NCBI GenBank assembly: GCA_949737515.1 | Contig: CATJCP010000201.1 | Coordinates: forward strand, 471-64,470 | Reading direction: 5' to 3' | DNA: 64,000 nucleotides | DNA from: an uncultured Oscillospiraceae bacterium | GTDB taxonomy: Bacteria; Bacillota; Clostridia; Oscillospirales; Ruminococcaceae | In this document: positions 1-64,000 of the stretch, in pieces | How positions within the stretch are numbered: the stretch's first letter is position 1 | Layout: each line of letters begins with the position of its first letter | The notes under the pieces: generated by a model | What the model saw: the letters and a program-made list of their open reading frames with translations, nothing else | What the model was told of the DNA's origin: nothing | The model's database searches: none | Translations under genes and position numbers: made by a program

Positions 1-1504
1 TTATCTGCTGGTATTCCTCCCTACGGTCGGGGAATACAGCTTCTGACGCGCTCTGGCAGGCGAGGATGGTCTGGAAACAGGTCAGGGTAAGAAAGGCCAT
101 TGTGAATGAAATGGTGGCGGCGCGATAGGATTTTTTCCGGGCAGTTAAAGTATTAGAAGCCAGTTCCCCTGTAATGCCGAACCTCCGCAGCAAAGGATTT
201 TTCTTTTCCCGGATCCGCTTGATTTTGCCGCCGTCCCCGCCCTGCCGTATCGCTTCTACGGGAGACATTTTGGAAACCCGCCTGGCGGGGATCAGGGCGG
301 AAAACCAGACCGTTATAAAAGCCAGCGCTGCCGCCGGGAGGATTGCGGGGAGCCCAAAAGTGAATATGACCTCTTCAGTACGCCCTCTGGAAAGCTCATT
401 CATACTGTTGACCATTTGGAAGATAGCTTTGTCAAAAGCCCAGCCTCCTAAAATTCCCAGGGGGAGGGGAACCAGGAGCAGAATCAGCCCTTCGCCAATA
501 ACGGATTTGCGTATCTGCTTTGGGGAAGCACCGATACTGGCCAGGATTCCCAACTGGGAAAGGCGCATATTGACCGACAGGGCAAAGGCATTGTGAATAA
601 TCAGCACAAACAGCCCAACCACCATCGCAGCAAACACCAGAACCGAGGCGGCCATCCCGCTCGCGCCTTTGATATCCATCTGAAGATTCGGAGGCAGTAT
701 CAGGAAGCGGGCAAGATAGGGGCTGTTGTATTTCAGGGAATAATTTCCGTATTCGTCGGTTTTCCAGCCCAGGGCCTGCGCCAAGGCGGGGAGTTCCTTA
801 TAAGTGTCCCGCATATTGCGGAATCGGAGGTATACGGTGATCATCTCCTCCGGCTGGACAGAGGAATTTTCCAGATACCCCATAGCGGTATAGGCAGGAA
901 CCATAGAAGATGTAGCTATATCCCATTTGCCCACAACGGTATAAGAAGCAGTTCCCGTCTGCCGGAAGGTTTCATTTTCTGAAAACGCGTCGCCTGCGTC
1001 CCGAACTTTTCCGTCCAGCAGCCGTTCCCCAATGGGAAAGGTGAGGACATCACCCAGCTTGGTTTCGGGGTAAGCGTCAAAATACTGCTTGGAAAGGGCG
1101 ATTTCCCCTTCCGCCGATGGTACGCGTCCCTCTATCACCAGATCCTTTTCCGGCATGGATTCCCAGTATTCCCGGTTTGCGCCCCGGAGAATCAGGTATT
1201 GCCGCCGGGGATTGCCGCTGTCCAGTAGCGAGACCTCCCAGGGGCCTTTGACCATAACGGCCTCAACAGAGGCATAGTTTTCTATCTGTTCCAAGTCCCG
1301 GCCATAGGTATCGTCAAACAGTTCTCCATGCCAGTTGCCGTTTTCCAAAAGCACCAGACGGATATTGTCCGTATACATGGTCCAGAAAAAGCCGCTTAAA
1401 CCGGACAGCATCATCACAGTCAGCAGCAGGGCCACCATGATCGCTACGCTGGAACGGCGGTTCCGCTTTACAAAGTCCAGGGTGTACTCCCTCAGGATAT
1501 TCAT
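1..1504 (-). CDS. ABC transporter permease, FtsX-domain (MacB/BceB-like); N-terminal ~500 aa, C-terminus runs off the window start
   Basis: Absent from the ORF track because no stop lies in the window. My translation of the minus strand from ATG 1504..1502 (ATGA overlap with the ATPase stop) gives MNILREYTLDFVKRNRRSSVAIMVALLLTVMML... and later ...NAFALSVNMRLSQLGILASIGASPKQIRKSVIGEGLILLLVPLPLGILGGW, a typical FtsX segment. The frame is open to base 1; the TAA at 3..1 is out of frame. Confidence 0.75.
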   Translation of the reverse strand, partial: MNILREYTLDFVKRNRRSSVAIMVALLLTVMMLSGLSGFFWTMYTDNIRLVLLENGNWHGELFDDTYGRDLEQIENYASVEAVMVKGPWEVSLLDSGNPRRQYLILRGANREYWESMPEKDLVIEGRVPSAEGEIALSKQYFDAYPETKLGDVLTFPIGERLLDGKVRDAGDAFSENETFRQTGTASYTVVGKWDIATSSMVPAYTAMGYLENSSVQPEEMITVYLRFRNMRDTYKELPALAQALGWKTDEYGNYSLKYNSPYLARFLILPPNLQMDIKGASGMAASVLVFAAMVVGLFVLIIHNAFALSVNMRLSQLGILASIGASPKQIRKSVIGEGLILLLVPLPLGILGGWAFDKAIFQMVNSMNELSRGRTEEVIFTFGLPAILPAAALAFITVWFSALIPARRVSKMSPVEAIRQGGDGGKIKRIREKKNPLLRRFGITGELASNTLTARKKSYRAATISFTMAFLTLTCFQTILACQSASEAVFPDRREEYQQI

Positions 1505-2193
1505 TTCGCTCCCCCTCCTGTCACCTCGTCCCGGAGGATTTTGCCGTCCTCAATGGTGATAATGCGATGGGCTTGCAGGGCGATATTTTCGTCATGGGTG
1601 ATGAGGAGCACCGTTTGGCCGTACTTCTGGTTGGAGAGCTTTAAAAGCTCTACCGTTTCCTCAGAGTTTTTCCGGTCCAGGTTGCCGGTGGGTTCGTCGG
1701 CCAGGAGCAGGGCGGGGCGGTAGATCAGGCTGCGGGCAATGGCCACCCGCTGCTGCTGTCCGCCGGAAAGTTCCCCGGGCAGGTGGGCCAGGCGTTCCTC
1801 CAGGCCTAGGGTTTCCACGATTTCCTGAAAGCGGGCCTCATCCGAGCGGCGGTTGTCCAGGAGCATGGGGAGAAGGATATTTTTTCGGACGTTCAGGGTT
1901 GGGATCAGGTTGTAGAATTGGTAGATCAACCCCACCTTCCGGCGGCGGAATACAGCCAGTTCTTCCTCTGACAAGGTTGAGATGTCGGTGTCCTCAATGT
2001 AGATATGGCCTTCGGTGGGCCGGTCTACCCCGCCCAGCATATGCAGCAGGGTGGATTTTCCCGATCCGGAAGTCCCCACAATGGCCACAAACTCCCCTTT
2101 TTCAATCGAAAGGTTCAGGTGGGACAGGGCTGTCACCTGGGCTGCCCCGGTTCCATAGGTCTTGGTCAGGTTTTCACAGCGTAAAAGTTCCAT
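1501..2193 (-). CDS. ABC transporter ATP-binding protein (MacB/LolD/BceA-like)
   Basis: Walker A GTSGSGKST, signature LSGGQQQRVAIAR, Walker B LLLADEPTGNLD, H-loop ITHD. Start moved to MELLRCENL (ATG 2193) with GGGAGGA about 8 nt upstream. Translationally coupled to the permease. Confidence 0.9.
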   Translation of the reverse strand: MELLRCENLTKTYGTGAAQVTALSHLNLSIEKGEFVAIVGTSGSGKSTLLHMLGGVDRPTEGHIYIEDTDISTLSEEELAVFRRRKVGLIYQFYNLIPTLNVRKNILLPMLLDNRRSDEARFQEIVETLGLEERLAHLPGELSGGQQQRVAIARSLIYRPALLLADEPTGNLDRKNSEETVELLKLSNQKYGQTVLLITHDENIALQAHRIITIEDGKILRDEVTGGGAK

Positions 2194-2362
2194 AATATAT
2201 TCCTCCCTTTGAAGGATATTGTATCGGGTGAAAATGACAATACGGTGACACAGGCCCACATTTAAAAGACGTTGACAACAGGTGCAAATTTTTCTATACT
2301 CTAGCTTAGAAAGTAAAAAAGTAAATCAGTAAGACTTTATTATTGAGCGCAAGGAGGAAGAT

Positions 2363-3178
2363 ATGACTATTTTTAACCTGCCCCTGGAAGAGGAAATGGG
2401 GGAAAACAAGCCTTATCTGAAGGCCTTTCTGCTGGACCGGATGCCAGGAGAAAAGGAGCTGCCGCCAGCTGTTATGATCTGCCCTGGCGGAGGGTACAGC
2501 CATCTGTCCCCCCGGGAGGCGGAGCCCATTGCCATGGCCTTTGCGGCCCGCGGGTATCAGGCGTTTGTGCTTTATTACAGCCTGCTGCCCAAGCGGTTCC
2601 CCCAGCCCCTGGTAGATGCGGCCAAGGCAATGGCGGCAATACGCAGCCACAGCGCCGAATGGCGCACCGATCCCCAGCGGATTGCGGTCTGCGGCTTTTC
2701 CGCCGGAGGGCACCTGGCAGGGGCGATCAGCACCCTTGCCGGCGATCCGGCCATAGAGCAGGCCGGGTTTACCGCCCAGCAGGTGCGCCCCAATGCGTCC
2801 ATCCTGTGCTATGCGGTGCTTGCAACACCCGAGGGGGACCAAGGGTCTGAATATTTCGCCAACGAAGTCCTTCAGGCGGACAGGGGCCCGGATCATTGGA
2901 AAGCCGCGAATCTGGACCAGGCGGTCACCCGGGAAAACCCGCCGGCCTTTTTATGGCATACAGCCGGGGACCATACCGTCATTCCGGCCCACAGCCTGAG
3001 AATGGCCGGGGCACTGTCCCAAAACGGCGTGCCCTTTGAGCTGCACATCTTCCCCCGAGGGGATCACGGCCTGGCCCTCGCCACAGAACGGACCTGCAAT
3101 GGGAAGGATGAAATGATCCTACCAGAGGTAGCCCAGTGGATGGAGCTTTGCTGCAGCTGGCTGAAGCGTACTCTGTAA
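2363..3178 (+). CDS. alpha/beta-hydrolase esterase (acetyl-esterase/xylan-esterase-like)
   Basis: MICPGGGY oxyanion-type motif and GFSAGGHLAG nucleophile elbow (G-x-S-x-G); late Asp/His region GDHTV...GDHG. Sits directly upstream of GH43. Confidence 0.8.
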   Translation: MTIFNLPLEEEMGENKPYLKAFLLDRMPGEKELPPAVMICPGGGYSHLSPREAEPIAMAFAARGYQAFVLYYSLLPKRFPQPLVDAAKAMAAIRSHSAEWRTDPQRIAVCGFSAGGHLAGAISTLAGDPAIEQAGFTAQQVRPNASILCYAVLATPEGDQGSEYFANEVLQADRGPDHWKAANLDQAVTRENPPAFLWHTAGDHTVIPAHSLRMAGALSQNGVPFELHIFPRGDHGLALATERTCNGKDEMILPEVAQWMELCCSWLKRTL

Positions 3179-3256
3179 CAGCCGCGCCCCTCTTCTGCCC
3201 TTTCAGGCAGGGGAGGAGAATCTGGAATCTGAAAAATGAAAAGGGGGATTTGTTTC

Positions 3257-4963
3257 ATGTCAAGCCAAACCGGGCAGCGGCCAACCGCTACCGATCTCCA
3301 CGCCGCACAGACCAACCTTCGCTTTACCGAGGAGAACACCGGGAATTTTTCCGGCGGCGACCAGGGGGACGGAACCTACCGGAATACCATCCTCTTTGCC
3401 GATTACTCCGATCCAGACGTCATCCGGGTTGGAGATACCTTCTATATGGTCACCTCCACCTTTCACCTCAGCCCAGGCCTCACCATCCTGGAATCCAAGG
3501 ATCTGGTGAACTGGTCCTTTGTGGGCCATGCCATAGAGAATATGGGCAAGCTCTCCCAGTGCTTCTCCTTTAACGCCATGGACGGCTATGGCTCCGGCGT
3601 GTGGGCGCCCTCCATCCGGTATCACGGCGGAACCTTTTACATCCATGTGGGCGGTCCGAAAATAGGGCTGATCGTCTGCCGGGCCGGGGATATCCGGGGC
3701 CCCTGGACCGTCAAACGGATGAAATTCCAGAAGCCTTGGATGGGCACCAAGCTCATCGACTGCTGCCCTCTTTGGGATGACGGTGGAAAGGCTTATTTTG
3801 CGGCGGCGGAGCCCAACAAGTCCGATGACAAGAAGTGGCACGATTACCATATTTACCTGTTTGAAATGTCCCCGGACGGGGAAACCCTGTTGGACAGCGG
3901 GGTGGTCATCCACGGCGGCTACACCACCGAGGCGGTGAAACTCTATAAAAAGGATGGCTATTACTATATCTTCTATTCTGAGAATGCTGCAGACGAGGGG
4001 CGGGTGCGGACGCAGTTTGCCGCCCGGTCCAAAAATATCTACGGCCCCTATGAACGCCGGAAGCTGATACATACCCATGGGGGAACAGACAAAAGCCCCA
4101 ACCAGGGCGGCCTGGTGGAGGCCCCGGACGGAAGCTGGTGGTTCCTGTGCCACCGGGAGGACAGCGCCCCCAACTCCGCTGTTGGCCGCCATCTGCTGCT
4201 GCTTCCTGTGACCTGGCAGGAGGGATGGCCCATCATCGGCATTGACCAGGACGGGGACGGCGTTGGAGAAATGGTGTGGAAGCACCAAAAGCCTGTCCAG
4301 GGGTATGGCCCCAGCCTGCCGGCCTCCAGCGACGAATTTGGGGAGCGGGTCCTGGGCGGCCAGTGGCAGTGGAACCACCAGGACCGCAGGGACATGTGGT
4401 CCCTGACAGAGCGCCCAGGGTTTCTGCGCCTGACCGCCTGTAAGCCAGTGGCCCCCGGCGGATTTTATTGCGCCCCCAATACCCTGACCCAGCGGCTGAT
4501 GGGGGAATTGGGCGCCGCCACCATTAAGATGGACGCCTCCCAAATGGCAGACGGCCAATATGCGGGCCTCTGCCTGCTCTCCAAGCCCTCCCTGCTGTTG
4601 GGGGTCTACTGTGAAAACGGGGCCCGGAGAATACGCTGCCAATACACAGTCCTCCAAAAGACTTTCCTTGACCCGGAGGCCAAGGCATATGATGACAGCT
4701 TTTTCTGCGAGGATATCTGCGGCTTTACCGGGGATACCGTTTACTTCCGCTTGGAGCACCGAAGAGATCAGGCCCGTCTGTTGTTCAGCACAGATGGGGA
4801 GTCCTTTACCCCGGCAGAGCTGCCCAGCCAGTTTGCCTTCTTTGCCTGGCGGGGCGGCCGGGTGGGGATGTTCTCCTACAACGAGTTCAAGGACGGGGGG
4901 ATCGCGGATTTCGATTGGTTCCGCTATCAGATAGGGGAAGACGCGCCGGCGTTTAAAGGATAA
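3257..4963 (+). CDS. glycoside hydrolase family 43 (beta-xylosidase/alpha-L-arabinofuranosidase type) with C-terminal beta-sandwich
   Basis: FADYSDPDVIRVGDTFYMVTSTF, GVWAPSIRYHGGTFY and YTTEAVKLYKKDGYYYIFYSE are classic GH43 five-bladed-propeller motifs. Start placed at ATG 3257 (AAGGGGGA 8 nt upstream); ATG 3236 is an alternative. Confidence 0.85.
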   Translation: MSSQTGQRPTATDLHAAQTNLRFTEENTGNFSGGDQGDGTYRNTILFADYSDPDVIRVGDTFYMVTSTFHLSPGLTILESKDLVNWSFVGHAIENMGKLSQCFSFNAMDGYGSGVWAPSIRYHGGTFYIHVGGPKIGLIVCRAGDIRGPWTVKRMKFQKPWMGTKLIDCCPLWDDGGKAYFAAAEPNKSDDKKWHDYHIYLFEMSPDGETLLDSGVVIHGGYTTEAVKLYKKDGYYYIFYSENAADEGRVRTQFAARSKNIYGPYERRKLIHTHGGTDKSPNQGGLVEAPDGSWWFLCHREDSAPNSAVGRHLLLLPVTWQEGWPIIGIDQDGDGVGEMVWKHQKPVQGYGPSLPASSDEFGERVLGGQWQWNHQDRRDMWSLTERPGFLRLTACKPVAPGGFYCAPNTLTQRLMGELGAATIKMDASQMADGQYAGLCLLSKPSLLLGVYCENGARRIRCQYTVLQKTFLDPEAKAYDDSFFCEDICGFTGDTVYFRLEHRRDQARLLFSTDGESFTPAELPSQFAFFAWRGGRVGMFSYNEFKDGGIADFDWFRYQIGEDAPAFKG

Positions 4964-4982
4964 GATTTTCATCAGACAGCAT

Positions 4983-5033
4983 AAAAAATCAGGCCGAAAA
5001 AACTTGTGTTATAGTTTTTAAGGCCTGATTTTT
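4983..5033. terminator. bidirectional intrinsic terminator between convergent GH43 and MATE genes
   Basis: AAAAATCAGGCC ... GGCCTGATTTTT: 12-bp arms flanked by an A-run and a T-run. Confidence 0.6.
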
Positions 5034-5087
5034 ATCTGTCATTGGTTGAAAAAAGATAATGGAATTCCGTTGTTCCGGTGGCGGAGC

Positions 5088-6446
5088 TTACAGCGGCGCT
5101 GTGGGTTTTCTTTTGTCTAAGATTTTCATCACATGGAAGTACATGGGGATCAGCAGCAGGTCCGCCGCCACCCATGCGGCCGGGTTGGACAGGCAGGCTC
5201 CGGTAAATCCCAGGGGCTTTACCAGGGTAAAGGCCACCGCCGACCGGGCAGCCATCTCGCAGATCCCTGCCAGCATGGCGGAAAAGCCGAACCCCATTCC
5301 CTGGAGCCCGTTGCGGAAGATGAAGATCAGGGACAGGGGGATGAAGAAAGCCCCGTTCCAAAGGAGATACTGCCGGATATATTCCAGGATAACCGTTTCA
5401 CTTTTATCCACAAACAGCAGGGAGATGGTGGTGCCGAATATCATCACCACCGCCATGCAGAAGATGGAATACACTGTGGCGCAGATGGTAAATTTCCGGA
5501 ATCCCTGATGGATGCGGTCCACCCGTTCCGCCCCCAGGTTCTGCCCGCAGTAGGTTGCCGCAGTCGCCCCTAGGGAGTCCATGGGCTGGGTTACAAGGTT
5601 CTGGACCTTTCCGGCAGCGGTGATCGCCGCCACCACCGCTGAACCCAGGGTGTTGACAGCGGTTTGTATGACAATGCTGCCCACAGCGGTGATGGAGAAC
5701 TGAAGGGCCATGGGCACGCCGTTTTTCGCCAGCCGGACCATGGCCTTTGTATCCACGGCCAGATCCCCCCGGTCCAGATGGAGGACAGGGAAGCGCTTGC
5801 GGATAAAGAGTAGGCAGAGGATGCCGGAGACCATCTGGGAGATGACAGTGGCCCACGCCGCCCCAGCCACCCCGCTGTGGAAGAGCAGAATAAACACCAA
5901 GTCCAATATGATATTCACCACAGAGGAGACGATGAGAAACAGCAGCGGCGTCCGGCTGTCCCCCAGGGCGCGGAGAAACCCGGACAGAAGATTATAGAGC
6001 ATACTGGCAAACATCCCGCCAAAAATGACTATAATGTAATCGTAAGCCCCCTGAAAGATATCCTCCGGTGTGCGCATCCACTGGAGAAACTCACGGGTAA
6101 ACAGAAGGGTGATTATGGTCAGCACCCCGGTGATGGCTGCGCTGAGGTAGATGGAATTTGCAACACAGCGGCGCATCCCCTTCATATCCTCCGCGCCAAA
6201 GCACTGGGAGATGGGAATGGTAAACCCGCCGCAGATGCCCAGGACAAAGCCGAGGATCAGGAAATTGAGGGAGCCGGTGGAACCCACGGCGGCCAATGCC
6301 TCCACCCCGACGAATTTTCCCACAATAATGGTATCCGCCATGCTGTAAAGCTGTTGGAAAATGTTCCCTACAGCCATGGGAACGGCAAACCCCAGAATAA
6401 GCTTCAGGGGGCTGCCCTGGGTCATGTCTCTGACCAAAAAAATCAC
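5088..6446 (-). CDS. MATE family efflux transporter
   Basis: N-terminus ...DMTQGSPLKLILGFAVPMAVGNIFQQLYSMADTIIVGKFVG, about 12 hydrophobic segments, 452 aa. GTG 6446 has AAAGGA upstream; ATG 6425 is an alternative start. Confidence 0.85.
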   Translation of the reverse strand: MIFLVRDMTQGSPLKLILGFAVPMAVGNIFQQLYSMADTIIVGKFVGVEALAAVGSTGSLNFLILGFVLGICGGFTIPISQCFGAEDMKGMRRCVANSIYLSAAITGVLTIITLLFTREFLQWMRTPEDIFQGAYDYIIVIFGGMFASMLYNLLSGFLRALGDSRTPLLFLIVSSVVNIILDLVFILLFHSGVAGAAWATVISQMVSGILCLLFIRKRFPVLHLDRGDLAVDTKAMVRLAKNGVPMALQFSITAVGSIVIQTAVNTLGSAVVAAITAAGKVQNLVTQPMDSLGATAATYCGQNLGAERVDRIHQGFRKFTICATVYSIFCMAVVMIFGTTISLLFVDKSETVILEYIRQYLLWNGAFFIPLSLIFIFRNGLQGMGFGFSAMLAGICEMAARSAVAFTLVKPLGFTGACLSNPAAWVAADLLLIPMYFHVMKILDKRKPTAPL

Positions 6447-6609
6447 GCATCCTTTCCCGCCGTAACCGGCGCCATATTATGAAGGTCTGAACTATACTAC
6501 TTGCAAATCAAAGAAATGTCAACGGGCAGGATGCCAAAAATAGCCCTGGTTTTCCATAAATATTTGGAGAAGATTGCGGGCAGATGTTGTCTGCCCTTTC
6601 TATTGAGGG

Positions 6610-6637
6610 TTGACAAATTTACAAAATGACTTATAAT
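6610..6637 (+). promoter_or_regulatory. sigma-A-like promoter of ilvD
   Basis: TTGACA (6610-6615), 16-nt spacer, TATAAT (6632-6637), about 60 nt upstream of the ilvD ATG. Confidence 0.6.
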
Positions 6638-6695
6638 GAAAGAAACGTATCCTGGAGCAAACGCCGTATTCTGTCCAAACGGGAGGTAATACAAA

Positions 6696-8363
6696 ATGTC
6701 TTTCAGAAGTGAAAATGTTCTCAAAGGGCCGGAGCGCGCCCCTAACCGCTCCCTGTTTTACGCCATGGGTTACACCGACGAGGAGCTGAACCGTCCGCTG
6801 ATCGGGGTGGTCAGCGCCTTTAACGAGATCATCCCAGGGCATATCCATCTGGACAAGGTGGCCGCCGCCGCAAAAACCGGCGTGAGCATGGCAGGGGGGA
6901 CGCCTATCCTGGTGCCGGCCATTGGGGTGTGCGACGGTATCGCCATGGGCCACCAGGGGATGAAATACAGCCTGCCCAGCCGCGAGCTGATTGCAGACAG
7001 CATTGAAACCATGGCCCTGGCCCACGGGTTCGACGGCCTGGTACTGGTCCCCAACTGCGATAAGATCGTCCCAGCCATGCTGATGGCAGCGGCGCGGCTG
7101 AATATCCCCTCCATTGTCATCAGCGGCGGGCCAATGATGGCCGGCTGCCACAACGGCGAAGAGATCAGCCTGAGCAAAATGTTCGAGGCAGTGGGAAGCT
7201 ACAAGGCCGGCTTTATCGACGGGGATGAGCTGAAGCAGTACGAGCTGGACTGCTGCCCCGGATGTGGAAGCTGCTCCGGAATGTACACTGCCAATTCTAT
7301 GAACTGCCTGAGCGAGGCCATCGGCATGGCCCTGCCGGGCAACGGGACCATTCCCGCCGTCCACAGCGGACGCATCCAGCTCGCCAAGCGTTCGGGGATG
7401 CAGATTATGGAGCTGGTGCGGAAAAATATCTGTCCCAGGGATATCCTGACTCCGGCGGCCTTTAAAAACGCGGTTGCCACGGATATGGCCCTGGGGTGCT
7501 CCACCAACAGCGTCCTTCATCTGTTGGCCATTGCCAACGAGGCTGAGGCGCCCATGAACCTGGAGACCTTCAATGAGGTGAGCGCAGTGGTTCCCAACCT
7601 CTGCCACCTGGCCCCGGCGGGCCCCACCCATATCCAGGACTTCAATGCTGCCGGCGGCGTCCCCGCTGTGATGAAGCAGCTGGCAGACCGGGGGCTGATC
7701 GACGGTTCCCTCCCCACCGTCACAGGGAAGACGGTTGCGGAGAACATCCGGGATGCGGTCAACCGGGACACCGCCACCATCCGCGCCATTGACCAGCCCT
7801 ATTCCAAGACCGGCGGATTGGCGGTCTTGTGGGGGAACATTGCCAGGGAGGGCTGTGTGGTTAAGAGAAGCGCTGTCGCCCCGGAGATGTTGGTCCATTC
7901 CGGCCCCGCCAGGGTGTTCGACAGCGAGGACGAGGCCATTGACGCCATTTACAACGGGCAGATTGTGGACGGGGATGTTGTGGTGATCCGCTACGAGGGG
8001 CCCAAGGGGGGACCCGGTATGCGGGAGATGCTCAACCCCACCAGCGCCCTGGCCGGGATGAAGCTGGACAAAACCGTTGCGCTGATCACCGACGGCAGGT
8101 TTTCCGGGGCGTCCAGAGGCGCGTCCATTGGGCATGTCTGCCCGGAGGCTGCCGAAGGCGGGGAGATTGGGTTGCTGAAAGATGGAGACCGGATCTTCAT
8201 TGATATTCCCAACTACTCCATCCGGGCGGATGTCAGCGATGAGGAGTGGGAGGAACGGAGAAAGAACTGGAAACCCAAGGAGCCCTCCATCAAAACCGGG
8301 TGGCTGGGGCGGTATGCCAAGCTGGTGGAAAGTGCCAATAAGGGCGCGGTCATGGCAAAGTAA
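6696..8363 (+). CDS. ilvD: dihydroxy-acid dehydratase
   Basis: Full-length match to the IlvD/Edd pattern: [101 protein letters not shown]. Confidence 0.95.
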
Positions 8364-8437
8364 GGAGTATCCTAATTTTAGGAGGGAGAGAGCCCTATCC
8401 TGGGCTTTCCTTCCGTTGGAGCGAAAGGAAGGATCCT

Positions 8438-9181
8438 ATGGACGAGACCTTTTCCCGCGCCCGCATGGTAATGGGGGATGAGGCCATGGAGCGGCTGGCC
8501 CGTTCCACGGTGGCGGTATTTGGCGTCGGCGGCGTGGGCTCCTACATTGCGGAGGCCCTTGCCAGAGGCGGCGTGGGGCACATTGTCCTTTTTGACAGCG
8601 ACAGGGTCGCCCAAAGCAATATCAACCGGCAGCTTATCGCCCTGCGCTCCACTGTGGGCCGGCCCAAGGTGGAGGTTATGGAAGAGCGCATCCGGGATAT
8701 CAACCCTCTGGCGGAGGTAGAGGCCCATCAGGTGTTTTATGACCGGGAGACAGCGGAGGGGATTTCCTTTTCAGGATGGGATTATATTGCTGACGCCATC
8801 GACACAGTGACCTCCAAGCTGCTGCTGATTGAAAAGGCCAGGGTAGCCGGCGTTCCCCTGGTCAGTTCCATGGGTACGGGGAACAAGCTGGATCCCTCCC
8901 GGCTGGAGCTGGCGGACCTGTCGGAAACATCGGTCTGCCCCCTGGCAAGGGTTATGCGGCGGGAGCTGAAAAAGCGGGGGATCGTTCATCTGCGGGTGTT
9001 GTATTCCCGGGAGCCGCCGGTTCACCCCCAGCTTCCCCTGGAAGATCAGGCCGATCCCCTGCGCCGGGGTGTTCCCGGAAGTGTTTCCTTTGTACCCCCG
9101 GTGGGGGGACTGATGATTGCGGGGGAGATAATCCGGAAGCTTTCAGGGGCTGCCGGGGGCTGTGGGAAACCGGACCATTAG
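8438..9181 (+). CDS. tcdA: ThiF/MoeB-fold E1-like enzyme, tRNA threonylcarbamoyladenosine dehydratase (TcdA)-like
   Basis: FSRARMVMGDEAMERLARSTVAVFGVGGVGSYIAEALARGGVGHIVLFDSDRVAQSNINRQ is a Rossmann GxGxxG plus NxNRQ motif. Size and C-terminus are typical of TcdA/CsdL. Confidence 0.75.
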   Translation: MDETFSRARMVMGDEAMERLARSTVAVFGVGGVGSYIAEALARGGVGHIVLFDSDRVAQSNINRQLIALRSTVGRPKVEVMEERIRDINPLAEVEAHQVFYDRETAEGISFSGWDYIADAIDTVTSKLLLIEKARVAGVPLVSSMGTGNKLDPSRLELADLSETSVCPLARVMRRELKKRGIVHLRVLYSREPPVHPQLPLEDQADPLRRGVPGSVSFVPPVGGLMIAGEIIRKLSGAAGGCGKPDH

Positions 9182-9185
9182 CGTC

Positions 9186-9230
9186 AGAGCGCCGGATGGG
9201 CCTATATGGCCGGTCCGGCGCTCTTTGATA
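9186..9230 (+). terminator. stem-loop downstream of the tcdA-like gene
   Basis: AGAGCGCCGGA ... TCCGGCGCTCT (11-bp arms) followed by TTTGATATT. Confidence 0.5.
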
Positions 9231-9335
9231 TTCTAATCTGACTATAAAAATACCCAGGCGGAAGAGAGAACTTCGACTGGGTTTTATTGGATTTGTTTTA
9301 AAATATATGGTCTGGCAGGGGAAAAGGGACAGCTG

Positions 9336-9965
9336 TCAGCCCGGGGAGATCACCTGGGCGCTGCCATAATACTTCCAATCCAATCGTTGACCGCAGCGGT
9401 CACAATAGTTTTGATATTCACGTTCCATGGTGATCAGGCAGTTTGGGCAGACAGGAAAGCTGTTTTTCCCTGAAGGGGAGGAAAAGACCATCATCTGGGA
9501 AACAGGGAGGGGCCGGGCGCGGAGAAGGGCGTTCATAACCGCCTCGTCCGACAGGGCCAAGTGTGTGCCGGGAAAGTAATCAGGGAACAGCAGGTGCGGG
9601 GCCTGTTCGATTACTTTAAAGAAGGGGAGCCGGAGATGGGAATAGACAGCCAGGAAGATGATCAGCATACAGGGATCCGGCGGATATTGGGGGACGCGTC
9701 CAAGATAGTGGCAGACCAGGTCCTGCTGTTTAAGGGAGTCCCAACAGATATGGGTCAAACGCTCAATCCGCCTGGCAACGGCAGATGGATTGCTGCATAT
9801 TCGATCGGCAACTTTGGGATAGATCTGAGCAACCTTGAGATCATCCATAGAAACGCGTTGTATAAAGAGGAGGTTTTCCGCAATATCAATGGCATAGGAG
9901 AGGGGCCGGAGATCAGCGCGTATTGGGCCAAGGATAGAGCGGAGCAGGACATCAGCATTTGTCAT
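9336..9965 (-). CDS. Spo0A C-terminal (DNA-binding) domain-only protein fused to a C-terminal zinc ribbon
   Basis: QIYPKVADRICSNPSAVARRIERLTHICWDSL aligns by eye with Spo0A_C ([28 protein letters not shown]), with flanking helices (LSYAIDIAENLL; PCMLIIFLAVYSHLRL). No receiver domain. C-terminus CPNC-x15-CDRC. Start ATG 9965 with AAAGGTGG RBS. Confidence 0.7.
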   Translation of the reverse strand: MTNADVLLRSILGPIRADLRPLSYAIDIAENLLFIQRVSMDDLKVAQIYPKVADRICSNPSAVARRIERLTHICWDSLKQQDLVCHYLGRVPQYPPDPCMLIIFLAVYSHLRLPFFKVIEQAPHLLFPDYFPGTHLALSDEAVMNALLRARPLPVSQMMVFSSPSGKNSFPVCPNCLITMEREYQNYCDRCGQRLDWKYYGSAQVISPG

Positions 9966-10173
9966 AAAAAGACCACCTTTGTTCAAGATGATTCTATCAT
10001 ACGACAATAATTAACACATTTGGCAATTACCGACATAACTCGACAAAACATCCACCTTTATCCATGATTTAATTATGTTATACATCATTAAATTTGGCAA
10101 AACTGGGCTGGAGTGGACTTTCAGACAGGAAACCGCGCTGGCGTTTCCCGATAGAAATTTTGATGGACTCCCC

Positions 10174-10209
10174 ATAAAAACCGAAAGCGGACCTGCAGGA
10201 TGCAGGTCC
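10174..10209 (-). terminator. intrinsic terminator after the 1035-aa hydrolase gene
   Basis: GGACCTGCA-N3-TGCAGGTCC, then on the minus strand GCTTTCGGTTTTTA. Confidence 0.5.
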
Positions 10210-10252
10210 ACTAGTCCACTAAAACAGACAGATATTAAAAACCCTGGCCGCC

Positions 10253-13200
10253 TTAAATCCTGTAGATTCTGGGGGAACTGAGAATCCCCTTGTCGGAAAG
10301 GAAGTACTCATAATTCCAGAGGTCGTGGGTGGAACGCCAGGAGTCCGGCCCCTGGGAAAAGGGGATGGTCCCCAGATGGTGCAGAGGGGCAAAGGTATTC
10401 TGCCTGGTCCCATAGAGCTTAATGTCGATTTTATGTAACCCATCCTTCAGGCGATCCAGCTGGAGGGCATAGGGAGAGTAGATCAGCGGACCGCAGTCAG
10501 CGCCGTCCACCCAGACCCGCATCAGCGCGCCCCGGTAGTGGGGAACCCGCAGAACGCAGGGGCCTGTCTCCGCCTGCAGATGATAGGTGACATTGCCGCT
10601 GTAAAAGGGCAGGCCCTGGGAGGTCCAGCTGCCAAAGGCAAGCTCCCGGACCGGGGAGGTGAGGGATTTTCTCACACCGGATACCCGTACGCCAAAGTCC
10701 CCCAGGAGATAACAGTATTCCACCCCTGTCAGCTGGTCGACAATGCAGGTAATATCCAGAACATTCTCCCCCTTGGCCAGGGGCGGGAGGGGGAAGGTCT
10801 GGATTGAGGGGTCGGTAAAGTACCCCATTGGGCGAATGTCCACGGGAAGGCCGTTTAATACTGCCTGAGAGGACAGGGGATTTTCCATGGCAAGGCGGCA
10901 GTCCGTCAGCTCCAGTTCGCTCTCAAACCGGAACCGAAGCGTCACCTTGTGGGGGGTGACGTCCGGGTGGGAGATTTGGTAGGGCTGGGGGATGGCACGC
11001 TTTCTTGGGGGCAGCCCCCATTGGGAGCGGCAGATGTTGTCCAGCCGCAGAATCTCCTCCAGCGGACGCATCTCGCCGCCGTCCAGGCTGTACTCCGCCA
11101 TATCCAGCAGCAGTACGTTGGGTTCGTCCAATGTGACTGGCACAGCCTCAAAGAAACGGCGGGAACCGGTCAGGACAGGCTCCAGATTTTCCGCCTTCTC
11201 TAGCCCCTCTAGGTGTCCGGGAATCAGATGGAGCAGCAGGCTGTCGTGCATATGCCACCGCCGCCGGAATAGAGTCCTTCCCTTTTGATAGGAGGCGGGG
11301 ATCCTGCGGACTGCGCCGGTTTGGGTGTCGTATTCTTCCAAGATGTATTCCCCTGTCAGGGAAAAGCGCAGGATCTCTGTCTCAAAGGCTTGGCCCACAT
11401 TAAACTTGATCCCCTGGTTGGGAATATCCACATCAGGGCTTTCCAGGCTGCGGACAGTGGCCAGGAACAGCCACTTTGACCCATCCTCCTCCCGGCGGAG
11501 GGTGTGGATCAGGTGGGAGGCCCTTGTGCCGTCTGGCAGCGCCGCGTCCACAAAGCGGATATCCTTTAAGTCCTGGGGAAGGGAAGCGCCGCCGGCTTCC
11601 CGCCTTTCGCTGGCCAGGTAGAGGCTCTGGACTTCACCGCTCTTGACCCCGTCCACATACTGGGGGCAGTCTCCGAGGAAGATAAGCCTTCCGCCCTGAT
11701 TCCGGAAGGAGGCGAGGCGCTCCAGGGTGGTGCGGCGCATGGTGTGCAGCCCGGGGACGATCACCACGTCATAGGCCATGCTGCCTACGGTTAAGGGATT
11801 TGACCCTTCCCCACACAGCTCCCGAAGCCTGGCTTCGCTGATAAAGTCAAAGTCGATCAGGCCGCGGAGCATGGTCTGAATAAGCCCCTGGAAGCGGTCC
11901 TCCAGATGCCGGATAGCGCTGCCGCTTTGATCCTTAGGGCCAAAATTTACCCAGAGGCTTTCAATGGGATGGATGACCCCCACCCGGACCTCCGGCCTTC
12001 CCCGAGTCAGGGCTGTGTTCAGCCGGGCAAAGTGGTCTTCCAGCAGGCGGCACTCCTTCCACCAGGGGGCCTGCCAGCCGATGGAGCCGGGATAATCCCG
12101 CTTGGCCTCCCCCTGCATGGTGTACCAGGCGTGGTGGGGGACGCGGAGGGTCACGCCGCAGGCAGCCTGCCAATCTCCCTGGAGCTTGAAGCTGCGGAAG
12201 TCAAAATCCCAGCCGGAGGCGCCATACAGCTCGCTCATCAGCCCCTCGGCCCCCTGCTGCCTTGCGGCGGACTGGGCCTGCTTGGCGGTGGAAAATTCCA
12301 GATGGTGTTTTCCCAGCACGTCGATGCCAGGCAGGTGGAACGCCCGGTAGCACCGCATGGCTTCGCCGCAGTGGATGGTCTGGCCGGTGAGGGTGCCCTC
12401 TCCCATCACATGGCCAGTAAAGAGGATGCCGTGGTCCTGGCACCAACGGCCCAGGGTATCGCAGAATGCCCCGACGAACCGTTCCGCAAGGTGGTCGTGG
12501 TACAGGTAGCGCAGCTGGGAAAAGCCGTCCCGGCGGTTCCAGATCAGTTCCGGGATGGCGGAGATGATGTCCTGTCCATATGCGTTGGAAAAGGTCTCGG
12601 CAAAATCGCCGGTCCAGGGAAGGAGGACCTCCCCCTCTCCGGAGGCAAAGGCCAGGGAGGTTTCCGCCATATACTGGGGCTCATCGGTGAACATGGCTGG
12701 GCTGACGTTTCCAAAGTACTCCCCGACAGCCTCTTGATAGCGGTCATAGGTGGTTTTGGCGAACTCCTCAATGGCCTTGGGGTTTAGGGAATCCACGTAG
12801 GTCTGCCGCTGCTCCGTGGTAGGGCCCTCGGCCACGAAATATGCTTGCCAGACAGCCCCCTTTGGGCTATCCCCTTTGGCGATCCGGTCTGCGGACAGGA
12901 GATATCCATCCCCGTCCAGCACCACGTCAAAGGAGGCAATGAGGCTGATGTCGCTGGGATGCTTGTCGCTGGGGAAGGAGGGAGCCCGGCCCTTTGGCGT
13001 TACGCACAGATACCGGCGGGTAAAGAGGGGATTCCGGGTGACAATGCCCCCCGCAGGGCCGGAGGGATACCGGTCCTCGTCGTAAAGCCAGGCAAACAGC
13101 CCCTCCTCCTTGGCCTTTTCGCAGCAGGCTTTCACGCAGTCCATAAACTCCTTGCCAAGGTAGGGGGTGGAGAGCCCGGCCCTGGCGTGCATATGGAAGC

Positions 13201-13360
13201 CGCCCATGCCCATTTCCTTAAAGCATTCGATCTGCCTTTGAAGTTCCCCGGGGTCCAGCTTGCCGTTCCACCCCCAGAAGGGGGCGGAGCGATACTCGGG
13301 ACCGGGGGTTTGGAATAGGGAAGACGATAGTCTTTTTTCAAGAGATTTTGGATAAAGCAT
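10253..13360 (-). CDS. large glycoside hydrolase-like protein (GH106-like/alpha-L-rhamnosidase-like; family assignment tentative)
   Basis: 1035 aa. N-terminus PEYRSAPFWGWNGKLDPGELQRQIECFKEMGMGGFHMHARAGL is typical of the TIM-barrel 'PFWxWN' hydrolases. GGAGGA RBS. Co-oriented with a GH78-like gene. Confidence 0.65.
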   Translation of the reverse strand: MLYPKSLEKRLSSSLFQTPGPEYRSAPFWGWNGKLDPGELQRQIECFKEMGMGGFHMHARAGLSTPYLGKEFMDCVKACCEKAKEEGLFAWLYDEDRYPSGPAGGIVTRNPLFTRRYLCVTPKGRAPSFPSDKHPSDISLIASFDVVLDGDGYLLSADRIAKGDSPKGAVWQAYFVAEGPTTEQRQTYVDSLNPKAIEEFAKTTYDRYQEAVGEYFGNVSPAMFTDEPQYMAETSLAFASGEGEVLLPWTGDFAETFSNAYGQDIISAIPELIWNRRDGFSQLRYLYHDHLAERFVGAFCDTLGRWCQDHGILFTGHVMGEGTLTGQTIHCGEAMRCYRAFHLPGIDVLGKHHLEFSTAKQAQSAARQQGAEGLMSELYGASGWDFDFRSFKLQGDWQAACGVTLRVPHHAWYTMQGEAKRDYPGSIGWQAPWWKECRLLEDHFARLNTALTRGRPEVRVGVIHPIESLWVNFGPKDQSGSAIRHLEDRFQGLIQTMLRGLIDFDFISEARLRELCGEGSNPLTVGSMAYDVVIVPGLHTMRRTTLERLASFRNQGGRLIFLGDCPQYVDGVKSGEVQSLYLASERREAGGASLPQDLKDIRFVDAALPDGTRASHLIHTLRREEDGSKWLFLATVRSLESPDVDIPNQGIKFNVGQAFETEILRFSLTGEYILEEYDTQTGAVRRIPASYQKGRTLFRRRWHMHDSLLLHLIPGHLEGLEKAENLEPVLTGSRRFFEAVPVTLDEPNVLLLDMAEYSLDGGEMRPLEEILRLDNICRSQWGLPPRKRAIPQPYQISHPDVTPHKVTLRFRFESELELTDCRLAMENPLSSQAVLNGLPVDIRPMGYFTDPSIQTFPLPPLAKGENVLDITCIVDQLTGVEYCYLLGDFGVRVSGVRKSLTSPVRELAFGSWTSQGLPFYSGNVTYHLQAETGPCVLRVPHYRGALMRVWVDGADCGPLIYSPYALQLDRLKDGLHKIDIKLYGTRQNTFAPLHHLGTIPFSQGPDSWRSTHDLWNYEYFLSDKGILSSPRIYRI

Positions 13361-13431
13361 TGTAAATCCTCCATAAATAAAAAGGGATTTGTAGGTAGAA
13401 GGGGAATATATTGGTCCAGTGCCCAGCGATA

Positions 13432-15546
13432 TTACGCCCCAATCCTCCGCAGCCAGTAAACCACATGGGAACCAAACCCATGGTTTAGGGAATGGGTTGG
13501 GATGCGCTTCTCCCAGATCGTCCCGGTAAGGGCAGCCATGGGGCCGAAGTAACCCTTGATCTCTTCTGCCAGCTGTCGATGCTGTCCATATCGGAACAGG
13601 GTCTCCAGCCGGAGGTGGACACCGATAAAGGCATTGGAGCCGTCAATCTGCGGGTATGGGTTTCCCTCTCCGCCCCGGTCCGGGCCAAATTGGGTCAGCA
13701 GCCGGTCCCAGAGAACGGGATGGCTTTGAGGGGTGGCGCCGCCGAACAGAAAGGCATAGTACTGGCAGCTCTCTGTGACCTCTCCGGTGTTTTTCAGTTC
13801 CCCATTCTCCCATATGGCGTTGTCGGTAAAGAACCCCTGCTCCTTGTCATAGGAGCGGTCCAAAAGCTTCCTTTGGAGACAGGCGGCTTTTTCCGCCAGC
13901 TCCGGGACGCCGTAAAGCCGGGACACTGTCTGAAGCATGGCGGCATACAGCATATTGGTGGGATAGTTTACATCCTTTCCCAAACGGTTGGAGCGGGAGG
14001 AATCCACAAAAATCCATGCGCCGGGCATTTCCAGCAGGCCCAGGCTGTTTTCGTGGGCTTTCATCCATTCCAACGCCTGAAAAATCTTTGGACGGTAATT
14101 TTGTATCATCTTCCCGTCTCCAGTGCGCTGAAGGTATTCCTCCAGCTCCAGGGCCAGCCACATGGCCCAGTTTGGGATGTAGCGCCCGTCAAAGTGGTCG
14201 GAGGGATAGCACATGGGGAACATCCCCTCTGGCTGTCCGGAAAAGTGCTCCGGTAAGAGGAAGTTTTCCAAAAAACTGCGCTCCACAGTGGATCTTCCGG
14301 TCAGGTCGTGCTCTACCCGGCCGGTAAAAAAGCTGTCGCAGAGCCATCCGGCCCGTTCCCGGTGGGGACAGTCCATATAAAGGTCCACTGCGTTTTGACA
14401 GAAGGTCTCCACCCCGGCGCTGTAAATCTGCCGGAGCTGGAAGTCATCGCTGTCCAGGGAGGAGCGGATGCCGGGGTACTTCACCTGGCGCAGCGAAACC
14501 TGGGAGATGCCGCAGCTGCCGTCCATTGCACATAGCTTTAAAAACTGCATGGTGTAGGGCTCAAAGGAAATCAGCCGGTGGACGCCGGGGCACAGCTCAT
14601 ATTTGACCGCGTTGGTGCAGTTGAGCCGGAGGAAATCCACATCCCCCTCTGTGAGTATCTCGTCGAACAGCAGGTACAGGGTGCAGCCTGTTTCGGTTTG
14701 GACTGTGAACTCCAGATGGCCGGTGGCGTTAAAGGGGAAGCGCAGGATGGCACAGCCGCCGCTTTCCAGGGAAACCCGCTTTTCCATCAGGCGGGTGCAG
14801 TGGGACAGATCAAAGGACAACCCCCGGCACTCCTCCGCCAGAAAGTTTTCCAGCTCCTCCACCGGGAAACCCATAATGGCGTCCCCGATTTTGGAGATGT
14901 ATTTATAATAGGTGTACGGACCCGGCTCACATCGGTCTGCTTTCCCCACCGCCGAAATCTCGACCGGGTACAGCGGCTGGTAATCGGGATACACGCCGCC
15001 CCGGTCCAGCAATTTTGCCTGAGGGTATTGGGACAGGGGGACCGGACTGCCGCTCCACCCAATATCCGAGAGCATGGGGGCATAATTGCCGTCAATCTGG
15101 TACTCCTCGCAAAAGGTCCTTTGGAAGCTGTACCTCTGGACTTTCCTGCGCTTTTGGGGCATCTGATAAGCGGAAAAGCCCGCTTTTCCCGTGGCGGCAA
15201 CAGCCTTTCCACCCTGTATCAGCTCCGCCTGAAGAAAGGAGGGCTGGAACAGCATGGCGTAGCCGTTGACCGCGTACCCTGCCGCGATGATGGCGATCAG
15301 GTTTTCCTCCCGGTTTAGGAAGGGGTCCAGACAGATTTCGTCAACACGGTAATACCCGTGAGGACCCCTGGAAGGTCCGCTTGCCGCCAGCTCCCCATTG
15401 ACCAGGAGCTGATAGCCTGTGCTGACGGCAAGCCGCAGAAACGTCCCCGCCTTTTGGGGGGAAATGGCCCGGAACACGAGGAAATGATTCTTTTCGGTCT
15501 CTTTTCCCGCTTCCCAAACCGGCAGCGCGGATTGGAAGTTTGCCAT
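13432..15546 (-). CDS. GH78-like (alpha-L-rhamnosidase-related) six-hairpin glycosidase
   Basis: YMDCPHRERAGWLCDSFF resembles the GH78 DCPxRDER(L)GWxGD motif. N-terminal beta-sandwich followed by an (alpha/alpha)6-like region. AGGAGG RBS. Confidence 0.7.
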   Translation of the reverse strand: MANFQSALPVWEAGKETEKNHFLVFRAISPQKAGTFLRLAVSTGYQLLVNGELAASGPSRGPHGYYRVDEICLDPFLNREENLIAIIAAGYAVNGYAMLFQPSFLQAELIQGGKAVAATGKAGFSAYQMPQKRRKVQRYSFQRTFCEEYQIDGNYAPMLSDIGWSGSPVPLSQYPQAKLLDRGGVYPDYQPLYPVEISAVGKADRCEPGPYTYYKYISKIGDAIMGFPVEELENFLAEECRGLSFDLSHCTRLMEKRVSLESGGCAILRFPFNATGHLEFTVQTETGCTLYLLFDEILTEGDVDFLRLNCTNAVKYELCPGVHRLISFEPYTMQFLKLCAMDGSCGISQVSLRQVKYPGIRSSLDSDDFQLRQIYSAGVETFCQNAVDLYMDCPHRERAGWLCDSFFTGRVEHDLTGRSTVERSFLENFLLPEHFSGQPEGMFPMCYPSDHFDGRYIPNWAMWLALELEEYLQRTGDGKMIQNYRPKIFQALEWMKAHENSLGLLEMPGAWIFVDSSRSNRLGKDVNYPTNMLYAAMLQTVSRLYGVPELAEKAACLQRKLLDRSYDKEQGFFTDNAIWENGELKNTGEVTESCQYYAFLFGGATPQSHPVLWDRLLTQFGPDRGGEGNPYPQIDGSNAFIGVHLRLETLFRYGQHRQLAEEIKGYFGPMAALTGTIWEKRIPTHSLNHGFGSHVVYWLRRIGA

Positions 15547-15662
15547 ATAATACTCCTCCTTTTACAGGCAATTTTTGAACATACTGGACAATATTTTGAA
15601 TCAGTGCTATACTAATACAAATTCTATAACAGCTGAGAATGAAAGATACAGGAGGCCCGATC

Positions 15663-17783
15663 ATGCGCCAACGCTCTGAACTATTCCGGCGTTTTTTCCT
15701 TTCCTACATGCTTATTTTCCTGTTCCCCGTCTGTGTACTGGGCATCCTGGGCGTGGTGCAGATCAACCGCAACCATCAAAAGGAGCAGCTGGCTCTCCAG
15801 ACTGTAACCCTGGAAAAGGACATTGAAATCCTGAACTTTGAGCTGGAAAAGCTGAACAACCTCACAGCCTCTATTTCAACTTATAATGAACTTTCCCCGT
15901 CCCAACGGTCCCGAAGCAGCAATTCCCCTTATAAAGTGATGCGCTTTTTGGGGGACCAGGTCTACTCCAATCTGCTGGTCAGCGGCATCTACATCGTATT
16001 TCCGGCGGACAACAGGGTTTACACAGATATAGGCGTCTTTAACGACGGGATTTTTTTCCGGGAGTACTTCCTCTGCAAGCAGCACACCTTCCGGGAGCTG
16101 GAGGAGCTGTGGCAGCAGGAAATTCCCTTTTTTATTGACGACGTATACTCTCAGAAATCCTCAGAGCGGCGCACGGTTGTATATAGCTGCCCCCTTCAGG
16201 GGGTCAATGCCGGGGAAGGGTATATCCTCTATACCATCGACTACCAAAAGCTGAAAGACCTCTACTCCTTTCTTCCAGAGGGAATTGACATCTATACCGC
16301 CATCGCCAAAGAGGACACCCTGTTTTTCTTCGACTTTCCCACATGGGAGGATGCGGCCCGCTTTGTGGCCCAGGGTGAGGAAAAACAGCTTTGGAATGAG
16401 AAAAGTTATTACCGGATCTCCGCCCTTTCCCCAGAGAGCGGGGTGACGATGGTGCGCCTGGTTTCCAAGGCCATGACCACCAATGCCCGTACCTCCAGCC
16501 GGTGGAGCGCCTTCCTGATTGGGCTGCTGATGCTGTGCTGGCTGGGCGCCCTGGCGGTGTCGCTGCTTTCCCGGGCTGTTTACCGCCCGATTCTGCGGCT
16601 GGCACAAACGGCCAACCTCCTTGTGGGGGAGAACGCCTCAGAGAAAAACGAGCTGCGCTGCGCGGAGCAGGCCATGCTCCAGCTTCACAAGCAATATGGC
16701 CGTTCCCAGCGGGACAGTATGCTGCTGAGCCTGCTGCACACCGAATACCGCAGCCTGGAGGAGCTGGAGCATTCACCGGCCCAGGTGGTTTTGGGCTGGG
16801 CGGGATATTGTGTCTGTATTGTGGAGAACTCCAGCCCCGCCTCCCTGGCAGAGGAGCTCCGCCCCATCTGTTCGGTGGTGGACACCGCCGGGCTTGGGAA
16901 TAACCGCCATGTGCTATTGTTTTCCCTTTCACAGGAACAGGTCCCGGACTTTGAGGGGAAACTGCTCCGGACGGTTTCCAATCTTCCCAACTGCGGCCAC
17001 ATTGGGATTGGGCGGGTGTGTACCGACCCTCTGAAAATTTCCACCAGCTACCATCAGGCGCAGAATGCCTTTCAAAGTTCAGTACAAAACCAGGGCCCCG
17101 CGCTGTATAATGCCCTTGACACCCTTTCGGCGGCGGAGAAATTTCCTCAGGATGAGATCAATGCTCTGTTTCAGGCCATTGTCTCCCGCAATGCAGGCCA
17201 GACGGAGCGCATTTCCCAGTCGATTCTCCAGTCCCTGCGGGAAGAAAAGATCAGTATGCTGTTTGGCATCTCCCTTTGCTATCATCTGATCAACCGCTGT
17301 TCCGCCGCCCTGGAGCAGGCTGGGCTGGACAGCTCCGCATTGGTGCAGAAGCATTCCCAGTTTTTTGTTTCGCCCTCCAGCCGCTCCTTTGGAGAGCTGC
17401 TGGAAACCGCCGAATCCATCTGTCGGGATATCGCGGTTATGCTCCGGGAAAGTGCTCCGGCAGCCCCCAGCGGGCCCGTCCAGTCGGTGCTGGCCTACAT
17501 ACATCAAAATTATCAGAATTCCAACCTGACTGTGAAATTGATTGCCATCGAGCATGGGATGTCGGTTTCCAACCTCAGCCATCAGTTTAAGAACAGCATG
17601 GGGGTGAACCTGTCTGAATACATTGACCTCCTTCGTCTGACACAGGCCCGCAGGCTGCTGACGCAGACCAACGCCACCGTGGAGGCGATTGCCCAGGAAT
17701 GCGGGTTTGGCTCCTCTGTCAGTCTGATACGAAAGATACGCCGCTATTACGGTATGACCCCCACTGAATATCGGAACTTGTGA
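15663..17783 (+). CDS. membrane-anchored AraC-family transcriptional regulator (sensor-type)
   Basis: N-terminal TM (FFLSYMLIFLFPVCVLGILGVV) and a second TM near aa 290. C-terminal dual HTH: LTVKLIAIEHGMSVSNLSHQFKNSMGVNLSEYIDLLRLTQARRLL...VEAIAQECGFGSSVSLIRKIRRYYGMTPTEYR. Start ATG 15663 follows ACAGGAGG. Confidence 0.85.
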   Translation: MRQRSELFRRFFLSYMLIFLFPVCVLGILGVVQINRNHQKEQLALQTVTLEKDIEILNFELEKLNNLTASISTYNELSPSQRSRSSNSPYKVMRFLGDQVYSNLLVSGIYIVFPADNRVYTDIGVFNDGIFFREYFLCKQHTFRELEELWQQEIPFFIDDVYSQKSSERRTVVYSCPLQGVNAGEGYILYTIDYQKLKDLYSFLPEGIDIYTAIAKEDTLFFFDFPTWEDAARFVAQGEEKQLWNEKSYYRISALSPESGVTMVRLVSKAMTTNARTSSRWSAFLIGLLMLCWLGALAVSLLSRAVYRPILRLAQTANLLVGENASEKNELRCAEQAMLQLHKQYGRSQRDSMLLSLLHTEYRSLEELEHSPAQVVLGWAGYCVCIVENSSPASLAEELRPICSVVDTAGLGNNRHVLLFSLSQEQVPDFEGKLLRTVSNLPNCGHIGIGRVCTDPLKISTSYHQAQNAFQSSVQNQGPALYNALDTLSAAEKFPQDEINALFQAIVSRNAGQTERISQSILQSLREEKISMLFGISLCYHLINRCSAALEQAGLDSSALVQKHSQFFVSPSSRSFGELLETAESICRDIAVMLRESAPAAPSGPVQSVLAYIHQNYQNSNLTVKLIAIEHGMSVSNLSHQFKNSMGVNLSEYIDLLRLTQARRLLTQTNATVEAIAQECGFGSSVSLIRKIRRYYGMTPTEYRNL

Positions 17784-17816
17784 AAAAGGCGCGCCATCGG
17801 CTGGTGCGCCTTTTCA
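17783..17816. terminator. bidirectional terminator between the AraC gene and the SBP gene
   Basis: AAGGCGC-N13-GCGCCTT flanked by an A-run and TTTTCAG. Confidence 0.55.
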
Positions 17817-17876
17817 GTTCTATTTTACCTGTTTTTTTACTGGCTGTAAAGTGGCCGTTGTTAGGCGTTAGGGAAC

Positions 17877-19568
17877 TTATTTGGGCTGACGGTCATACAT
17901 TCCCTGGTAAATGGCCACATAATCGTCAACCTTCAGCTTCTGGAGCTGGTTGAGGTGCTCCTGCCACTTTGCGTCGTCAATGCCGTTGGTGACAGACTCC
18001 GCGACAAAGGATTTCATGTAGGTGTCAATATCTGCAAACAGCAGGGTGATTTCCTTGGTGACGTCCGAGCTTTGGAGCAGGTCGGTGTAGATGATCTCCT
18101 TCTGGAAATAGGGGGCGTAGGCGTCCGCGGTTTCAACCTTGCGAAGCGTCAGTGGGTCAGAGCTGATGTCGCGGCCCTCGTCGAAGACGTAGAGGAACGC
18201 GGTCTCTCCCATAAACCCGGTGGTGAAGCGGAATTCATCGTTGTTGTTGTAGCCTGGGGCCGCGGGGTCAGTGATGCGGGTCCAGTTGGTTTTCCCCTCA
18301 TCAGCCCATTTCCAGCCCACATTTTCCGCGCCCTGCCGCCAGTTGAGGAACATGGTTACATCGCTCATGCAGTAGTCCATCCAGCGCAGCAGGGGAGCTG
18401 GATCCTGGCAGGCGGAGGTAATCATATTGCGCATGGCGTAGGTGGAGGAGTTGTCGGAGCGGCGGGTCAGCTGGTCGCCGTTAGGCCCTTTCAGGGGGAG
18501 AATATGCTGGTAATTGTCGATCTGCCCGGCGGCAACGGTGTTGCCGATGGTTCCGGCAGAGAGGACAAAGTACACCGGAGGGTCGGACAGGCTCTTGGAG
18601 TTGTACTGCGCCCGGGGCTGAGAAAAGCCTTCGGTGTCCATCAGGCCGGCGGCAAACAGCTTGTTAAGGTACTTCAGGCCCTCATAGAACCGCTCATCGG
18701 CAGGCGCAAAGAAAACCTTCCCGTTTTCGACATTGTTGTAATGGGACGTATTGATGACGCCGAAGGAGCCAAACATAGACCGGATGGAAAAGCCCCCCAG
18801 CTCGCTGAACCCAAAGGGGATTTCGTCCACCGCGCCGTTGCCGTTCAGATCTCCGGCCTCCTTTGCCTTCATCAGAACCTCATAGAATTCGTCGGTTGTG
18901 GTGGGCATGGACGCCCCTAGCTTATTCAGCCATTCGGTGTTGATGTACAGGGCGTCGGATAGGATACTCCAGGGGCTGGAGTCCTCGCCGGTGGGCAGGG
19001 AATAGATTTTGCCGTCAGGGGCGGTGATCTTTGCCTTGATCAGGGGGTTTTTCTCCAGGAAGGCGTTGAGGTTGGGCATATACTTGGACAGCATCTCGTC
19101 GGTGACCTCCATCAGCGCCCTGCTGTTGGGGACAATGTCCACATTGCCGAAGATCGCGTCAGGCAGATCGCCGCTGGCGAATACAATGTTCACCCTGTCG
19201 GTCCAGCCGGAGGCGGGAACCTCCATCCAGTCAAATTGGACATTGGTTGCCTTTTCCGCCTCCTTCAGGATTTCCTTTTCTGAGAAGGACGAGCTTTTGT
19301 CCAAAGCGGACTTGCTGACCATAACCGAATACTTTACAGGATCCTTGACAATGGGGAGGCCCTGGAGATACAGGTTGCCCTCCATCTCGGGGGCGGCCTC
19401 CGACGGGCTGCTGGAGGCAGAGGAACTGGGGGCGGGAGAAGAAGCTGCCGCAGGCTGAGAGGAAGACTGCTGGCTGCTGGAACTGTCCGGGCTGGAGCAG
19501 CCAGCCAGGGAAGCGCAGACTGCTGCCGCGAGGGCCGCTGCCGCAAATCTTTGTTTGGTCTGTTTCAT
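17877..19568 (-). CDS. extracellular solute-binding lipoprotein (LplA-type, carbohydrate ABC importer)
   Basis: Signal peptide plus lipobox AAAVCASLAGC-SS, Ser-rich linker, 563 aa, typical of large family-1 SBPs. Confidence 0.9.
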   Translation of the reverse strand: MKQTKQRFAAAALAAAVCASLAGCSSPDSSSSQQSSSQPAAASSPAPSSSASSSPSEAAPEMEGNLYLQGLPIVKDPVKYSVMVSKSALDKSSSFSEKEILKEAEKATNVQFDWMEVPASGWTDRVNIVFASGDLPDAIFGNVDIVPNSRALMEVTDEMLSKYMPNLNAFLEKNPLIKAKITAPDGKIYSLPTGEDSSPWSILSDALYINTEWLNKLGASMPTTTDEFYEVLMKAKEAGDLNGNGAVDEIPFGFSELGGFSIRSMFGSFGVINTSHYNNVENGKVFFAPADERFYEGLKYLNKLFAAGLMDTEGFSQPRAQYNSKSLSDPPVYFVLSAGTIGNTVAAGQIDNYQHILPLKGPNGDQLTRRSDNSSTYAMRNMITSACQDPAPLLRWMDYCMSDVTMFLNWRQGAENVGWKWADEGKTNWTRITDPAAPGYNNNDEFRFTTGFMGETAFLYVFDEGRDISSDPLTLRKVETADAYAPYFQKEIIYTDLLQSSDVTKEITLLFADIDTYMKSFVAESVTNGIDDAKWQEHLNQLQKLKVDDYVAIYQGMYDRQPK

Positions 19569-19637
19569 CTTTTAAATTCTCCTTTTTTCAACATCCGGCC
19601 CATGAAAGCCAGGCTGTTGTATTTGGCAGACTGGCGT

Positions 19638-20564
19638 TTATCCTTTGATGCCGCCAATCATAACACCCTTGACAAAGAATCGCTGGATAAACGGATACAG
19701 AATCAGCATGGGGACAGAACAGACAATGATGATTCCGTATTTCATGGTCTCCGCCAACCGGAGGGCTGCCTGAACCGCATGGGGATCTCCGTCGGTGCTG
19801 GAGGCCATGGCCTGGCTGACCAGAAGCAGATCCCGTATGATCAGCTGGAGGGGGAAATACTCCTGCTTGGAAAGATAGATCAGGGCATTGAAGAACCCGT
19901 TCCAATATCCCACTGCCGAATAGAGGGCGATCACGGCGATAATGGCCCCGGAAAGGGGAATTACGATTGAGGTGAAGAAATGCAGGTTGCTGCATCCGTC
20001 CAGATGGGCGGCTTCCAGCATTTCCTGGGGGATATTGGAGACAAAGAAGGAGCGGGTGATGATAATGTCATATACGGATACGCACCCCAAAATCACCATA
20101 ACAGCGGGCTTATTCACCAGCCCAAGGCCCTTGACCACCAAATATGTGGGGATCAGGCCGCCGGAAAAATACATGGTGAAGACCATCAGCTTCATGATAA
20201 TGCCCGCGCCGGGAAGGTCCTTCCGGGAAAGGGCATATCCCGCCGGTATTTTGCAGAAAAGGGAAAGGGCTGTTCCCAAAAGGGTGTAGATAATTGTGTT
20301 GCGGTAGCCGGTCCAGATGCGCTTTTCGTTGAAGATGGCCCGGTAGGTGTCCAGGTTCACCCCCTTTGGAAGCAAGAGGGTCTGGCCGCTGTTGATGGCT
20401 ACCGGGTCGCTGATGGAGGCGGTTACCACAAAATACAGGGGATACGCTACAATCAGAGAAAAAATACCAAGTATGATATATACACATATATCGAAGATCA
20501 AATCGCTGCGGGTCAGGTGGACGCGGTTGCTTTTTGAGGCAACGGCTGCGGAAGTCTGCGGCAT
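19638..20564 (-). CDS. carbohydrate ABC transporter permease (LplC/YtcP-type)
   Basis: Six hydrophobic segments and EAA loop LEAAHLDGCSNLHFFTSIVIPLS. Confidence 0.9.
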   Translation of the reverse strand: MPQTSAAVASKSNRVHLTRSDLIFDICVYIILGIFSLIVAYPLYFVVTASISDPVAINSGQTLLLPKGVNLDTYRAIFNEKRIWTGYRNTIIYTLLGTALSLFCKIPAGYALSRKDLPGAGIIMKLMVFTMYFSGGLIPTYLVVKGLGLVNKPAVMVILGCVSVYDIIITRSFFVSNIPQEMLEAAHLDGCSNLHFFTSIVIPLSGAIIAVIALYSAVGYWNGFFNALIYLSKQEYFPLQLIIRDLLLVSQAMASSTDGDPHAVQAALRLAETMKYGIIIVCSVPMLILYPFIQRFFVKGVMIGGIKG

Positions 20565-20580
20565 ATTTCTTCCCCCTTTC

Positions 20581-21552
20581 TCACCACAGGCTGGATCCGG
20601 TGATCTTGCCGGATATGCGGTTGACCACCATCAGCAGGGTGAAATTGATCACATTGTTAAACAGCCCTACCGCCGAGGAATAGCTGTACTGTGCGCTGAG
20701 AATGCCTATTTTATACGTATAGGTGGATATAATTTCCGATACCTGCAGGTTTGCGTCGTTCTGCATCAGGTAGACCTTTTCAAACCCCACTGACAGGAAT
20801 TTCCCCATATTCATAATGAACAGGATCACCGCCGTGGGGAGGATAGAGGGAAAGTCCACATACCGTATCCGCTGGAGCTTGCTTGCGCCGTCCACAATGG
20901 CCGCCTCATGGATTTCCGGGCTGACGCTGGAAAGGCTGGCAATATAGATGATGGACGACCATCCTGTATTCTGCCAAACACCGCTCCATACGTACAAATG
21001 GCGGAAGTATTTTGAGTGGCTTAAAAACAATATGGGGTCCTGAAAGCCCAACAGCCTGGAAAGAAGGATATTGACCAGGCCGCCCCGGGCCTGGAACATG
21101 ACGTTGATAATGCCGACCAGCACAACGACTGATATGAAATGGGGCATATAGGAAATCATCTGCGTTGCCTTGCCAAACTTTTTGCTGGCGCATTGGTTAA
21201 GCAGGAGCGCGAAAACAATTGGAATGGGAAAGCTGGCGATCAGCGAGTATACGCTCAAGGCCATGGTGTTCCCCAGAAGGCTCCAGAACTGGGCTGAGGA
21301 AAAAAAACGTTTGAAATTTTCCAGCCCCACCCATGGACTGCCCAAAATGCCGTCCCAGGGATTGTAGTCCCGGAAGGCGATCTGGACGCCATACAGCGGT
21401 ACATAATGGAGAATGACGATGTACAGGAGAGCGGGGAGCAGTAGGAGGTAAAGGTCCCAGTTGCGCTTGAGAAGCTTGACAGTGGGATTGACACGTTTTC
21501 TCCTTGGCGGGACGTCGGCCGATGTCGGGATAGCGGTTGATGAATCCTTCAT
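20581..21552 (-). CDS. carbohydrate ABC transporter permease (LplB/YteP-type)
   Basis: KLLKRNWDLYLLLLPALLYIVILHYVPLYG N-terminus typical of LplB. EAA loop HEAAIVDGASKLQRIRYVDFPSILP. Start at ATG 21552 preferred over the TTG at 21627. Confidence 0.85.
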   Translation of the reverse strand: MKDSSTAIPTSADVPPRRKRVNPTVKLLKRNWDLYLLLLPALLYIVILHYVPLYGVQIAFRDYNPWDGILGSPWVGLENFKRFFSSAQFWSLLGNTMALSVYSLIASFPIPIVFALLLNQCASKKFGKATQMISYMPHFISVVVLVGIINVMFQARGGLVNILLSRLLGFQDPILFLSHSKYFRHLYVWSGVWQNTGWSSIIYIASLSSVSPEIHEAAIVDGASKLQRIRYVDFPSILPTAVILFIMNMGKFLSVGFEKVYLMQNDANLQVSEIISTYTYKIGILSAQYSYSSAVGLFNNVINFTLLMVVNRISGKITGSSLW

Positions 21553-21743
21553 AAAGTGAGTTTCGCCTCCGGTCTTTTGTGGTTTTGGGAATGATTTCAA
21601 TATAGCAAATTTAGATGGATTGCACAATTATTTTGTGTTGAATCGGTTATCTGCTGTTGAATTTCGCAGGTATCATTTGTTGAACACAGCCTTTCAAATG
21701 TGATTTTGAAGGGCTGCGGCATTAGGCGGGAGCTGGATTGCCA

Positions 21744-21781
21744 TAAAAAAACTCCCAAAGGAAACAATTCCTCTGGGAGTT
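21744..21781 (-). terminator. intrinsic terminator after thiT
   Basis: ACTCCCAAAGG ... CCTCTGGGAGT (one mismatch) followed on the minus strand by TTTTTTTA. Confidence 0.65.
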
Positions 21782-21819
21782 TTTACCTGTTTCAACAGTC
21801 TGAAAAGATAGGATGCTGC

Positions 21820-22410
21820 CTACATCGTCGAGGTTTTGGCTGCAGGACGTTTCAGCGTCTTAAAGTCCAGCACTGACGCGAGAAGCCCCATCACAACAGC
21901 GGATATGACCAGCTCGCAGAACATATAGGAACCGTTATAGGTAACGGAGTAAACCCATACGGACATTCCCTCCGGCGCGTAGCTGTGCCAGATAATCACC
22001 CCGGACAGCACATGGCACACCAGCCGGATCAGGACCGCCAGGGCGCTGCCGAAGCCGATGGACACCACCCTATGGCCAGGGATTAGCTTTGCAAACAGGC
22101 TGGCCAGCCCCAGACAGGAGAAAGCAAGCACATAGTCCAGCAGGACCACCAAGGTGTAATTCAAAAAGTTGGCGACTGGCGGGGGATAAAATCCGGTTAC
22201 CATGGAGACAAGGGAGTAGACAAAGGCGGTAAAGGTTCCCCATTTGGGGCCGTACCGGAAGGAGATGATCAGCAGCGGGACCATACTGGCTGCGGTAATG
22301 GAGCCGCCCTGAGGCAGGGTGAAGATCTTGACCATGGACAGGACCATGGCTAGGGCGATCATAATGGCGCTTTCGGTGATCATGCGGGTTTTTGTGGCGG
22401 ATGCTTGCAT
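21820..22410 (-). CDS. thiT: ECF-transporter S component for thiamine (ThiT family)
   Basis: MQASATKTRMITESAIMIALAMVLSMVKIFTLPQGGSITAASMVPLLIISFRYGPKWG, six TM segments. Preceded by a TPP riboswitch. Start moved to ATG 22410. Confidence 0.85.
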   Translation of the reverse strand: MQASATKTRMITESAIMIALAMVLSMVKIFTLPQGGSITAASMVPLLIISFRYGPKWGTFTAFVYSLVSMVTGFYPPPVANFLNYTLVVLLDYVLAFSCLGLASLFAKLIPGHRVVSIGFGSALAVLIRLVCHVLSGVIIWHSYAPEGMSVWVYSVTYNGSYMFCELVISAVVMGLLASVLDFKTLKRPAAKTSTM

Positions 22411-22446
22411 TTTGCTCGACCTCTTTTCATGTTTTATTTTGGCCGG

Positions 22447-22606
22447 ACAAAAAATGACGCCCCCATTACTGCCATTGACAGCTTCGGGGACGTGTGCTGG
22501 TTTAGATTGATATATCACGCCTTTCGCTCCCTACGCCGGTATGACCCGTATCAGGTTAAAAGGGTTGGAGACGCTGCTCCTCTCAGCCTTTCGGCACCCC
22601 TGCTTT
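22447..22606 (-). ncRNA. TPP (THI-box) riboswitch with terminator expression platform
   Basis: Minus strand reads GGGGTGCCGAAAGGCTGAGAGGAGCAGCGTCTCCAACCCTTTTAACCTGATACGGGTCATACCGGCGTAGGGAGCGAAAGG, carrying the conserved CUGAGA, ACCUGAU and ..UACC.GCG elements. Downstream hairpin ACGTCCCC...GGGGGCGT plus TTTTTT (22447-22493) lies about 37 nt before the thiT ATG. Confidence 0.85.
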
Positions 22607-22684
22607 GGCAATGTCAGTCGTTTTTATGCTTTGCAATGCTGATAGAACCATTGCAAAGACAGACGCCGCTGATTTGTCCAGTTC

Positions 22685-22713
22685 CATTATACCGGGTGAG
22701 AACGGATTTGTAA
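22685..22713 (-). promoter_or_regulatory. sigma-A-like promoter driving the TPP riboswitch-thiT unit
   Basis: Minus strand TTTACA, 17 nt, TATAAT. Confidence 0.6.
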
Positions 22714-22781
22714 AGAAATTTTTTTGGGACTCCGCCCAAAGGCAGCCGCTGGGGCAGGATATTGGCGAAAAACCCTGGGGA

Positions 22782-23459
22782 TTACAGATGGAGCCTTCTC
22801 AAGATCTCGTTGCGCAGGGCGGTCCCCTCGAAAATAAACAGGGAGGCCAAAGAGATGATGCTGACCGCCACACAGATGGCAGAGGGGTATACAATCCGCA
22901 CCGCGCCGCACAAAATGAGGATGAGAGGGACGATTCCCAAAATGCTGTCTAAAATCAGGTAGATAATGTAGTCCTGTATCCGCAGGCGGAGGATCCGCGC
23001 CACCAGGGACATAATGACCATGGTACATCCGCAGAGGATCGGGACCACATAGTCAATCGACCACCCCCGCCACCCGGTCCACCAGTCCCACAGCAGGGCC
23101 AGCAGCGAGATGAGCGCTACTTGCCACAGGATGGTCTTGGGGATGTTGGTCCGCTTTTTCTCCACCAGCCACAGGGTTAGCCAGAGGCTTCCGAACCCTG
23201 CCGCCACAAACATGGACCACCACCCGCCGGAGGGAAGGCTCAGGTTGACCGCAATGCAGACCGCTGCAGCCACAACCCCGACAAAGGCCACGATCCGCAA
23301 AAATCCGCTGTAATGCCTGGAATAGGTGAGCCAGGGAAAGGGATTCTCCCGCAGAGGCTCCCCGGTCAGGTCCCCCTGGCAGAGGGGGCACCTTTTCAGG
23401 GCCCCGGCCACTGATATTTTACATTTTTCGCAGCTTCGCATACTGATCATCCTTTTCAT
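22782..23459 (-). CDS. polytopic membrane protein with N-terminal zinc ribbon (DUF6320-like)
   Basis: CEKC-x11-CPLC followed by about 5 hydrophobic segments rich in Trp (LLALLWDWWTGWRGW). 15 nt after the acyltransferase stop. ATG 23441 is an alternative start (AAGGA upstream). Confidence 0.65.
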   Translation of the reverse strand: MKRMISMRSCEKCKISVAGALKRCPLCQGDLTGEPLRENPFPWLTYSRHYSGFLRIVAFVGVVAAAVCIAVNLSLPSGGWWSMFVAAGFGSLWLTLWLVEKKRTNIPKTILWQVALISLLALLWDWWTGWRGWSIDYVVPILCGCTMVIMSLVARILRLRIQDYIIYLILDSILGIVPLILILCGAVRIVYPSAICVAVSIISLASLFIFEGTALRNEILRRLHL

Positions 23460-23474
23460 ATGGGGAATGGGAAT

Positions 23475-24764
23475 CTACCGGTTTTCCTCTGCAATTTCAT
23501 CCTGGAAGGGGCTGGCGCTGATCTCGGCCTCTACCCCCAGGGAGGTGAGGAAACGGAAAAAGGCCCGCTGTACGTCGGTGCTGAGGAAGGGGGAGGTAAA
23601 GCTGATGGTAAACCGGTCCTGGAAGGAGCACATACATGCCTGAAGGCGGTTGGTAGCGGTGAATACGTCAAAGGAATCGATAAAGGGGGTCAGCTCCCTG
23701 GGCATGGTCACCCGCCCCACGTTGGAAAGTGCTGCGGTGATCTCCCGCTCGGCGGCCCAGTTGGCGATCCGCAGGACAGGGTCCTTCAGCACAAGGGGGA
23801 CCAGCTTCATGGGCAGGCTGTGCTCCAAGGCGCAGAGCTGGTTCATCCGTTCCCCTAGGTGCTCCTTGTTCAGCCACTTTTGGAAGCAGCCGTTTACATA
23901 TTCAATGATGTCCTCCAGCTTTTCCCCCTGCCTCCGGAAATCATACCCCACGTTGATGATCCCAAAAAAGTTCCGCGCTGATACCGATGGAAAGTAGTTG
24001 CGCAGGTTGACCGGGATGGTAATCACCACCGGTTTTTTCTGGTCCAGCAGGCTCATCTCCTCGTGGATGGCCAGAATCATAACCGCGGTGAGGAAGACTG
24101 TCAGGGTGGTGTGGTAGGCGTGGGCCTGGGCCAGCAGCGCCTTCACTGACATGGTCCCCTCAATGACCCCAATGCGGTTTTCCGGGAACCGGGGACCGCC
24201 CAGCCGGTAGGCTGCCGGGGACTTTGGCTGGCGGGTTTTTCCCATTTTTTCAAAGTATTTGGAGAAACTGTCATCCTGCTTTTGGTTTTTGGAGGCGTCG
24301 TAATCCAGGACAGGGGGCGTTTCCCTCAGTTCCTCCCCGTGGGCTTCCAGCAGATAATAGTAGACCAGAACCTGGAGAAAGTTTAAAGCCCCTGTTCCGT
24401 CGGACAGGGCGTGGTAAACCTCCAGGCTGATCCGTTTCTGGTAGTACATGACCCGGAACAGCAGGTTCTTTGCATCCCCGTTGTACAAGGGGGCGCAGAG
24501 AGGAGTGGACTCCGGCTCCACTACAGGATGCTGGGCGCTGTCCTCAAAGTAATACCAGAACAGGCCCTTTTTCAGAATAGAACGGTAAAAGGGGAACTGG
24601 ACCATGGTGCGGTCCAAAGCGTGCTGGAGAATCTCCGGCTCGATCTCCTCATTCAGCTGGCAGGCAAAGCGGAACACCTTGCTGTCCCGCCGGGTGCTGG
24701 TGGAGGGGAAAATTTTTGCCGCATTGTCCAGGCGGCTCCACTGCGGGTTTTTTCCGCTTCCCAT
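23475..24764 (-). CDS. HxxxD-type acyltransferase (alcohol acetyltransferase / condensation-domain-like)
   Basis: WSRLDNAAKIFPS N-terminus and EVYHALSDGTGALNFL (HxxxDG catalytic motif). 429 aa. Starts 6 nt after the esterase stop. Confidence 0.7.
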   Translation of the reverse strand: MGSGKNPQWSRLDNAAKIFPSTSTRRDSKVFRFACQLNEEIEPEILQHALDRTMVQFPFYRSILKKGLFWYYFEDSAQHPVVEPESTPLCAPLYNGDAKNLLFRVMYYQKRISLEVYHALSDGTGALNFLQVLVYYYLLEAHGEELRETPPVLDYDASKNQKQDDSFSKYFEKMGKTRQPKSPAAYRLGGPRFPENRIGVIEGTMSVKALLAQAHAYHTTLTVFLTAVMILAIHEEMSLLDQKKPVVITIPVNLRNYFPSVSARNFFGIINVGYDFRRQGEKLEDIIEYVNGCFQKWLNKEHLGERMNQLCALEHSLPMKLVPLVLKDPVLRIANWAAEREITAALSNVGRVTMPRELTPFIDSFDVFTATNRLQACMCSFQDRFTISFTSPFLSTDVQRAFFRFLTSLGVEAEISASPFQDEIAEENR

Positions 24765-24770
24765 GGGGTA

Positions 24771-25697
24771 TCATCCTTCCAGAAATTCGTTGATTATATC
24801 ATAGGTCCTTTTCACCAGGTCAAACCGGGCCGGAAGGGAAAAATACCCGTGAAGGGCGTCCGGCATCCGGCGTATCTCCACCTCGTTCCCGGCTTCTCCA
24901 AGGCGTTGGCCGTAGGCCTCTCCCTCGTCCCGCAGAGGACAGAATTCCGCCGTGACAATCAGCGTCTTCGGCTGTCCGCGGAGGTCTTTTGCCAGTAGCG
25001 GGGCATAATAGGGGTTTTCCAAATCTGAGGGGGAGGATTGATACAGCTCCATGTATTCGCACACCCGCTTGGAGGTGAGCAGATAGCCGGAACCGTTTTC
25101 CCGAATGGATGGGAATGGGGAGGCATCGCTGTGGTCGTTGTGGACAGCAGGATAGATCAGTATCTGCCGCCGGGGCATAAACTCCCCTCGGTCCTTGGCC
25201 AGCAGGGAAACGGCTGCCGACAGGTTTCCCCCGGCGCTGTCCCCAATGAGCACAATGTCCTCCTCCCGAACCTGGAACTGGGCACTCTCCCGAAAGATCT
25301 CCTTGGCCGCTGTGTAGCAATCCTCCAGCCCTGCCGGAAAGCGGTGCTCCGGCGCCAGCCGGTAGTCAATAGAAGCCACGGTACAGCCCGTGATATGGGC
25401 CATATCGGAGCACACCCCATTATAGCTGTCAATGTTTCCAGTCACCCATCCCCCTCCATGGATAAAAATCAGCACAGGGCGGCTTGCGATTTCCTCGCTG
25501 GGGGAAAAGATGCGGATGGGGATTTCATGGTCCTGACAGGGGACCTTATGGTTCCAAATACGGTACAGCTCCGGGCGTATCAGACGGATGGAGGTGAGGT
25601 TGGTCAGTTCCCGTTCCAGTTTATAGGTCTTCCGAATATCTATTTCCGGGTAGGATAAGGCCTTTAAGGCCGCGCGCATCGCTTTGTTGATTGCCAT
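24771..25697 (-). CDS. alpha/beta-hydrolase, hormone-sensitive-lipase (Aes) type esterase
   Basis: LIFIHGGGWVTGN (HGGG oxyanion motif), LIGDSAGGNLSA (G-D-S-A-G nucleophile), late D...H (PLRDEG...DALHGY). Confidence 0.85.
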   Translation of the reverse strand: MAINKAMRAALKALSYPEIDIRKTYKLERELTNLTSIRLIRPELYRIWNHKVPCQDHEIPIRIFSPSEEIASRPVLIFIHGGGWVTGNIDSYNGVCSDMAHITGCTVASIDYRLAPEHRFPAGLEDCYTAAKEIFRESAQFQVREEDIVLIGDSAGGNLSAAVSLLAKDRGEFMPRRQILIYPAVHNDHSDASPFPSIRENGSGYLLTSKRVCEYMELYQSSPSDLENPYYAPLLAKDLRGQPKTLIVTAEFCPLRDEGEAYGQRLGEAGNEVEIRRMPDALHGYFSLPARFDLVKRTYDIINEFLEG

Positions 25698-25880
25698 GAA
25701 TTTGTTCTCCCTGTTTTTTCTTTATATTATAGCGCATTTGTCTTACGGTTTCTATATTTTTTCAGCTGCGGAGAAAATTTTCATAGACGCCCGGGCGGGG
25801 GAACATCGCCGCTTTTACCTTCCGAAACCCATTCCCCCTTATTTCTTCTTCAAAATCTACCCAAAAGCCCTAAAACGGCC

Positions 25881-25913
25881 TGCAACACAGTGACAAACTC
25901 CGCTCTCGGCCAT
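25881..25913 (+). promoter_or_regulatory. candidate spoIIE promoter with over-long spacer
   Basis: TGACAA (25881-25886), 21 nt, TATAAT (25908-25913), about 105 nt upstream of the spoIIE ATG. Confidence 0.35.
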
Positions 25914-26017
25914 CTGCTATAATCAAGGTATCCAAAAGGGGGCGCAGGCCCCCTTCCCAATTCTATGCGCCGTAGCGTATAAAAAGAACATACATAAAAA
26001 GAAAGGCGGACAGACAG

Positions 26018-28456
26018 ATGGAAAACAGGGCGGACATATACGGGGTTGGATTGTTGGAAAAGGGCAAACATCTTGTACGGCAGATCTCCGGGGGCATCCA
26101 GTGGGCGGCAGTCCTGGTTATGGGATTTCTTCTTTCCAATGTGGTATTGCCTGGCAGCGTCTCCCCCTTTGGCCTGGCATACAGTATGGCGGCTCCTGCG
26201 GCATACCGGATACCGGCCATTGCGGGGGCCGCCATGGGGGATTTGTTTCACTTTGCGGGAAAGTTGGGCGGCTTTATGGAGAACGGCTTTTCCGGCGTTG
26301 CGTGGAGATATCTCCTGGGGATCCCCATTGCCTTGGCGGTGGACCGGGGGTGCAGGGCTCTCTTAGGAGTGAAGCCGTCTAATACGGTGCATTTAACGGG
26401 GGTATTTGGGGCGGCGGTGCTGCCGTGGCTGGCAGCCGGCCTGTTCCGCCGGGCCAGTGTCAGCGACCTGGTTCTGGCAGTCTGCCAGGGGGGAATGGCG
26501 GCTGGAGCCTGTTGGCTCTTCCAGAGGGCATTCCAGTGGATGGAGGTGCTCCCCGGACCTCGCACCCATTCAGGGGCGTCGCCCCGGGACCGGCCGGAGG
26601 CCGCCGATATTGTGAGCGTCCTTTTGACCGGGGGGCTGCTGTTTGCGGCGCTGTCCAGGTGGTGTATTGGCCGCGTGTCAGTAGGGCGGGTGCTGGCGTT
26701 GGCGGCAGTCCTGGTGTGCAGCTGCCGGAAAACCAACTCCGGCCTGGGGGCCGCGGCGGGGGTGACAGCAGGGGTTTTGGCTGCCCTCTGCGGACCCCAA
26801 AGGGGCCTTGGAAGCTTCCCGGGGGAGACTCTGCCGGGGATATGGGGAATCGGCGGGCTGCTGGCCGGAATGTTCGCGCCCCTTGGAAGGGGCTTCTGCT
26901 GCGCGGCTATGCTGTTGGGTGAGACGGCGTCGGTGTTCCTCTTTGCCCAGGATGAACGGACTTACATATTGCTGGCAGAGGCGTTGGCGGCGAGCGTGCT
27001 GTTCCTGATGCTGCCGGCCAAGGTGGTAAACCTGGCGGTTAAGTGGCTGGGAGGGGATCTGCCTGGGGACAGCCCTCCGGTGGGGGAACTGCTGCTGAAC
27101 CGTCTGCGCTGTGCAGGGGCTGCGCTGGCCGATATTGCCCGAACCACCGAAGCTGTCTCCGAACGGCTGGCGGAGCGGGAGCTGCCCTGCTCCGATTCCC
27201 CGGACCAGATCTACCGGAACACAGTCCTGAAGGTCTGCCGCGGCTGTTCCAATGGAATGGAGTGCTGGGCGGAGCGCTATTCTGATTCTGCGGAGGGGAT
27301 GAGCAGGCTCCATCAGCTTTTGCAGCGGCAGGGAGGCATTGCCGGACCCCAGGAGATTTCCGCCTGCTTCCCCCGGGGCTGCTGCCAGCCTGGCGAGCTG
27401 GCCATACAGGCGGAACGGGATTTCCGCGAACATTTGGCCCAAAAAGAAAAAAAGCGGGTTTCAACCCGCGTGAGAGGGGTGGTAACCGACCAATTTGAGG
27501 GGCTTTCCATGGTCATGGACGGCATGGAACAGCAGCTCAGAAGCCTCAGCCGCGCCAGCCCTTCCCTGTGCGGGCAGCTCGCCCAATACTGTGAGAAAAA
27601 CCGGATGGATCCCTTTGAGATCAACTGTTACGAGACGGCCAGCGGGAGGCTCACCGTTGAGCTGGTGCTTCCGTTCAGGCGGATGGAGCGGATCGACAAG
27701 GCGGATCTGGCCATTGCCTTGGGAGAAGTCTGCGAAAGGGATTTCGATATGCCCCAGGTGGAGGCCGGACAGCAGGATGGAGCGGTCCGGCTGCGGTTTC
27801 GGGAACTGCCCTCCTTCCGCCTGGAGACTGGGTCCGCCCAGCTGAGCGTTTCCGGTTCCCGCATCTGTGGAGACAGCTGCAGCACCTTCCAGGACGAGGA
27901 GAACCGCGCCGCCATGCTTATCAGCGACGGCATGGGAACAGGGGCCCGGGCGGCCATGGATTCTGCCATGGCGTCGGGCCTGTTTTCCCGGCTGCTGTGC
28001 GCGGGGATTGCGCCTGCGGCGGCGCTGAAACTGGTCAACGGGGCCTTGCTGGTAAAGTCCGACGAAGAATCCCTGGCTACGCTGGATCTGGCAAATGTGG
28101 ACCTGTACACCGGCAAGGCAGAGTTCTTTAAGGCAGGCGCAGCCCCCACCTTCCTGCGGCGCGGGGGACACGCCGGAAGTGTGGAGGCTGCCTCGCTGCC
28201 TGCGGGAATTTTAAATAATGTGGACTTTGAACATGCAGCGGTTGCACTGCGGGATGGGGATCTTATCATCATGGTCTCCGACGGGGCGGTTCAGAACGGG
28301 GCCGATTGGATCGGCCTGGAGGCAGAGCAGTTTGAGGGAAAAGATGTGGAGGAATTTGCGGAACGTCTGGCCAAACGGGCCCGGGCCAGAATGAAGGACG
28401 GAAAGGAGGACGATATCACAGTTTTAGTGGGAATGCTGGTGAGATGCGACAGGTGA
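26018..28456 (+). CDS. spoIIE: stage II sporulation protein E (membrane PP2C phosphatase)
   Basis: About 10 N-terminal TM segments, a central regulatory region and a C-terminal PP2C domain: SGSRICGDSCSTFQD, LISDGMGTGARAAMDSAMA, IIMVSDGA, DDITVLV. Confidence 0.9.
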   Translation: MENRADIYGVGLLEKGKHLVRQISGGIQWAAVLVMGFLLSNVVLPGSVSPFGLAYSMAAPAAYRIPAIAGAAMGDLFHFAGKLGGFMENGFSGVAWRYLLGIPIALAVDRGCRALLGVKPSNTVHLTGVFGAAVLPWLAAGLFRRASVSDLVLAVCQGGMAAGACWLFQRAFQWMEVLPGPRTHSGASPRDRPEAADIVSVLLTGGLLFAALSRWCIGRVSVGRVLALAAVLVCSCRKTNSGLGAAAGVTAGVLAALCGPQRGLGSFPGETLPGIWGIGGLLAGMFAPLGRGFCCAAMLLGETASVFLFAQDERTYILLAEALAASVLFLMLPAKVVNLAVKWLGGDLPGDSPPVGELLLNRLRCAGAALADIARTTEAVSERLAERELPCSDSPDQIYRNTVLKVCRGCSNGMECWAERYSDSAEGMSRLHQLLQRQGGIAGPQEISACFPRGCCQPGELAIQAERDFREHLAQKEKKRVSTRVRGVVTDQFEGLSMVMDGMEQQLRSLSRASPSLCGQLAQYCEKNRMDPFEINCYETASGRLTVELVLPFRRMERIDKADLAIALGEVCERDFDMPQVEAGQQDGAVRLRFRELPSFRLETGSAQLSVSGSRICGDSCSTFQDEENRAAMLISDGMGTGARAAMDSAMASGLFSRLLCAGIAPAAALKLVNGALLVKSDEESLATLDLANVDLYTGKAEFFKAGAAPTFLRRGGHAGSVEAASLPAGILNNVDFEHAAVALRDGDLIIMVSDGAVQNGADWIGLEAEQFEGKDVEEFAERLAKRARARMKDGKEDDITVLVGMLVRCDR

Positions 28457-28469
28457 CCGGCAATGGGGT

Positions 28470-29345
28470 TTACAGAATCCCTATTCCCTCTGACAGTTCA
28501 GTCATCACCAGCACCTTGGTGCGGGGAATCTTTGCGTCGGAAGCAGCCTGGCTGGAGGTCTTCTTGCCCTTGGGATCCGGCTCTTCCGGAGGGGAGTTCA
28601 AGAGGGTGCAATAGTAAGTAAAATATTCCCCTGTAGGGTTAAACGCCGCATCCACCATGGAGCCACCACCGCTGCTGGAAATCCAGATCCCCGCTGTGCC
28701 CTTGGAAAGCTCCGGGGCAAAGTCGTAATCGGTCACAGCATAATCCGTCGCAGGGACAAACTGATACACGCCGCCCTCGGGCAGGGGAAAGGTCTGGGAC
28801 AGGTACTTGGCGGGGAAGTTCAGGAAGGTCTTTATGCTCTCATCGGTGGGCAGCTGGTCCAGCTGGATGGGCAGGTCCTGAAGTTTCTGGTTTTTAGCGG
28901 TTTTGTAAAGATGCAGGGCAGATTCATCGGGTAGATATGTCAGTTCCCATAGACTGTACCGGTCTTTTGCAGGGACTGCCAGGGGAATGGAGAACCGGGT
29001 GACAGAGCCGGAACTATCCACCGATGCGGTAGGGGGTGAAAAGAGATAGACCGCATCGGTCTCCTGGATCCCTATTTGTGTGCGGACGCTGCGCATGGTC
29101 CTTTGGGTAAAGATGGATTCCCAGGAAACGTCGGAGGCAAGCAGCGTCTCATCCGGGCCCGGGGTGTGGAATACCGCCGCCGAGACGGCGATATAAAGGC
29201 TGACCAGTACAACGGCACAGGTGATGGCAATCTGCCCCTGGGGGGTGCGAAAGAAATCCTTGGTTCGAAGCCATCGTTTCAGATCAGAGCGGAAATTTTT
29301 TTGATTTTGCCTTTGTGCCTGGCGGCGCGGGGGAGCCTTTGCCAT
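28470..29345 (-). CDS. hypothetical single-pass membrane protein
   Basis: Basic N-terminus, one TM (IAITCAVVLVSLYIAVSAAVF), extracytoplasmic domain. No recognisable family. Coding-like composition. Confidence 0.5.
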   Translation of the reverse strand: MAKAPPRRQAQRQNQKNFRSDLKRWLRTKDFFRTPQGQIAITCAVVLVSLYIAVSAAVFHTPGPDETLLASDVSWESIFTQRTMRSVRTQIGIQETDAVYLFSPPTASVDSSGSVTRFSIPLAVPAKDRYSLWELTYLPDESALHLYKTAKNQKLQDLPIQLDQLPTDESIKTFLNFPAKYLSQTFPLPEGGVYQFVPATDYAVTDYDFAPELSKGTAGIWISSSGGGSMVDAAFNPTGEYFTYYCTLLNSPPEEPDPKGKKTSSQAASDAKIPRTKVLVMTELSEGIGIL

Positions 29346-29676
29346 TGGATTTCACCTCGTTATCATAAATAGACTGCAACCTGAAACCCTGTCGGATCAG
29401 GCCGGATTGTGAAGAAACAGAGAAATAGATATTATTATTATAGCAAATTAAGGGGGAGGGAAAAAGGACTTAATTGTAACAATACCTTTGCTATATATTG
29501 TACATATTGCCTGATTTTTTGTCCATAAATTTGTTTTTAGACCCTGTTGACCAGCGCAGGGCGATTTGCCGCGGATATTTGCCCTAACGGCGGCATATTT
29601 ATAGAAAAGATACACAGGAATACACGGTGAAACTGTCCGCGCCGCGGCGGATAGTTTGCAGAAGGAGGTGAAGGGG

Positions 29677-30195
29677 ATGCTCTTTTTTTCTCTGAAGCTT
29701 GGAAAAAGGCAGAGGGGCGTCCTGTTGGCGGCACTGGGCGGCGCTGCAGTCATTCTGGCGGGATGGGGGATGCTGGGCGGTCCTAGGGATGGCCTCAGCC
29801 CTCAGGATAAGGCAGTTCCAGTGTCAGCGCAGGCTGTACAGCAGGGGGACGCATCCCACAATGAGGGAAGGCTGGCCTTTCTCCAGGGCCTGGGATATCA
29901 GACAGAGCAGGAACCGGAGGAGGTGGTGGATGTGTTGATTCCGGAAACCTTTGATACATCCTACGAAAACTACAATGCCCTCCAGAAGCAGCAGGGCTAT
30001 GACCTGGAGAAATACCGGGGGAAGAAGGTGAAGCGCTACCGGTACAAAATACTCAACTATCCAGGCAAAAACGTCTCTGCAGCCGCCACGATGCTGGTGT
30101 ACAAGGGGGAGATACTGGGAGGGGACGTGACAGTAGGCGGGGAGATATCCCAAGTGAGAGGGCTGGCGTTCCCAGAGGAGCCGCCGCAGTCATAG
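29677..30195 (+). CDS. DUF4830-like small membrane-anchored protein
   Basis: N-terminal TM, then YENYNALQKQQGYDLEKYRGKKVKRYRYKILNYPG, typical of DUF4830. Start ATG 29677 follows AAGGAGG. Confidence 0.65.
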   Translation: MLFFSLKLGKRQRGVLLAALGGAAVILAGWGMLGGPRDGLSPQDKAVPVSAQAVQQGDASHNEGRLAFLQGLGYQTEQEPEEVVDVLIPETFDTSYENYNALQKQQGYDLEKYRGKKVKRYRYKILNYPGKNVSAAATMLVYKGEILGGDVTVGGEISQVRGLAFPEEPPQS

Positions 30196-30199
30196 GGCC

Positions 30200-30236
30200 G
30201 GGGAGGGCTGCCAGCGGGCAGGCCCTCCCCTTTTCC
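30200..30236 (+). terminator. intrinsic terminator after the DUF4830-like gene
   Basis: GGGGAGGGC-N13-GCCCTCCCC followed by TTTTCC. Confidence 0.7.
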
Positions 30237-30368
30237 GCAGTGTGGAATTTTCTGCCCGGTATACCATTTTTCCCTGGTCTATGGTATACTGAAAGGCAAA
30301 AGAGGGCAGGCCGAAGGCAGCGGTTATAGGCCAGCGGCAAATCTCCGCCCGGCAAAGGAACGAGGCAA

Positions 30369-31127
30369 ATGGAACAGATCAGGCTCGACAAAGCCATATC
30401 CGTCCTTGGGGAGCACTCCCGGCGGGATGTGAAAAAGCTGGTCTCCCAGGGCCAGATCACTGTAAACGGCAGGGTTGCCAGAGGGGCGGAGGAAAAGATA
30501 GACCCCGAAAGGGACGAGGTGCGGATTTGCGGCAGAAAGGTGAGCCTGACCCCCCATGTTTACCTGATGCTCAACAAGCCCCAGGGGGTGGTCAGCGCCA
30601 CCCGGGATCCGTCGGAAAAAACGGTTGTGGACCTGGTTCCCAGAGAATTGTACCGCCGGGATATCTTCCCGGCAGGGCGGTTGGACAAGGACACCACGGG
30701 ATTTGTCCTTCTCACCAACGATGGGGCCTTGGCCCACCGAATTCTGTCCCCGAAAAACCACATTCCCAAAACCTACATAGCGGTTTTGGACCGCCCTGTT
30801 GACCAAAAGGCGGTGGAACTGTTCGCCGCCGGGATGGACCTGGGGGATGGAGAGATCTGCAGGCCGGCGCTGCTGGCAGAGGAACCCTCCTGGGAGGTGC
30901 AGCCAGCGGCAAGAATTGTCCTGCGGGAGGGACTTTATCATCAGATCAAGCGGATGTTTGCCAAAACGGACCGGAAAGTGCTGGCCCTGCGGCGGATCGC
31001 CATGGGCGGCGTGGCGCTGGATCCTGAACTGGCCCCCGGCTGCTGCCGGGAGCTGACAGCGGAGGAACGGGAGCTGCTGACAAGGGAGACGGCGGACTAC
31101 AGCACCTGCACCAGGGGGCTGGAATAA
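30369..31127 (+). CDS. pseudouridine synthase, RsuA/RluB family with S4 domain
   Basis: S4: RLDKAISVLGEHSRRDVKKLVSQGQITVNGRV. Catalytic loop AGRLDKDTTGFVLLTNDG. KTYIAVL and GLYHQIKRMF. Confidence 0.9.
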   Translation: MEQIRLDKAISVLGEHSRRDVKKLVSQGQITVNGRVARGAEEKIDPERDEVRICGRKVSLTPHVYLMLNKPQGVVSATRDPSEKTVVDLVPRELYRRDIFPAGRLDKDTTGFVLLTNDGALAHRILSPKNHIPKTYIAVLDRPVDQKAVELFAAGMDLGDGEICRPALLAEEPSWEVQPAARIVLREGLYHQIKRMFAKTDRKVLALRRIAMGGVALDPELAPGCCRELTAEERELLTRETADYSTCTRGLE

Positions 31128-32314
31128 TCGGTTCTTTGATTTCCGTTGCACTGTTCTGAAAAGACAAAGAGGCGGTCTCCCTTTTCTAGGGGAAAGGAGG
31201 ACAGGTCGATCTGCGCCGTCCCTTTCCCGGACAGCGGCAGAGCGATGTTGCCATAGTACTTTATAACTGTCCTGCCGCTGTCTGTGACGGCTGCGGAAAT
31301 GCGCTCGTTTGGAGACAGAGACGGCTCGTAAACCGGGGCGTTGAAATAAGGGACTTCCAGGATATTCCCCTTTCTCTCAGGGGATCCGGCGGAAAAGGTT
31401 TCCCGTCCTTTGTCCTTTAAGGTCAGCTTCCACCCCTGTATCTTTCTCTTGGACGCTTTGGAGACCGGTTTTAAGGCTGCGGGCCCCTGGGGGAGGGTTT
31501 TCTCCTTTCCCAGTCCCCCTTCTGCCCCGGAGGTAAGCAAGACTGTCTCCGGGTTCAGATTCAGGGCCGGCCGGGCATACATTTCCATAGAAGGGGTGGC
31601 CGGAGTATGGAGAAGGCCGCCGAAGTGGGTTAGGACAATTCCCACCTGGACTTTGCGGGCGGCCTGATCGTATCCCTCAAAGGAACGGGTCCACCATTCC
31701 AGCCCCGCTGTATAAACCTTTTTATCCTTAAATCCATATGCGTTGGTTTCCGCCTCTTCGTCGGAGAGGAAGAAAACCCTGTCGCCGTTTAAAATATCAG
31801 GGGCCGCCGGAACAGGCGGGATTGTGGGGTTGTAGGCGTCCCTTTTGGCGCGGTATTCCCCGTCGCTTTTAAAGGTGGACAGTATGGCGTCTTGCTCTGC
31901 CCTGTCAAAACAGGCCTCCTCAAAGTGTTGGCACCACTTTCTCGCGTCGCTGTTCTGCCAGACGGAGGCGGGTCTGTCCGGGCTCCAGCCGCCTTCCTCT
32001 GAGGCCAGGAAATGGATCAGAAAATTTCTCCTGATCTCCCCGCTCAGCTTATGGGTGCCCGGGACGCAGTTGGCCAGCAGGAACAGCGGACCTTCGCAGA
32101 GATTCCCCTCTCTGTCCCGGCAGGTTCCGCCGTTTCCCCCAGTGGAGAGGATTCTCCAGGGGATAGGAGGCCTGTCTGCGCTGTCCAGGGCGCCGAACCA
32201 CAGATAGGTATAGCCCCTCCACCTATCATAGCTAAAAAGGGGACTGGTCCCCAGCGCAATGGCGGGGACTTTTAGGGGCTTTTTCAATCTTTCCAGCATT
32301 CCCGGTATTGCCAT
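31097..32314 (-). CDS. DUF6273-like protein (function unknown)
   Basis: IPWRILS...LFLLAN...SVWQNSDARKWCQHFEEACFDRAEQDAI and RVFFLSDEEAE...EWWTRS...ARPALNLN follow the DUF6273-type pattern (WrVL / W..S.lR.WL / vFLLS.eE / WWLRS / RPAl.L). Its 3' end overlaps the convergent pseudouridine synthase gene by 31 nt. Confidence 0.6.
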   Translation of the reverse strand: MAIPGMLERLKKPLKVPAIALGTSPLFSYDRWRGYTYLWFGALDSADRPPIPWRILSTGGNGGTCRDREGNLCEGPLFLLANCVPGTHKLSGEIRRNFLIHFLASEEGGWSPDRPASVWQNSDARKWCQHFEEACFDRAEQDAILSTFKSDGEYRAKRDAYNPTIPPVPAAPDILNGDRVFFLSDEEAETNAYGFKDKKVYTAGLEWWTRSFEGYDQAARKVQVGIVLTHFGGLLHTPATPSMEMYARPALNLNPETVLLTSGAEGGLGKEKTLPQGPAALKPVSKASKRKIQGWKLTLKDKGRETFSAGSPERKGNILEVPYFNAPVYEPSLSPNERISAAVTDSGRTVIKYYGNIALPLSGKGTAQIDLSSFPLEKGDRLFVFSEQCNGNQRTDYSSPLVQVL

Positions 32315-32551
32315 TTCTGTATCCTCCCTCTGTTTCTGTACCGCGTTTTGACCGCTGCTTTATGCTGATTATAGCTGTTTTTTCCCTTGGCCTCAAGGGC
32401 TTTTTTTATGTCCAGTTCTGCAAAACGGCGAGTTGGAATGGTTTTCCCTCTTGAAAACCGGGCCTTAAACGTATAAACTAAAAGATAGCAAAAAAGGAAA
32501 CAGTCTCCCCGGACCATAAGGGATGTCTGGGGACAGAAGGGATAGAAGTGC

Positions 32552-35500
32552 ATGAAGAAAAATTGGAAGCTGTTCCTGCTGGCGTTTACCGCCGCAGCGT
32601 CCAGCCTGTGTCTGACGGTGAACGCCGTGGACGTGCCCAGCATCCTGTCATCCTCCTGCCTCTGCGAGCAGCTGTGTACCAGCGAGAGCATAGACGGAAG
32701 CTGTCCGGTCTGCCGGGAAAACTACCATGATTGTAAGGGGACCGTTCGGTCCCCTTCCGAGGCTGCCCCAGGGGAATCCTCCCAGGGCGGTTTGGTCATT
32801 TACAGCTTTGAAAGCCTTGCCCCGGATGTGGCGGTCCAGCAGTCAGAGGGTACAGACCTTTCCTCCCTGCGGTTCCCCGTTTCCCTGCGGGGAGAGATCC
32901 GGAACCAGGGGGGAGAGCTGGAATCGGTCATGATTGCCGTCACTTGGGAGCTGGACCCCTCCGGCGGTGCGGCGGCCTTTCAAGGGGATGTGCCGGGGGA
33001 GTATCGCTTTATCCCCCTGATCCCATCCCGCTATTCGGTGGCGGGGGGAGTAGCCCTTCCCAGGATTACCATCCAGGTGGGCGGCGGGACGGGGACGCCC
33101 TCTGCCAGCAGCACAGCCTCCAGCAGCAGCACAGCTGCTAACAATATAGCTGCTGGCGTTTCCTCTGGGCAGCCCTCCTCTCAGGGCAGTTCCACTCCTC
33201 AGGTTTCCCAGGCCTCCCAACCCCAGAGTTCCCAGACCAGCCAGCCCGACCGGCTATCTGGCAGCGGCCCTGTGGAATTCCGGTTTGAAAAGGAAGCCTA
33301 TGAGGCCATGAGGGGGGCTCCCACCTTGACTGCTGCCGTCACCGTCTCCGGCGGTGCCTCCCTTGGGGGATCGGCGGTGCTGTACCTGGACAATCAGGAA
33401 ATGGAGCGGAAAAATGTCACCGTGGCCGGGGCCTATCCTTTTACCGTGAAGGTGCAGGACCTTCTGCCGGGCAAGCACGTTCTCCGGGGGGAGTACATTC
33501 CCGCCGGGGAGCGGTCTGCCGCTGCCATTGTCACCGCGGAGCTGGAGATCAAAGGTGGGGCCTTTACGGTTCAGACTATGCCCTCTGCTGAAAACCTGAC
33601 CTATGGCCAGACCCTTTCAGAATCCGAAATCAGTCCCGGGACCGTGGTGGACAGCCTTGGGGCGGCGGTGAAGGGGGAATTCCAGTGGAAGGACCCGGAT
33701 TATATGCCCAAAACAGGCCCTTCTGAGGTCTATCCAGTGGTATTCCGCCCCGAAGACAGCTCTTCCGGGGAAACCATAGAGATGCAGGTCCAGGTGGGGG
33801 TGCGTCCCGCTGTCCTGACCGTTACAGAGGTATCCAGTTACGGACGGGTATATGACGGCTCCCGCCGTTTGATGCGCTGCACCATTGGCTTTGAGGGGCA
33901 GCCGGAGGATGCCCGCGACGACCGGGTGGTCATTGTGGGGGAGGTGCTTCTCGGCAGCCCTGTGGGCGGCGGAGCCTCTGGCGACGTGGGCCGGTACAGG
34001 GCTGTGGATCTCCAGAACCTATTTCTGGCGGGCATGAACTCGGAAAACTACACCCTGGAGGGCGTCGCCGCCCTGGAAGATGTTCCCCTAGAGAGGGAGA
34101 TTGAGATCACCCCTGCCAGGCTGACCGTTTCCGTTAGGGAGCCTGTTGTCATCACCATGGGGGACCCCATGCCGGAGCTGGCCCAGGAGGACCTTTCCAT
34201 TTTGGGGTTGGTGCCTGGGGAGACTGACTCTGAAATCGACTTTGAGGAGATGTCCACCTCCTGCACCCCGGAAAACAGCCGGGAGCCGGGCAGCGGTACC
34301 ATAAAGGCTGAAGGCTTGGAGGCGGATAACTACATCATTGATTATGTCCCCGGTGAGCTCATTATTGAGGAAATGGTCTTTGATGGACTTCCCTATGATG
34401 TGGAGGGGGAAAAGGGGGCCAACGGCTGGTATACAGGGGAGATCACCCTGACCCCTAATGACAGCGCGGGACGGTTTCAGTTTATCAGCGTCAACGGTGG
34501 CAGATCCTGGGACGATTCTGTAACAATTGACGAGGAGGGAATTCATGAGCTCTCCATTCTGATGGGCACTGCCGCAGGCCGGGACGGCGTTTCTGTGGAG
34601 GTACCCGCCTTTTCCTATAAATTGGATGAAGAGGCCCCTCAGTTGGGTCGCATGAAAACCAATTACAGCGAGGACTGGACCAATGAAGATGCGTCCTTTA
34701 CCCTCTCCTGTGAAAATACCCCCGCTTCCCCGGTGACATTTTATGTCCGGGTCAACGGTGGGGAATGGAGCCCTATTTCAGGGGATACCTACACCACTGC
34801 CAGCATTCAGACAGTGGAATTCAAGGCTGTTTCGGAGAGCGGGCAGGAGAGCCCCCCCTCCCAGGAATACGAAGTGAAAATCGACAAGGCGGGGGCGGGG
34901 AAGCCCTCCTTGACCGGCGCATCCCCAAACTGGACGGCGGAGGAGGCAATCCTGACTGTCAAAGCCCCTTCCCCCATGCCGGAGAGCGGCATCAGGGAAT
35001 TTTCCTATTCCACCAATGGGGGAAAGCGCTGGAGTGACCCTATTGAATGGGAGGAGGATGGAGAGAACCGCTTTATCATCGACGAGGATGGGGACTATAC
35101 CAACAACATTCTGGTGCGGATTGTCACCAATGTGGGCAGCGAGGGGGAGAGCGTCCCCTATACGGTGAAGCTGGACAGCTCCGAGCCGGAGTTTTCCGTC
35201 TCTGCCGTCTCAGACGGGAAGTCCTATGAAGAGGGGGAACCCTCAGAACAGCCCATCACCTTTACCATCACCCCGGAGGAGGGGGAGGATATTCCGTCGG
35301 GCGTGACCTATTTTTACAGCACAGACGATGGCGCGCAGTGGACCGCCCTGGCCGGGAATCAGCTGATGATCCACCCCACGCAGACAGTCCAGAGGACCGC
35401 CTATACCTTTAAGGCAGTGACCGGGGCGGGGGTGGAAAGTGAGGAGGAAACCTTCCGGGTGCTGCTCTACCGCCCTTCCTTTACCCCGACCAGGGCGTCG

Positions 35501-38500
35501 GGACCTGCCGGTGGATGGAGCCGGGAACAGGTGACCCTCGCCCCCTCCGGGGGATTGCCCGAGGATCAGCTGGAAAGCTATGAATACTGCGTCACTGAGA
35601 CGGACCAGAAACCTGGAGAGGACGCAGAGTGGGAGGCCTTCCAGCGGGAGCTCAATGTCTACCGGGAGATGGACGCCTATTTTTGGTTCCGGGCAGTTTC
35701 CCTCTGCGGGACCAGAGGAGGGGAATCCTCCAGCCCGGTCCATCTGCAGATTGACCGGACGGCTCCAGTGATCCGCAGGGAGTCGGTGGCGGATATCACC
35801 GAAAATGCCGCTGTTATTTCCCTGGAAAGCGGGGAGTCGGGAGAGGTTTATTACTTGTTGGAATCAGGGGGTTCCTCTGAAGATGGTCCGGAAGCAGAGG
35901 AGATTGCAGAGGGAACCTCCACGGGGAAGATAGACGGACAGGCTAGTTTCCCCATTATGGGGTTGGAATCCGGCGGGGAATACACCGTTTCCTTGGTGGT
36001 AAAGGACCGGGCGGGAAACCTTTCCCGTCCCGCGCAGCTGAGCTTTGTCACCAAGCCGCCCATGCCCCAAGGGGTGTTGACCGAAATCGACTACCAGGAG
36101 GAGACCATCCGTTTTTCCTCCCAGTATGAGCTCAACGACAGCCCGGACTTCCCCGATGCAGGGGAAATTGTCAGCGGAACCATTTCCGCCTATATCCCGG
36201 GGCCGGGAGAACCGGCGCGGACTCTTTACCTCCGCTCCAAGGCGGAGGGGGATCTCCCTGCCAGCGATCCCATGGAGGTGACCATTCCGCCCAGGCCGGA
36301 AAATACCGCGTCAGTGGAGATTGATTACTATGGGGAGACCGTATCCCTGGAGCCGGGGATGCTCTACTCCTTTGACGGGGAGGAATTTGAGGAGGCGGAT
36401 GGCCCTGTTTCCATTTCCGGCCGGATACCGGAGGAGGATGAGCGTGTGACCCTCTCCTACCGCATGGCCGCCACAGAAACACAGTTTGCCAGCGCCATAG
36501 AGGGAATAAATATTCCCGCCCGCCCCGCTGCGCCTCCTGCCCCTGCCTTAAAAGAGCAGGGCAAGGACTCCATCACGCTGGACGGAGCGGAAAACGGCGC
36601 CTATTACCGCTGCGACGGCGGCAGTTGGCAGAAGAGCATGGTATTCCAAGGACTGGCTCCTTCCACTGCCTATACCTTCGAGGCCTATATTCCGGCCACA
36701 GAGCAAAACTTTTCCTCCCGGGAGAGCCAGTCCAGCGAATTCGCCACCCTGTTCGCCCTGCCGGAGGAGGACGCGGCGGCCATCAGCTTTGAGGATGAGA
36801 CCATTACCTACGACGGCCAGAAATACGAGGTCAGCCTGGACGAGTCCTTTGAGGATATCATTCGGGACGGCGGCTCTATTTCCGAATATATCCCTGCGGC
36901 GGGCAGCGGGGAGGGGACCTTATATATCCGCGCCAGAGGGGACCGGGAGACGTCTCCCAGCGAGGGGGAGGCCTTTTCCCTTCCGGCCCGTCCGGAGCCG
37001 CCGGTGATCCGGGCGGCGGCAGGGCTTTACAACATTATGGCAGTCTACGGAGATAACCAGGAGTTTTATCTCGCCGAGGCCGGAGACAGCGAGGACATCG
37101 ACTGGGATGAAGTCCGCTGGCAGGATTCCGGCAGCTTCCGGGGACTGGAAGCTGGGACGGAGTATGTCCTCTATGCTCAGGTGGCCTCTGGGGAAAACAG
37201 CTTCCGCTCCGAAAGGGTCCAGGCCCGAGTGAAGACCCTTGCCTCGGTCGCAGTACAGACCGGTGGGGAGGGGGAGGGCCAGGGAACCGCCTCTGTATTG
37301 GTCAACGGCACGCCCCTTTACGCCGCCGAGCCGGGAGACGTCCTGGAATGGCGGGCAGAGGGCAGCAGCGAGTATACCCCTTCCCTGTCTGTGGAGGGGA
37401 CCGCTGGGGAGATTTCCGGGCCGTACCGGGAGGGGGATGCTTGGATCTGGCGCTCCACTGTCTCGGATGAGGATCAGGAGATCGAAGGGACGGTGGACTT
37501 TGGCCAGAGGAAGCTTGTCTCGATACAGCCGACCGTAAAGACCGTATCGCTCACTGCCGGTTCCCAGGCCAATGAGAGCGTCAGTGCCATACAGGACCAC
37601 CTGGAGGGAACGGTGCCGGTGCAGGCCCTTTACGACAATGGGGCTTGGGAGGAGATGTACCTCCCCTATATCCTTTCGGAGGACTCCGAAGACTGGGAGC
37701 CAAAGGGCGGAGAGTACCTGTTTTCCGCCCAGTCGGAGGAGGACGGGGATATCTCCTGCGATGTGAAGGTGATCGTCCATCCGACAGTGGCTGCAGTGGA
37801 CGCGGGCGGGGACATCTTCCTCCCTGTCAGTCCAGAGGGATATTCCCTCTCTGATATCCCCCTGCCGGAGACAGCCAGAATCCGCTATTCCTCTGGAGAA
37901 GAGGAAGATCTGGATATCCAGTGGGACCGTCCCGCTGTCCCCGGCGGCTTTGGAACCCGGGAGGGAAGACTTTCCTTTATTGGGGAAATAGAGCTGCCGG
38001 AATGGGCTGTGGGGGAGGCTGAGGTCTCCGTCACCGTTGCGGCGGTGGAGCAGGAGGACATCAGCCAATTCCTTACCCTGTCCATAGAGGGGTGGGAGTA
38101 CGGCGAACCGGCCAAGGCGCCCAAGGCAGAGGCGGAACAGGGAGTTTCCCTAAATGACACCGCCTTTACATACACATACAGCGGCATTGCCCTGGACGGG
38201 AGTCCTCTGGAGGATTCGGAGGAGCCCCCGGAGAAGGCGGGGGTCTATACCCTTCGGGCAGTCTATCAGGACGCGGAGCAGGCGGGTTCCGTCACAGCGC
38301 CTTTGGAGATAAAGGCCGCGCCCCTGACCGTGGCGTCGGCGGAGCTGCCTGTCAAGGCCTATGATGGGCAGTCCGGCGCGGAAATTTCCTCTATTGCCCT
38401 GGATGGGGCGAAAAACGGGGATGACCTTGTACTCGGAAGGGACTTTGAGGCAGCGGGAATCTTCTTTGAGGATGGACAGGTGGGCTCCGCCAAGGCCGCA

Positions 38501-40333
38501 GAGGGCGGCCTCGTGCTCTGCCTCACAGGACGGGCCGCCAACTATACCATTGAGCCCTCCTTCCAGGCTGTGGGGGAAATTGCCCTGGGAGAGGGCCGGG
38601 ACAACCCTGCCTACCAGTCCACCCGCGCCCAGATGGAGGAGCTGCACATCATCACCAACCGGACCCCCACCATAGGGGATGTAAAGTTGCCCAAGGGGTG
38701 GAGCTTTACCAGAGATTCCTCTGAAAAGCTGCTGGGGGATAGCCAGTCGGAGTATCAGACGTTCTCCTTCCGGTATACCTCCCAGGATGAGAACTACGGC
38801 GATGTAACCGAGGATATCTCCATACCGGTTACGACGGTTGCCGCCGGCATTGAGGGCGGGGAGATACAGCTCCTTCGGCTGGAAAAGCTGGGGGAGGCCC
38901 GGCGGCTGCCCCGGGTCGGGGTTTCGGTACTTGGGGCGCAGCTTCCCGGCAGAACACCAAGCGCAGATGATTTCTATTGGTTCTCCCGCAACAATCTTGT
39001 GCGGGTCGAGGACGCCTACGCCACCCCCATGGGGGATGGGGTCGGCCTTCTGGAGCTCCGGTATGAGGGGAGCGCCGCACCGGCTGCCTGCCTATTGGTG
39101 GAGATCAACAGCGGCAATCCCTCCAAAAACACCATGGCGGATCTTCTGGAAATTGCGGAGGATATCAACCGTCTGTTGGGCAGCGCCAGCGGAAACTTAG
39201 AAGAAGAGGAGCGGGAATTTTTGCAGTCTGTGATCCAGGGGGCCTCTAAGGTACAGGGAGGCCAAACCCAAACCCTGACGCTGGAACAGGCAGAACTTTT
39301 AGATGAGTTCCAGCAAAAGGGCCTGAATGTGACGCTGGAAACCCTTCTGGAATCTGTCCCAGGCACGCCTGCACCAGCGGATGTTTCCGGCTGGGGGATT
39401 GGGGCCGCAGCCAGGGCCGAGGTTAACGACAAGGTGATGCTGGCCGTCACCCCGGTTCAGCCTACAGCGGGGTCGGCTATGGAGCTGGAGCTTGCGCTGA
39501 CCAAAAATGGCGCCCCTGTAGAGGGGGAACTTTCCAGCGCGGTTTTCCTGCGCATGACCCTCCCGGACGGCATCTCCGCAGACGCCATTGGGGAGATCCA
39601 TCAGGCCAAGGGGGAGAGGGCCAATGACTGGACCCCCATCCCCTTCCGAAAGGATGGGCAGGACATTACAGTCAAGCTGGACTCCCTGGAAAAAATACAT
39701 CTTCTGACAGGGGGGAACGGCGGGGACGCTTCCTTTGACAGCGTGCCGGAGGCTGCTGGTGAGACAGCTCTGCCCGCCGCCCAGGCGGATTTTTGGGATA
39801 CTGCTGCTTCAGTTGTCCGGGAGGCCTCCGAGGGCGGAACGGTACGCATCAACGCCAAGGGCTTTGACAGAATGCCGGTCTCCTTTATGGATACTCTGGG
39901 GGAGAATCCCCAGGTGGCGGTCCTGATCCATTGGAACGGTGGGGAGAACATTTTGATCCCCGCCGGCGAGGGCGAAACGCCGGAATCCGATAGGGCCTTC
40001 TATCCCTTGGCGTGGCTGGAGGAGCGGTATGGATCCGGGCAGGCCCATGGCCGATTGGCTGCAGGGGACGTTTGGTCCGTAAACGCGCCGGATGAGGCGG
40101 ATGTGGCCCTGACCGGGGAAACTGTCACCGGAAAGGAACAGGGAGTGGCTTCCTCCCCGCTGACAGAGAAGGAGCCCCAGGACAAGGATCCGGTATCGGA
40201 AAAGGACCTGCCCGCAGGAAGCAGCGCCGTGAAGACAGAAGATAAGAGATCGGCTGTGCCGCTGATACTGGCAGGGCTTCTGGCAGCCGGCCTGTGCGCG
40301 GTGTTTGTAATCCGGACCATCCGGCGCAGATAA
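32552..40333 (+). CDS. giant (2593 aa) secreted, C-terminally membrane-anchored surface protein with MBG(YDG/NY)-type, Ig/FN3-like and novel repeat modules
   Basis: Signal peptide MKKNWKLFLLAFTAAASSLCLTVNA and a Cys-rich motif. S/T/Q linker. MBG-like modules (LTYGQTL; RVYDGS...NYTLEG; ADNYIIDYVPGELII; KAYDGQ...ANYTIEP). FN3-like GLAPSTAYTFEAY and GLEAGTEYVLYAQ. C-terminal TM AVPLILAGLLAAGLCAVFVI plus RTIRRR. No LPXTG. Confidence 0.85.
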   Translation: MKKNWKLFLLAFTAAASSLCLTVNAVDVPSILSSSCLCEQLCTSESIDGSCPVCRENYHDCKGTVRSPSEAAPGESSQGGLVIYSFESLAPDVAVQQSEGTDLSSLRFPVSLRGEIRNQGGELESVMIAVTWELDPSGGAAAFQGDVPGEYRFIPLIPSRYSVAGGVALPRITIQVGGGTGTPSASSTASSSSTAANNIAAGVSSGQPSSQGSSTPQVSQASQPQSSQTSQPDRLSGSGPVEFRFEKEAYEAMRGAPTLTAAVTVSGGASLGGSAVLYLDNQEMERKNVTVAGAYPFTVKVQDLLPGKHVLRGEYIPAGERSAAAIVTAELEIKGGAFTVQTMPSAENLTYGQTLSESEISPGTVVDSLGAAVKGEFQWKDPDYMPKTGPSEVYPVVFRPEDSSSGETIEMQVQVGVRPAVLTVTEVSSYGRVYDGSRRLMRCTIGFEGQPEDARDDRVVIVGEVLLGSPVGGGASGDVGRYRAVDLQNLFLAGMNSENYTLEGVAALEDVPLEREIEITPARLTVSVREPVVITMGDPMPELAQEDLSILGLVPGETDSEIDFEEMSTSCTPENSREPGSGTIKAEGLEADNYIIDYVPGELIIEEMVFDGLPYDVEGEKGANGWYTGEITLTPNDSAGRFQFISVNGGRSWDDSVTIDEEGIHELSILMGTAAGRDGVSVEVPAFSYKLDEEAPQLGRMKTNYSEDWTNEDASFTLSCENTPASPVTFYVRVNGGEWSPISGDTYTTASIQTVEFKAVSESGQESPPSQEYEVKIDKAGAGKPSLTGASPNWTAEEAILTVKAPSPMPESGIREFSYSTNGGKRWSDPIEWEEDGENRFIIDEDGDYTNNILVRIVTNVGSEGESVPYTVKLDSSEPEFSVSAVSDGKSYEEGEPSEQPITFTITPEEGEDIPSGVTYFYSTDDGAQWTALAGNQLMIHPTQTVQRTAYTFKAVTGAGVESEEETFRVLLYRPSFTPTRASGPAGGWSREQVTLAPSGGLPEDQLESYEYCVTETDQKPGEDAEWEAFQRELNVYREMDAYFWFRAVSLCGTRGGESSSPVHLQIDRTAPVIRRESVADITENAAVISLESGESGEVYYLLESGGSSEDGPEAEEIAEGTSTGKIDGQASFPIMGLESGGEYTVSLVVKDRAGNLSRPAQLSFVTKPPMPQGVLTEIDYQEETIRFSSQYELNDSPDFPDAGEIVSGTISAYIPGPGEPARTLYLRSKAEGDLPASDPMEVTIPPRPENTASVEIDYYGETVSLEPGMLYSFDGEEFEEADGPVSISGRIPEEDERVTLSYRMAATETQFASAIEGINIPARPAAPPAPALKEQGKDSITLDGAENGAYYRCDGGSWQKSMVFQGLAPSTAYTFEAYIPATEQNFSSRESQSSEFATLFALPEEDAAAISFEDETITYDGQKYEVSLDESFEDIIRDGGSISEYIPAAGSGEGTLYIRARGDRETSPSEGEAFSLPARPEPPVIRAAAGLYNIMAVYGDNQEFYLAEAGDSEDIDWDEVRWQDSGSFRGLEAGTEYVLYAQVASGENSFRSERVQARVKTLASVAVQTGGEGEGQGTASVLVNGTPLYAAEPGDVLEWRAEGSSEYTPSLSVEGTAGEISGPYREGDAWIWRSTVSDEDQEIEGTVDFGQRKLVSIQPTVKTVSLTAGSQANESVSAIQDHLEGTVPVQALYDNGAWEEMYLPYILSEDSEDWEPKGGEYLFSAQSEEDGDISCDVKVIVHPTVAAVDAGGDIFLPVSPEGYSLSDIPLPETARIRYSSGEEEDLDIQWDRPAVPGGFGTREGRLSFIGEIELPEWAVGEAEVSVTVAAVEQEDISQFLTLSIEGWEYGEPAKAPKAEAEQGVSLNDTAFTYTYSGIALDGSPLEDSEEPPEKAGVYTLRAVYQDAEQAGSVTAPLEIKAAPLTVASAELPVKAYDGQSGAEISSIALDGAKNGDDLVLGRDFEAAGIFFEDGQVGSAKAAEGGLVLCLTGRAANYTIEPSFQAVGEIALGEGRDNPAYQSTRAQMEELHIITNRTPTIGDVKLPKGWSFTRDSSEKLLGDSQSEYQTFSFRYTSQDENYGDVTEDISIPVTTVAAGIEGGEIQLLRLEKLGEARRLPRVGVSVLGAQLPGRTPSADDFYWFSRNNLVRVEDAYATPMGDGVGLLELRYEGSAAPAACLLVEINSGNPSKNTMADLLEIAEDINRLLGSASGNLEEEEREFLQSVIQGASKVQGGQTQTLTLEQAELLDEFQQKGLNVTLETLLESVPGTPAPADVSGWGIGAAARAEVNDKVMLAVTPVQPTAGSAMELELALTKNGAPVEGELSSAVFLRMTLPDGISADAIGEIHQAKGERANDWTPIPFRKDGQDITVKLDSLEKIHLLTGGNGGDASFDSVPEAAGETALPAAQADFWDTAASVVREASEGGTVRINAKGFDRMPVSFMDTLGENPQVAVLIHWNGGENILIPAGEGETPESDRAFYPLAWLEERYGSGQAHGRLAAGDVWSVNAPDEADVALTGETVTGKEQGVASSPLTEKEPQDKDPVSEKDLPAGSSAVKTEDKRSAVPLILAGLLAAGLCAVFVIRTIRRR
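36074..37010 (+). repeat. three ~78-aa protein-level repeat modules inside the giant gene
   Basis: The three modules are IDYQEETIRF...ISAYIPGPGEPARTLYLRSKA...VTIPPRPE, then IDYYGETVSL...ISGRIPEEDERVTLSYRMA...INIPARPAAP, then ISFEDETITY...ISEYIPAAGSGEGTLYIRARG...FSLPARPEPP. The second and third are separated by an FN3-like module. Confidence 0.7.
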
Positions 40334-40358
40334 GCTGAAAGGCGATTGTCTGAAGCAG

Positions 40359-40408
40359 TACGGGGTATTCCGCCAACAGCCAGTTGGACGGAATACCCCG
40401 TGTTTGAT
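40359..40408 (+). terminator. intrinsic terminator after the giant gene
   Basis: ACGGGGTATTCCG-N16-CGGAATACCCCGT followed by GTTTGATT. Confidence 0.65.
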
Positions 40409-40411
40409 TGG

Positions 40412-41188
40412 TCATTTGTGCGATTCGGCGGTACCTTCTTTTACCGCCAGTGTTGCGTAATAGAGGGGGACGTTGAAATCATGAAGGTTTCCGGAGGCGT
40501 CTGTATCCTGGTAAATGTCCTTTAAAAGGAACCCGGCTTTCAGCTGGCCGCCGACCTGCTCCTCTATGGTGTGGGAAAACTGAACGCCGTCATCCTGCTG
40601 CATGGCCTCCTCCATCAGTTTCTCGTCAGTCAGGGGGTTATAGGGCAGCTTATATTTAAAGGTTTTTTCATCCAGATCAAATACAAAGTTGATCCCATTG
40701 TCAAACCCCGCCAAAAGCCGCCCGCCGTCCTTCAGCACCCGGAAACATTCCCGCCAGATGGGATAAACATCCTCTACATAGCAGTTTGACACCGGGTGGA
40801 AAATCAGGTCAAAGGTTCCGTCCGGGAAGGGGAGGGGCTGGGTCATATCCGCCCTTACGATTTCAATGGGGTATCCCTCCCGCTGGGATACCATGCGCTC
40901 GCTTTCCAGCTGGGACAGGGAGTAGTCCAGCACCGTGCAGTCCGCGCCCAGGGCGGAAAATATGGGCATCTGCTGCCCGCCACCGCTGGCAAGCCCCAGA
41001 ACCCTAGCCCCCGCCAGGCTGCCGAACCATTCCTTCGGGACCGGCTTCATGGGGGTGAGGACCACGGACCAGTCCCCGGACTTTGCCCTCTGATATACCT
41101 CATGACTGATGGGCTGGCCCCATTCCCAACCCTGAGAGACCCAGCTGTCAATGACCGCCGCGTTGATATCCGTATATTTGTTTTCCAT
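40412..41188 (-). CDS. class I SAM-dependent methyltransferase
   Basis: Motif I VLGLASGGGQQMPIFSALGADCTVLDYS, post-I acidic residue, motif II/III region FDLIFHPVS...LKDGGRLL. Confidence 0.8.
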   Translation of the reverse strand: MENKYTDINAAVIDSWVSQGWEWGQPISHEVYQRAKSGDWSVVLTPMKPVPKEWFGSLAGARVLGLASGGGQQMPIFSALGADCTVLDYSLSQLESERMVSQREGYPIEIVRADMTQPLPFPDGTFDLIFHPVSNCYVEDVYPIWRECFRVLKDGGRLLAGFDNGINFVFDLDEKTFKYKLPYNPLTDEKLMEEAMQQDDGVQFSHTIEEQVGGQLKAGFLLKDIYQDTDASGNLHDFNVPLYYATLAVKEGTAESHK

Positions 41189-41353
41189 CCTTTTTCCTCT
41201 TTTCTCTTTTTATCCTGTGTTGATAGGCATAAATATGTATTGCATTTTTGTCCAGCCGTTGTTATCATAAGATCAAAGTGCCTGTGCCAACCGGCTGCGA
41301 CTGGGTGGCCAAAATCGTGAAAGCTGAATTTACAATGGAGGCGTCAATGAAGT

Positions 41354-42118
41354 ATGATCAAAAAATTTAACACCACCATTACCCCCCTGCAGAAGGATCG
41401 AACCATCCACCTGTACCTTCCCCAAGGGTATGAGGATACAGACGAGAGGTATCCTGTCCTTTATATGTACGACGGGCATAACCTCTACCGGGACGAGGAC
41501 GCCACCTATGGAAAATCCTGGGGGTTTGAGACATTTTTGGACCAGTATGACAAGCCCTTTATCATGGTGGGGGTTGAGTGCGACCACGAAGGGGAGAACC
41601 GGCTGAGCGAGTACTGCCCCTACCGCCTGCCGGAATCCCATTTCGGCTCCCTCCAGGGGTATGGAGACGTGTTTATGGAGTGGGTAGTCAATGAGCTGAA
41701 GCCGCAGATAGACGCGCAGTACCGGACCATTCCCTTCCGGGAATGCACCATGATCGGGGGCGCGTCTATGGGCGGGCTGATGGCCCTGTACAGCGTGATC
41801 CGCTTTAACCAGTATTTTTCCAAGGCCGCCTGCCTATCCTCCTCAATTACGTTGTGTATGGACCACTTAAAGCAGGAGATAGACCGGGATACGGTTGACC
41901 CCGACACCAGGGTATATCTCAGCTGGGGGAGCAGGGAATGCCGGGGAAAGTCGGGGATGGCGGCAGCGTACCGCCGTCACCGGGAGCTGGCCCAAAGACT
42001 GAACCGCCATGGGGCGCGGACGCTCCTCAATCCTGTGAGCGGAGGCAGGCACTGCGAGGCAGATTGGGAAAAGCAGATCCCATTATTTATGGATTACCTT
42101 TGGAGACAGGGCGATTGA
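41354..42118 (+). CDS. alpha/beta-hydrolase, 'putative esterase' (esterase D/enterochelin-esterase-like) family
   Basis: RYPVLYMYDGHNLY, nucleophile elbow GGASMGGLMAL, C-terminal GGRHCE. Confidence 0.8.
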   Translation: MIKKFNTTITPLQKDRTIHLYLPQGYEDTDERYPVLYMYDGHNLYRDEDATYGKSWGFETFLDQYDKPFIMVGVECDHEGENRLSEYCPYRLPESHFGSLQGYGDVFMEWVVNELKPQIDAQYRTIPFRECTMIGGASMGGLMALYSVIRFNQYFSKAACLSSSITLCMDHLKQEIDRDTVDPDTRVYLSWGSRECRGKSGMAAAYRRHRELAQRLNRHGARTLLNPVSGGRHCEADWEKQIPLFMDYLWRQGD

Positions 42119-42139
42119 CGGCCTGTTAAAGCTGAAAAC

Positions 42140-42178
42140 GGAGGGGATTCCGCTGGGCAGTCCGGCGGGATCCCCTCC
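42140..42178 (-). terminator. stem-loop between convergent esterase and hflX genes
   Basis: GGAGGGGAT ... ATCCCCTCC, with CGTTTTC on the minus strand after the stem. Confidence 0.45.
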
Positions 42179-42183
42179 CCGCT

Positions 42184-43464
42184 TCAGGGGGTCTGAAGGA
42201 TATATGGCTCCACCTGAGCCAGGACGCGCCGGTCTACCAGGGCGTCTACCCTGGTCCCCTTTTCAGTGTACTCCTCAGAAAATACCTTTCCCTCCTGGCG
42301 GATCAACCCCAGCAGCGCCCCCTTTTCAAAGGGGATTTCCAGCTGGAGGCGGCGCTGTGTCTTTTCCAAGAGGGCGGAGATCTTCTCCAAAAGCGCGTCA
42401 AACCCAAATCCTGTTTTGGCGGAGATCAGGGCAACCCTCCCGTTGACTGGAATGGGACATTCCTCAATGAGATCACACTTGTTCAGGACAGTCAAGACAG
42501 GGGTTTCCGCGAAGGCTTCGGCGTTGGGGCCCTTTGCCCTTTCACGCAGCTCCCGTATCACATCCTCTGTCACTGAGACCTGTTCCTGGACCTCTGGAGA
42601 GGAGACATCGCAGACATTGAGCAGCAGATCTGCTTCCAGGGCCTCCTCCAGGGTGGAGTGGAACGCCTCCACCAGCTGATGGGGCAGGCGGCGCACCAGC
42701 CCGACGGTGTCGATCAGCATCACAGTCCTCCCGTCGGGGAGGGAGAGGCCCCGGGAGGTGGGGTCCAGCGTAGCAAAGAGCTTATCCTCCGCCAATACCC
42801 CCGCGTCGGTCAGGGCGTTGAGGAGGGTGGACTTTCCCACATTGGTGTATCCCACAATGGCGACGCAGGGGACGCCGTTTTTCCTGCGCCGGCTCCGCAG
42901 CAGTTCCCGCTGGCTTTCTAGTTCCCGGAGCTGGGCCTCCAGGGCAGTGATCCTGCGGCGGACATGCCGCCGGTCGGTTTCCAGCTGGCTTTCGCCGGGG
43001 CCCCTGGTGCCAATGCCGCCTCCCAGCCGGGACAAAACGTTTCCCTTTCCCCCAAGACGCGGGAGGCGGTACTTCTGCTGGGCCAGCTCCACCTGGAGCC
43101 GCCCTGCGCTGGTGACGGCCCGTTGGGCGAAGATATCCAGGATCAGGGTGGTGCGGTCAATGACCTCCACTCCAGTGGCGTTTTCAATGTTCCGCACCTG
43201 GCTTGCGGAAAGCTCTCCGTCAAAGATGATCAGGTTGGCCCCATCCCCTTGGCAGAACTCCCGAACCTCTTCCAGGCAGCCAGAGCCGACGCAGGTTGCA
43301 GGATCGAAGCTGGCCCGCCGCTGGCTGATCTTTGCCGCCGTCTCCGCCCCCGCCGTTTCCGCCAGCTCGGAGAGCTCGTCAAGGGATAGGTTGACATCAT
43401 ATTCTCCAATATCGGCCGCCAGAAGGACAGCCCTTTGTTTTTGCTGTTGATTTGTTTCAAACAT
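42184..43464 (-). CDS. hflX: GTPase HflX (ribosome-splitting/rescue factor family)
   Basis: HflX N-domain (LSELAETAGAE..., DRTTLILDIFAQRA, RLQVELAQQKYRLPRL). G motifs GYTNVGKST, DTVG, NKCD. GGGAGGG RBS. Confidence 0.95.
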   Translation of the reverse strand: MFETNQQQKQRAVLLAADIGEYDVNLSLDELSELAETAGAETAAKISQRRASFDPATCVGSGCLEEVREFCQGDGANLIIFDGELSASQVRNIENATGVEVIDRTTLILDIFAQRAVTSAGRLQVELAQQKYRLPRLGGKGNVLSRLGGGIGTRGPGESQLETDRRHVRRRITALEAQLRELESQRELLRSRRRKNGVPCVAIVGYTNVGKSTLLNALTDAGVLAEDKLFATLDPTSRGLSLPDGRTVMLIDTVGLVRRLPHQLVEAFHSTLEEALEADLLLNVCDVSSPEVQEQVSVTEDVIRELRERAKGPNAEAFAETPVLTVLNKCDLIEECPIPVNGRVALISAKTGFGFDALLEKISALLEKTQRRLQLEIPFEKGALLGLIRQEGKVFSEEYTEKGTRVDALVDRRVLAQVEPYILQTP

Positions 43465-43511
43465 ATTGTTATCCCTCCCAATGGTTTACAGATTTCATGC
43501 TTCCAGTTTCT

Positions 43512-43553
43512 GCAGAAAAACAGGCCAAAATCCACGGGGTGGGTTTTGGCCTG
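43512..43553 (-). terminator. intrinsic terminator inside the hflX 5' leader (attenuator)
   Basis: Minus strand CAGGCCAAAA-(CCCACCCCGTGGA)-TTTTGGCCTG followed by TTTTTCT. Lies 48 nt upstream of the hflX ATG and about 250 nt downstream of the promoter. Confidence 0.7.
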
Positions 43554-43740
43554 CGGCGCATACGCTCATACAATTCATTGAAAGGGGGGTTCCGGCATGG
43601 CGCCACCCTGCCGCCTTTGGAAAAACCCGAAGGCATAGGTGCGCAAAAAACGCTGAGAAAGCCCTACTTCATCTGTATGAGTAACTGCAGGCACAACAAA
43701 CACACCCACCGAATGGTGGAAATGGTTTTATTTTACTGCA

Positions 43741-43764
43741 TTACCGATACAAACGAATCCGCAT
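43741..43764 (-). CDS. candidate 7-codon leader peptide MRIRLYR (uORF of the hflX leader)
   Basis: ATG CGG ATT CGT TTG TAT CGG TAA, preceded by AGGAGG at an 11-nt spacing and about 35 nt downstream of the promoter -10. Too short for any statistical support. Confidence 0.45.
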   Translation of the reverse strand: MRIRLYR

Positions 43765-43815
43765 TTTACAGCGTTCCTCCTGATTTTTATTGATTTGCTC
43801 TCATAGAGCTCCTCT

Positions 43816-43844
43816 ACAATACCATAAAGGGGAAGCTTTGTCAA
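43816..43844 (-). promoter_or_regulatory. strong sigma-A-like promoter of the hflX leader
   Basis: Minus strand TTGACA, 17 nt, TGG-TATTGT (extended -10). Confidence 0.65.
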
Positions 43845-43934
43845 CCTCTTTTTCAGCTGAATTTTAAGGGGGAGTGATTGGGCAGAAGAGGGGCCGCCCT
43901 GTCTCCAAGGGGGACAGGGCGGCCAGGGATATTG

Positions 43935-46001
43935 TTAGTATGTCAGTCTCACAACCTGATGGAGCTCAATCTCCGGCAGCTTTATTTTCCAGAAGCCGCC
44001 CTCTGCCTCTAAGGTAAGGGGCTTGGCCTCCGGATATACCAATTCTGCGCTCTTCAGCGCATACTTCTTCTGGTCTACCGCCAGGACGCCGCCGTCCACA
44101 GCCGGGGCGTCCCCGTTGAACCGTTCGGCGATATGGGATACCTCGTGGATGATCACTTCCTGATGGGCGGGCCGGTCGTAGGCCACAAACCCCAGGGCGT
44201 GATGATTCCCAGTCTTTAAGGCAATAGACGGTTCCTTCAGCGCCTCTGCGGTGATCTCCCCGAAAATGCCGTCTAAGTAGTTCAGCTCCGGCTCGGTCAT
44301 CATATCAAAGGCGGCGTAGAACACTTGTCCCTTGCCGAAAGCATTGAGCAGGATGGCGGGGTCGTTGGTGGGGGTCTTAGGCGGCGGGCACCACCAGTTG
44401 ACCCAGGTATTGGCGGTCAGTTCCGTGGCGGGGTAGACAAAATGGGTCAGCGCCTCTGCCCCGGCGGCCTTTACCTGGTAGTAAACGCTCCCCACAGGGG
44501 CGAAGGTCTTGCTGATGGACTTGAGGAGGGGGTGGCCCGAGGGCTCCAGATATCCGCCCCACTTGGCGGCCTTGTAACGGGTGATCTCTCCAATGTACCC
44601 AGCCCCCATCAGGTCGGCCAGGGCAAAGTTGGAGCGCATTTTCCCGTCCGCCTCAAACATACCGGTCAGGCCGGAGAGCACCAGATATCCGCCGTCCTCC
44701 ACAAAGGACTTCAGCGCAGCGTGGAGCTCATCGCTGACATGGAACACATTGGGCAGTATCACCATCCGGAATTTTTTGAGCATACCGGCGGAGACGTCCT
44801 GCTCTGGGACGATCTTCCAGGTCATACCGCTGGCGTCGCAGAGCTTCATGGCCCCCATAACCGCGGTGCGGTGGATGCTGCCCTGCTTTACCCGCCCGAT
44901 GGCGTTGGGCACCAGCACAAAGTGATTGTTGATGCTGGCGGAAACGTCGCTTTGGAGGATGGCAATATCGGCGATGACCTCCCGGTCAGAGAGGTATTTT
45001 TCAAATTTCTCCACTTCCTGGTAGGCGGCGCCCACATGCTGCGCCTCCTCGTGCTCCAGGGTGCCGTCAGGATGCTGGGAACCGGAGTACATGAATACCC
45101 GGCAGCCCTGAGCGGCGATCTGGGCGGCAGCCAGCTTGTAGATGTTCTTGCTGCGGTAGTTGTAGACCTCCGAAACGTCTCCCGGGCCCAGCTGCGGGTA
45201 TTGCCCTACAGCGGTATCCCTGGCGTAGGCCGCGGACAGCCAGTTCCCCGCAAAGGGCTCGGTAAACTGGTAATCCAGCTTATCCCGGATGGCCTTGCAG
45301 TACAGCGCCGCAAAGTTTACGGTGATCTTGATGTCCGGGACGTGCTTCTGCATGACGGCGCGGATGTCGTCCAGCATGGAGGCGGCGCTGCGGTCCAGGA
45401 AGTTGTTGATGTCCTGGTAGTGTTCGACAATCTCCTCATCCTTTTCGGGGAGGGGATAGCCGCACTCCCTCTCAAACTTGGCCCGGCAGGAAGGACAGTA
45501 GCAGAGGGACTTCCCGAAGATATCCAGGAACAGGGAATCTGGATGGTAGTTTTGGGCGATCTCATCCAACTGGTCCAGGACATACTGGCGGTATCCTGTC
45601 TCATAACAGGGCATCTTCCAGTGGGCTATGGGGGAGGAGCAGGTCAGGGGGGTGCCGTCCGGCTTTACAATGGCCCATTCGGGATGGGCTACCGGCGCAT
45701 AGGTGTCGTATTCCAGGCAGTAGTAGGCGTTGAACTCAATGTTGTTCCGGGTCAGGACCTCCCGCAGCTCCGCGATCCAGTCCCGGTCCCCCAGTCCGGG
45801 GTGCTTTTTGCCTACCTTGGTGTTGTAATAGCTGGCCCCCCAGTGGTCCTTGGTGTAGACCATCAGGCTGGTAATGTTGGCCTCTTTGAAGAAGGTCTCG
45901 TATTCCTTGGGGTCCAGCTTGTCGAGGGTGATGATGGGGGTATCGGGGGAATGGTGGTCCACCAGATAGCCCCGGTATGCCGATTTGTAGAGATTTGACA
46001 T
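43935..46001 (-). CDS. putative glycoside hydrolase (GHL6 / GH42-like TIM barrel with beta-galactosidase-trimerisation-like domain)
   Basis: YLVDHHSPDTPIITLDKLDPKEYETFFKEANITSLMVYTKDHWGASYYNTKVGKKHPGLGDRDWIAELREVLTRNNIEFNAYY matches the GHL6-type N-terminus. Last gene of the importer operon. Confidence 0.65.
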   Translation of the reverse strand: MSNLYKSAYRGYLVDHHSPDTPIITLDKLDPKEYETFFKEANITSLMVYTKDHWGASYYNTKVGKKHPGLGDRDWIAELREVLTRNNIEFNAYYCLEYDTYAPVAHPEWAIVKPDGTPLTCSSPIAHWKMPCYETGYRQYVLDQLDEIAQNYHPDSLFLDIFGKSLCYCPSCRAKFERECGYPLPEKDEEIVEHYQDINNFLDRSAASMLDDIRAVMQKHVPDIKITVNFAALYCKAIRDKLDYQFTEPFAGNWLSAAYARDTAVGQYPQLGPGDVSEVYNYRSKNIYKLAAAQIAAQGCRVFMYSGSQHPDGTLEHEEAQHVGAAYQEVEKFEKYLSDREVIADIAILQSDVSASINNHFVLVPNAIGRVKQGSIHRTAVMGAMKLCDASGMTWKIVPEQDVSAGMLKKFRMVILPNVFHVSDELHAALKSFVEDGGYLVLSGLTGMFEADGKMRSNFALADLMGAGYIGEITRYKAAKWGGYLEPSGHPLLKSISKTFAPVGSVYYQVKAAGAEALTHFVYPATELTANTWVNWWCPPPKTPTNDPAILLNAFGKGQVFYAAFDMMTEPELNYLDGIFGEITAEALKEPSIALKTGNHHALGFVAYDRPAHQEVIIHEVSHIAERFNGDAPAVDGGVLAVDQKKYALKSAELVYPEAKPLTLEAEGGFWKIKLPEIELHQVVRLTY

Positions 46002-46036
46002 TTCTGCACGTCCCTTCCCCGTTTTGGGTATTATTT

Positions 46037-46080
46037 GGGGATCTATCCTTTCCGCGGCTTAACCGTCCGAATAGATCCCC
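46037..46080 (-). other. intercistronic stem-loop between the SBP gene and the hydrolase gene
   Basis: GGGGATCTAT-N24-ATAGATCCCC (perfect 10-bp arms), no T-run. Confidence 0.5.
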
Positions 46081-46123
46081 ATAAGGTTGATTTGATTACA
46101 GCTTTACGCTGTTGTCTATGGCT

Positions 46124-47764
46124 TTATTTGGAGAATACAGTGTCGTAAACCTGCTGGGCTTCGTCCAGGGTTGCCTGGCCGCCGCTCTGGAGCCATTCGT
46201 TTACATAGTTGTCCCAGTCGGTCAAGGGCCTTGCGCCGGTGACAAAGTCAACCATTGCCTTGGAAACGATGGTCTGGAGATTGGTCTTGTACTGGGAGTC
46301 TGCTTCCAAGGGATAGCTCTTCATAACGTCCATGGGGCCTTGTGCCAGGGCGCGCTGGGCGTTTACATAGGTCATATCCTTAACCTGGGGATCGTATACA
46401 TCGTAGTTGGGGCAGACGGAGAACGCGCCGTTTGCACCGTACCAGGAACGCTCGTCAAAGGTGTCGAAGTTATCCATATAGGTGATGGAGTTGTCGTCGT
46501 TGCGGGTAAAGGTCTTGCCTTCTTCTCCATCATACATCAGAACGTGCCAGTAGGGATCGCTCTGGAGAACGTCCTGTACCTGGAGCCAACGCTCGATCAC
46601 TTCCGGCTTGCTTTCCAGCTGTTTGCCGAAGCCGATGGTGGGGATAACCAGTTCCATAACCAGCTGGGTCACGCCGGAGTCGCCGTGAGGGCCGGTCATA
46701 GGCGCAAAGTTGGTTACCTTGGCGTTGGGGTTGGCGTCAATTACCGGATCATACCATTTGCCGGAGAAGTACTTGGCAGCCGGGCCGGAGGTCCACCAGT
46801 AGGAGCTTGCGCAATAGCCCTGCTTGCCGCTGACCCATTTCTGGAGCCAGGAATCGGCGGTGTCGACCTTAAATTCCGGATCGATCAGGTCCTCCTGATA
46901 CCACTTGTTCAGGGTTTCCAGGGCTTCCTTGGTCCTGGGATCAATGGCGCCGTAGCCGATCTTGCCGTTTTCATCCAGGTAGTAAATGTTGGGATGGGAG
47001 CCGAACATGCCAAACAGCCCGGGCCAGATATTTTCTGTGGTGGTTTCAGGCAGATAGCCGCCCATGCCGTAGGTGTTCTTCTGGCCGTCGCCGTCGGGGT
47101 CGTTGTTGCGGAACGCCTTTAACACCTCATAGAATTCATCAATGTTGGTGGGGATGGACATACCCAGCTTCTCCAGCCAGTCCTCACGGATGACGTTTAC
47201 GCGGGAATGGTCTCCCAAGGGCCATACTACAGGCACGCCATAATTTTCGCCGTCCACCTGGGTGAAGATCCAAGCATCTTTATCCTTCTGCTCTACATAT
47301 TCCATCATCTTGGGCGCGTTGTCATAAATGACCTGAGGATCTACCTTGGCAAGCACGCCTTGGCGGGCAAACTTCTGGGTGATCTGGTAGGTGGTGCAGA
47401 GAAAGACGTCAGGGATATCGCCGGAGGCAACCTTCAGGTTCAGGGCCTGGGCATAGTCGTCGCCGGTGTAGGTTTCAAACTTGATTTTGACGTTGAAGTT
47501 GCTTTCAATCTGCTGCTTGACATAGGAGTCATCAGGGGAATCCTTGCCCACGGCATAGTCGCTGAAGAAGGACCACTCTACGGGGGCAGCGTCAGACGGG
47601 GGGGCTGTTGTGGAGGAAGAGGAACCGCCGGTGGAGTCAGTGCTCTGAGCCGGTGTGCTGGAGGATGGCGCGGTGCTGCTGGAGCTTGTATTTCCGCTGC
47701 AGCCAGCCAGCATCAGTGCGGCAAGGGTAAGGGCCAATGCCGATTTTGTTGCTTTTTTCATCAT
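46124..47764 (-). CDS. extracellular solute-binding lipoprotein (LplA-type)
   Basis: MMKKATKSALALTLAALMLAGC-SG lipobox, Ser/Thr linker, 546 aa. AGGAGG 10 nt upstream of ATG 47764. Confidence 0.9.
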   Translation of the reverse strand: MMKKATKSALALTLAALMLAGCSGNTSSSSTAPSSSTPAQSTDSTGGSSSSTTAPPSDAAPVEWSFFSDYAVGKDSPDDSYVKQQIESNFNVKIKFETYTGDDYAQALNLKVASGDIPDVFLCTTYQITQKFARQGVLAKVDPQVIYDNAPKMMEYVEQKDKDAWIFTQVDGENYGVPVVWPLGDHSRVNVIREDWLEKLGMSIPTNIDEFYEVLKAFRNNDPDGDGQKNTYGMGGYLPETTTENIWPGLFGMFGSHPNIYYLDENGKIGYGAIDPRTKEALETLNKWYQEDLIDPEFKVDTADSWLQKWVSGKQGYCASSYWWTSGPAAKYFSGKWYDPVIDANPNAKVTNFAPMTGPHGDSGVTQLVMELVIPTIGFGKQLESKPEVIERWLQVQDVLQSDPYWHVLMYDGEEGKTFTRNDDNSITYMDNFDTFDERSWYGANGAFSVCPNYDVYDPQVKDMTYVNAQRALAQGPMDVMKSYPLEADSQYKTNLQTIVSKAMVDFVTGARPLTDWDNYVNEWLQSGGQATLDEAQQVYDTVFSK

Positions 47765-47845
47765 AAAACTAAAACCTCCTGAATATTTCACAGACGGAAT
47801 CTGCGCCTGTGATTCTCTGGTTTCGGGTTTCTGTATGCATAAAGA

Positions 47846-48754
47846 TCAGCCTTTTACAGCGCCGATCATAATGCCTTTTTCAAAGTACTTGTAGACAAAG
47901 GGGTAGATTACTAAAATCGGGATGAGGGAGATCATAATCAGGGCGGATTTTACCTGTATCTGCCCAAGCTCTGTACCTTCCACCGCCTGCTTAAAGAAGT
48001 TGGAGGCATTGTCGTTGCTCATAAGGATCAGGGTATTGCGGAGCACTGCCTGGAGAACCAATTTGTTCTTATCCTGTATATACATGGTGGCGGCAAACCA
48101 GGAGTTCCAGTGCCCCACCCCTACCCACAGGCCGATGGTGGTAAGCACTGGCTTGGAAAGGGGGAGAACAATCTGGGCAAAGGTGGTAAAATGCCCTGCC
48201 CCGTCAATACGGGCGGCCTCCTCCAGGTCCGTCGGGATGGACATGAAGAAGTTGCGGATCACCATGATGTTAAAGGCGCTTACAATATTCTGGCACATGA
48301 GGACAAACAGGGTGTTGAGCAGGTTGAGCTGCTTCATAGCAATGTAGGTGGGGATAATGCCGCCGTTAAAGAGCATGGTGAATACAAGGAGAAATGTAAA
48401 AACATTGCGTCCAGGCAGATCGCGGCGGGCAAGGGGATAGGCAAACAGGGTATAGACCACCAGGGCTAGGAAGGTACCGCCTGCTGTAACCAAAATGGTG
48501 TTTTTATATCCAAGCCATACAGACGGGGCCTTGAGCAGGTTTTTATAGGCGTCTATGGTCATTTTGCCGGGAATAGGGAAGAAATGGAATCCTCCCCGGA
48601 AAGCTTCGTCGTTGGTGCTCAGAGAGACCGAAGTCACATGGAGAAAGGGATAAAGGGCGGTCAGGGCAATAAAGCCCACCAATATGGCCACAATCCAGCC
48701 AAAAATCGCGTCCCCTCGGGTTTTACGGATGGCGTTGGGATTTTTCTTGCTCAT
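47846..48754 (-). CDS. carbohydrate ABC transporter permease (LplC-type)
   Basis: EAA loop LEEAARIDGAGHFTTFAQIVLPLSKP, six TM segments. Confidence 0.9.
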   Translation of the reverse strand: MSKKNPNAIRKTRGDAIFGWIVAILVGFIALTALYPFLHVTSVSLSTNDEAFRGGFHFFPIPGKMTIDAYKNLLKAPSVWLGYKNTILVTAGGTFLALVVYTLFAYPLARRDLPGRNVFTFLLVFTMLFNGGIIPTYIAMKQLNLLNTLFVLMCQNIVSAFNIMVIRNFFMSIPTDLEEAARIDGAGHFTTFAQIVLPLSKPVLTTIGLWVGVGHWNSWFAATMYIQDKNKLVLQAVLRNTLILMSNDNASNFFKQAVEGTELGQIQVKSALIMISLIPILVIYPFVYKYFEKGIMIGAVKG

Positions 48755-48829
48755 GGGTAAACCTCCTTCAAGTTTTTGAAAGCTTTCTTACGGTACAATT
48801 TTTGCACAGGGAATGGGGGGAACCGGAGC

Positions 48830-49792
48830 TTAGAACAATGTGCTCTCATCCCCACCTACAACAGAGGCGATCTTATTAGTAGTAAGGACAAAGATCAATC
48901 CGACCACCGATTTAAAAAGCCCAATTGCAGTTCCGTAGGAATAGTTCATTTCTTGAAGGCCCTTTTTATAAACATAGGTATCAATGATTTCGGCCTTATC
49001 CAGAACAGCGGAGTTCATCATATTAAAAATCTGATCAAAGCCCGCGTTGAGGATGGAGCCGACGCTGAGGATCAGCATAATGACAATGACGTTGGAGATG
49101 GCCGGCAGGGAGATGTGCCACATCTGTTTGAGCTTGCCCGCGCCGTCCAGAACAGCGGCCTCATAGAGCTGTGGATCCACGCCGGATAGGGCGGCGGTGT
49201 AGATGACACTGTTCCAGCCCAAAGTCTGCCAGATGCCGGTAATGACAACAATTTTAACAAAGGTATTGCCTTCCCCTAGGAAGACGGTGGGCTGTCCCCC
49301 GAAGATCTGAACCAGGTAGTTAAAGGGTCCGTCCAAAGAGAACAGGTTGATAAAAATACTGGACAGGACGACCCAGGAGACAAAGTAGGGGAGGAAGGAG
49401 AAGGCCTGGGCCACCTTTTTATATTTTTGATTGGTGATTTCATTTAAGAGGAGGGCAAAGATCACAGGGATGGGAAATCCAAAGATCAGCTTACTGAAGC
49501 TGATCACCACGGTGTTGCGCAGCGCTTGGAGAAAAAATTTATCCCGGAAGGCCTGTTGGAAATATTTCATCCCCACAAACTCACCGCTGAGTATGCCGCC
49601 GGTAAAACTGAATTCCCGGAACGCCAAGCCTATGCCGTACATGGGCATATAGTGGAAAAAAAACAGACAGACGAGGCCGGGAATGAGCATTAAGTAAAAG
49701 ACACGGTAACTCCAAATATGTTTGCACTTTTGGGCGAATCCAGACGGACGGTCCTGCGCGGGGGCGGCGAGAGCTGACTTCTTCACAGCCAT
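48830..49792 (-). CDS. carbohydrate ABC transporter permease (LplB-type)
   Basis: YRVFYLMLIPGLVCLFFFHYMPMYG N-terminus. EAA loop YEAAVLDGAGKLKQMWHISLPAISN. Confidence 0.9.
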   Translation of the reverse strand: MAVKKSALAAPAQDRPSGFAQKCKHIWSYRVFYLMLIPGLVCLFFFHYMPMYGIGLAFREFSFTGGILSGEFVGMKYFQQAFRDKFFLQALRNTVVISFSKLIFGFPIPVIFALLLNEITNQKYKKVAQAFSFLPYFVSWVVLSSIFINLFSLDGPFNYLVQIFGGQPTVFLGEGNTFVKIVVITGIWQTLGWNSVIYTAALSGVDPQLYEAAVLDGAGKLKQMWHISLPAISNVIVIMLILSVGSILNAGFDQIFNMMNSAVLDKAEIIDTYVYKKGLQEMNYSYGTAIGLFKSVVGLIFVLTTNKIASVVGGDESTLF

Positions 49793-50730
49793 TACCTCCT
49801 TTTAATAATATGTTACAGTCCAGAGGGAGGACTTCCCGGATAGAGAGGCGACCTCAAAAACTGCCATAATCGTTTTAAGTGAAAATTCCCTGTGGAATGG
49901 TATTATTGTAGCATTTTCATGGGTAAATTGTCAATCGTCCATTCAATATTTTTTCATAAAAAAGGACAAATGTTAATTATAATCATATAATTCAGCGGTA
50001 AATTAGTATTTATACTGCTTATATATTGTTTAAAAATCATTTTATTTTGAATTTACTTGATATATATTCTCTGGAAGGATAAATACAAGAATATGACAAT
50101 ATTCACTTTTTATAGAGCGTACGAGATCGGTTTTTCCTCCATTTTTTGGATTGGAAAAAAAGGGAAAGAGAAAAGCGATTTTTTGTTCCCTCTGTCTTTC
50201 CCGCAGGGTCTGACAAGGATTGTTTTATGAAAAATTCATAAAACAATTAAACGCCGGAGAGAGAAAGGAACGTTTTTTACATATACAAAATCATTTATCC
50301 AGGTAAATGGATCGTTTTACGAAAAGATACATACACATATTTTACAAATCTGTTTTAAGTTATATCAGGTTTGACCTCTGCAATCTCCCTTGAAATAGTC
50401 CATTTCATTGCTTTTCCATTAGATAAAGAGGGAGTTCCCTATCTTTCAGAGATGCGGGAAAAAGATAAGACGGTTCCATCAAAAATCCATAACATATTGT
50501 ATTTGTATAAAATACAATTTTTCACCTCCTTTTTTGTGGGAAAAGGTAATTTTAGGAGTGTATATCATATCCAAGGCGACGCTCTGACAAAGGAGATTCC
50601 CTTGTAAAAACGTTATATCCAAATGAATCAACCCTTTTCTAGAAAAGAAAAATCTTGTGTATACTCCAAGTTTTGATGAAATTTGTACAACTCCCTGTGG
50701 TCGTGCATTTGATCAAATTGTATTTATATA
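49793..50730. other. ~0.94 kb AT-rich non-coding island
   Basis: Abrupt drop in GC relative to both flanks. No ORF with an RBS. Contains several palindromes (50219-50247; 50497-50519). Confidence 0.7.
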
Positions 50731-50766
50731 GAGGACAAATGCCGGGGGTTCCCGGCATTTGTCCTC
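50731..50766 (-). terminator. strong stem-loop immediately after the CmpB-like gene
   Basis: GAGGACAAATGCCGGG-GGTT-CCCGGCATTTGTCCTC (perfect 16-bp arms), A/T-rich flanks. Confidence 0.6.
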
Positions 50767-50773
50767 TGCAAAC

Positions 50774-51592
50774 TTATGGGGTGATATGCTTTTTCAAACG
50801 CTCCCAGGTCTCCAAATGCTTTCCGGAACGGGCGGAGGGGTTGCGGCGGAGCAGCCGAATCTTATCTGCGCTGAGGCGGTCGTGGAGTTTTTCCAGGTTG
50901 ATAATCTGCCTTTCATGTACAGACTGGAGCTCCCGGGCAAGCTTTTCCCTTTCTTGTGACAGCTTTTCCCTTTCGCGAGCAATAAGGGCTTCCAGCTGTT
51001 CCGCCCTGGCCTGGAGAGCCAGGCGCTCCTCCTGGAGCCTTTCGGAGCGCAGCAACAGCTCTTTCAGATCAATGGCAGTGCGGAAGGAGGAGGTAAAGTC
51101 CGCCGCGAATATGGCGGTAAGCACAAACACGGCGCCGTTCAACGGCTGCTCTGGGATAGCCAGCACCAACCGTTCAATGGGGAGGTGAACGGCATTGACC
51201 ATTAAAAGGCTTAGAAGCCCCCACACAATGGTGGAGCTGAGGCAAATATGCCCCTGGAACTGGAACTTTTTCTGGCTGTAATCCCAGTATCGGACATGGA
51301 ACAAGGCTTCCATACACACACCGGTCACATATTCCAGGAGGGTTGCAGAGAGCGCGCCGCAGAGGAAGGTCAACAGATGGTTTTCCCGAAGGGGAAGGGT
51401 GGAAACGAGGATCACCAGCGCCCCAGAGCCGTATATGGGCAGAAAAGGACCGCGGACAAAGCCCCGGTTGACAAACTTGCGCTGGCTGAGAGAAACCACA
51501 GTGGATTCAAAGCACCAGCCGATAAAACAGTATATGTAAAAAAATAAAAGCCACTGCGACAAAGTATAAACGCCGACAGCTGCAGCGGGCAT
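50774..51592 (-). CDS. membrane protein of the 'putative ABC-transporter type IV' (CmpB-like) family with C-terminal coiled coil
   Basis: FFYIYCFIGWCFESTVVSL...RGFVRGPFLPIYGSGA...LLEYVTGVCMEALFHVRYWDYS is typical of the family. C-terminal ~90 aa heptad-like (LQEERLALQARAEQLEALIAREREKLSQEREKLARELQ). Start ATG 51592 follows GGGAGGG. Confidence 0.7.
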   Translation of the reverse strand: MPAAAVGVYTLSQWLLFFYIYCFIGWCFESTVVSLSQRKFVNRGFVRGPFLPIYGSGALVILVSTLPLRENHLLTFLCGALSATLLEYVTGVCMEALFHVRYWDYSQKKFQFQGHICLSSTIVWGLLSLLMVNAVHLPIERLVLAIPEQPLNGAVFVLTAIFAADFTSSFRTAIDLKELLLRSERLQEERLALQARAEQLEALIAREREKLSQEREKLARELQSVHERQIINLEKLHDRLSADKIRLLRRNPSARSGKHLETWERLKKHITP

Positions 51593-51812
51593 GGCGATCC
51601 CTCCCAAGACAAAAATAATGTTTTTAGAGCTCAAATTGTCCTAACTATATCATACAGCGAATGGATTGTCAATGAAGGGGTAAGTCCCATGGATAAAATC
51701 CTTCAGGCGCCAATCTTCAGCTACCGCCCTCTTATTATTCGACAAAAATCCTGTTATTTGCCATAATAAGGAAAACTGCTTTATATTGCTATTGAAGGAA
51801 GGAGGGAATTAT

Positions 51813-52448
51813 GTGGGAAATGTATACGGATACATCCGTGTAAGCACCAGGGAACAAAATGAAGACCGCCAGCGCCTGGCCCTGCGGGAAGCGGGTGTTC
51901 CCGAAAGCAATATCTGTACAGAAAAGCAGTCCGGACGGGACTTTGACCGTCCTCAATACCAGCGCCTGCTCAGTGTCCTGCAGAAGGACGACCTTCTGTA
52001 TATTAAGAGCATTGACCGCTTGGGGCGCAACTATGAAGAAATTTTACAGCAGTGGAGGGTTCTGACCAAGGAAAAGGGGGTGGATATAGTGGTGTTGGAC
52101 ATGCCCCTGCTGGATACCCGCAGAGGTAAAGACCTGATGGGGACCTTTTTAAGTGACATTGTGCTCCAGGTGCTGTCCTTTGTAGCGGAAAATGAGAGGG
52201 ACAGCATTCGCCAGCGTCAGGCGGAGGGGATTGCTGCCGCCAAGGCCAAGGGCGTGCGGTTTGGCCGTCCGCCCCAGCCTCTGCCAAAAAAATTCCGCAG
52301 TGTATACCGTCGGTGGAAGGAGGGAAAGATCACTGGAGCCGCAGCCGCTCGGGAATGCGGTATGCCCCTGACCAGCTTTTTATACCGGGCGGAGGTTTAT
52401 GGAAAGACCTCCCCAGGCGCCATTGAGAAAAAGATACGGATACTATAA
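51813..52448 (+). CDS. small serine recombinase (resolvase/invertase family)
   Basis: VYGYIRVSTREQNEDRQ (catalytic Ser), SIDRLGRNY, ENERDSIRQRQAEGIAAAKAKGVRFGRP, C-terminal HTH. GTG 51813 lies 6 nt after GGAGGG. Confidence 0.85.
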   Translation: MGNVYGYIRVSTREQNEDRQRLALREAGVPESNICTEKQSGRDFDRPQYQRLLSVLQKDDLLYIKSIDRLGRNYEEILQQWRVLTKEKGVDIVVLDMPLLDTRRGKDLMGTFLSDIVLQVLSFVAENERDSIRQRQAEGIAAAKAKGVRFGRPPQPLPKKFRSVYRRWKEGKITGAAAARECGMPLTSFLYRAEVYGKTSPGAIEKKIRIL

Positions 52449-52675
52449 TTTGCCTTATAAGGGCTTTGCGCAGATTAAAAAATTCACAGAAACTTCATAG
52501 AAAAGATGACGCAGCTCGCCATTTTCATTGGTTTAAGTAAATAGAGCAGGGAGAGAGGCGCGGCACCAGAGAAAGATAAAAATGTCACAGAAAAGTCACT
52601 TTGCCCTGATAACCTTAAAACAGCCGGAACATAAAGACATAGAGATTGAGGACGTTTATTAAGGAGGAAATCGGT

Positions 52676-53188
52676 ATGGACGCAGGAGCTATTACCCACT
52701 ATTTGGAGGTCTACGGTGGACTGGCAGTGTTTGTCATTGTTTTGCTGGAATACATGAACCTTCCCGGGTTCCCGGCTGGGATCATTATGCCTATGGCGGG
52801 CATCTGGGCAGCCCAAGGGGGAATGAGCTTTTTCGCCACTATGGTGGTCACGGTTGGCGCGGGGCTTTTGGGGAGCTGGATTCTTTACTTCCTTGGCCGG
52901 TTCGGCGGAAATGTCTTTTTAAAGGGATACCTGAAGAGGTTTCCCAAGCATAAGCCGGCTATTGATAAAACTTTTGCAATTTTGAGAGAAAAAGGTTTTT
53001 GGGGAATTTTTGTCAGCAAGCTTCTCCCTATGATCCGCACTGTCATCTCTATCCCAGCAGGCGTTTTAGAGATGGACTTTGGAATGTACACCATCAGCTC
53101 CACATTGGGTATATTCCTGTGGAACCTGATTTTTGTGGGGGCTGGATACCTGTTTGGGGATCAGGTGCTTGCGTTTTTTATCAAATAA
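52676..53188 (+). CDS. DedA family membrane protein
   Basis: LEYMNLPGFPAGIIMPMAG, FGGNVFLKGYLKRFPKHK and LLPMIRTVISIPAG are canonical DedA motifs. Start ATG 52676 follows AAGGAGGA. Confidence 0.85.
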   Translation: MDAGAITHYLEVYGGLAVFVIVLLEYMNLPGFPAGIIMPMAGIWAAQGGMSFFATMVVTVGAGLLGSWILYFLGRFGGNVFLKGYLKRFPKHKPAIDKTFAILREKGFWGIFVSKLLPMIRTVISIPAGVLEMDFGMYTISSTLGIFLWNLIFVGAGYLFGDQVLAFFIK

Positions 53189-53202
53189 AGGAGGAAAAAG
53201 CT

Positions 53203-54477
53203 GTGAGAATCGCCATGATGACAAATAATTATAAACCGTATATCGGCGGAGTTCCCATTTCGGTGGAGAGACTGGCCCAAGGGCTGCGGGAGCTGGGGCA
53301 CATTGTATATATCTTTGCGCCGGAGTATCCGGGATATGATGGGGATGACGATCCCTATTTAATCCGGTATGGAAGTTTTTCCCATACCCTAAGCGGAGAT
53401 GTGCAGATTCCCAACTGCTTCGACCCTAAAATTGAGGACATCTTTGAGATACTGGATATCGACCTGATCCATGTCCATCATCCCATGATGATTGGACAGG
53501 CTGCCCTCCGCCTGGGGCGGAAATATCATATTCCCGTTGCCTTTACCTACCACACCAGATATGAAATGTACCTTCATTATTTAAAGCCTTATGCTCTCCT
53601 CCAAAGTTGGGTGGAAAAAACGCGGGACCCCATCTTGTCCTCCGCTGGCAGCGGGCTTCTCCACTGTGTCCAGGATGGGATTGTCCCCGGGTTTATCCGG
53701 CACTTTACCAACAGATGCGATCTGGTGATTGCGCCGTCCCGGTCTATGGCCTTCCACCTGAGGAACCAGGAGGTGGAGACCCCTGTAGAGGTCATGCCCA
53801 CCGGCCTTCCCGATTCCGCTTTCACCCCAGATCAGATCCACGCCGGAGAGATTCGGAGGAACTGCCGCAACGGAAAGCCGCATCTTCTCTGCACCGTTTC
53901 CCGGCTGGCAGAGGAAAAGAACTTGTCCTTTCTGCTAAAAGGGCTCGTCCGGCTGAAGGAACAGATTGGGGACAGCTTCCAGATGATTTTCCTTGGAGAC
54001 GGGCCTATGAGGCCGCTTCTGTCGGCCCAGGCGGAGGAGATGGGGATTGGGAACTGCGTCACCTTTTTAGGAAATGTCCCCAACCGGGAAATTGCTGATT
54101 ACTGCTGTGCATGCGACGCGTTTTTATTTGCCTCCAAGTCGGAAACCCAGGGGATTGTGCTGCTGGAGGCCATGGCTGCCGGCTGCCCCGTGGTGGCGGT
54201 GAATGCCTCCGGGACAGGGGATGTGGTGGTTTCGGGAAAGAATGGGTTTCTGACCGGGGAGGATACAGGGGAATGGTCCGGAAGGGCGGCCCAGATCCTC
54301 CAGAATAGTCTTCTGCGGGAGAGTTTGGCGTTGGGGGCCAGGCAGTCTGCCCGGGAGTACGGGTTCCTCCAGATTGCCGGGAAGGCCCAGAGCTACTATG
54401 AAAGTATGCTGCGGAGATACTGCTACTCCAATGCCTCAGGCTGGACCAGGGCGCTGGGGTTCCATGTAAACCGTTAG
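53203..54477 (+). CDS. glycosyltransferase family 4
   Basis: VRIAMMTNNYKPYIGGVPISVERLAQGLRELGH N-terminus. EX7E motif SKSETQGIVLLEAMAAGCPVVA. GTG 53203 (or ATG 53215) follows AAGGAGGA. The ORF-track start at 52999 is an in-frame upstream read-through. Confidence 0.85.
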   Translation: MRIAMMTNNYKPYIGGVPISVERLAQGLRELGHIVYIFAPEYPGYDGDDDPYLIRYGSFSHTLSGDVQIPNCFDPKIEDIFEILDIDLIHVHHPMMIGQAALRLGRKYHIPVAFTYHTRYEMYLHYLKPYALLQSWVEKTRDPILSSAGSGLLHCVQDGIVPGFIRHFTNRCDLVIAPSRSMAFHLRNQEVETPVEVMPTGLPDSAFTPDQIHAGEIRRNCRNGKPHLLCTVSRLAEEKNLSFLLKGLVRLKEQIGDSFQMIFLGDGPMRPLLSAQAEEMGIGNCVTFLGNVPNREIADYCCACDAFLFASKSETQGIVLLEAMAAGCPVVAVNASGTGDVVVSGKNGFLTGEDTGEWSGRAAQILQNSLLRESLALGARQSAREYGFLQIAGKAQSYYESMLRRYCYSNASGWTRALGFHVNR

Positions 54478-54504
54478 CAATTGTCCATATAAAAAAGCAG
54501 GCAA

Positions 54505-54550
54505 CCCCCGTCGGGACGTCTTCTGTCCCTGGCGGGGGCTGATTTATTTG
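54505..54550 (+). terminator. compound stem-loop after the GT4 gene
   Basis: CCCCCG-TC-GGGAC-N7-GTCCC-TGG-CGGGGG followed by CTGATTTATTTG. An A-run upstream gives weak bidirectionality. Confidence 0.55.
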
Positions 54551-54659
54551 CGGAAACAGGTTGCTGAGGACGATTTTGACATCTTTATCCCGCGTCAGCC
54601 GTCCTGTCGGGCAGGAACCGGCCCGCATACAATGATATCGTCATACCGTGCCCCTCTGG

Positions 54660-56003
54660 CTACCCGCCGTACCCATACCGCTTCCGATATTTTATCATAA
54701 AGGACACCGCCATGGCGGTTCCCAAAAGCTCTGCCATTGGCATAGCCAGCCAAACGCCGGCAACGCCTCCCAGCAGCAGGGGGAGCAGTTCAATACAGGC
54801 CACCGTAAACAGGAAGGAGCGGGAAAAGGCCAACACTGCGGAGACGGCGCCGTTGGACAGGGCGGTAAACATCCCGCTGGCAAATACGTTGACCCCAACG
54901 AACAGCAGAGCGAAGGAACAGATGCGGTTGCCGGTTACCGCCAGATCGTAGACGGGGCTGTCCGGCGTGGTAAAAATGCCGACTAAGGATGGGGTTACCG
55001 CAAAGGAGACAGCGGTACAGGCCACAGAGGTTGTCACAAGGAGGCGGGCGCTGAACCCGATCAGTTTTTTCAGCTTGTCCCGGTTCTGTTCCCCATGGTA
55101 GTAGCTGATCATGGGGGCGGTTCCGTAGGTGTAACCGATAAACAGGGCGCTGACAAACATCATCACATACATGATAATGGTGATGGCTGCCACCCCGTCC
55201 TCCCCTATGTACCGAAGCATAGCCAGATTGAACAGCAGCGTTGTGATACCGGAAACCAGGGAGGTGGCCAGCTCCGAAAGGCCGTTGGCGGAGGCGTGGA
55301 GCAGTACCTTCCACCGCCAGGCCGGCCTTTGAAAGTGGAGCAGGCTGTCCCGGCGGCGGAACACCCAAAGGCCCGCCACCGCGGTGATGGAGTACCCCAG
55401 GCCGGTGGCAATGGCCGCGCCCCGAATCCCCATACCCAGCATCCCGATAAACACAAAATCCAAAACGATATTGGTGATTCCCCCCGCCACCGTACAGGCC
55501 AGGGAAAGGCGGGAGCGTCCGGCGGCAATCAGATAAAGGGAGAAGTTGTACATCAGCAGAATGGGGATGGTAAACAGGAGGTAGCAGCCCAGATAGGACC
55601 GGCAGTAGGCGAATATCTCTGCAGACAGCCCCATTGCCCCCAGCAGCGTGTCCATCAGGCCGTAGCCCAGGAGCATCATAGCCGCCCCCACAGCGGCGTT
55701 GGTCAAAATCAGCAGGGTGAAGTCCTCCCGCGCTTCCTGTTCCTTTCCCTCGCCCATCTTCTTCATGACCGCCGCGCTGCCCCCGGTGGCCAGCATACCG
55801 GAGATGGCGGTGATCAGCCCAATGGCCGGCGCGGTGAGGTTGATGGCGGACAGCGCATTGGTCCCGATCAGATTGGAGACAAACAGCCCGTCCACCATGG
55901 TGTAGAAGGTGTTGAACACTGTCATCAGTATGGTTGGAAAGGCGAAGCGGAGGATATTCCGCCCTGTGACCGGCCTGCGGTAGGCCTCCAGCTTGTCGTT
56001 CAT
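54660..56003 (-). CDS. MATE family efflux transporter
   Basis: ILRFAFPTILMTVFNTFYTMVDGLFVSNLIGTNALSA N-terminus, 12 hydrophobic segments. The ATG overlaps the upstream stop (ATGA). Confidence 0.85.
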   Translation of the reverse strand: MNDKLEAYRRPVTGRNILRFAFPTILMTVFNTFYTMVDGLFVSNLIGTNALSAINLTAPAIGLITAISGMLATGGSAAVMKKMGEGKEQEAREDFTLLILTNAAVGAAMMLLGYGLMDTLLGAMGLSAEIFAYCRSYLGCYLLFTIPILLMYNFSLYLIAAGRSRLSLACTVAGGITNIVLDFVFIGMLGMGIRGAAIATGLGYSITAVAGLWVFRRRDSLLHFQRPAWRWKVLLHASANGLSELATSLVSGITTLLFNLAMLRYIGEDGVAAITIIMYVMMFVSALFIGYTYGTAPMISYYHGEQNRDKLKKLIGFSARLLVTTSVACTAVSFAVTPSLVGIFTTPDSPVYDLAVTGNRICSFALLFVGVNVFASGMFTALSNGAVSAVLAFSRSFLFTVACIELLPLLLGGVAGVWLAMPMAELLGTAMAVSFMIKYRKRYGYGG

Positions 56004-57025
56004 CTTGCCCCCTCCCCATTGCGGTAATCAATGTCCTGGGAATCGCCCAGAGGGAAGGCGCGCACCTGGCCGCGGCTTTCCGGCCCTAGAGGACGCACTG
56101 CGGAGATCCGGCGGTTTTTGGAAGGGGCAAAGTAGTACACGCCGCTTTCAGCGCACATCACGGAGATGCAGAGGGTCTGCTCATAGACCTCATGGGCGGG
56201 GTCCGCTTTTACAAGGCCCTCTGGGATATCCACTAGGGAGAAGACCCGGAACATCCTGGACACGCCATCTACCTCGTTTTCCCCTTGGACGGCAAACTCC
56301 TTTGCAAAGGCTGTCCGCACAAAGCGGGAGGGGGAAGAAAAATCTCCCGGAAGCCCAAAGCCGCCTCCCAGCCGTTCCCCAAATTCCCGGATTTCATGGC
56401 CCGCAATGGTCTGGGAGGGTTTGGGCAGGTTGTTCACCCCCACATAGTTTCGAAGATTGGTCAGGTGCCACAGATAGTTGGGGCTGTTGGTCAGCACGCC
56501 GATGGTCCGCCGGTGGATGGACAGCCCCTCTGGATCCGGCTCCACTATAATTGTTTCGCCCTTCCGTCCGCTGAAAATGTAGTGGGCTGCCAAGGGGCTG
56601 CCCTGGGTGAGATCGTCTTCCAGGGCGATGGAGGACAAAGCCTCTGCGGCCTCATCCACCCCGGTACACTGGCTGAGGAGCCAGGCGACCAGCCGCCCAG
56701 GGTGGACCGTTTTTTTGCCAGGCTGTTTTTCCCCGCTGTATGCCGCATACCCGGGATAGTGGAGCAGGGCGCCCATCAGCCCGGCAGTGTTGACGCCGTC
56801 CACCAGAATCGGCTCTCCAAAGCCCATGACCGCCATTCCGGCGTACCCGTATTTGCCGGGGACAGACCGGCCTTTCCCGGTAAGGCCGGCAGCGCAGGGC
56901 GCGCCTTCTGCGGCCGCGAAAATCTGATTGGCCCTTAGATCCCCGAACTGATCGTAGGTCCGCCCCAAAAGGTGGAGTCCATCCTTGGTCTCCCAGGAAA
57001 AGCTGCTGCATCCGAATTCCATCAT
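56000..57025 (-). CDS. choloylglycine-hydrolase-family Ntn hydrolase (penicillin V acylase / bile-salt hydrolase-like)
   Basis: MMEFG-CSSFSWETKDGLHLLGRTYDQ carries the N-terminal nucleophile Cys in a CSS context. LTNSPNY and GLPGDFSSPSRF are typical CGH motifs. Confidence 0.85.
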   Translation of the reverse strand: MMEFGCSSFSWETKDGLHLLGRTYDQFGDLRANQIFAAAEGAPCAAGLTGKGRSVPGKYGYAGMAVMGFGEPILVDGVNTAGLMGALLHYPGYAAYSGEKQPGKKTVHPGRLVAWLLSQCTGVDEAAEALSSIALEDDLTQGSPLAAHYIFSGRKGETIIVEPDPEGLSIHRRTIGVLTNSPNYLWHLTNLRNYVGVNNLPKPSQTIAGHEIREFGERLGGGFGLPGDFSSPSRFVRTAFAKEFAVQGENEVDGVSRMFRVFSLVDIPEGLVKADPAHEVYEQTLCISVMCAESGVYYFAPSKNRRISAVRPLGPESRGQVRAFPLGDSQDIDYRNGEGAR

Positions 57026-57159
57026 AATAGATACCTCCTGTTAATATATGTCTTCGGTGAAAATTGCCCCAAATCCCGGCTGTAAGGGAAGTTATATATG
57101 GTTTTTGCAGTTTTGGCGCAATTTTTTAGTAGTCCTGGTATTATTTTGCCCTGACGGGC

Positions 57160-57188
57160 TTGCAAAAATACCTGACAGGTAGTATCAT
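57160..57188 (+). promoter_or_regulatory. sigma-A-like promoter of the MerR gene with a palindrome in the spacer
   Basis: TTGCAA, 17 nt, TATCAT. The spacer contains TACCTG-A-CAGGTA (57169-57181). Confidence 0.5.
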
Positions 57189-57245
57189 AAACCGTGTGGT
57201 GGCAACGCAGTCAAGAGTTTTTTTGTATTTTGAGAGGAGATTTTT

Positions 57246-58079
57246 ATGGATGTTCCAAAGGGCGGACTAACCTCTATGGCCTTTGCCCGGCTGTGCGGGA
57301 CCACCAAGGAGACGCTGCGGCACTACAAGGACACCGGACTCCTTGTTCCCCGGCGGCAGGGGGAGAACGGGTATTTTTATTACGACGCGGAACAGTTTTA
57401 CGATTTTTACGCGATATCCATCTTCCGTCAGACCGGGACGCCTTTGGAGGAAATACGGCGATGCCTGCAAAATCAGGACGCGGGGGAGACCCTCGCCCTG
57501 CTCCAGGAACAGCAGGAGCGGTTGAACAGACAGCGCCGGAAGCTGGAGCAGATGGAGTTTGTGCTCTCCAGCACAATCGGCAGCCTGGAGATGGGGCGTG
57601 TTCCGGATATGATCCCCAGGACCTCCTTCTTTGAGACGGAGCGCCTCCTTGCCATCCCAACAGAGGAGCTGGAAGGAATGGTGAACCCATGGGAGGGGGA
57701 TGACGGAAGGCTGATCACCGTGCTGGAACGGTGCCGAACCCTGTGTCAGGAGTACGGGCTGCAGGCAGATCTGCGCCTGGGAGCCGTCCACCCAAGGATA
57801 GAAGAAGGGGCCATCAGCCATCTTTATACCCGGATTAAAGAAAAATCGGACTGCCCCTATTATATGGAGAAGCCCGCCGGAACCTATTTATATCTTTGCT
57901 GCCGGGGAAATTGGGATATCTCCCGGGGATACGCCGCGCTGGCAGCATATATTGGGGAACAGCAGCTGGAGACAGCAGGGAGCCTTTATGCCTGTGATCT
58001 GGCTGGGTTTATTTTAAACGGCGTGGAGCAAAACGCGGCGACCATGCTCTCTATACGGCTTCAAGGGGGACAGATGTGA
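57246..58079 (+). CDS. MerR-family transcriptional regulator with GyrI-like effector-binding domain (BmrR-type)
   Basis: MAFARLCGTTKETLRHYKDTGLLVP...YFYYDAEQFYDFYAISIFRQTGTPLEEIRRCL (wHTH plus coiled coil). The C-terminal ~150 aa has GyrI-like size and pattern. Confidence 0.85.
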   Translation: MDVPKGGLTSMAFARLCGTTKETLRHYKDTGLLVPRRQGENGYFYYDAEQFYDFYAISIFRQTGTPLEEIRRCLQNQDAGETLALLQEQQERLNRQRRKLEQMEFVLSSTIGSLEMGRVPDMIPRTSFFETERLLAIPTEELEGMVNPWEGDDGRLITVLERCRTLCQEYGLQADLRLGAVHPRIEEGAISHLYTRIKEKSDCPYYMEKPAGTYLYLCCRGNWDISRGYAALAAYIGEQQLETAGSLYACDLAGFILNGVEQNAATMLSIRLQGGQM

Positions 58080-58103
58080 AATAGCAGGCCCTCTGGCTTG
58101 CGG

Positions 58104-58139
58104 GCAAAAAAATTTGGCGGAGAAAACCTCCGCCAAATT
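58104..58139 (-). terminator. intrinsic terminator after the DUF362 gene
   Basis: AATTTGGCGGAG-N5-CTCCGCCAAATT (perfect 12-bp arms), with a T-run on the minus strand. Confidence 0.75.
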
Positions 58140-58167
58140 AACAGCAGCTGATGGGTTTTTAAGGGGA

Positions 58168-59037
58168 TCAATCCAGGGTGATCAGCTCATACTCCCTGGT
58201 CCCAACCCCCAGGGCGGCGGCGGATTCCACGGTCCGCAGTCCGTTTTTGGATTCAATGCGCTGGATAAGGTCCCTTTTGCCGGGATCGTCGGACTGGTAC
58301 ACCAGATCCAGGCAGGCCTGGTCCAGGGCCACCGGGTCCAGGGAGGAAAGGATGCCGATATCGGCGATCTTGGGGTCCTCGGCCACAGAGCAGCAGTCGC
58401 AGTCCACCGACATATTGCGCATAATGTTGATATAGGCGATATTCCCCTGGAAGAAATCCTTAATGGATAGGCAGGCGTCCGCCATAGAGTCCAGGAACTG
58501 GTTATGATCAGAGGACCATATTTTTTTCTCATTTCCCGCGCCGTGGATATACGCCTTCCCATGGGAGGAGGCAATGCCGATGGAGATGTTTTTCAGGGCC
58601 CCGCCGAAGCCGCCCATGGGATGCCCCTTAAAGTGGCTCAGCACCAGCATGGAGTCGTAGTTTTTCAGATGTCCGCCCACAAAGTTTTTCTTGATCTGCT
58701 TTCCGGTGGGGATCGGAAGCTCCAGGTCGCCCTCCTCATCCATGATATCCACAGCCGCAATATCGGTCCAGCCGTGGAGCTTCATGGTGTTCCAGTGGTC
58801 CCGTGAAGAATACCGTTTGCCCTCATAGGCGGTGTTGCACTCAACAATGGTGCCCTTTACATAGTCCAGCATGGGCTTCATAAAGTCCGGCCGGATAAAA
58901 TTTTGGTTGCCGACCTCGCCGGAGTGAACCTTAACTGCCACCTTGCCGGGAAGCTGTATCCCAAGGGCCTCGTATAATTGGATCATTGCCGCTGAATTTA
59001 GGCTTCGGGTAAAGTAAACCTTTGCTTTTTCCGCCAT
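58168..59037 (-). CDS. DUF362 domain protein
   Basis: VYFTRSLNSAAMIQLYEALG...KVAVKVHSGEVGNQNFIRPDF...GHPMGGFGGALKNISIG matches the DUF362 pattern. Cys cluster MSVDCDCC. Confidence 0.75.
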   Translation of the reverse strand: MAEKAKVYFTRSLNSAAMIQLYEALGIQLPGKVAVKVHSGEVGNQNFIRPDFMKPMLDYVKGTIVECNTAYEGKRYSSRDHWNTMKLHGWTDIAAVDIMDEEGDLELPIPTGKQIKKNFVGGHLKNYDSMLVLSHFKGHPMGGFGGALKNISIGIASSHGKAYIHGAGNEKKIWSSDHNQFLDSMADACLSIKDFFQGNIAYINIMRNMSVDCDCCSVAEDPKIADIGILSSLDPVALDQACLDLVYQSDDPGKRDLIQRIESKNGLRTVESAAALGVGTREYELITLD

Positions 59038-59413
59038 TTGTTTCGCTTCCTTTCTGAATAATGGAAAATTCTGCTTTTATTATACTACATAAAGCGGACT
59101 CTAAGTCAAGGGGAAATGTACGTCTCTCCATCTCACGGCTGCCGTCGTTTGTCTCCGGAGAGGCTTTTAGATGGCAGCTGTTACATTTCGTTTAATACTC
59201 CAAATATCACAAATAAAGTTTGTGATATTTTGCTATTTTTCTTCCTCTATTGCCCGCTATAAAGGTGTAAATTGAGGTAAAAAACCTGATTTTGTCCCCG
59301 TTTGCCGGGAAAAGGCAGGACAAAATCCCCTTTTGCCAAAGCATTTTAGAGCAAATAGCCCTCGCTTTGCCATATCATGCGGTAAAACACTGCAATTCAA
59401 ATGAAAAACTCAA

Positions 59414-59452
59414 AAACAAATGTTTGATTTTTTCTCAAAAAATTGGTATGAT
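59414..59452 (+). promoter_or_regulatory. lexA promoter with overlapping SOS-box-like palindrome
   Basis: AAAC-AAAT-GTTT (59414-59425) overlaps the -35. TTGATT (59424-59429), 17 nt, TGG-TATGAT (59447-59452). Confidence 0.5.
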
Positions 59453-59591
59453 AGAAATAACGAAATAACAAAACCTTCAAGGCAGAAAACCTTTATCCTG
59501 CCGCAGGCCGCCAAGGGGCCGGAACATTTTTAACATGTGTATTAACGTATCTGCAATCATCTATCTGCGATACAGTAAAGGAGTTACCGCT

Positions 59592-60194
59592 ATGGGCAAA
59601 CAGGAAATTATGGAGCAAAGGATTCTCACTTACATCAACGAGCGGATATCCGAAGGAGTGCCTCCTTCCATTCGCGAGATATGCGCCGCCCTTTCCATCA
59701 AGTCCACATCAACGGTACACCGCTACCTGAAATCCCTTGAGGACAAGGGGCTGCTGATGCGGGGCCAGAACCTGAACCGGTCCATCCGCCTCGCCTCCGC
59801 AGGTTCTGAACGGGACAGAACCATCAACGTCCCCCTGGTGGGAACGGTCACCGCCGGCCAGCCGATTCTGGCAGTGGAGGAGATAGAGGGGTATGTTCCC
59901 TTCCGGACAGACCGCTACCGTTCCGACGAACTCTTTGCCCTCCATGTCCGGGGGGAGAGCATGATAAACGCCGGTATTCTGGATGAGGATATTATCATCG
60001 CCAGAAAAACCCCTTATGCCCGCAATGGGGAGATCGTTGTGGCGTTAATTGAGGACGAGGCAACGGTCAAGACCTTTTACAAGGAAAAGGGGCATTACCG
60101 CCTTCAGCCGGAGAACGACTATATGGACCCGATTATTGTGGACAGCGTTTCCATTTTAGGGAAGGTTGTATCTCTGCTGCGGTTCTTTGAGTGA
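59592..60194 (+). CDS. lexA: LexA repressor
   Basis: N-terminal wHTH (SIREICAALSIKSTSTVHRYLKSLEDKGLL). Ala-Gly cleavage region (LASAGS), Ser nucleophile VRGESMINAGI, Lys EATVKTF. ATG 59592 follows AAAGGAG. Confidence 0.95.
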   Translation: MGKQEIMEQRILTYINERISEGVPPSIREICAALSIKSTSTVHRYLKSLEDKGLLMRGQNLNRSIRLASAGSERDRTINVPLVGTVTAGQPILAVEEIEGYVPFRTDRYRSDELFALHVRGESMINAGILDEDIIIARKTPYARNGEIVVALIEDEATVKTFYKEKGHYRLQPENDYMDPIIVDSVSILGKVVSLLRFFE

Positions 60195-60294
60195 TCGTAA
60201 CCCTCTCCCCAAATGGATAGAATAACATCCTTTGGGATCGGGCTTGAGGTTACAGGGTATAGGCGATAGGTTAACAGGTTAGGAGGAAGCCAAA

Positions 60295-61821
60295 TTGTTC
60301 TGCCGCATCAAAAGCATGGGGGTTTCCGGCATTGAGGCCTTTCCCGTCCATGTGGAAGTCGATACCTCCCGGGGGATGCCCTCCTTTGAGCTGGTGGGCC
60401 TGCCGGACGCCGCTGTCCGGGAATCCCGGGACCGGGTGCGCTCCGCTGTCAACAACAGCGGCCTGACCTTCCCGGTTTCCCGCATCCTGGTCAACCTTGC
60501 CCCTGCCGATGTGCGGAAAACCGGCCCTCTTTATGATCTTCCCATCCTCATGGGAATCCTTCGCGCCACCAATCAGGTACAGTTCCCGGAGGAGGAGTTC
60601 TGCTTTATCGGTGAGCTCTCCCTCTCCGGGGTCTGCGTGCAGATCAGCGGCGTGCTTTCTATGGCCATTGAGGCCAAAAAGCAGGGATGCCGCTACATAT
60701 GCGTCCCGGAGGAAAATGCCCCCGAGGCCGCGGCAGTGGAGGGAATTCAGGTGGTCCCCGTCCGGTCCGTTTCCCAGCTGGTAAAGGAACTCAATGGGGA
60801 GCTTCCCCTGGGGCGCCAGGGTTCGGAGCCGTTCCAGCCCTCCCACCAGCAGTATCCGGTGGACTTTTCCGATGTAAAGGGCCAGCGGTTTGCCAAGCGG
60901 GCGATGGAGATTGCGGCGGCGGGGAGCCATCACATCCTGCTGATCGGCCCGCCTGGTTTAGGGAAGAGTATGCTGGCCAAGCGGCTGCCCACCATCCTGC
61001 CGGAGATGACCTTTGAGGAGGCCATTGAAACCACCAAGATCCACTCGGTGGCCGGCATTCTCCCCAAGGGGCAGGCCCTGATCCAGGAGCGGCCCTTCCG
61101 CTCTCCTCACCACTCGGTTTCCGCGGCAGGCCTTTCCGGCGGCGGCAGCATCCCCAAGCCTGGGGAGATTTCCCTGGCCCACAACGGGGTTTTGTTTTTG
61201 GATGAGTTTCCCGAGTTTAACCGCGCTGCGCTGGAACCCCTCCGCCAGCCTATGGAGGACGGGACCATCACCATTTCCCGCGCCCAGGGGCGGCTCACCT
61301 ATCCTTGCTCCGTGATGCTGGCCGCTGCCATGAACCCCTGTCCCTGCGGCTTTTTCGGCCATCCCACCAGAAAATGTACCTGTTCGCCGCTGACGGTTTC
61401 CAAATACCTTTCCCGCATCAGCGGGCCTATGCTGGACCGGCTGGACCTGCATGTGGAGGTTATGCCGGTGGAGTTTGAAACCCTTTCCTCCACTGAAAAG
61501 GCGGAATCCTCCGCAGCCATTCGGGAGCGGGTAAACCGTGCCCGAAAACGGCAGCTGGCCCGAATGGAGCAGACCCATGTGCCCTGCAACGCCAGGCTGT
61601 CCCCCGGGGCCATGGAAAAGGTGTGCGTACTGGCTGGTTCAGCCAAAAAGATGCTTCAGCAGGCCTTTGAGAGGATGGGAATGTCGGCCAGAGCTTACGA
61701 CCGCATTTTAAAGGTTGCGAGAACGGTGGCGGATCTTGATGGCTGTGAGACAATTGACGCCGGGCACATTGCCCAGGCCATACAATACCGGAGCCTGGAC
61801 CGGAAATACTGGGAGAGGTAG
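60295..61821 (+). CDS. comM: YifB/ComM family Mg-chelatase-like AAA+ ATPase
   Basis: Lon-protease-like N-domain (GIEAFPVHVEVDTSRGMPSFELVGLPDAAVRESRDRV). Walker A GPPGLGKSM, Walker B VLFLDEFPEF, zinc-like CPCGFFGHPTRKCTC. TTG start 8 nt after AGGAGG. Confidence 0.9.
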   Translation: MFCRIKSMGVSGIEAFPVHVEVDTSRGMPSFELVGLPDAAVRESRDRVRSAVNNSGLTFPVSRILVNLAPADVRKTGPLYDLPILMGILRATNQVQFPEEEFCFIGELSLSGVCVQISGVLSMAIEAKKQGCRYICVPEENAPEAAAVEGIQVVPVRSVSQLVKELNGELPLGRQGSEPFQPSHQQYPVDFSDVKGQRFAKRAMEIAAAGSHHILLIGPPGLGKSMLAKRLPTILPEMTFEEAIETTKIHSVAGILPKGQALIQERPFRSPHHSVSAAGLSGGGSIPKPGEISLAHNGVLFLDEFPEFNRAALEPLRQPMEDGTITISRAQGRLTYPCSVMLAAAMNPCPCGFFGHPTRKCTCSPLTVSKYLSRISGPMLDRLDLHVEVMPVEFETLSSTEKAESSAAIRERVNRARKRQLARMEQTHVPCNARLSPGAMEKVCVLAGSAKKMLQQAFERMGMSARAYDRILKVARTVADLDGCETIDAGHIAQAIQYRSLDRKYWER

Positions 61822-61902
61822 GGCCCCAGAGAGAACGGAAAAGTTCCAAGTGCAGTATCAAGCTGCCCATATAGCTGCGGAAAAAGCGGCAAAAGGACGG
61901 TG

Positions 61903-63087
61903 ATGCAATTGAAGACGCTGGTTGAACTGTTTGACCTGGAAAACACTTTAGACAATATTCTGGCAAGCCATATCTTCCGCCCGGAGCGGGTGGTGTTCCT
62001 CACCGACGAGCGGAGGGAATGTATATCCAGGATATGGGAGATTGAGCGGGCCCTTACCCGCAAATACCCGGGAATGAAGTTTACCATCCAGCCCCTGAAC
62101 ACCAGCCGCAATGTGGATGAGGTGTGCGAGCGGCTTATGGCCACCTGCCCCGACCCGGTCTTTGACCTGACAGGGGGAAGCGACGCCATCAGCTTTGCCA
62201 TTATGGAGCTGTGCCACAGGCGGTTCCGCCCCTGCTTCTGCATAGACTGGCGGGAGGGGGTTCTCCTGTGCTCAGAGGCAGCGGAGGACTACAAAAAGGA
62301 ATTCCAGATGCCCACCCTTTTGCTGGAGGACTTCCTGGAGGCCAACGGCGCCATGATTCTGCGAAAGATGCACTCCACCCCGCCGGAGAAAAGGTATGAC
62401 GCAATCCTCGCCTTTTTCCAGGAAACCCTGAAGCGGCCCAAGGAATGGCTGATGTTCTGCCGGTTTCTCCAGCAGGCGGCGGCAGAGGCCAGCCGGAAGC
62501 GCCATCCCGCTGTGATCCAGTGCAAACATTCCATCTCCGACCCCAACGGCAAAGTTGCCCAGTTCCGGCCTGACTTCGCCCAGCTTGCCTACCGCCTCGG
62601 GTTTCTGAAAAACCTGGAGATTACCCCCAACCAGATACATATGAGGTTTGCGGATGATACCTCTCTGCGGTATCTGACCTCTCAGGGGACCTGGCTGGAG
62701 CTGTACTGCTTTATTATGGCCCGGAGGACAGGGTGGTTCCACGAATGCCAGATGAGCGTGGTTATTGACTGGGACGGCATCCCCCAGCGGCGGGACAATG
62801 TGGTCAATGAGATCGACGTGATGCTGATACGGGGGATTACGCCGGTTTTTATCTCCTGCAAAACCTCGGTGCCCAATACGGAGAGCCTGAATGAGATCGA
62901 GCTTTATGCCAAAAAGCTGGGCGGGGCGGGAGCAAAATCCATGCTGGTGACCACCGCGGACCTGAGCAATGCGCCCACTGTCCGGGTGCGGGCCAAGGAG
63001 CTGGACTTGATTTTGGTCGAACGGGAGGATCTGCTGAAAGAGGACGGCATCCTGCCCTTTTTGAAGCGGGCGGGGAATGTTCCGTAA
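61903..63087 (+). CDS. Card1/Can2-like protein: N-terminal CARF-like Rossmann domain + C-terminal PD-(D/E)xK (DUF1887) nuclease-like domain
   Basis: CARF-like VVFLTDERRE...PVFDLTGGSDAISFAIME (hxxTGGx motif). C-terminal GTWLELYCFIMARR ... NEIDVMLIRGITPVFISCKTS is a D...x-C-K restriction-endonuclease-fold motif, with Ser where the family usually has Glu. Confidence 0.65.
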   Translation: MQLKTLVELFDLENTLDNILASHIFRPERVVFLTDERRECISRIWEIERALTRKYPGMKFTIQPLNTSRNVDEVCERLMATCPDPVFDLTGGSDAISFAIMELCHRRFRPCFCIDWREGVLLCSEAAEDYKKEFQMPTLLLEDFLEANGAMILRKMHSTPPEKRYDAILAFFQETLKRPKEWLMFCRFLQQAAAEASRKRHPAVIQCKHSISDPNGKVAQFRPDFAQLAYRLGFLKNLEITPNQIHMRFADDTSLRYLTSQGTWLELYCFIMARRTGWFHECQMSVVIDWDGIPQRRDNVVNEIDVMLIRGITPVFISCKTSVPNTESLNEIELYAKKLGGAGAKSMLVTTADLSNAPTVRVRAKELDLILVEREDLLKEDGILPFLKRAGNVP

Positions 63088-63207
63088 AGCCTCGCTGGTA
63101 CAGCAGTCCGACGTAAACTGGGCGAAGGGCATGTTAAAGAGTATCTTCAGCATAAACGCAGCAACCCATTGAAGGAGTTGCACCTTCCGAAGGGAGAATT
63201 CATTTTT

Positions 63208-64000
63208 ATGCAGTATATCCCTGCAAAGACCATTGTCACCCGCACCAAGTCCACCCAGTGGTTTGGCGCAAGCTATAATATGAATATCTACCGGGGATGC
63301 TGCCATGGCTGTATCTACTGCGACAGCCGCAGCGAATGCTATGGGATTCAGGAGTTTGACCAGGTGTGCGCCAAGGAAAAGGCCCTGGAGATCATCCGCG
63401 GCGACCTCCGGCGAAAGGTAAAGCCGGGGATTGTCTCCACCGGGGCCATGAGCGACCCCTACAACCCCTTTGAGGGGGAGCTGGAACTGACCCGCCATGC
63501 CCTGGAGCTGCTTTGCGCCTATGGGTTTGGCGTGTGCATTGCCACCAAAAGCGCACTGATCCTGCGGGACATTGACATTCTGCAGGAAATCGCGGGGCAA
63601 AACCCGGCAGTGTGCAAAATCACCATTACCACCTGCGACGACCGGCTCTCCGAAAAAATCGAACCGGGTGTGCCGGCGTCTTCCCGCCGGTTTGAGGTGG
63701 TGGAGGAGCTTTCCCGCGCTGGGCTGTTCGCGGGGATCCTTCTGATGCCGGTACTCCCCTTTTTGGAGGACACAGAGGAGAATGTCCTTGGCATTGTGGA
63801 ACGGGCTGCCAGGGCAGGGGCCAGGTTCATCTATCCGGCCTTTGGCATGACCCTGCGGCAGAACCAGCGGCAGTACTACCTGCAGAAGCTGGAGGAGCTG
63901 TTTCCCGGGAAAGGGCTGGCGGAGCGGTATCAAAGGCAGTATGGGATGTCCTATGAGTGCGCAAGCCCTCAGGCAAGGAAGCTGTGGAAGGCATTTTCGG
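63208..64000 (+). CDS. radical SAM protein, SplB/'DNA repair photolyase' (COG1533)-like; 3' end outside the window
   Basis: Not in the ORF track because no stop lies in the window. My translation: MQYIPAKTIVTRTKSTQWFGASYNMNIYRGCCHGCIYCDSRSE... (CxxxCxxC cluster), ...GAMSDPYNPFE..., open to base 64000. GGGAG RBS. Confidence 0.8.
   Translation, partial: MQYIPAKTIVTRTKSTQWFGASYNMNIYRGCCHGCIYCDSRSECYGIQEFDQVCAKEKALEIIRGDLRRKVKPGIVSTGAMSDPYNPFEGELELTRHALELLCAYGFGVCIATKSALILRDIDILQEIAGQNPAVCKITITTCDDRLSEKIEPGVPASSRRFEVVEELSRAGLFAGILLMPVLPFLEDTEENVLGIVERAARAGARFIYPAFGMTLRQNQRQYYLQKLEELFPGKGLAERYQRQYGMSYECASPQARKLWKAFS

Follow-up and report, generated by a model that had tools for sequence, protein, structure and literature searches.

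A candidate uORF-dependent transcription attenuator upstream of hflX in one clade of Oscillospiraceae

A leader of ~350 bases lies on the minus strand directly 5' of hflX in the window, the 64,000-nt stretch of an uncultured Oscillospiraceae genome analyzed here (GCA_949737515.1, CATJCP010000201.1:471-64470), and we consider it probable on balance that this leader is a transcription attenuator of hflX with a stalled ribosome as its signal. The narrower proposal of an antibiotic as that signal is more tentative and falls just short of an even call. A sequence-only reading of this DNA had suggested a drug-inducible hflX controlled by ribosome stalling on a short upstream open reading frame (uORF). 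The uORF-dependent attenuator architecture held up, and the conserved R-x-R motif and the HflXr-like protein did not. All elements which that reading had listed were found on the minus strand where it had placed them, including the promoter upstream of hflX and the AGGAGG followed after 11 nt by the uORF. The leader elements are more than chance occurrences, since five other lineages of relatives have them too. They are, in order of transcription:

43816..43844, minus strand: sigma-70-type promoter, TTGACA(AA)-17-TG-n-TATTGT (scan, 10/12 matches plus the TG extension)
43797..43809, minus strand: stem-loop GCUCU-AUG-AGAGC at the very 5' end of the predicted transcript (minimum free energy [MFE] folds)
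43776..43781, minus strand: uORF Shine-Dalgarno sequence (SD) AGGAGG, 11 nt before the ATG and invariant in relatives
43741..43764, minus strand: 7-codon uORF ATG CGG ATT CGT TTG TAT CGG TAA (MRIRLYR), proposed sensor of ribosome occupancy
43668..43757, minus strand: predicted anti-antiterminator hairpin P1, pairing uORF codon 3 to the stop codon and the following bases with ...CTGCAGTTACTCATACAGATGAA (MFE folds)
43719..43706, minus strand: P1 apex hairpin CCACC-ATTC-GGTGG (terminator-like in a scan)
43674..43710, minus strand: putative antiterminator 5' strand GGTGGGTGTGTTTGTTGTGCCTGCAGTTACTCATACA, overlapping the 3' half of P1
43600..43644, minus strand: variable central hairpin, a spacer at the antiterminator apex (local fold in every lineage)
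43576..43586, minus strand: anti-SD CCCTTTCAATG (also CCCUUUCAAUG), 11 pairs with 43483..43473 in the MFE fold
43538..43572, minus strand: putative antiterminator 3' strand TGTATGAG... plus terminator 5' arm GCAGGCCAAAACCCACC
43514..43554, minus strand: predicted intrinsic terminator, 15-pair stem (43554..43521), loop CCC, then TTTTTCT; -22.1 kcal/mol
43473..43483, minus strand: hflX ribosome-binding region CATTGGGAGGG (also CAUUGGGAGGG), with SD GGGAGGG at 43479..43473, 8 nt before the ATG
42184..43464, minus strand: hflX (426 aa), encoding a ribosome-splitting GTPase with a short NTD2 loop (TIGR03156, 427.7 bits)

The promoter was one of 2 sites returned by a scan of 800 nt, versus 0.8 expected from shuffles, and TTGACAAA together with most of the extended -10 element is invariant in all seven aligned leaders. 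A hairpin occupies the 5' end of the predicted transcript in relatives as well, at the same place and with other sequences (GCUCC/GGAGC, UUCCGC/GCGGAA, and UCUGC/GCAGA); it may act as a transcript stabilizer. The 346-nt leader as a whole is strongly structured, with an MFE of -126.8 kcal/mol compared with -99.9 +/- 5.8 kcal/mol for shuffled sequences (z = -4.6; 0/100 shuffles as good). A permissive cmscan of positions 43200..44200 against Rfam (E <= 10), riboswitches and T-box included, placed no family above noise. The best match, the terminator against RF02862, reached 20 bits relative to a gathering score of 48.8 and reflects generic terminator resemblance only. Resemblance to a riboswitch or T-box covariance model, which would have spoken against the proposed attenuator, was thus not found, and a T-box or riboswitch leader was rejected on the same result.

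All six lineages retain the same layout of AGGAGG, a spacer of exactly 11 nt, ATG, six codons, and TAA. The spacer is constant in length and variable in sequence, and the neighboring unpaired bases vary while the SD, spacer length, ATG, and TAA stay fixed. A spacing of 11 nt is on the long side for an SD. The encoded peptides are as follows:

Window and L002 group: MRIRLYR
L001: MRIRLYK
L116: MRIRLYQ
L090: MINRLYQ
L092/L099: MIIYLYQ

The peptide is therefore conserved only as M-x-x-x-L-Y-x, with positions 2, 4, and 7 varying freely; codon 2 shows synonymous changes (CGG/CGC/CGT) as well as replacements. Four lineages begin with MRI, one with MIN, and one with MII. Between the sister leaders of L001 and L092, which are 86% identical elsewhere, 5/18 uORF bases have changed, leaving none of the three basic residues in place. 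ErmDL is a macrolide-sensing leader peptide with a +x+ motif whose minimal core is MRLR, and MRIR (window, L001 and L002 groups, L116) places an R-x-R just as far from the start. The sequence-only reading had emphasized this motif and had suggested examining it in the leaders of relatives. There the uORF proved conserved and the motif did not: R-I-R is present in 4/6 lineages and gone from MINRLYQ and MIIYLYQ, so that it cannot be the conserved basis of sensing. Since R-x-R is lost in two lineages that keep the architecture, it is at most a lineage-specific addition, through which macrolides could be an extra trigger in the MRIR lineages.

The same peptides bear on an arginine-starvation attenuator of the trp/his type, in which Arg supply would be read through MRIRLYR. 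In the window's uORF, Arg indeed accounts for three of the six sense codons that follow the ATG, but one Arg remains in MINRLYQ and none in MIIYLYQ with the same RNA architecture, and hflX has no link to arginine supply. We rejected this explanation, which is contradicted by the Arg-free variant and retains a negligible probability.

P1 begins inside the uORF: its downstream arm, ...CUGCAGUUACUCAUACAGAUGAA / ...GCAGUUACUCAUACAGAUGAA, is predicted to pair from codon 3 onward and to leave the start codon outside. RNAalifold predicted P1 independently from the six lineages (34 pairs, beginning at codon 3 and with the AUG free), and a covariance model of the SD-to-P1 region, R1, scores 124 bits at 43664..43783. 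In the full alignment, paired cells make up 90.5% of the P1 core helix, 93% of the terminator, and 81.4% of the whole tested structure; when partners were slid by 1-3 columns as a control, about 40-54% of cells were paired for the whole tested structure. Covariation is thin across the six lineages. Changes in P1 are mostly one-sided with the pair retained, two terminator pairs are changed on both sides (A-U to G-C and A-U to C-G), and in the antiterminator as drawn on the window four pairs are changed on both sides, a number not above the shuffle control.

The invariant uORF codons ATT/CGT/TTG/TAT sit in helix P1, and codons 2 and 7, which vary, are left mostly unpaired. RNA structure alone could therefore explain the conservation of these codons, and coding and structural constraint are inseparable at them. 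This pattern suits a leader in which the uORF is incidental, its open frame persisting only through base pairing, and whose RNA either has a protein, small-molecule, or tRNA ligand or is a terminator-ended small RNA. The strong overall fold is likewise compatible with such a leader, and a ligand pocket is conceivable in the central region. Yet that region, the sole place where a pocket could lie, shows the lowest conservation of the leader along with large insertions and deletions, the Rfam scan was empty, and AGGAGG, the exact spacer, the ATG, and the TAA all persist in six lineages amid varying unpaired neighbors. We regard an incidental uORF as improbable.

Within the preferred reading of a ribosome-sensing attenuator, the 3' half of P1 has a second partner. 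It comprises the near-invariant block GGUGGGUGUGUUUGUUGUGCCUGC...CUCAUACA, which is complementary to UGUAUGAG plus the terminator 5' arm GCAGGCCAAAACCCACC; GTGGGTGTGTTTG.TGTG.CTGC is nearly invariant among the aligned leaders and occurs once only in the window. The sequence-only reading had noted a long-range pair and a possible alternative pairing of GGTGGG with CCCACC. The former is present as CTCATACA (43681..43674) with TGTATGAG (43572..43565), 100 nt apart, and its place is taken by CTTATA/TATAAG in L002 and L116. The latter turned out to be part of a far longer antiterminator duplex, which in the window amounts to -36.2 to -40.0 kcal/mol (z = -4.4 versus shuffles) and which beats dinucleotide shuffles in 6/6 lineages (z from -2.1 to -4.4; 0-10/300 shuffles as good). 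The central hairpin at its apex varies in sequence and length among lineages, with ~60 extra nt in L002. The CCACC-N4-GGTGG hairpin that had been seen at the P1 apex is also there; a 27-nt fragment with one extra flanking base pair folds at -8.4 kcal/mol. We considered this hairpin and its GU-rich tail as an early terminator and set that aside, as the tail has no U-run and the hairpin is more simply part of the antiterminator block. A NusG TTNTTT pause motif after P1 was seen by eye in the window and L001 and was not evident in L002 or L090.

The strong terminator that had been noted before hflX is present. A simple terminator scan missed it, probably because of a C/A mismatch four pairs from the loop. 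Promoter and terminator are both conserved in the six lineages.

Alternative pairing was then modeled for five lineages at the moment of decision, with the terminator 3' arm hidden and with pairing forbidden under a ribosome footprint on the uORF. With the footprint, 12-15 of the 16 bases of the terminator 5' arm paired with the block that lies 32-55 nt beyond the uORF stop codon in 5/5 lineages, counted for at least one stall position per lineage. Without it, the 5' arm never paired with the block. In equilibrium folding with the whole terminator present and the uORF blocked, the terminator still formed in 4/5 distinct lineages; the switch would thus have to be kinetic, like that of other attenuators. 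The mutually exclusive antiterminator and terminator folds that the earlier reading had anticipated thus appear in truncated transcripts in all five lineages; at equilibrium, four of the five keep the terminator.

We infer translation of the uORF, use of the terminator, the nature of the stalling signal, and a kinetic competition that may run as follows. Transcription would start ~7 nt after the -10 element, and the SD and 7-codon uORF would emerge first, so that a ribosome can load. If it finishes and leaves quickly, codon 3 to the stop codon and the following bases would pair downstream to form P1, which would lock away the block GGUGGGUGUGUUUGUUGUGCCUGC...CUCAUACA; the terminator 200 nt downstream could then form, and transcription would stop 49 nt before the hflX start codon. 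A ribosome parked on the first uORF codons would instead block the lower P1 stem. The freed block would pair with the emerging UGUAUGAG and the terminator 5' arm GCAGGCCAAAACCCACC, and in most lineages also with the anti-SD, the terminator would be unable to fold, and RNA polymerase would read into hflX.

The anti-SD adds a second predicted layer. Its helix with the hflX SD contains G-U pairs and encloses the terminator, and the hflX SD has a predicted unpaired probability of 0.004 in the full-length leader. An equivalent helix was found by eye in L001, L002, and L092, with only a weak counterpart in L090; the relatives have CCA:UGG where the window has CAA:UUG. In the antiterminator duplex the anti-SD segment pairs with the P1 tail instead of the SD, which would free the hflX SD, and SD sequestration is probably an added layer of hflX control. 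In equilibrium folds the hflX SD stayed paired whether or not a stalled ribosome was imposed, and we therefore do not claim relief of the translational layer.

This helix could also be read as an RNA thermometer or as purely translational control, with CCCUUUCAAUG melting on heat shock and the terminator serving only as an insulator. The 11-pair anti-SD:SD helix with its G-U pairs and low unpaired probability would suit such a device, as would the equivalent helices in 4/5 lineages compared and the link between hflX and heat shock in E. coli (PMC6310831). It leaves the conserved uORF, P1, and antiterminator block unexplained, however, the anti-SD of L090 is weak, and the terminator precedes the SD, so that transcription must be released first. 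We consider this explanation very improbable, somewhat more so than an incidental uORF.

The gene behind the leader starts with an ATG at 43464 and was correctly named in the sequence-only reading; its product carries the Pfam domains GTP-bdg_N, GTP-bdg_M, and MMR_HSR1. hflX is monocistronic, since the next gene (an esterase, 41354..42118) is convergent. HflXr is defined by an NTD2 loop ~2 residues longer than that of E. coli or Listeria HflX, and mycobacterial HflX has eight extra residues in this loop (Koller et al., PMC9638945). We applied this loop-length criterion to distinguish HflX from HflXr, a clade whose genomes usually carry a second hflX of the short-loop type. Over residues 101-220, the window's protein aligned to E. 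coli HflX gap-free (120 versus 120), while Listeria HflXr (8a57) was 2 residues longer over the same stretch (126 versus 124) and Mycobacterium smegmatis HflX had 8 additional residues. The two extra Listeria residues probably lie in the NTD2 loop, judging from PMC9638945. Overall bit scores were non-discriminating (269 to HflXr, 261 to E. coli HflX, and 328 to mycobacterial HflX). A gap-free loop of E. coli length indicates an ordinary, short-loop HflX, and loop length is identical in leaderless orthologues. By its sequence the protein does not look like HflXr, contrary to what had been supposed. In Listeria, the short-loop paralogue gives no resistance even under rli80 control (PMC6310831), which makes the claim of a resistance gene weaker than the claim of induction by stalled ribosomes.

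Distribution of the leader was analyzed in a one-genome-per-species scan of 80 hflX loci, all from Oscillospiraceae, Ruminococcaceae, and allies. It was present in only the two closest loci (84% identical protein, mouse-gut MAGs); in the others, hflX lies close behind another gene or has a short untranslated region. The gene before a leaderless hflX is often secA or Hsp33-like, the latter judged from its C-terminal peptide. Further leaders came from protein look-ups in a large assembly collection, giving six lineages in all (the window, L001, the L002 group, L090, L092/L099, and L116), whose HflX proteins are 82-87% identical to the window's. L087 and L088 (75-78% identity) have plain promoters and no leader. 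When covariance model R1 was run against the window and 81 other loci, its sole hit was the leader of the window itself, with none among orthologues of 58-78% identity; so narrow a family rules out deep covariation statistics. A metagenome scan for the block TTCCACNNNNNNGTGGGTGTGTTTG gave 6 loci, of which one (L082) is a real leader, with the same sequence as the L002 leader over the stretch shown, and the rest are chance matches in coding DNA. As the leader is absent from orthologues of 78% identity or less and R1 has no further copies, it appears to be a recent invention of one genus-level Oscillospiraceae clade. The leader travels with hflX, and its upstream neighbor differs: a GHL6 hydrolase in the window, a CmpB-type ABC protein in L002 and L116, and a biotin/lipoate ligase in L092/L099.

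Several known systems share this design. The sequence-only reading had rightly cited Listeria HflXr: in Listeria monocytogenes, the rli80-hflXr (lmo0762) attenuator is read through when ribosomes stall (Duval et al. 2018, PMC6310831). There, as here, an hflX-family gene follows a constitutively transcribed leader in which a small ORF (translated in Listeria) lies in an anti-antiterminator, followed by an antiterminator and an intrinsic terminator. The rli80 ORF, however, has 14 aa with RLR, compared with seven codons, no RLR, and R-I-R in some lineages only; the Listeria protein has the HflXr extension rather than a short NTD2 loop, and the host here is an Oscillospiraceae gut commensal. No homology between rli80 and this leader was found, a result that rests on the Rfam scan and is subject to rli80 and uORFC-6-1 being in Rfam 15. 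The uORFC-6-1 motif before hflX in Bacillales is a candidate uORF overlapping a conserved RNA structure and has been proposed to sense stalled ribosomes (Breaker laboratory, PMC8632094). rli80 and uORFC-6-1 motifs are confined to Bacillales and Listeria (PMC6310831, PMC8632094), whereas the leader described here, compared with uORFC-6-1 by description only, has no RLR and is restricted to a single Oscillospiraceae clade.

The closest parallels in peptide sequence are leaders of ARE-ABCF genes. The cplR uORF has the consensus MR[I/M], with MRI in Clostridioides difficile, and the vmlR uORF of Bacillus subtilis is MIN (PMC10201436); these are the same first residues as in our MRI and MIN lineages, respectively. 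Both leaders show lincomycin-induced read-through via initiation-stalled ribosomes, and cplR also responds to retapamulin (PMC10201436, PMC9226507). As is predicted here, the uORF lies in the first hairpin, which is the anti-antiterminator, another hairpin sits at the antiterminator apex, and alongside the terminator the main SD is sequestered, giving transcriptional and translational control. The differences are that cplR and vmlR uORFs have three codons and those here four more, seven in all lineages; that the cplR terminator stem itself hides the SD, where we find a separate anti-SD upstream of the terminator; and that the gene controlled is a ribosome-splitting GTPase. The leader is most likely analogous to, and not homologous with, rli80-hflXr, uORFC-6-1, and the ARE-ABCF leaders. 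The most likely trigger would be an inhibitor that halts ribosomes at initiation or immediately afterward, such as a lincosamide, a pleuromutilin, or streptogramin A.

The main rival to an antibiotic signal keeps the same RNA switch and replaces the drug with the cell's own stalled or slowly recycled ribosomes, arising from heat, starvation, damaged ribosomes, or poor termination or recycling. By removing the ribosome parked on its own leader, HflX would then close a homeostatic feedback loop. This fits a short-loop, housekeeping-type HflX whose NTD2 loop is indistinguishable from that of leaderless orthologues, it fits a peptide free to vary at positions 2, 4, and 7, and translation defects and (p)ppGpp also feed into VmlR induction (PMC9226507). 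A normal ribosome, however, should be done with seven codons well before transcription reaches the terminator 200 nt downstream, so that efficient stalling needs a specific cause, and the uORF heads MRI and MIN coincide with those of drug-sensing uORFs. We judge this homeostatic signal unlikely, though far less so than a thermometer or an incidental uORF.

A switch of this kind is already known from Listeria, Bacillus, and Clostridioides; what is new here is the sequence family and its position on an ordinary-type hflX. A literature search found no published description of such a leader before hflX in Clostridia. The evolutionary account, in which a short-loop housekeeping HflX has recently come under a stalled-ribosome sensor in one genus-level clade while the sensor peptide changes rapidly among heads familiar from drug-sensing uORFs (MRI/MIN/MII), is speculative, and we hold it with low confidence.

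The attenuator reading predicts that abundant uncultured mouse-gut Oscillospiraceae switch on ribosome rescue when translation is blocked, which would be relevant to how commensals ride out exposure to lincosamides, macrolides, or pleuromutilins. If induction is real, ordinary HflX may contribute to lincosamide, pleuromutilin, or macrolide tolerance in these bacteria, which would contradict the Listeria result that only the long-loop HflXr does so. Alternatively, the leader may be a self-correcting gauge of stalled-ribosome load that is cleared by its own product. These lineages offer a natural test of whether short-loop HflX has any protective role and, with MRI, MIN, and MII on near-identical RNA scaffolds, of how drug specificity arises from the first residues of a mini-ORF.

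The gene neighbourhood of hflX was compared among the leader-bearing lineages, and an esterase gene on its downstream side recurred:

41354-42118, plus strand: PF00756 esterase gene, convergent with and downstream of hflX

This synteny is kept in most of these lineages (the window and the relatives' hflX loci L090, L092, and L116), whereas the upstream neighbour of hflX varies among them. L092 and L099 carry two additional genes, HTH and DUF2178, as an insertion that separates hflX from the esterase gene. A seventh leader lineage is possibly represented by L115 (positions 1-291), whose HflX is 82% identical to that of the window; its contig covers the region from terminator to hflX and ends short of the uORF region. 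The L115 terminator is the same as that of the leader family (CAAGCCAAAACCCGCCCCGGTGGATTTTGGCTTGTTTTTTT), with ~160 nt extra between terminator and hflX and a different Shine-Dalgarno (SD) sequence (GAGGAGG).

Within the window terminator, positions 43521-43553 gave a match on both strands to the Rfam model of Enterococcus sRNA_1300 (RF02862), at 19-20 bits, which is below the gathering score of 48.8. Homology to sRNA_1300 was rejected, since the match is sub-threshold and confined to the terminator hairpin of the model, indicating generic terminator likeness. Another inverted repeat stands between the GHL6-family hydrolase gene and the hflX promoter:

43890-43925, minus strand: perfect GC-rich inverted repeat GGCCGCCCTGTC...GACAGGGCGGCC, directly after the hydrolase stop codon

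It carries no U-run and presumably serves as terminator or stabiliser of the hydrolase gene.

Elsewhere in the window lies a very long ORF:

32552-40333, plus strand: ORF of 2593 aa

By eye, it looks like a putative giant surface protein: the N-terminus resembles a signal peptide, the linkers are long and rich in Ser/Pro, and the C-terminus appears to form a hydrophobic anchor.

Short uORFs also precede more distant hflX orthologues. At L020 and L022 (both 2915-2960; 58-59% identity), a 4-codon uORF, ATG CGC CTG TTC TAA (MRLF), with the SD AAAGGGG, lies inside a hairpin ~80 nt upstream of hflX and is preceded by a promoter (TTGACT...TATAAT); neither leader has an obvious terminator. MRLF is a further MR-headed mini-ORF preceding hflX. 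L004 (2890-3010), from a mouse-gut Oscillospiraceae MAG (64% identity), has a 23-codon uORF, MRIRRYMGAVLSQKEERNTALLE, with AAGGAGG 12 nt upstream, ending 22 nt before hflX. The L004 leader has neither a terminator nor a match to R1, the covariance model of the SD-to-P1 region. The beginning of this uORF resembles MRIRLY of the window uORF, and it could be an independent or much-diverged ribosome-sensing uORF.

Follow-up and report, generated by a model that had tools for sequence, protein, structure and literature searches.

CARF domains are treated as sensors of type III CRISPR cyclic oligoadenylates, and relatives found as orphans tend to be written off as relics. The CARF-nucleases of the DUF1887 family include SthCan2, TresuCard1, Dysgonamonadaceae Can2 and Cdn1 (PDB 7BDV, 6WXW, 8BAO, 9U49), all of them cA4- (or cA4/cA6-) activated ancillary nucleases that are encoded in type III loci. 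For Can2 enzymes, a nuclease motif E-ExD-(E/S)CK has been published, and an NxTGGTK motif conserved in all seven Can2 clades has a role in cA4 binding (PMC10783487); the conserved cA4 contacts of SthCan2 are Ser19, Thr42, Lys99 and Tyr118, and its E276A/D278A variant is inactive (PMC7969007). Family members that stand apart from CRISPR have precedents in PF09002 genes unlinked to CRISPR (PMC4012209) and in VC1899 from Vibrio cholerae (PDB 1XMX), the founding orphan DUF1887 protein (PMC7969007). A further orphan with DUF1887 annotation, TieA (HP0986) from Helicobacter pylori, binds and cleaves DNA (PMC5100599), albeit in another phylum and with host-interaction roles assigned to it. Hence, orphan DUF1887 proteins as such are already known; what we describe here is an orphan branch with a remodelled ligand pocket.

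The gene in question is carried by a 64-kb stretch of DNA, the whole of which was analysed and is referred to below as the window (Table 1). Its ORF is present in the ORF list as the preliminary description had it, and the strings quoted there (VVFLTDE, FDLTGGSDAISFA, GTWLELY and EIDVMLIRGITPVFISCKT) are all found in the 394-aa translation. Since a Shine-Dalgarno sequence is located 5 nt upstream of ATG 61903, this codon is preferred as the start over the alternative GTG at 61900. An identical protein is annotated on six public contigs.

Table 1. Features of the CARF-nuclease gene, its product and its neighbours in the window (residue numbers refer to the 394-aa protein)
Feature	Positions	Strand	Basis or remark
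lexA, upstream neighbour	59592..60194	+	TIGR00498, 188 bits vs cutoff of 111; gene calls L002, L003
comM/yifB, Mg-chelatase-like AAA+ gene	60295..61821	+	TIGR00368, 593 bits, above cutoff
Shine-Dalgarno sequence AAGGA	61893..61897	+	5 nt before ATG 61903; read from sequence
CDS, 394-aa DUF1887 (Card1/Can2-fold) CARF-nuclease	61903..63087	+	ORF list, PF09002, PADLOC, model
CARF (Rossmann-like) domain, residues 1-124	61903..62274	+	SthCan2 profile alignment, model, Foldseek
D11, position of the cA4-phosphate contact Ser19 of SthCan2 (Asp9 in VC1899)	61933..61935	+	Alignment
CARF loop D88-L-T-G-G-S-D94, in place of the N-x-T-G-G-T-K cA4-binding motif	62164..62184	+	Alignments
Helical insertion (INS) domain, residues 125-260	62275..62682	+	Model secondary structure; inside the full-length Foldseek superposition
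PD-(D/E)xK nuclease domain, residues 261-394	62683..63084	+	PF09002 match to residues 260-375; model core
E266 (GTWLELY), active-site helix Glu	62698..62700	+	Invariant (81/81); equivalence to TbrCan2 Glu304 inferred from motif order
E303-I-D305, metal-binding ExD (SthCan2 E276/D278)	62809..62817	+	Invariant (81/81); alignments
S318-C-K320, Ser form of (E/S)CK	62854..62862	+	Alignments; clade conservation
E331, Glu on the helix after the SCK strand	62893..62895	+	Profile-alignment column; spatial role inferred
Radical SAM gene, Rv2578c/PA0069 (COG1533, 'SplB-like') type	63208..64000	+	PF04055; NCBIfam ~150 bits, below cutoffs

The identity put forward initially, a CARF-nuclease of the Card1/Can2 fold, is borne out by all approaches. 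Pfam assigns the protein to PF09002 (Card1_endonuc; 34.6 bits vs a gathering score of 26.4) and PADLOC to CARF4--CARF_PDDEXK at 5.2e-53 over residues 4-381, which is roughly its full length, while the clade profile matches SthCan2 (2.8e-14), VC1899 (1.1e-12, full-length) and Card1 (5.8e-7). Foldseek searches with an AF2 model (pLDDT 94.8, pTM 0.90) led to the same proteins, with matches to 1xmx (3.9e-21), 9u49 (1.2e-18) and 7bdv (2.9e-18) as well as to 8bao, listed in the Foldseek table as Dysgonamonadaceae Can2, 6xl1 and 8q3z. These full-length matches superpose with TM scores of 0.6-0.77 (around 0.7 for VC1899, Can2, Card1 and Cdn1), and CARF domains of ring nucleases and Csm6 were matched as well. 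In the model, strands and helices alternate through residue 123, and the alignment with the SthCan2 CARF domain spans profile positions 6-193; the insertion domain includes two residues invariant across the clade (W182, Q190), and the nuclease domain has a predicted alpha-beta-beta-beta-alpha-beta core (H263-276, E281-289, E301-310, E313-320, H326-343, E345-350). The model and its Foldseek matches thus place a CARF domain, a helical insertion and a C-terminal PD-(D/E)xK domain in a single chain, as is characteristic of the DUF1887 family, and the nuclease motif of the family is present, with E266, E303-I-D305 and S318-C-K320. The protein is a DUF1887/PF09002 member whose CARF-INS-PD-(D/E)xK fold is complete as modelled. 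With the type III enzymes above it has in common this three-part architecture, the E...ExD...xCK framework, the T-G-G core of the CARF loop and a C-terminal R-A-x-E-L-G helix; their NxTGGTK motif, Ser/Thr/Lys/Tyr contacts, ECK and helix Lys, in contrast, are changed or absent, and our gene is not part of a type III locus.

Judged from the alignments, it is in the pocket where the protein departs from Card1/Can2, in that residues for cA4 binding are replaced by conserved acidic ones. The SthCan2 contacts Ser19, Thr42, Lys99 and Tyr118 align with D11, D35, D94 and C113, so none of the four is kept in the clade and three of the positions are acidic in most copies: D11 in 77 of 81 genomic copies (and 127 of 138 representatives), D35 in 57 of 81 and D/E94 in all 81, with the Tyr118 column being variable. 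The canonical NxTGGTK motif is absent as well. Where Can2 enzymes have it, the clade reads D/E-x-T-G-G-x-D/E, the Asn column being D/E88, and each of the 81 copies has an acidic residue at both 88 and 94; between them, G91 is invariant and G92 is found in 78/81. In the comparison of the ligand pocket, as called for in the preliminary description, the T-G-G core is kept and the cA4 contacts are gone. Asp and Glu replace each other at positions 88 and 94 although constraint is strong, which shows that it is the charge itself that is selected. The conserved acidic pocket probably binds a ligand other than cA4, or possibly none, and the nuclease activity would then be coupled to a cellular signal rather than a CRISPR signal. 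An acidic pocket can, by way of metal ions, also bind nucleotides, in which case a cyclic or linear oligoadenylate could be the ligand. Moreover, the pocket is not uniformly defined across the clade, with position 35 being Asp in just 57 copies and the Tyr118 column varying. An argument of the same kind, from lost contacts and with biochemistry to go with it, has been put forward for the lack of a cA4 response in VC1899 (PMC7969007).

VC1899 is also the best structural match (TM 0.70/0.73) and, like our gene, not linked to a type III system. Both proteins are acidic at the Ser19 and Thr42 positions (Asp9/Asp34 in VC1899, D11/D35 in ours). They differ, however, in that VC1899 has ECK, a helix Tyr-Lys and Arg at the Lys99 position where our protein has SCK, N-E and D94, and its ligand loop reads N-A-S-C-G-L-R rather than D-x-T-G-G-x-D. 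Based on SCK, N-E and D94 together with a sequence identity of only ~16%, we regard the clade as separate from VC1899. And while VC1899 has been interpreted as possibly degenerate, the clade is strongly constrained and widespread. At E-value limits of 1e-3, 1e-10 and 1e-30, respectively, 4582, 2530 and 934 representative clusters were matched, and relatives occur in at least 343 species genomes, the best 80 of which are all Clostridia; the figure of 343 is a lower bound since the genome scan, done with a 13-sequence alignment (A3), favours copies with PVFISCK or G-x-x-LE-LY. Conservation was counted over 81 genomic copies and 138 representatives, and invariant in all 81 copies are N18, P27, G91, E266, E303, D305, S318, C319, K320 and E331. 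ORFs are intact across 80 loci and dN/dS is 0.14 between the window gene and an orthologue of 86% identity (L014) and 0.04-0.12 for Anaerotignum pairs. Carriers in that genus include Anaerotignum sp. MB30-C6 (CP133078.1), A. propionicum and A. lactatifermentans DSM 14214. A neighbour-joining tree has two branches, one Oscillospiraceae-type and the other Anaerotignum/Lachnospiraceae-type, and classes of gene context group largely by branch. The clade is thus large, vertically inherited in both branches, under strong purifying selection and sited among ordinary chromosomal genes.

A large, old, vertically inherited and constrained branch that keeps its catalytic residues and has a pocket remodelled yet conserved argues for an exapted sensor-nuclease that may well be in working order and has a different input. 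Of the three alternatives initially proposed, the stand-alone sensor-nuclease responding to a different ligand is the best fit, and the most likely reading of the sequences is a non-CRISPR nuclease with a ligand other than cA4. So to our minds, the gene product is probably a functional member of a distinct and ancient DUF1887 branch of Clostridia that is detached from type III CRISPR signalling. By homology with Can2, it would act as a homodimeric Mn2+/Mg2+-dependent nuclease. Should the ligand be found, the known chemistry of CARF signalling would be broadened, and a new regulated nuclease that could have a part in sporulation or DNA metabolism would be added to those of Clostridia.

A more specific scenario, which we put forward tentatively and hold to be possible but on the unlikely side, sees a CARF-nuclease recruited away from CRISPR signalling prior to the split between the Oscillospiraceae-type and Lachnospiraceae-type branches, and turned into a core cellular enzyme of endospore-forming Clostridia. 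Here, the conserved acidic pocket would respond to an endogenous small molecule other than a cyclic oligoadenylate, for instance a metal-bridged ligand, an amine, or a nucleotide or nucleoside whose ribose diol is free, and this signal would control a rearranged S-x-K...E active site with host nucleic acids as its substrate in development or under stress. The operon-like order ytfI-ytfJ(gerW)-gene of the Lachnospirales-type branch would, under this scenario, suggest a forespore or germination programme. If true, the protein would be unprecedented among CARF effectors in having a role in housekeeping or development, as well as a ligand of a new class.

The Glu-to-Ser change noted from the sequence is confirmed by the alignments, with ECK in every solved relative matched by sequence (7bdv, 1xmx, 8bao, 6wxw) vs S318-C-K320 in ours. 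The view that it represents a special catalytic alteration did not hold up, since S318, C319 and K320 are conserved clade-wide (120/120 sequences, 81/81 genomic copies, 135/138 representatives) and the Ser form is part of the published motif. In TbrCan2, a clade 1 Can2 (PDB 8Q3Y-8Q44) with the motif E-ExD-SxTTS-K and Glu304 as active-site helix glutamate, Ser356 takes the ECK-Glu position in an active cA4-dependent nuclease, and Lys369 on the helix is catalytic and essential for DNase activity (PMC10783487). Ser318 does not, therefore, imply inactivity, nor should Ser in (E/S)CK be taken as a sign of inactivation in general. Likeness to TbrCan2 would extend to catalytic residues drawn from the following helix. 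TbrCan2, however, lacks the strand Lys, has SxTTS and helix Lys369/Glu372, keeps NxTGGTK and is type III-D encoded, whereas our protein reads S-C-K-T-S, retains the strand Lys and carries Glu331 on the helix, which sets it apart from the clade 1 motif. In the profile alignment, the E331 column corresponds to the conserved helix Lys ('Y-K') of Card1, SthCan2 and VC1899, and E331 itself is kept in 81/81 genomic copies and 127/138 representatives. Seven representatives (P0240, P0243, P0246, P0254, P0259, P0260, P0266) are intermediate in that SCK is combined with Y-K. E331, putatively placed in the active site, may supply the acidic residue lost from the beta-strand and so take the place of the helix Lys. 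A parallel exists in restriction endonucleases of the Cfr10I/NgoMIV type, which use a PD...S-x-K variant of PD-(D/E)xK with a neighbouring-helix Glu in lieu of the missing acid; being sequence-specific restriction enzymes of unrelated sequence and without a CARF domain, they offer a mechanistic analogy only.

Residue by residue, the nuclease motif set (E266 / E303-x-D305 / S318-C-K320, plus invariant E331) reads as intact. It is against this background that we consider a catalytically dead or weak CARF protein, serving as ligand sensor, sponge or nucleic-acid-binding regulator instead of a nuclease, to be unlikely. Loss of the metal-binding beta-strand Glu of Card1/SthCan2 speaks for such a protein, as does Glu in place of the helix Lys, a loss that could lower or abolish DNase activity, and the orphan relative VC1899 has only weak, unregulated RNase activity (PMC7969007). 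Yet E266, E303, D305, K320, S318 and E331 are all without exception in the 81 copies, which would be unusual for a dead enzyme, and Ser is both a normal family variant and compatible with activity in TbrCan2.

Turning to the neighbours, lexA and comM/yifB do lie upstream in the same orientation as originally described, and a radical SAM gene follows on the same strand. The latter, which runs past the window end and encodes 295 aa in full (gene call on L001), stood up in part: it is of the COG1533 type, but its Rv2578c/PA0069 hits are sub-threshold and it has no match to the spore-photoproduct lyase model, so we do not take it for a true enzyme of that kind. In the comparison of gene neighbourhoods, context is largely grouped by branch, and the lexA-comM synteny is local. 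The closeness of the genes raises the option of an SOS nuclease under shared control with lexA and comM that acts in repair or recombination together with the SplB-like radical SAM enzyme. All four genes are closely spaced; scanning the 81-bp gap between comM and our gene gave no terminator-like site, nor is there a promoter-like site between comM and the start codon, and in the source genome the gene is probably co-transcribed with lexA-comM. Also, lexA (L043), comM (L067) and the radical SAM gene (L071, L029) are each found again next to relatives of our gene elsewhere in the window sub-branch, and a degenerate Cheo-like box with two mismatches overlaps the lexA -35 element. That box, however, is upstream of lexA only; no GAAC-N4-GTTC box is found near our gene, the sole match in the window (1452-1463) being in line with the 0.8 expected by chance, and the comM-gene spacer carries GAAC-N6-GTTC. 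Furthermore, only the 86%-identical orthologue shares the full lexA-comM-gene order, which has already disappeared at 59% identity (L015), the scattered recurrences fit decay of an ancestral gene order, and the entire Lachnospirales-type branch has the ytfI/ytfJ context instead, which in turn is limited to that branch. Following comparison of 80 loci, we thus rejected lexA-comM as a conserved partner: the linkage is specific to a lineage and does not characterise the family. A DNA-damage link, one of the roles initially considered, finds no backing here, and the SOS option strikes us as quite unlikely.

The gene might alternatively encode an ordinary type III ancillary effector that responds in trans to cA4, or to a different cyclic oligoadenylate, from a Cas10 system elsewhere in the genome. 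This is the role for which the family is best known, and as the signal is diffusible, action in trans is permitted (PMC7969007); what is more, the protein has retained its fold and, in the ligand loop, the T-G-G core. However, searches for CRISPR arrays, cas genes and cyclases came back empty for the window and the 6 kb beyond it, and a type III locus just outside, which would have made this an ordinary ancillary gene, is thus absent from those 6 kb. Arrays were sought in the window by Tandem Repeats Finder, Rfam (with its CRISPR-DR families) and a scan for CRISPR-spaced k-mers, and cas and cyclase genes by PADLOC and Pfam on 42 ORFs and by Pfam on the ten largest or low-GC-region ORFs, all with negative results and in agreement with the first reading of the sequence. 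The 80 related loci contain 66 non-redundant ORFs of 560-1150 aa, not one of which matched Cas10, Csm, Cmr or a cyclase; within 10 kb, all of these loci lack a homologue of Cas10 size, and Pfam-annotated neighbourhoods of the relatives are free of cas genes. Orphan status thus holds for the window and every related locus examined, with cas genes near none of more than 80 loci. Vertical inheritance and stable, lineage-specific positions are also unlike typical can2 type III loci. Since the cA4-binding residues, including Asn and Lys of NxTGGTK, are replaced by conserved acidic ones, a distant type III partner, another of the proposed alternatives, seems very unlikely to us. In our view, annotating members of the clade as CRISPR ancillary genes, or counting them as evidence of type III signalling, should be avoided. 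As for a decaying relic of a lost CRISPR system without present function, 'cast adrift' as suggested for VC1899, with which our gene shares orphan context and lost cA4 contacts, the idea is hardly credible and effectively refuted by the selection analysis (low dN/dS, intact ORFs, invariant catalytic and pocket residues and the sheer number of clusters and species genomes).

An array does occur at one of the 80 loci (L076), where it is isolated, consists of five repeats and has no cas gene adjoining, PADLOC having detected none in the ~9 kb scanned downstream. CRISPR-like k-mer signals at two further loci (L056, L089) are not CRISPR; they stem from a 91-nt AT-rich tandem repeat and a 72-nt coding repeat.

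The gene downstream of comM has an identical 394-aa product in the public gene calls of six contigs and encodes a member of the DUF1887/PF09002 family in which every defining feature we examined was found. Pfam PF09002 (Card1_endonuc) matches residues 260-375 with 34.6 bits (gathering score 26.4), and the PADLOC profile CARF4--CARF_PDDEXK matches along the whole length (5.2e-53). Used alone, its sequence picks up solved Can2 proteins, 8bao and, via the N-terminal CARF half, 7bdv; a profile of 50 members of its clade, i.e. its own branch of DUF1887 relatives, finds SthCan2 (2.8e-14), 8bao (8.5e-10) and, in full-length matches, VC1899 (1.1e-12) and Card1 (5.8e-7). A confident AlphaFold2 model built on the 50-member alignment (pLDDT 94.8, pTM 0.90) has VC1899 (1xmx) as its best Foldseek match in the PDB (3.9e-21, TM 0.70/0.73), and the top matches come from the DUF1887 family only (VC1899, Cdn1, SthCan2, Dysgonamonadaceae Can2, Card1, TbrCan2), followed by Can1 and isolated CARF domains. 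The Card1/Can2 kinship proposed in the preliminary description, whose four quoted peptide strings all occur in the ORF translation, is what PF09002, PADLOC, clade profile and Foldseek agree on, and the fold assignment is settled. NCBI already names members 'DUF1887 family CARF protein'.

The account of this protein that we favour, and consider reasonably probable, is a composite one. Like Can2, it would act as a homodimeric, metal-dependent nuclease in which E331 may stand in for a lost strand Glu, and its CARF pocket would bind a ligand other than cA4, or none, so that the enzyme would answer a cellular cue.

Residue-level alignments bear out the Glu-to-Ser change noted before, with S318-C-K320 at the site where every solved relative matched by sequence has E-C-K. 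All 120 of the nearest database homologues have Ser (identities go down to 27%), as do 81/81 genomic copies (the window and 80 fetched loci, from species-representative genomes) and 135 of 138 diverse representatives (50%-identity clusters), counts that rule out a mutation private to this protein. The variant was also known before: in Jungfer et al. the family motif reads E-ExD-(E/S)CK, and in TbrCan2, an active cA4-dependent nuclease, Ser356 occupies the position of Card1 Glu308 / SthCan2 Glu291 and joins outer-sphere metal coordination (PMC10783487). E303 and D305 correspond to E276/D278 of SthCan2, whose double mutant is dead (PMC7969007); together with E266 (first helix) and K320 they are invariant in the clade. 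The catalytic residue set is intact, albeit rearranged. The helix that follows the SCK strand carries a Lys in Card1, SthCan2, VC1899 and 8bao alike, preceded by a conserved Tyr in the first three and by Asp in 8bao; the clade has Asn-Glu at that site, with E331 in 81/81 copies and 127/138 representatives. Ser and Glu331 together may be viewed as an acidic residue that has moved from strand to helix. Restriction enzymes of the Cfr10I/NgoMIV type (PD...SxK) use the same relocation. With the lost strand Glu on one side and the invariant residues on the other, we think it rather unlikely that the protein is a nuclease-dead sensor or regulator.

In seven representatives SCK occurs alongside the canonical Y-K, which gives them the look of evolutionary intermediates. 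In this subgroup (SCK with helix 'E-L-Y-K'; P0240, P0243, P0246, P0254, P0259, P0260, P0266; loci L094, L095), the L094 gene sits among the core genes Spo0A, MetH, AlaRS and ScpAB, and the L095 order (HTH_3, gene, two small ORFs, AAA+ protein of >985 aa) looks like a different, possibly defence-type module.

The neighbours lexA and comM/yifB are as previously named (TIGR00498 and TIGR00368, both above cutoff). As for the 'SplB-like' radical SAM neighbour, the COG1533 'SplB-like' group (Rv2578c/PA0069 type) stands, but scores fall below cutoffs and the spore-photoproduct-lyase model gave no match. The order lexA-comM-gene-rSAM-sigma70 is shared only with the locus of an 86%-identical orthologue (L014); a 59%-identical relative (L015) has no comM upstream. 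Among distant members of the window's sub-branch, single reappearances of lexA, comM and the radical SAM gene (Table) exceed chance adjacency and are probably remains of a decayed ancestral lexA-comM-gene-rSAM order. Because we found neither a terminator-like site between comM and the gene nor a promoter-like site between comM and the start codon, co-transcription with lexA-comM is plausible in the window's lineage. A role tied to SOS in this lineage alone, akin to the DNA-damage-linked alternative raised earlier, could draw on that arrangement; to our minds it is unlikely, and the regulatory evidence lends it no support. The surroundings of the gene hold no GAAC-N4-GTTC box, and the sole match in the window is at chance rate. 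The palindrome upstream of the gene has LexA-box half-sites at the wrong spacing, and the Cheo-like box overlaps the -35 element predicted for lexA, as would fit autoregulation of that gene, though with two mismatches.

Coordinates of features in the window and, where a locus handle is given, at loci carrying relatives of the DUF1887 gene
Feature	Position	Strand	Remark
DUF1887 gene	61900 (GTG) or 61903 (ATG) to 63087	+	ORF list
AAGGA	61893-61897		5 nt before ATG 61903 (read from sequence)
GAAC-N6-GTTC palindrome	61833-61846		81-bp comM-gene spacer
Cheo-like box AAAC-AAAT-GTTT	59414-59425		degenerate, two mismatches
-35 element TTGATT	59424		predicted lexA promoter
GAAC-N4-GTTC match	1452		
Thia_YuaJ thiamine transporter ORF	21820-22518	-	
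TPP riboswitch RF00059	22511-22611	-	60.1 bits
SpoIIE	26018-28456	+	SpoIIE_N and SpoIIE phosphatase domain
2593-aa ORF	32552-40333	+	YDG, MBG_2, fibronectin type III domains
Low-GC stretch	~48000-52500		GC 0.44-0.48, about 0.57 elsewhere
CmpB-type protein	50774-51634	-	in low-GC stretch
Serine recombinase	51786-52448	+	in low-GC stretch
lexA	L043:11257-11913		immediately downstream of DUF1887 gene
comM	L067:11835-13376		two genes off, opposite strand
rSAM gene	L071:9507-10358		adjoining
rSAM gene	L029:5810-6610		3 kb off
ytfJ	L057:9551-9955		DUF1887 gene at 10001
CRISPR mini-array	L076:13399-13679		2.3 kb from DUF1887 gene
P0014 context	L007-L009: 1397-4898 and 15603-16997		

Judged from the alignments, the distinguishing trait of this protein is its CARF pocket. 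All seven Can2 clades reportedly share the motif NxTGGTK, in which Thr-Gly-Gly-Thr-Lys holds ribose and phosphate groups of cA4 (Jungfer et al., PMC10783487). Zhu et al. list Ser19, Thr42, Lys99 and Tyr118 as contacts conserved between Can1 and Can2, and the cA4-insensitivity of VC1899 was attributed to Asp9, Asp34, Arg96 and Val115 at the four contacts (PMC7969007). By SthCan2 column equivalences drawn from a single low-identity profile alignment, Ser19 corresponds to D11 (D in 77/81 genomic copies), Thr42 to D35 (D in 57/81, P in 19/81), Lys99 to D94 (acidic in 81/81, of which 46 have E and 35 D) and Tyr118 to C113, a variable column across the 81 copies; the Asn of NxTGGTK corresponds to D88 (again acidic in 81/81, here as 60 D and 21 E). 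The clade retains the T-G-G core of the loop and none of the four cA4 contacts, three of which are acidic in most copies. The pocket is remodelled yet conserved and acidic, and through the interchange of D and E it keeps its charge. Loss of the contacts, their acidic replacements and the conserved charge argue for a pocket that is under selection, yet probably unsuited to a polyanionic cyclic oligoadenylate. According to Makarova et al. (PMC4012209), the ligand may be a different one in CARF families whose strand 4 is not followed by a basic residue.

The window itself lacks CRISPR-Cas and cyclase genes in all checks, as had been stated. Tandem Repeats Finder returned a single trivial 15-nt repeat, Rfam at gathering thresholds no CRISPR-DR family (the TPP riboswitch was the sole match) and a k-mer scan no CRISPR-spaced repeats. 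Among 42 ORFs spanning the window, the only cas-related PADLOC match was the target itself; the others were mad3 and E1-E2 similarities, the latter probably from a ThiF-family protein seen by Pfam. Pfam on window ORFs found no Cas10 and no cyclase, and recorded sugar ABC transporters, glycoside hydrolases, IlvD, MatE, a thiamine transporter, SpoIIE, an AraC regulator, the 2593-aa surface protein and a serine recombinase. No cas gene lies in the 6 kb beyond the gene on contig L001 (radical SAM gene, sigma-70 factor, unknowns, AP endonuclease 2, GH10), and the Pfam-annotated contexts of related loci are ordinary chromosomal neighbourhoods with no cas genes (GlnRS/ABC-F; YtfJ/TetR/GidA; glycine reductase/NlpC; Spo0A...MetH/AlaRS/ScpAB; HTH/AAA+). 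Cas10, Csm, Cmr or cyclase matches at 1e-8 were absent from 66 non-redundant neighbour ORFs (560-1150 aa) that stand for 101 ORFs from the 80 loci. The overall picture marks a cellular gene passed on vertically and not a mobile defence accessory. That the protein serves as a trans-acting type III effector, a role its Card1/Can2 fold would allow, we regard as very unlikely with such a pocket and such surroundings. On functional grounds the name Can2/Card1 should be avoided, because NxTGGTK, type III linkage and the cA4 contacts were all looked for and not found.

A CRISPR array lies within 10 kb in 1/80 loci (L076), an isolated mini-array of five 29-nt repeats with a 61-nt period and a type I-E-like format; PADLOC found no cas gene in ~9 kb downstream of it.

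A HMMER pass over 1.84 billion representatives gave 4582 matches at E<=1e-3; 2530 of them reach E<=1e-10 and 934 reach E<=1e-30. A pattern-limited scan of one genome per GTDB species places relatives in at least 343 genomes. The best 80 of these are all Clostridia and include, by the labels of the database records, Oscillospiraceae, Ruminococcaceae, Vescimonas, Metalachnospira, Fimicola, Epulonipiscium, Lachnospiraceae-labelled MAGs and Anaerotignum, the last with complete genome and type-strain assemblies. Selection on the gene is strongly purifying (dN/dS 0.14 between the window gene and its 86% orthologue, 0.04-0.12 within Anaerotignum), which effectively excludes a decaying relic. The neighbour-joining tree of 81 proteins has an Oscillospiraceae-type branch, including the window, and an Anaerotignum/Lachnospiraceae-type branch, and context classes largely group by branch.

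Limited to the latter branch is a Lachnospirales-type order (TauE, small ORF, Lit, DUF2953 protein of the YtfI family, Spore_YtfJ of the GerW family, gene) that is much more stable than the lexA-comM one. The trio ytfI-ytfJ-gene lies on one strand in 28/28 loci, with ytfI and ytfJ overlapping, a median ytfJ-gene gap of 16 bp (example L057, Table) and varying genes 3' of the DUF1887 gene; such loci are L025, L031-L033, L039, L041, L042, L044, L045, L048-L050, L053, L056-L058, L060, L064-L066, L073, L077, L079, L080, L082, L083, L087, L088 and L092. By its look, the spacing is operon-like. The role of ytfJ/gerW is tied to forespore genes, and the linkage hints, as a lead for this branch only, at co-expression of the gene with forespore genes.

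The known protein whose way of working the query may resemble most is VC1899, the top match in structure; the two are both orphans with Asp at two of the contact positions. The clade is nevertheless separate, as the query combines SCK, a helix Glu and an acidic Lys99 position, whereas VC1899 has ECK, Lys and a basic residue, and the two share only ~16% identity. Orphan PF09002 genes and abundant CARF homologues outside CRISPR loci have been published (PMC4012209, PMC7969007, PMC12669027). In the literature searched, we found no description of a large, vertically inherited, strongly constrained clade in Clostridia, of its conserved acidic pocket, of the coupled Ser/Glu331 change or of ytfI-ytfJ linkage to a DUF1887 gene.

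Upstream of the gene for P0014, a 38%-identical homologue, at a distance of 5-9 kb, are genes for a TerB_N/TerB_C protein and BrxC/BrxD-like ATPases; downstream there is a group II intron reverse transcriptase. Citrate synthase and GlnRS stand between the gene and these Ter/Brx/intron genes, and the context is reminiscent of the link to Ter genes described for some VC1899-family genes (PMC4012209). In the window, the TPP riboswitch lies directly upstream of the thiamine transporter ORF, and the 2593-aa ORF probably encodes a giant cell-surface or adhesin-like protein. The low-GC stretch, which also carries ABC permeases, is possibly a horizontally acquired segment. Since SpoIIE is encoded in the window, the host carries core sporulation machinery.
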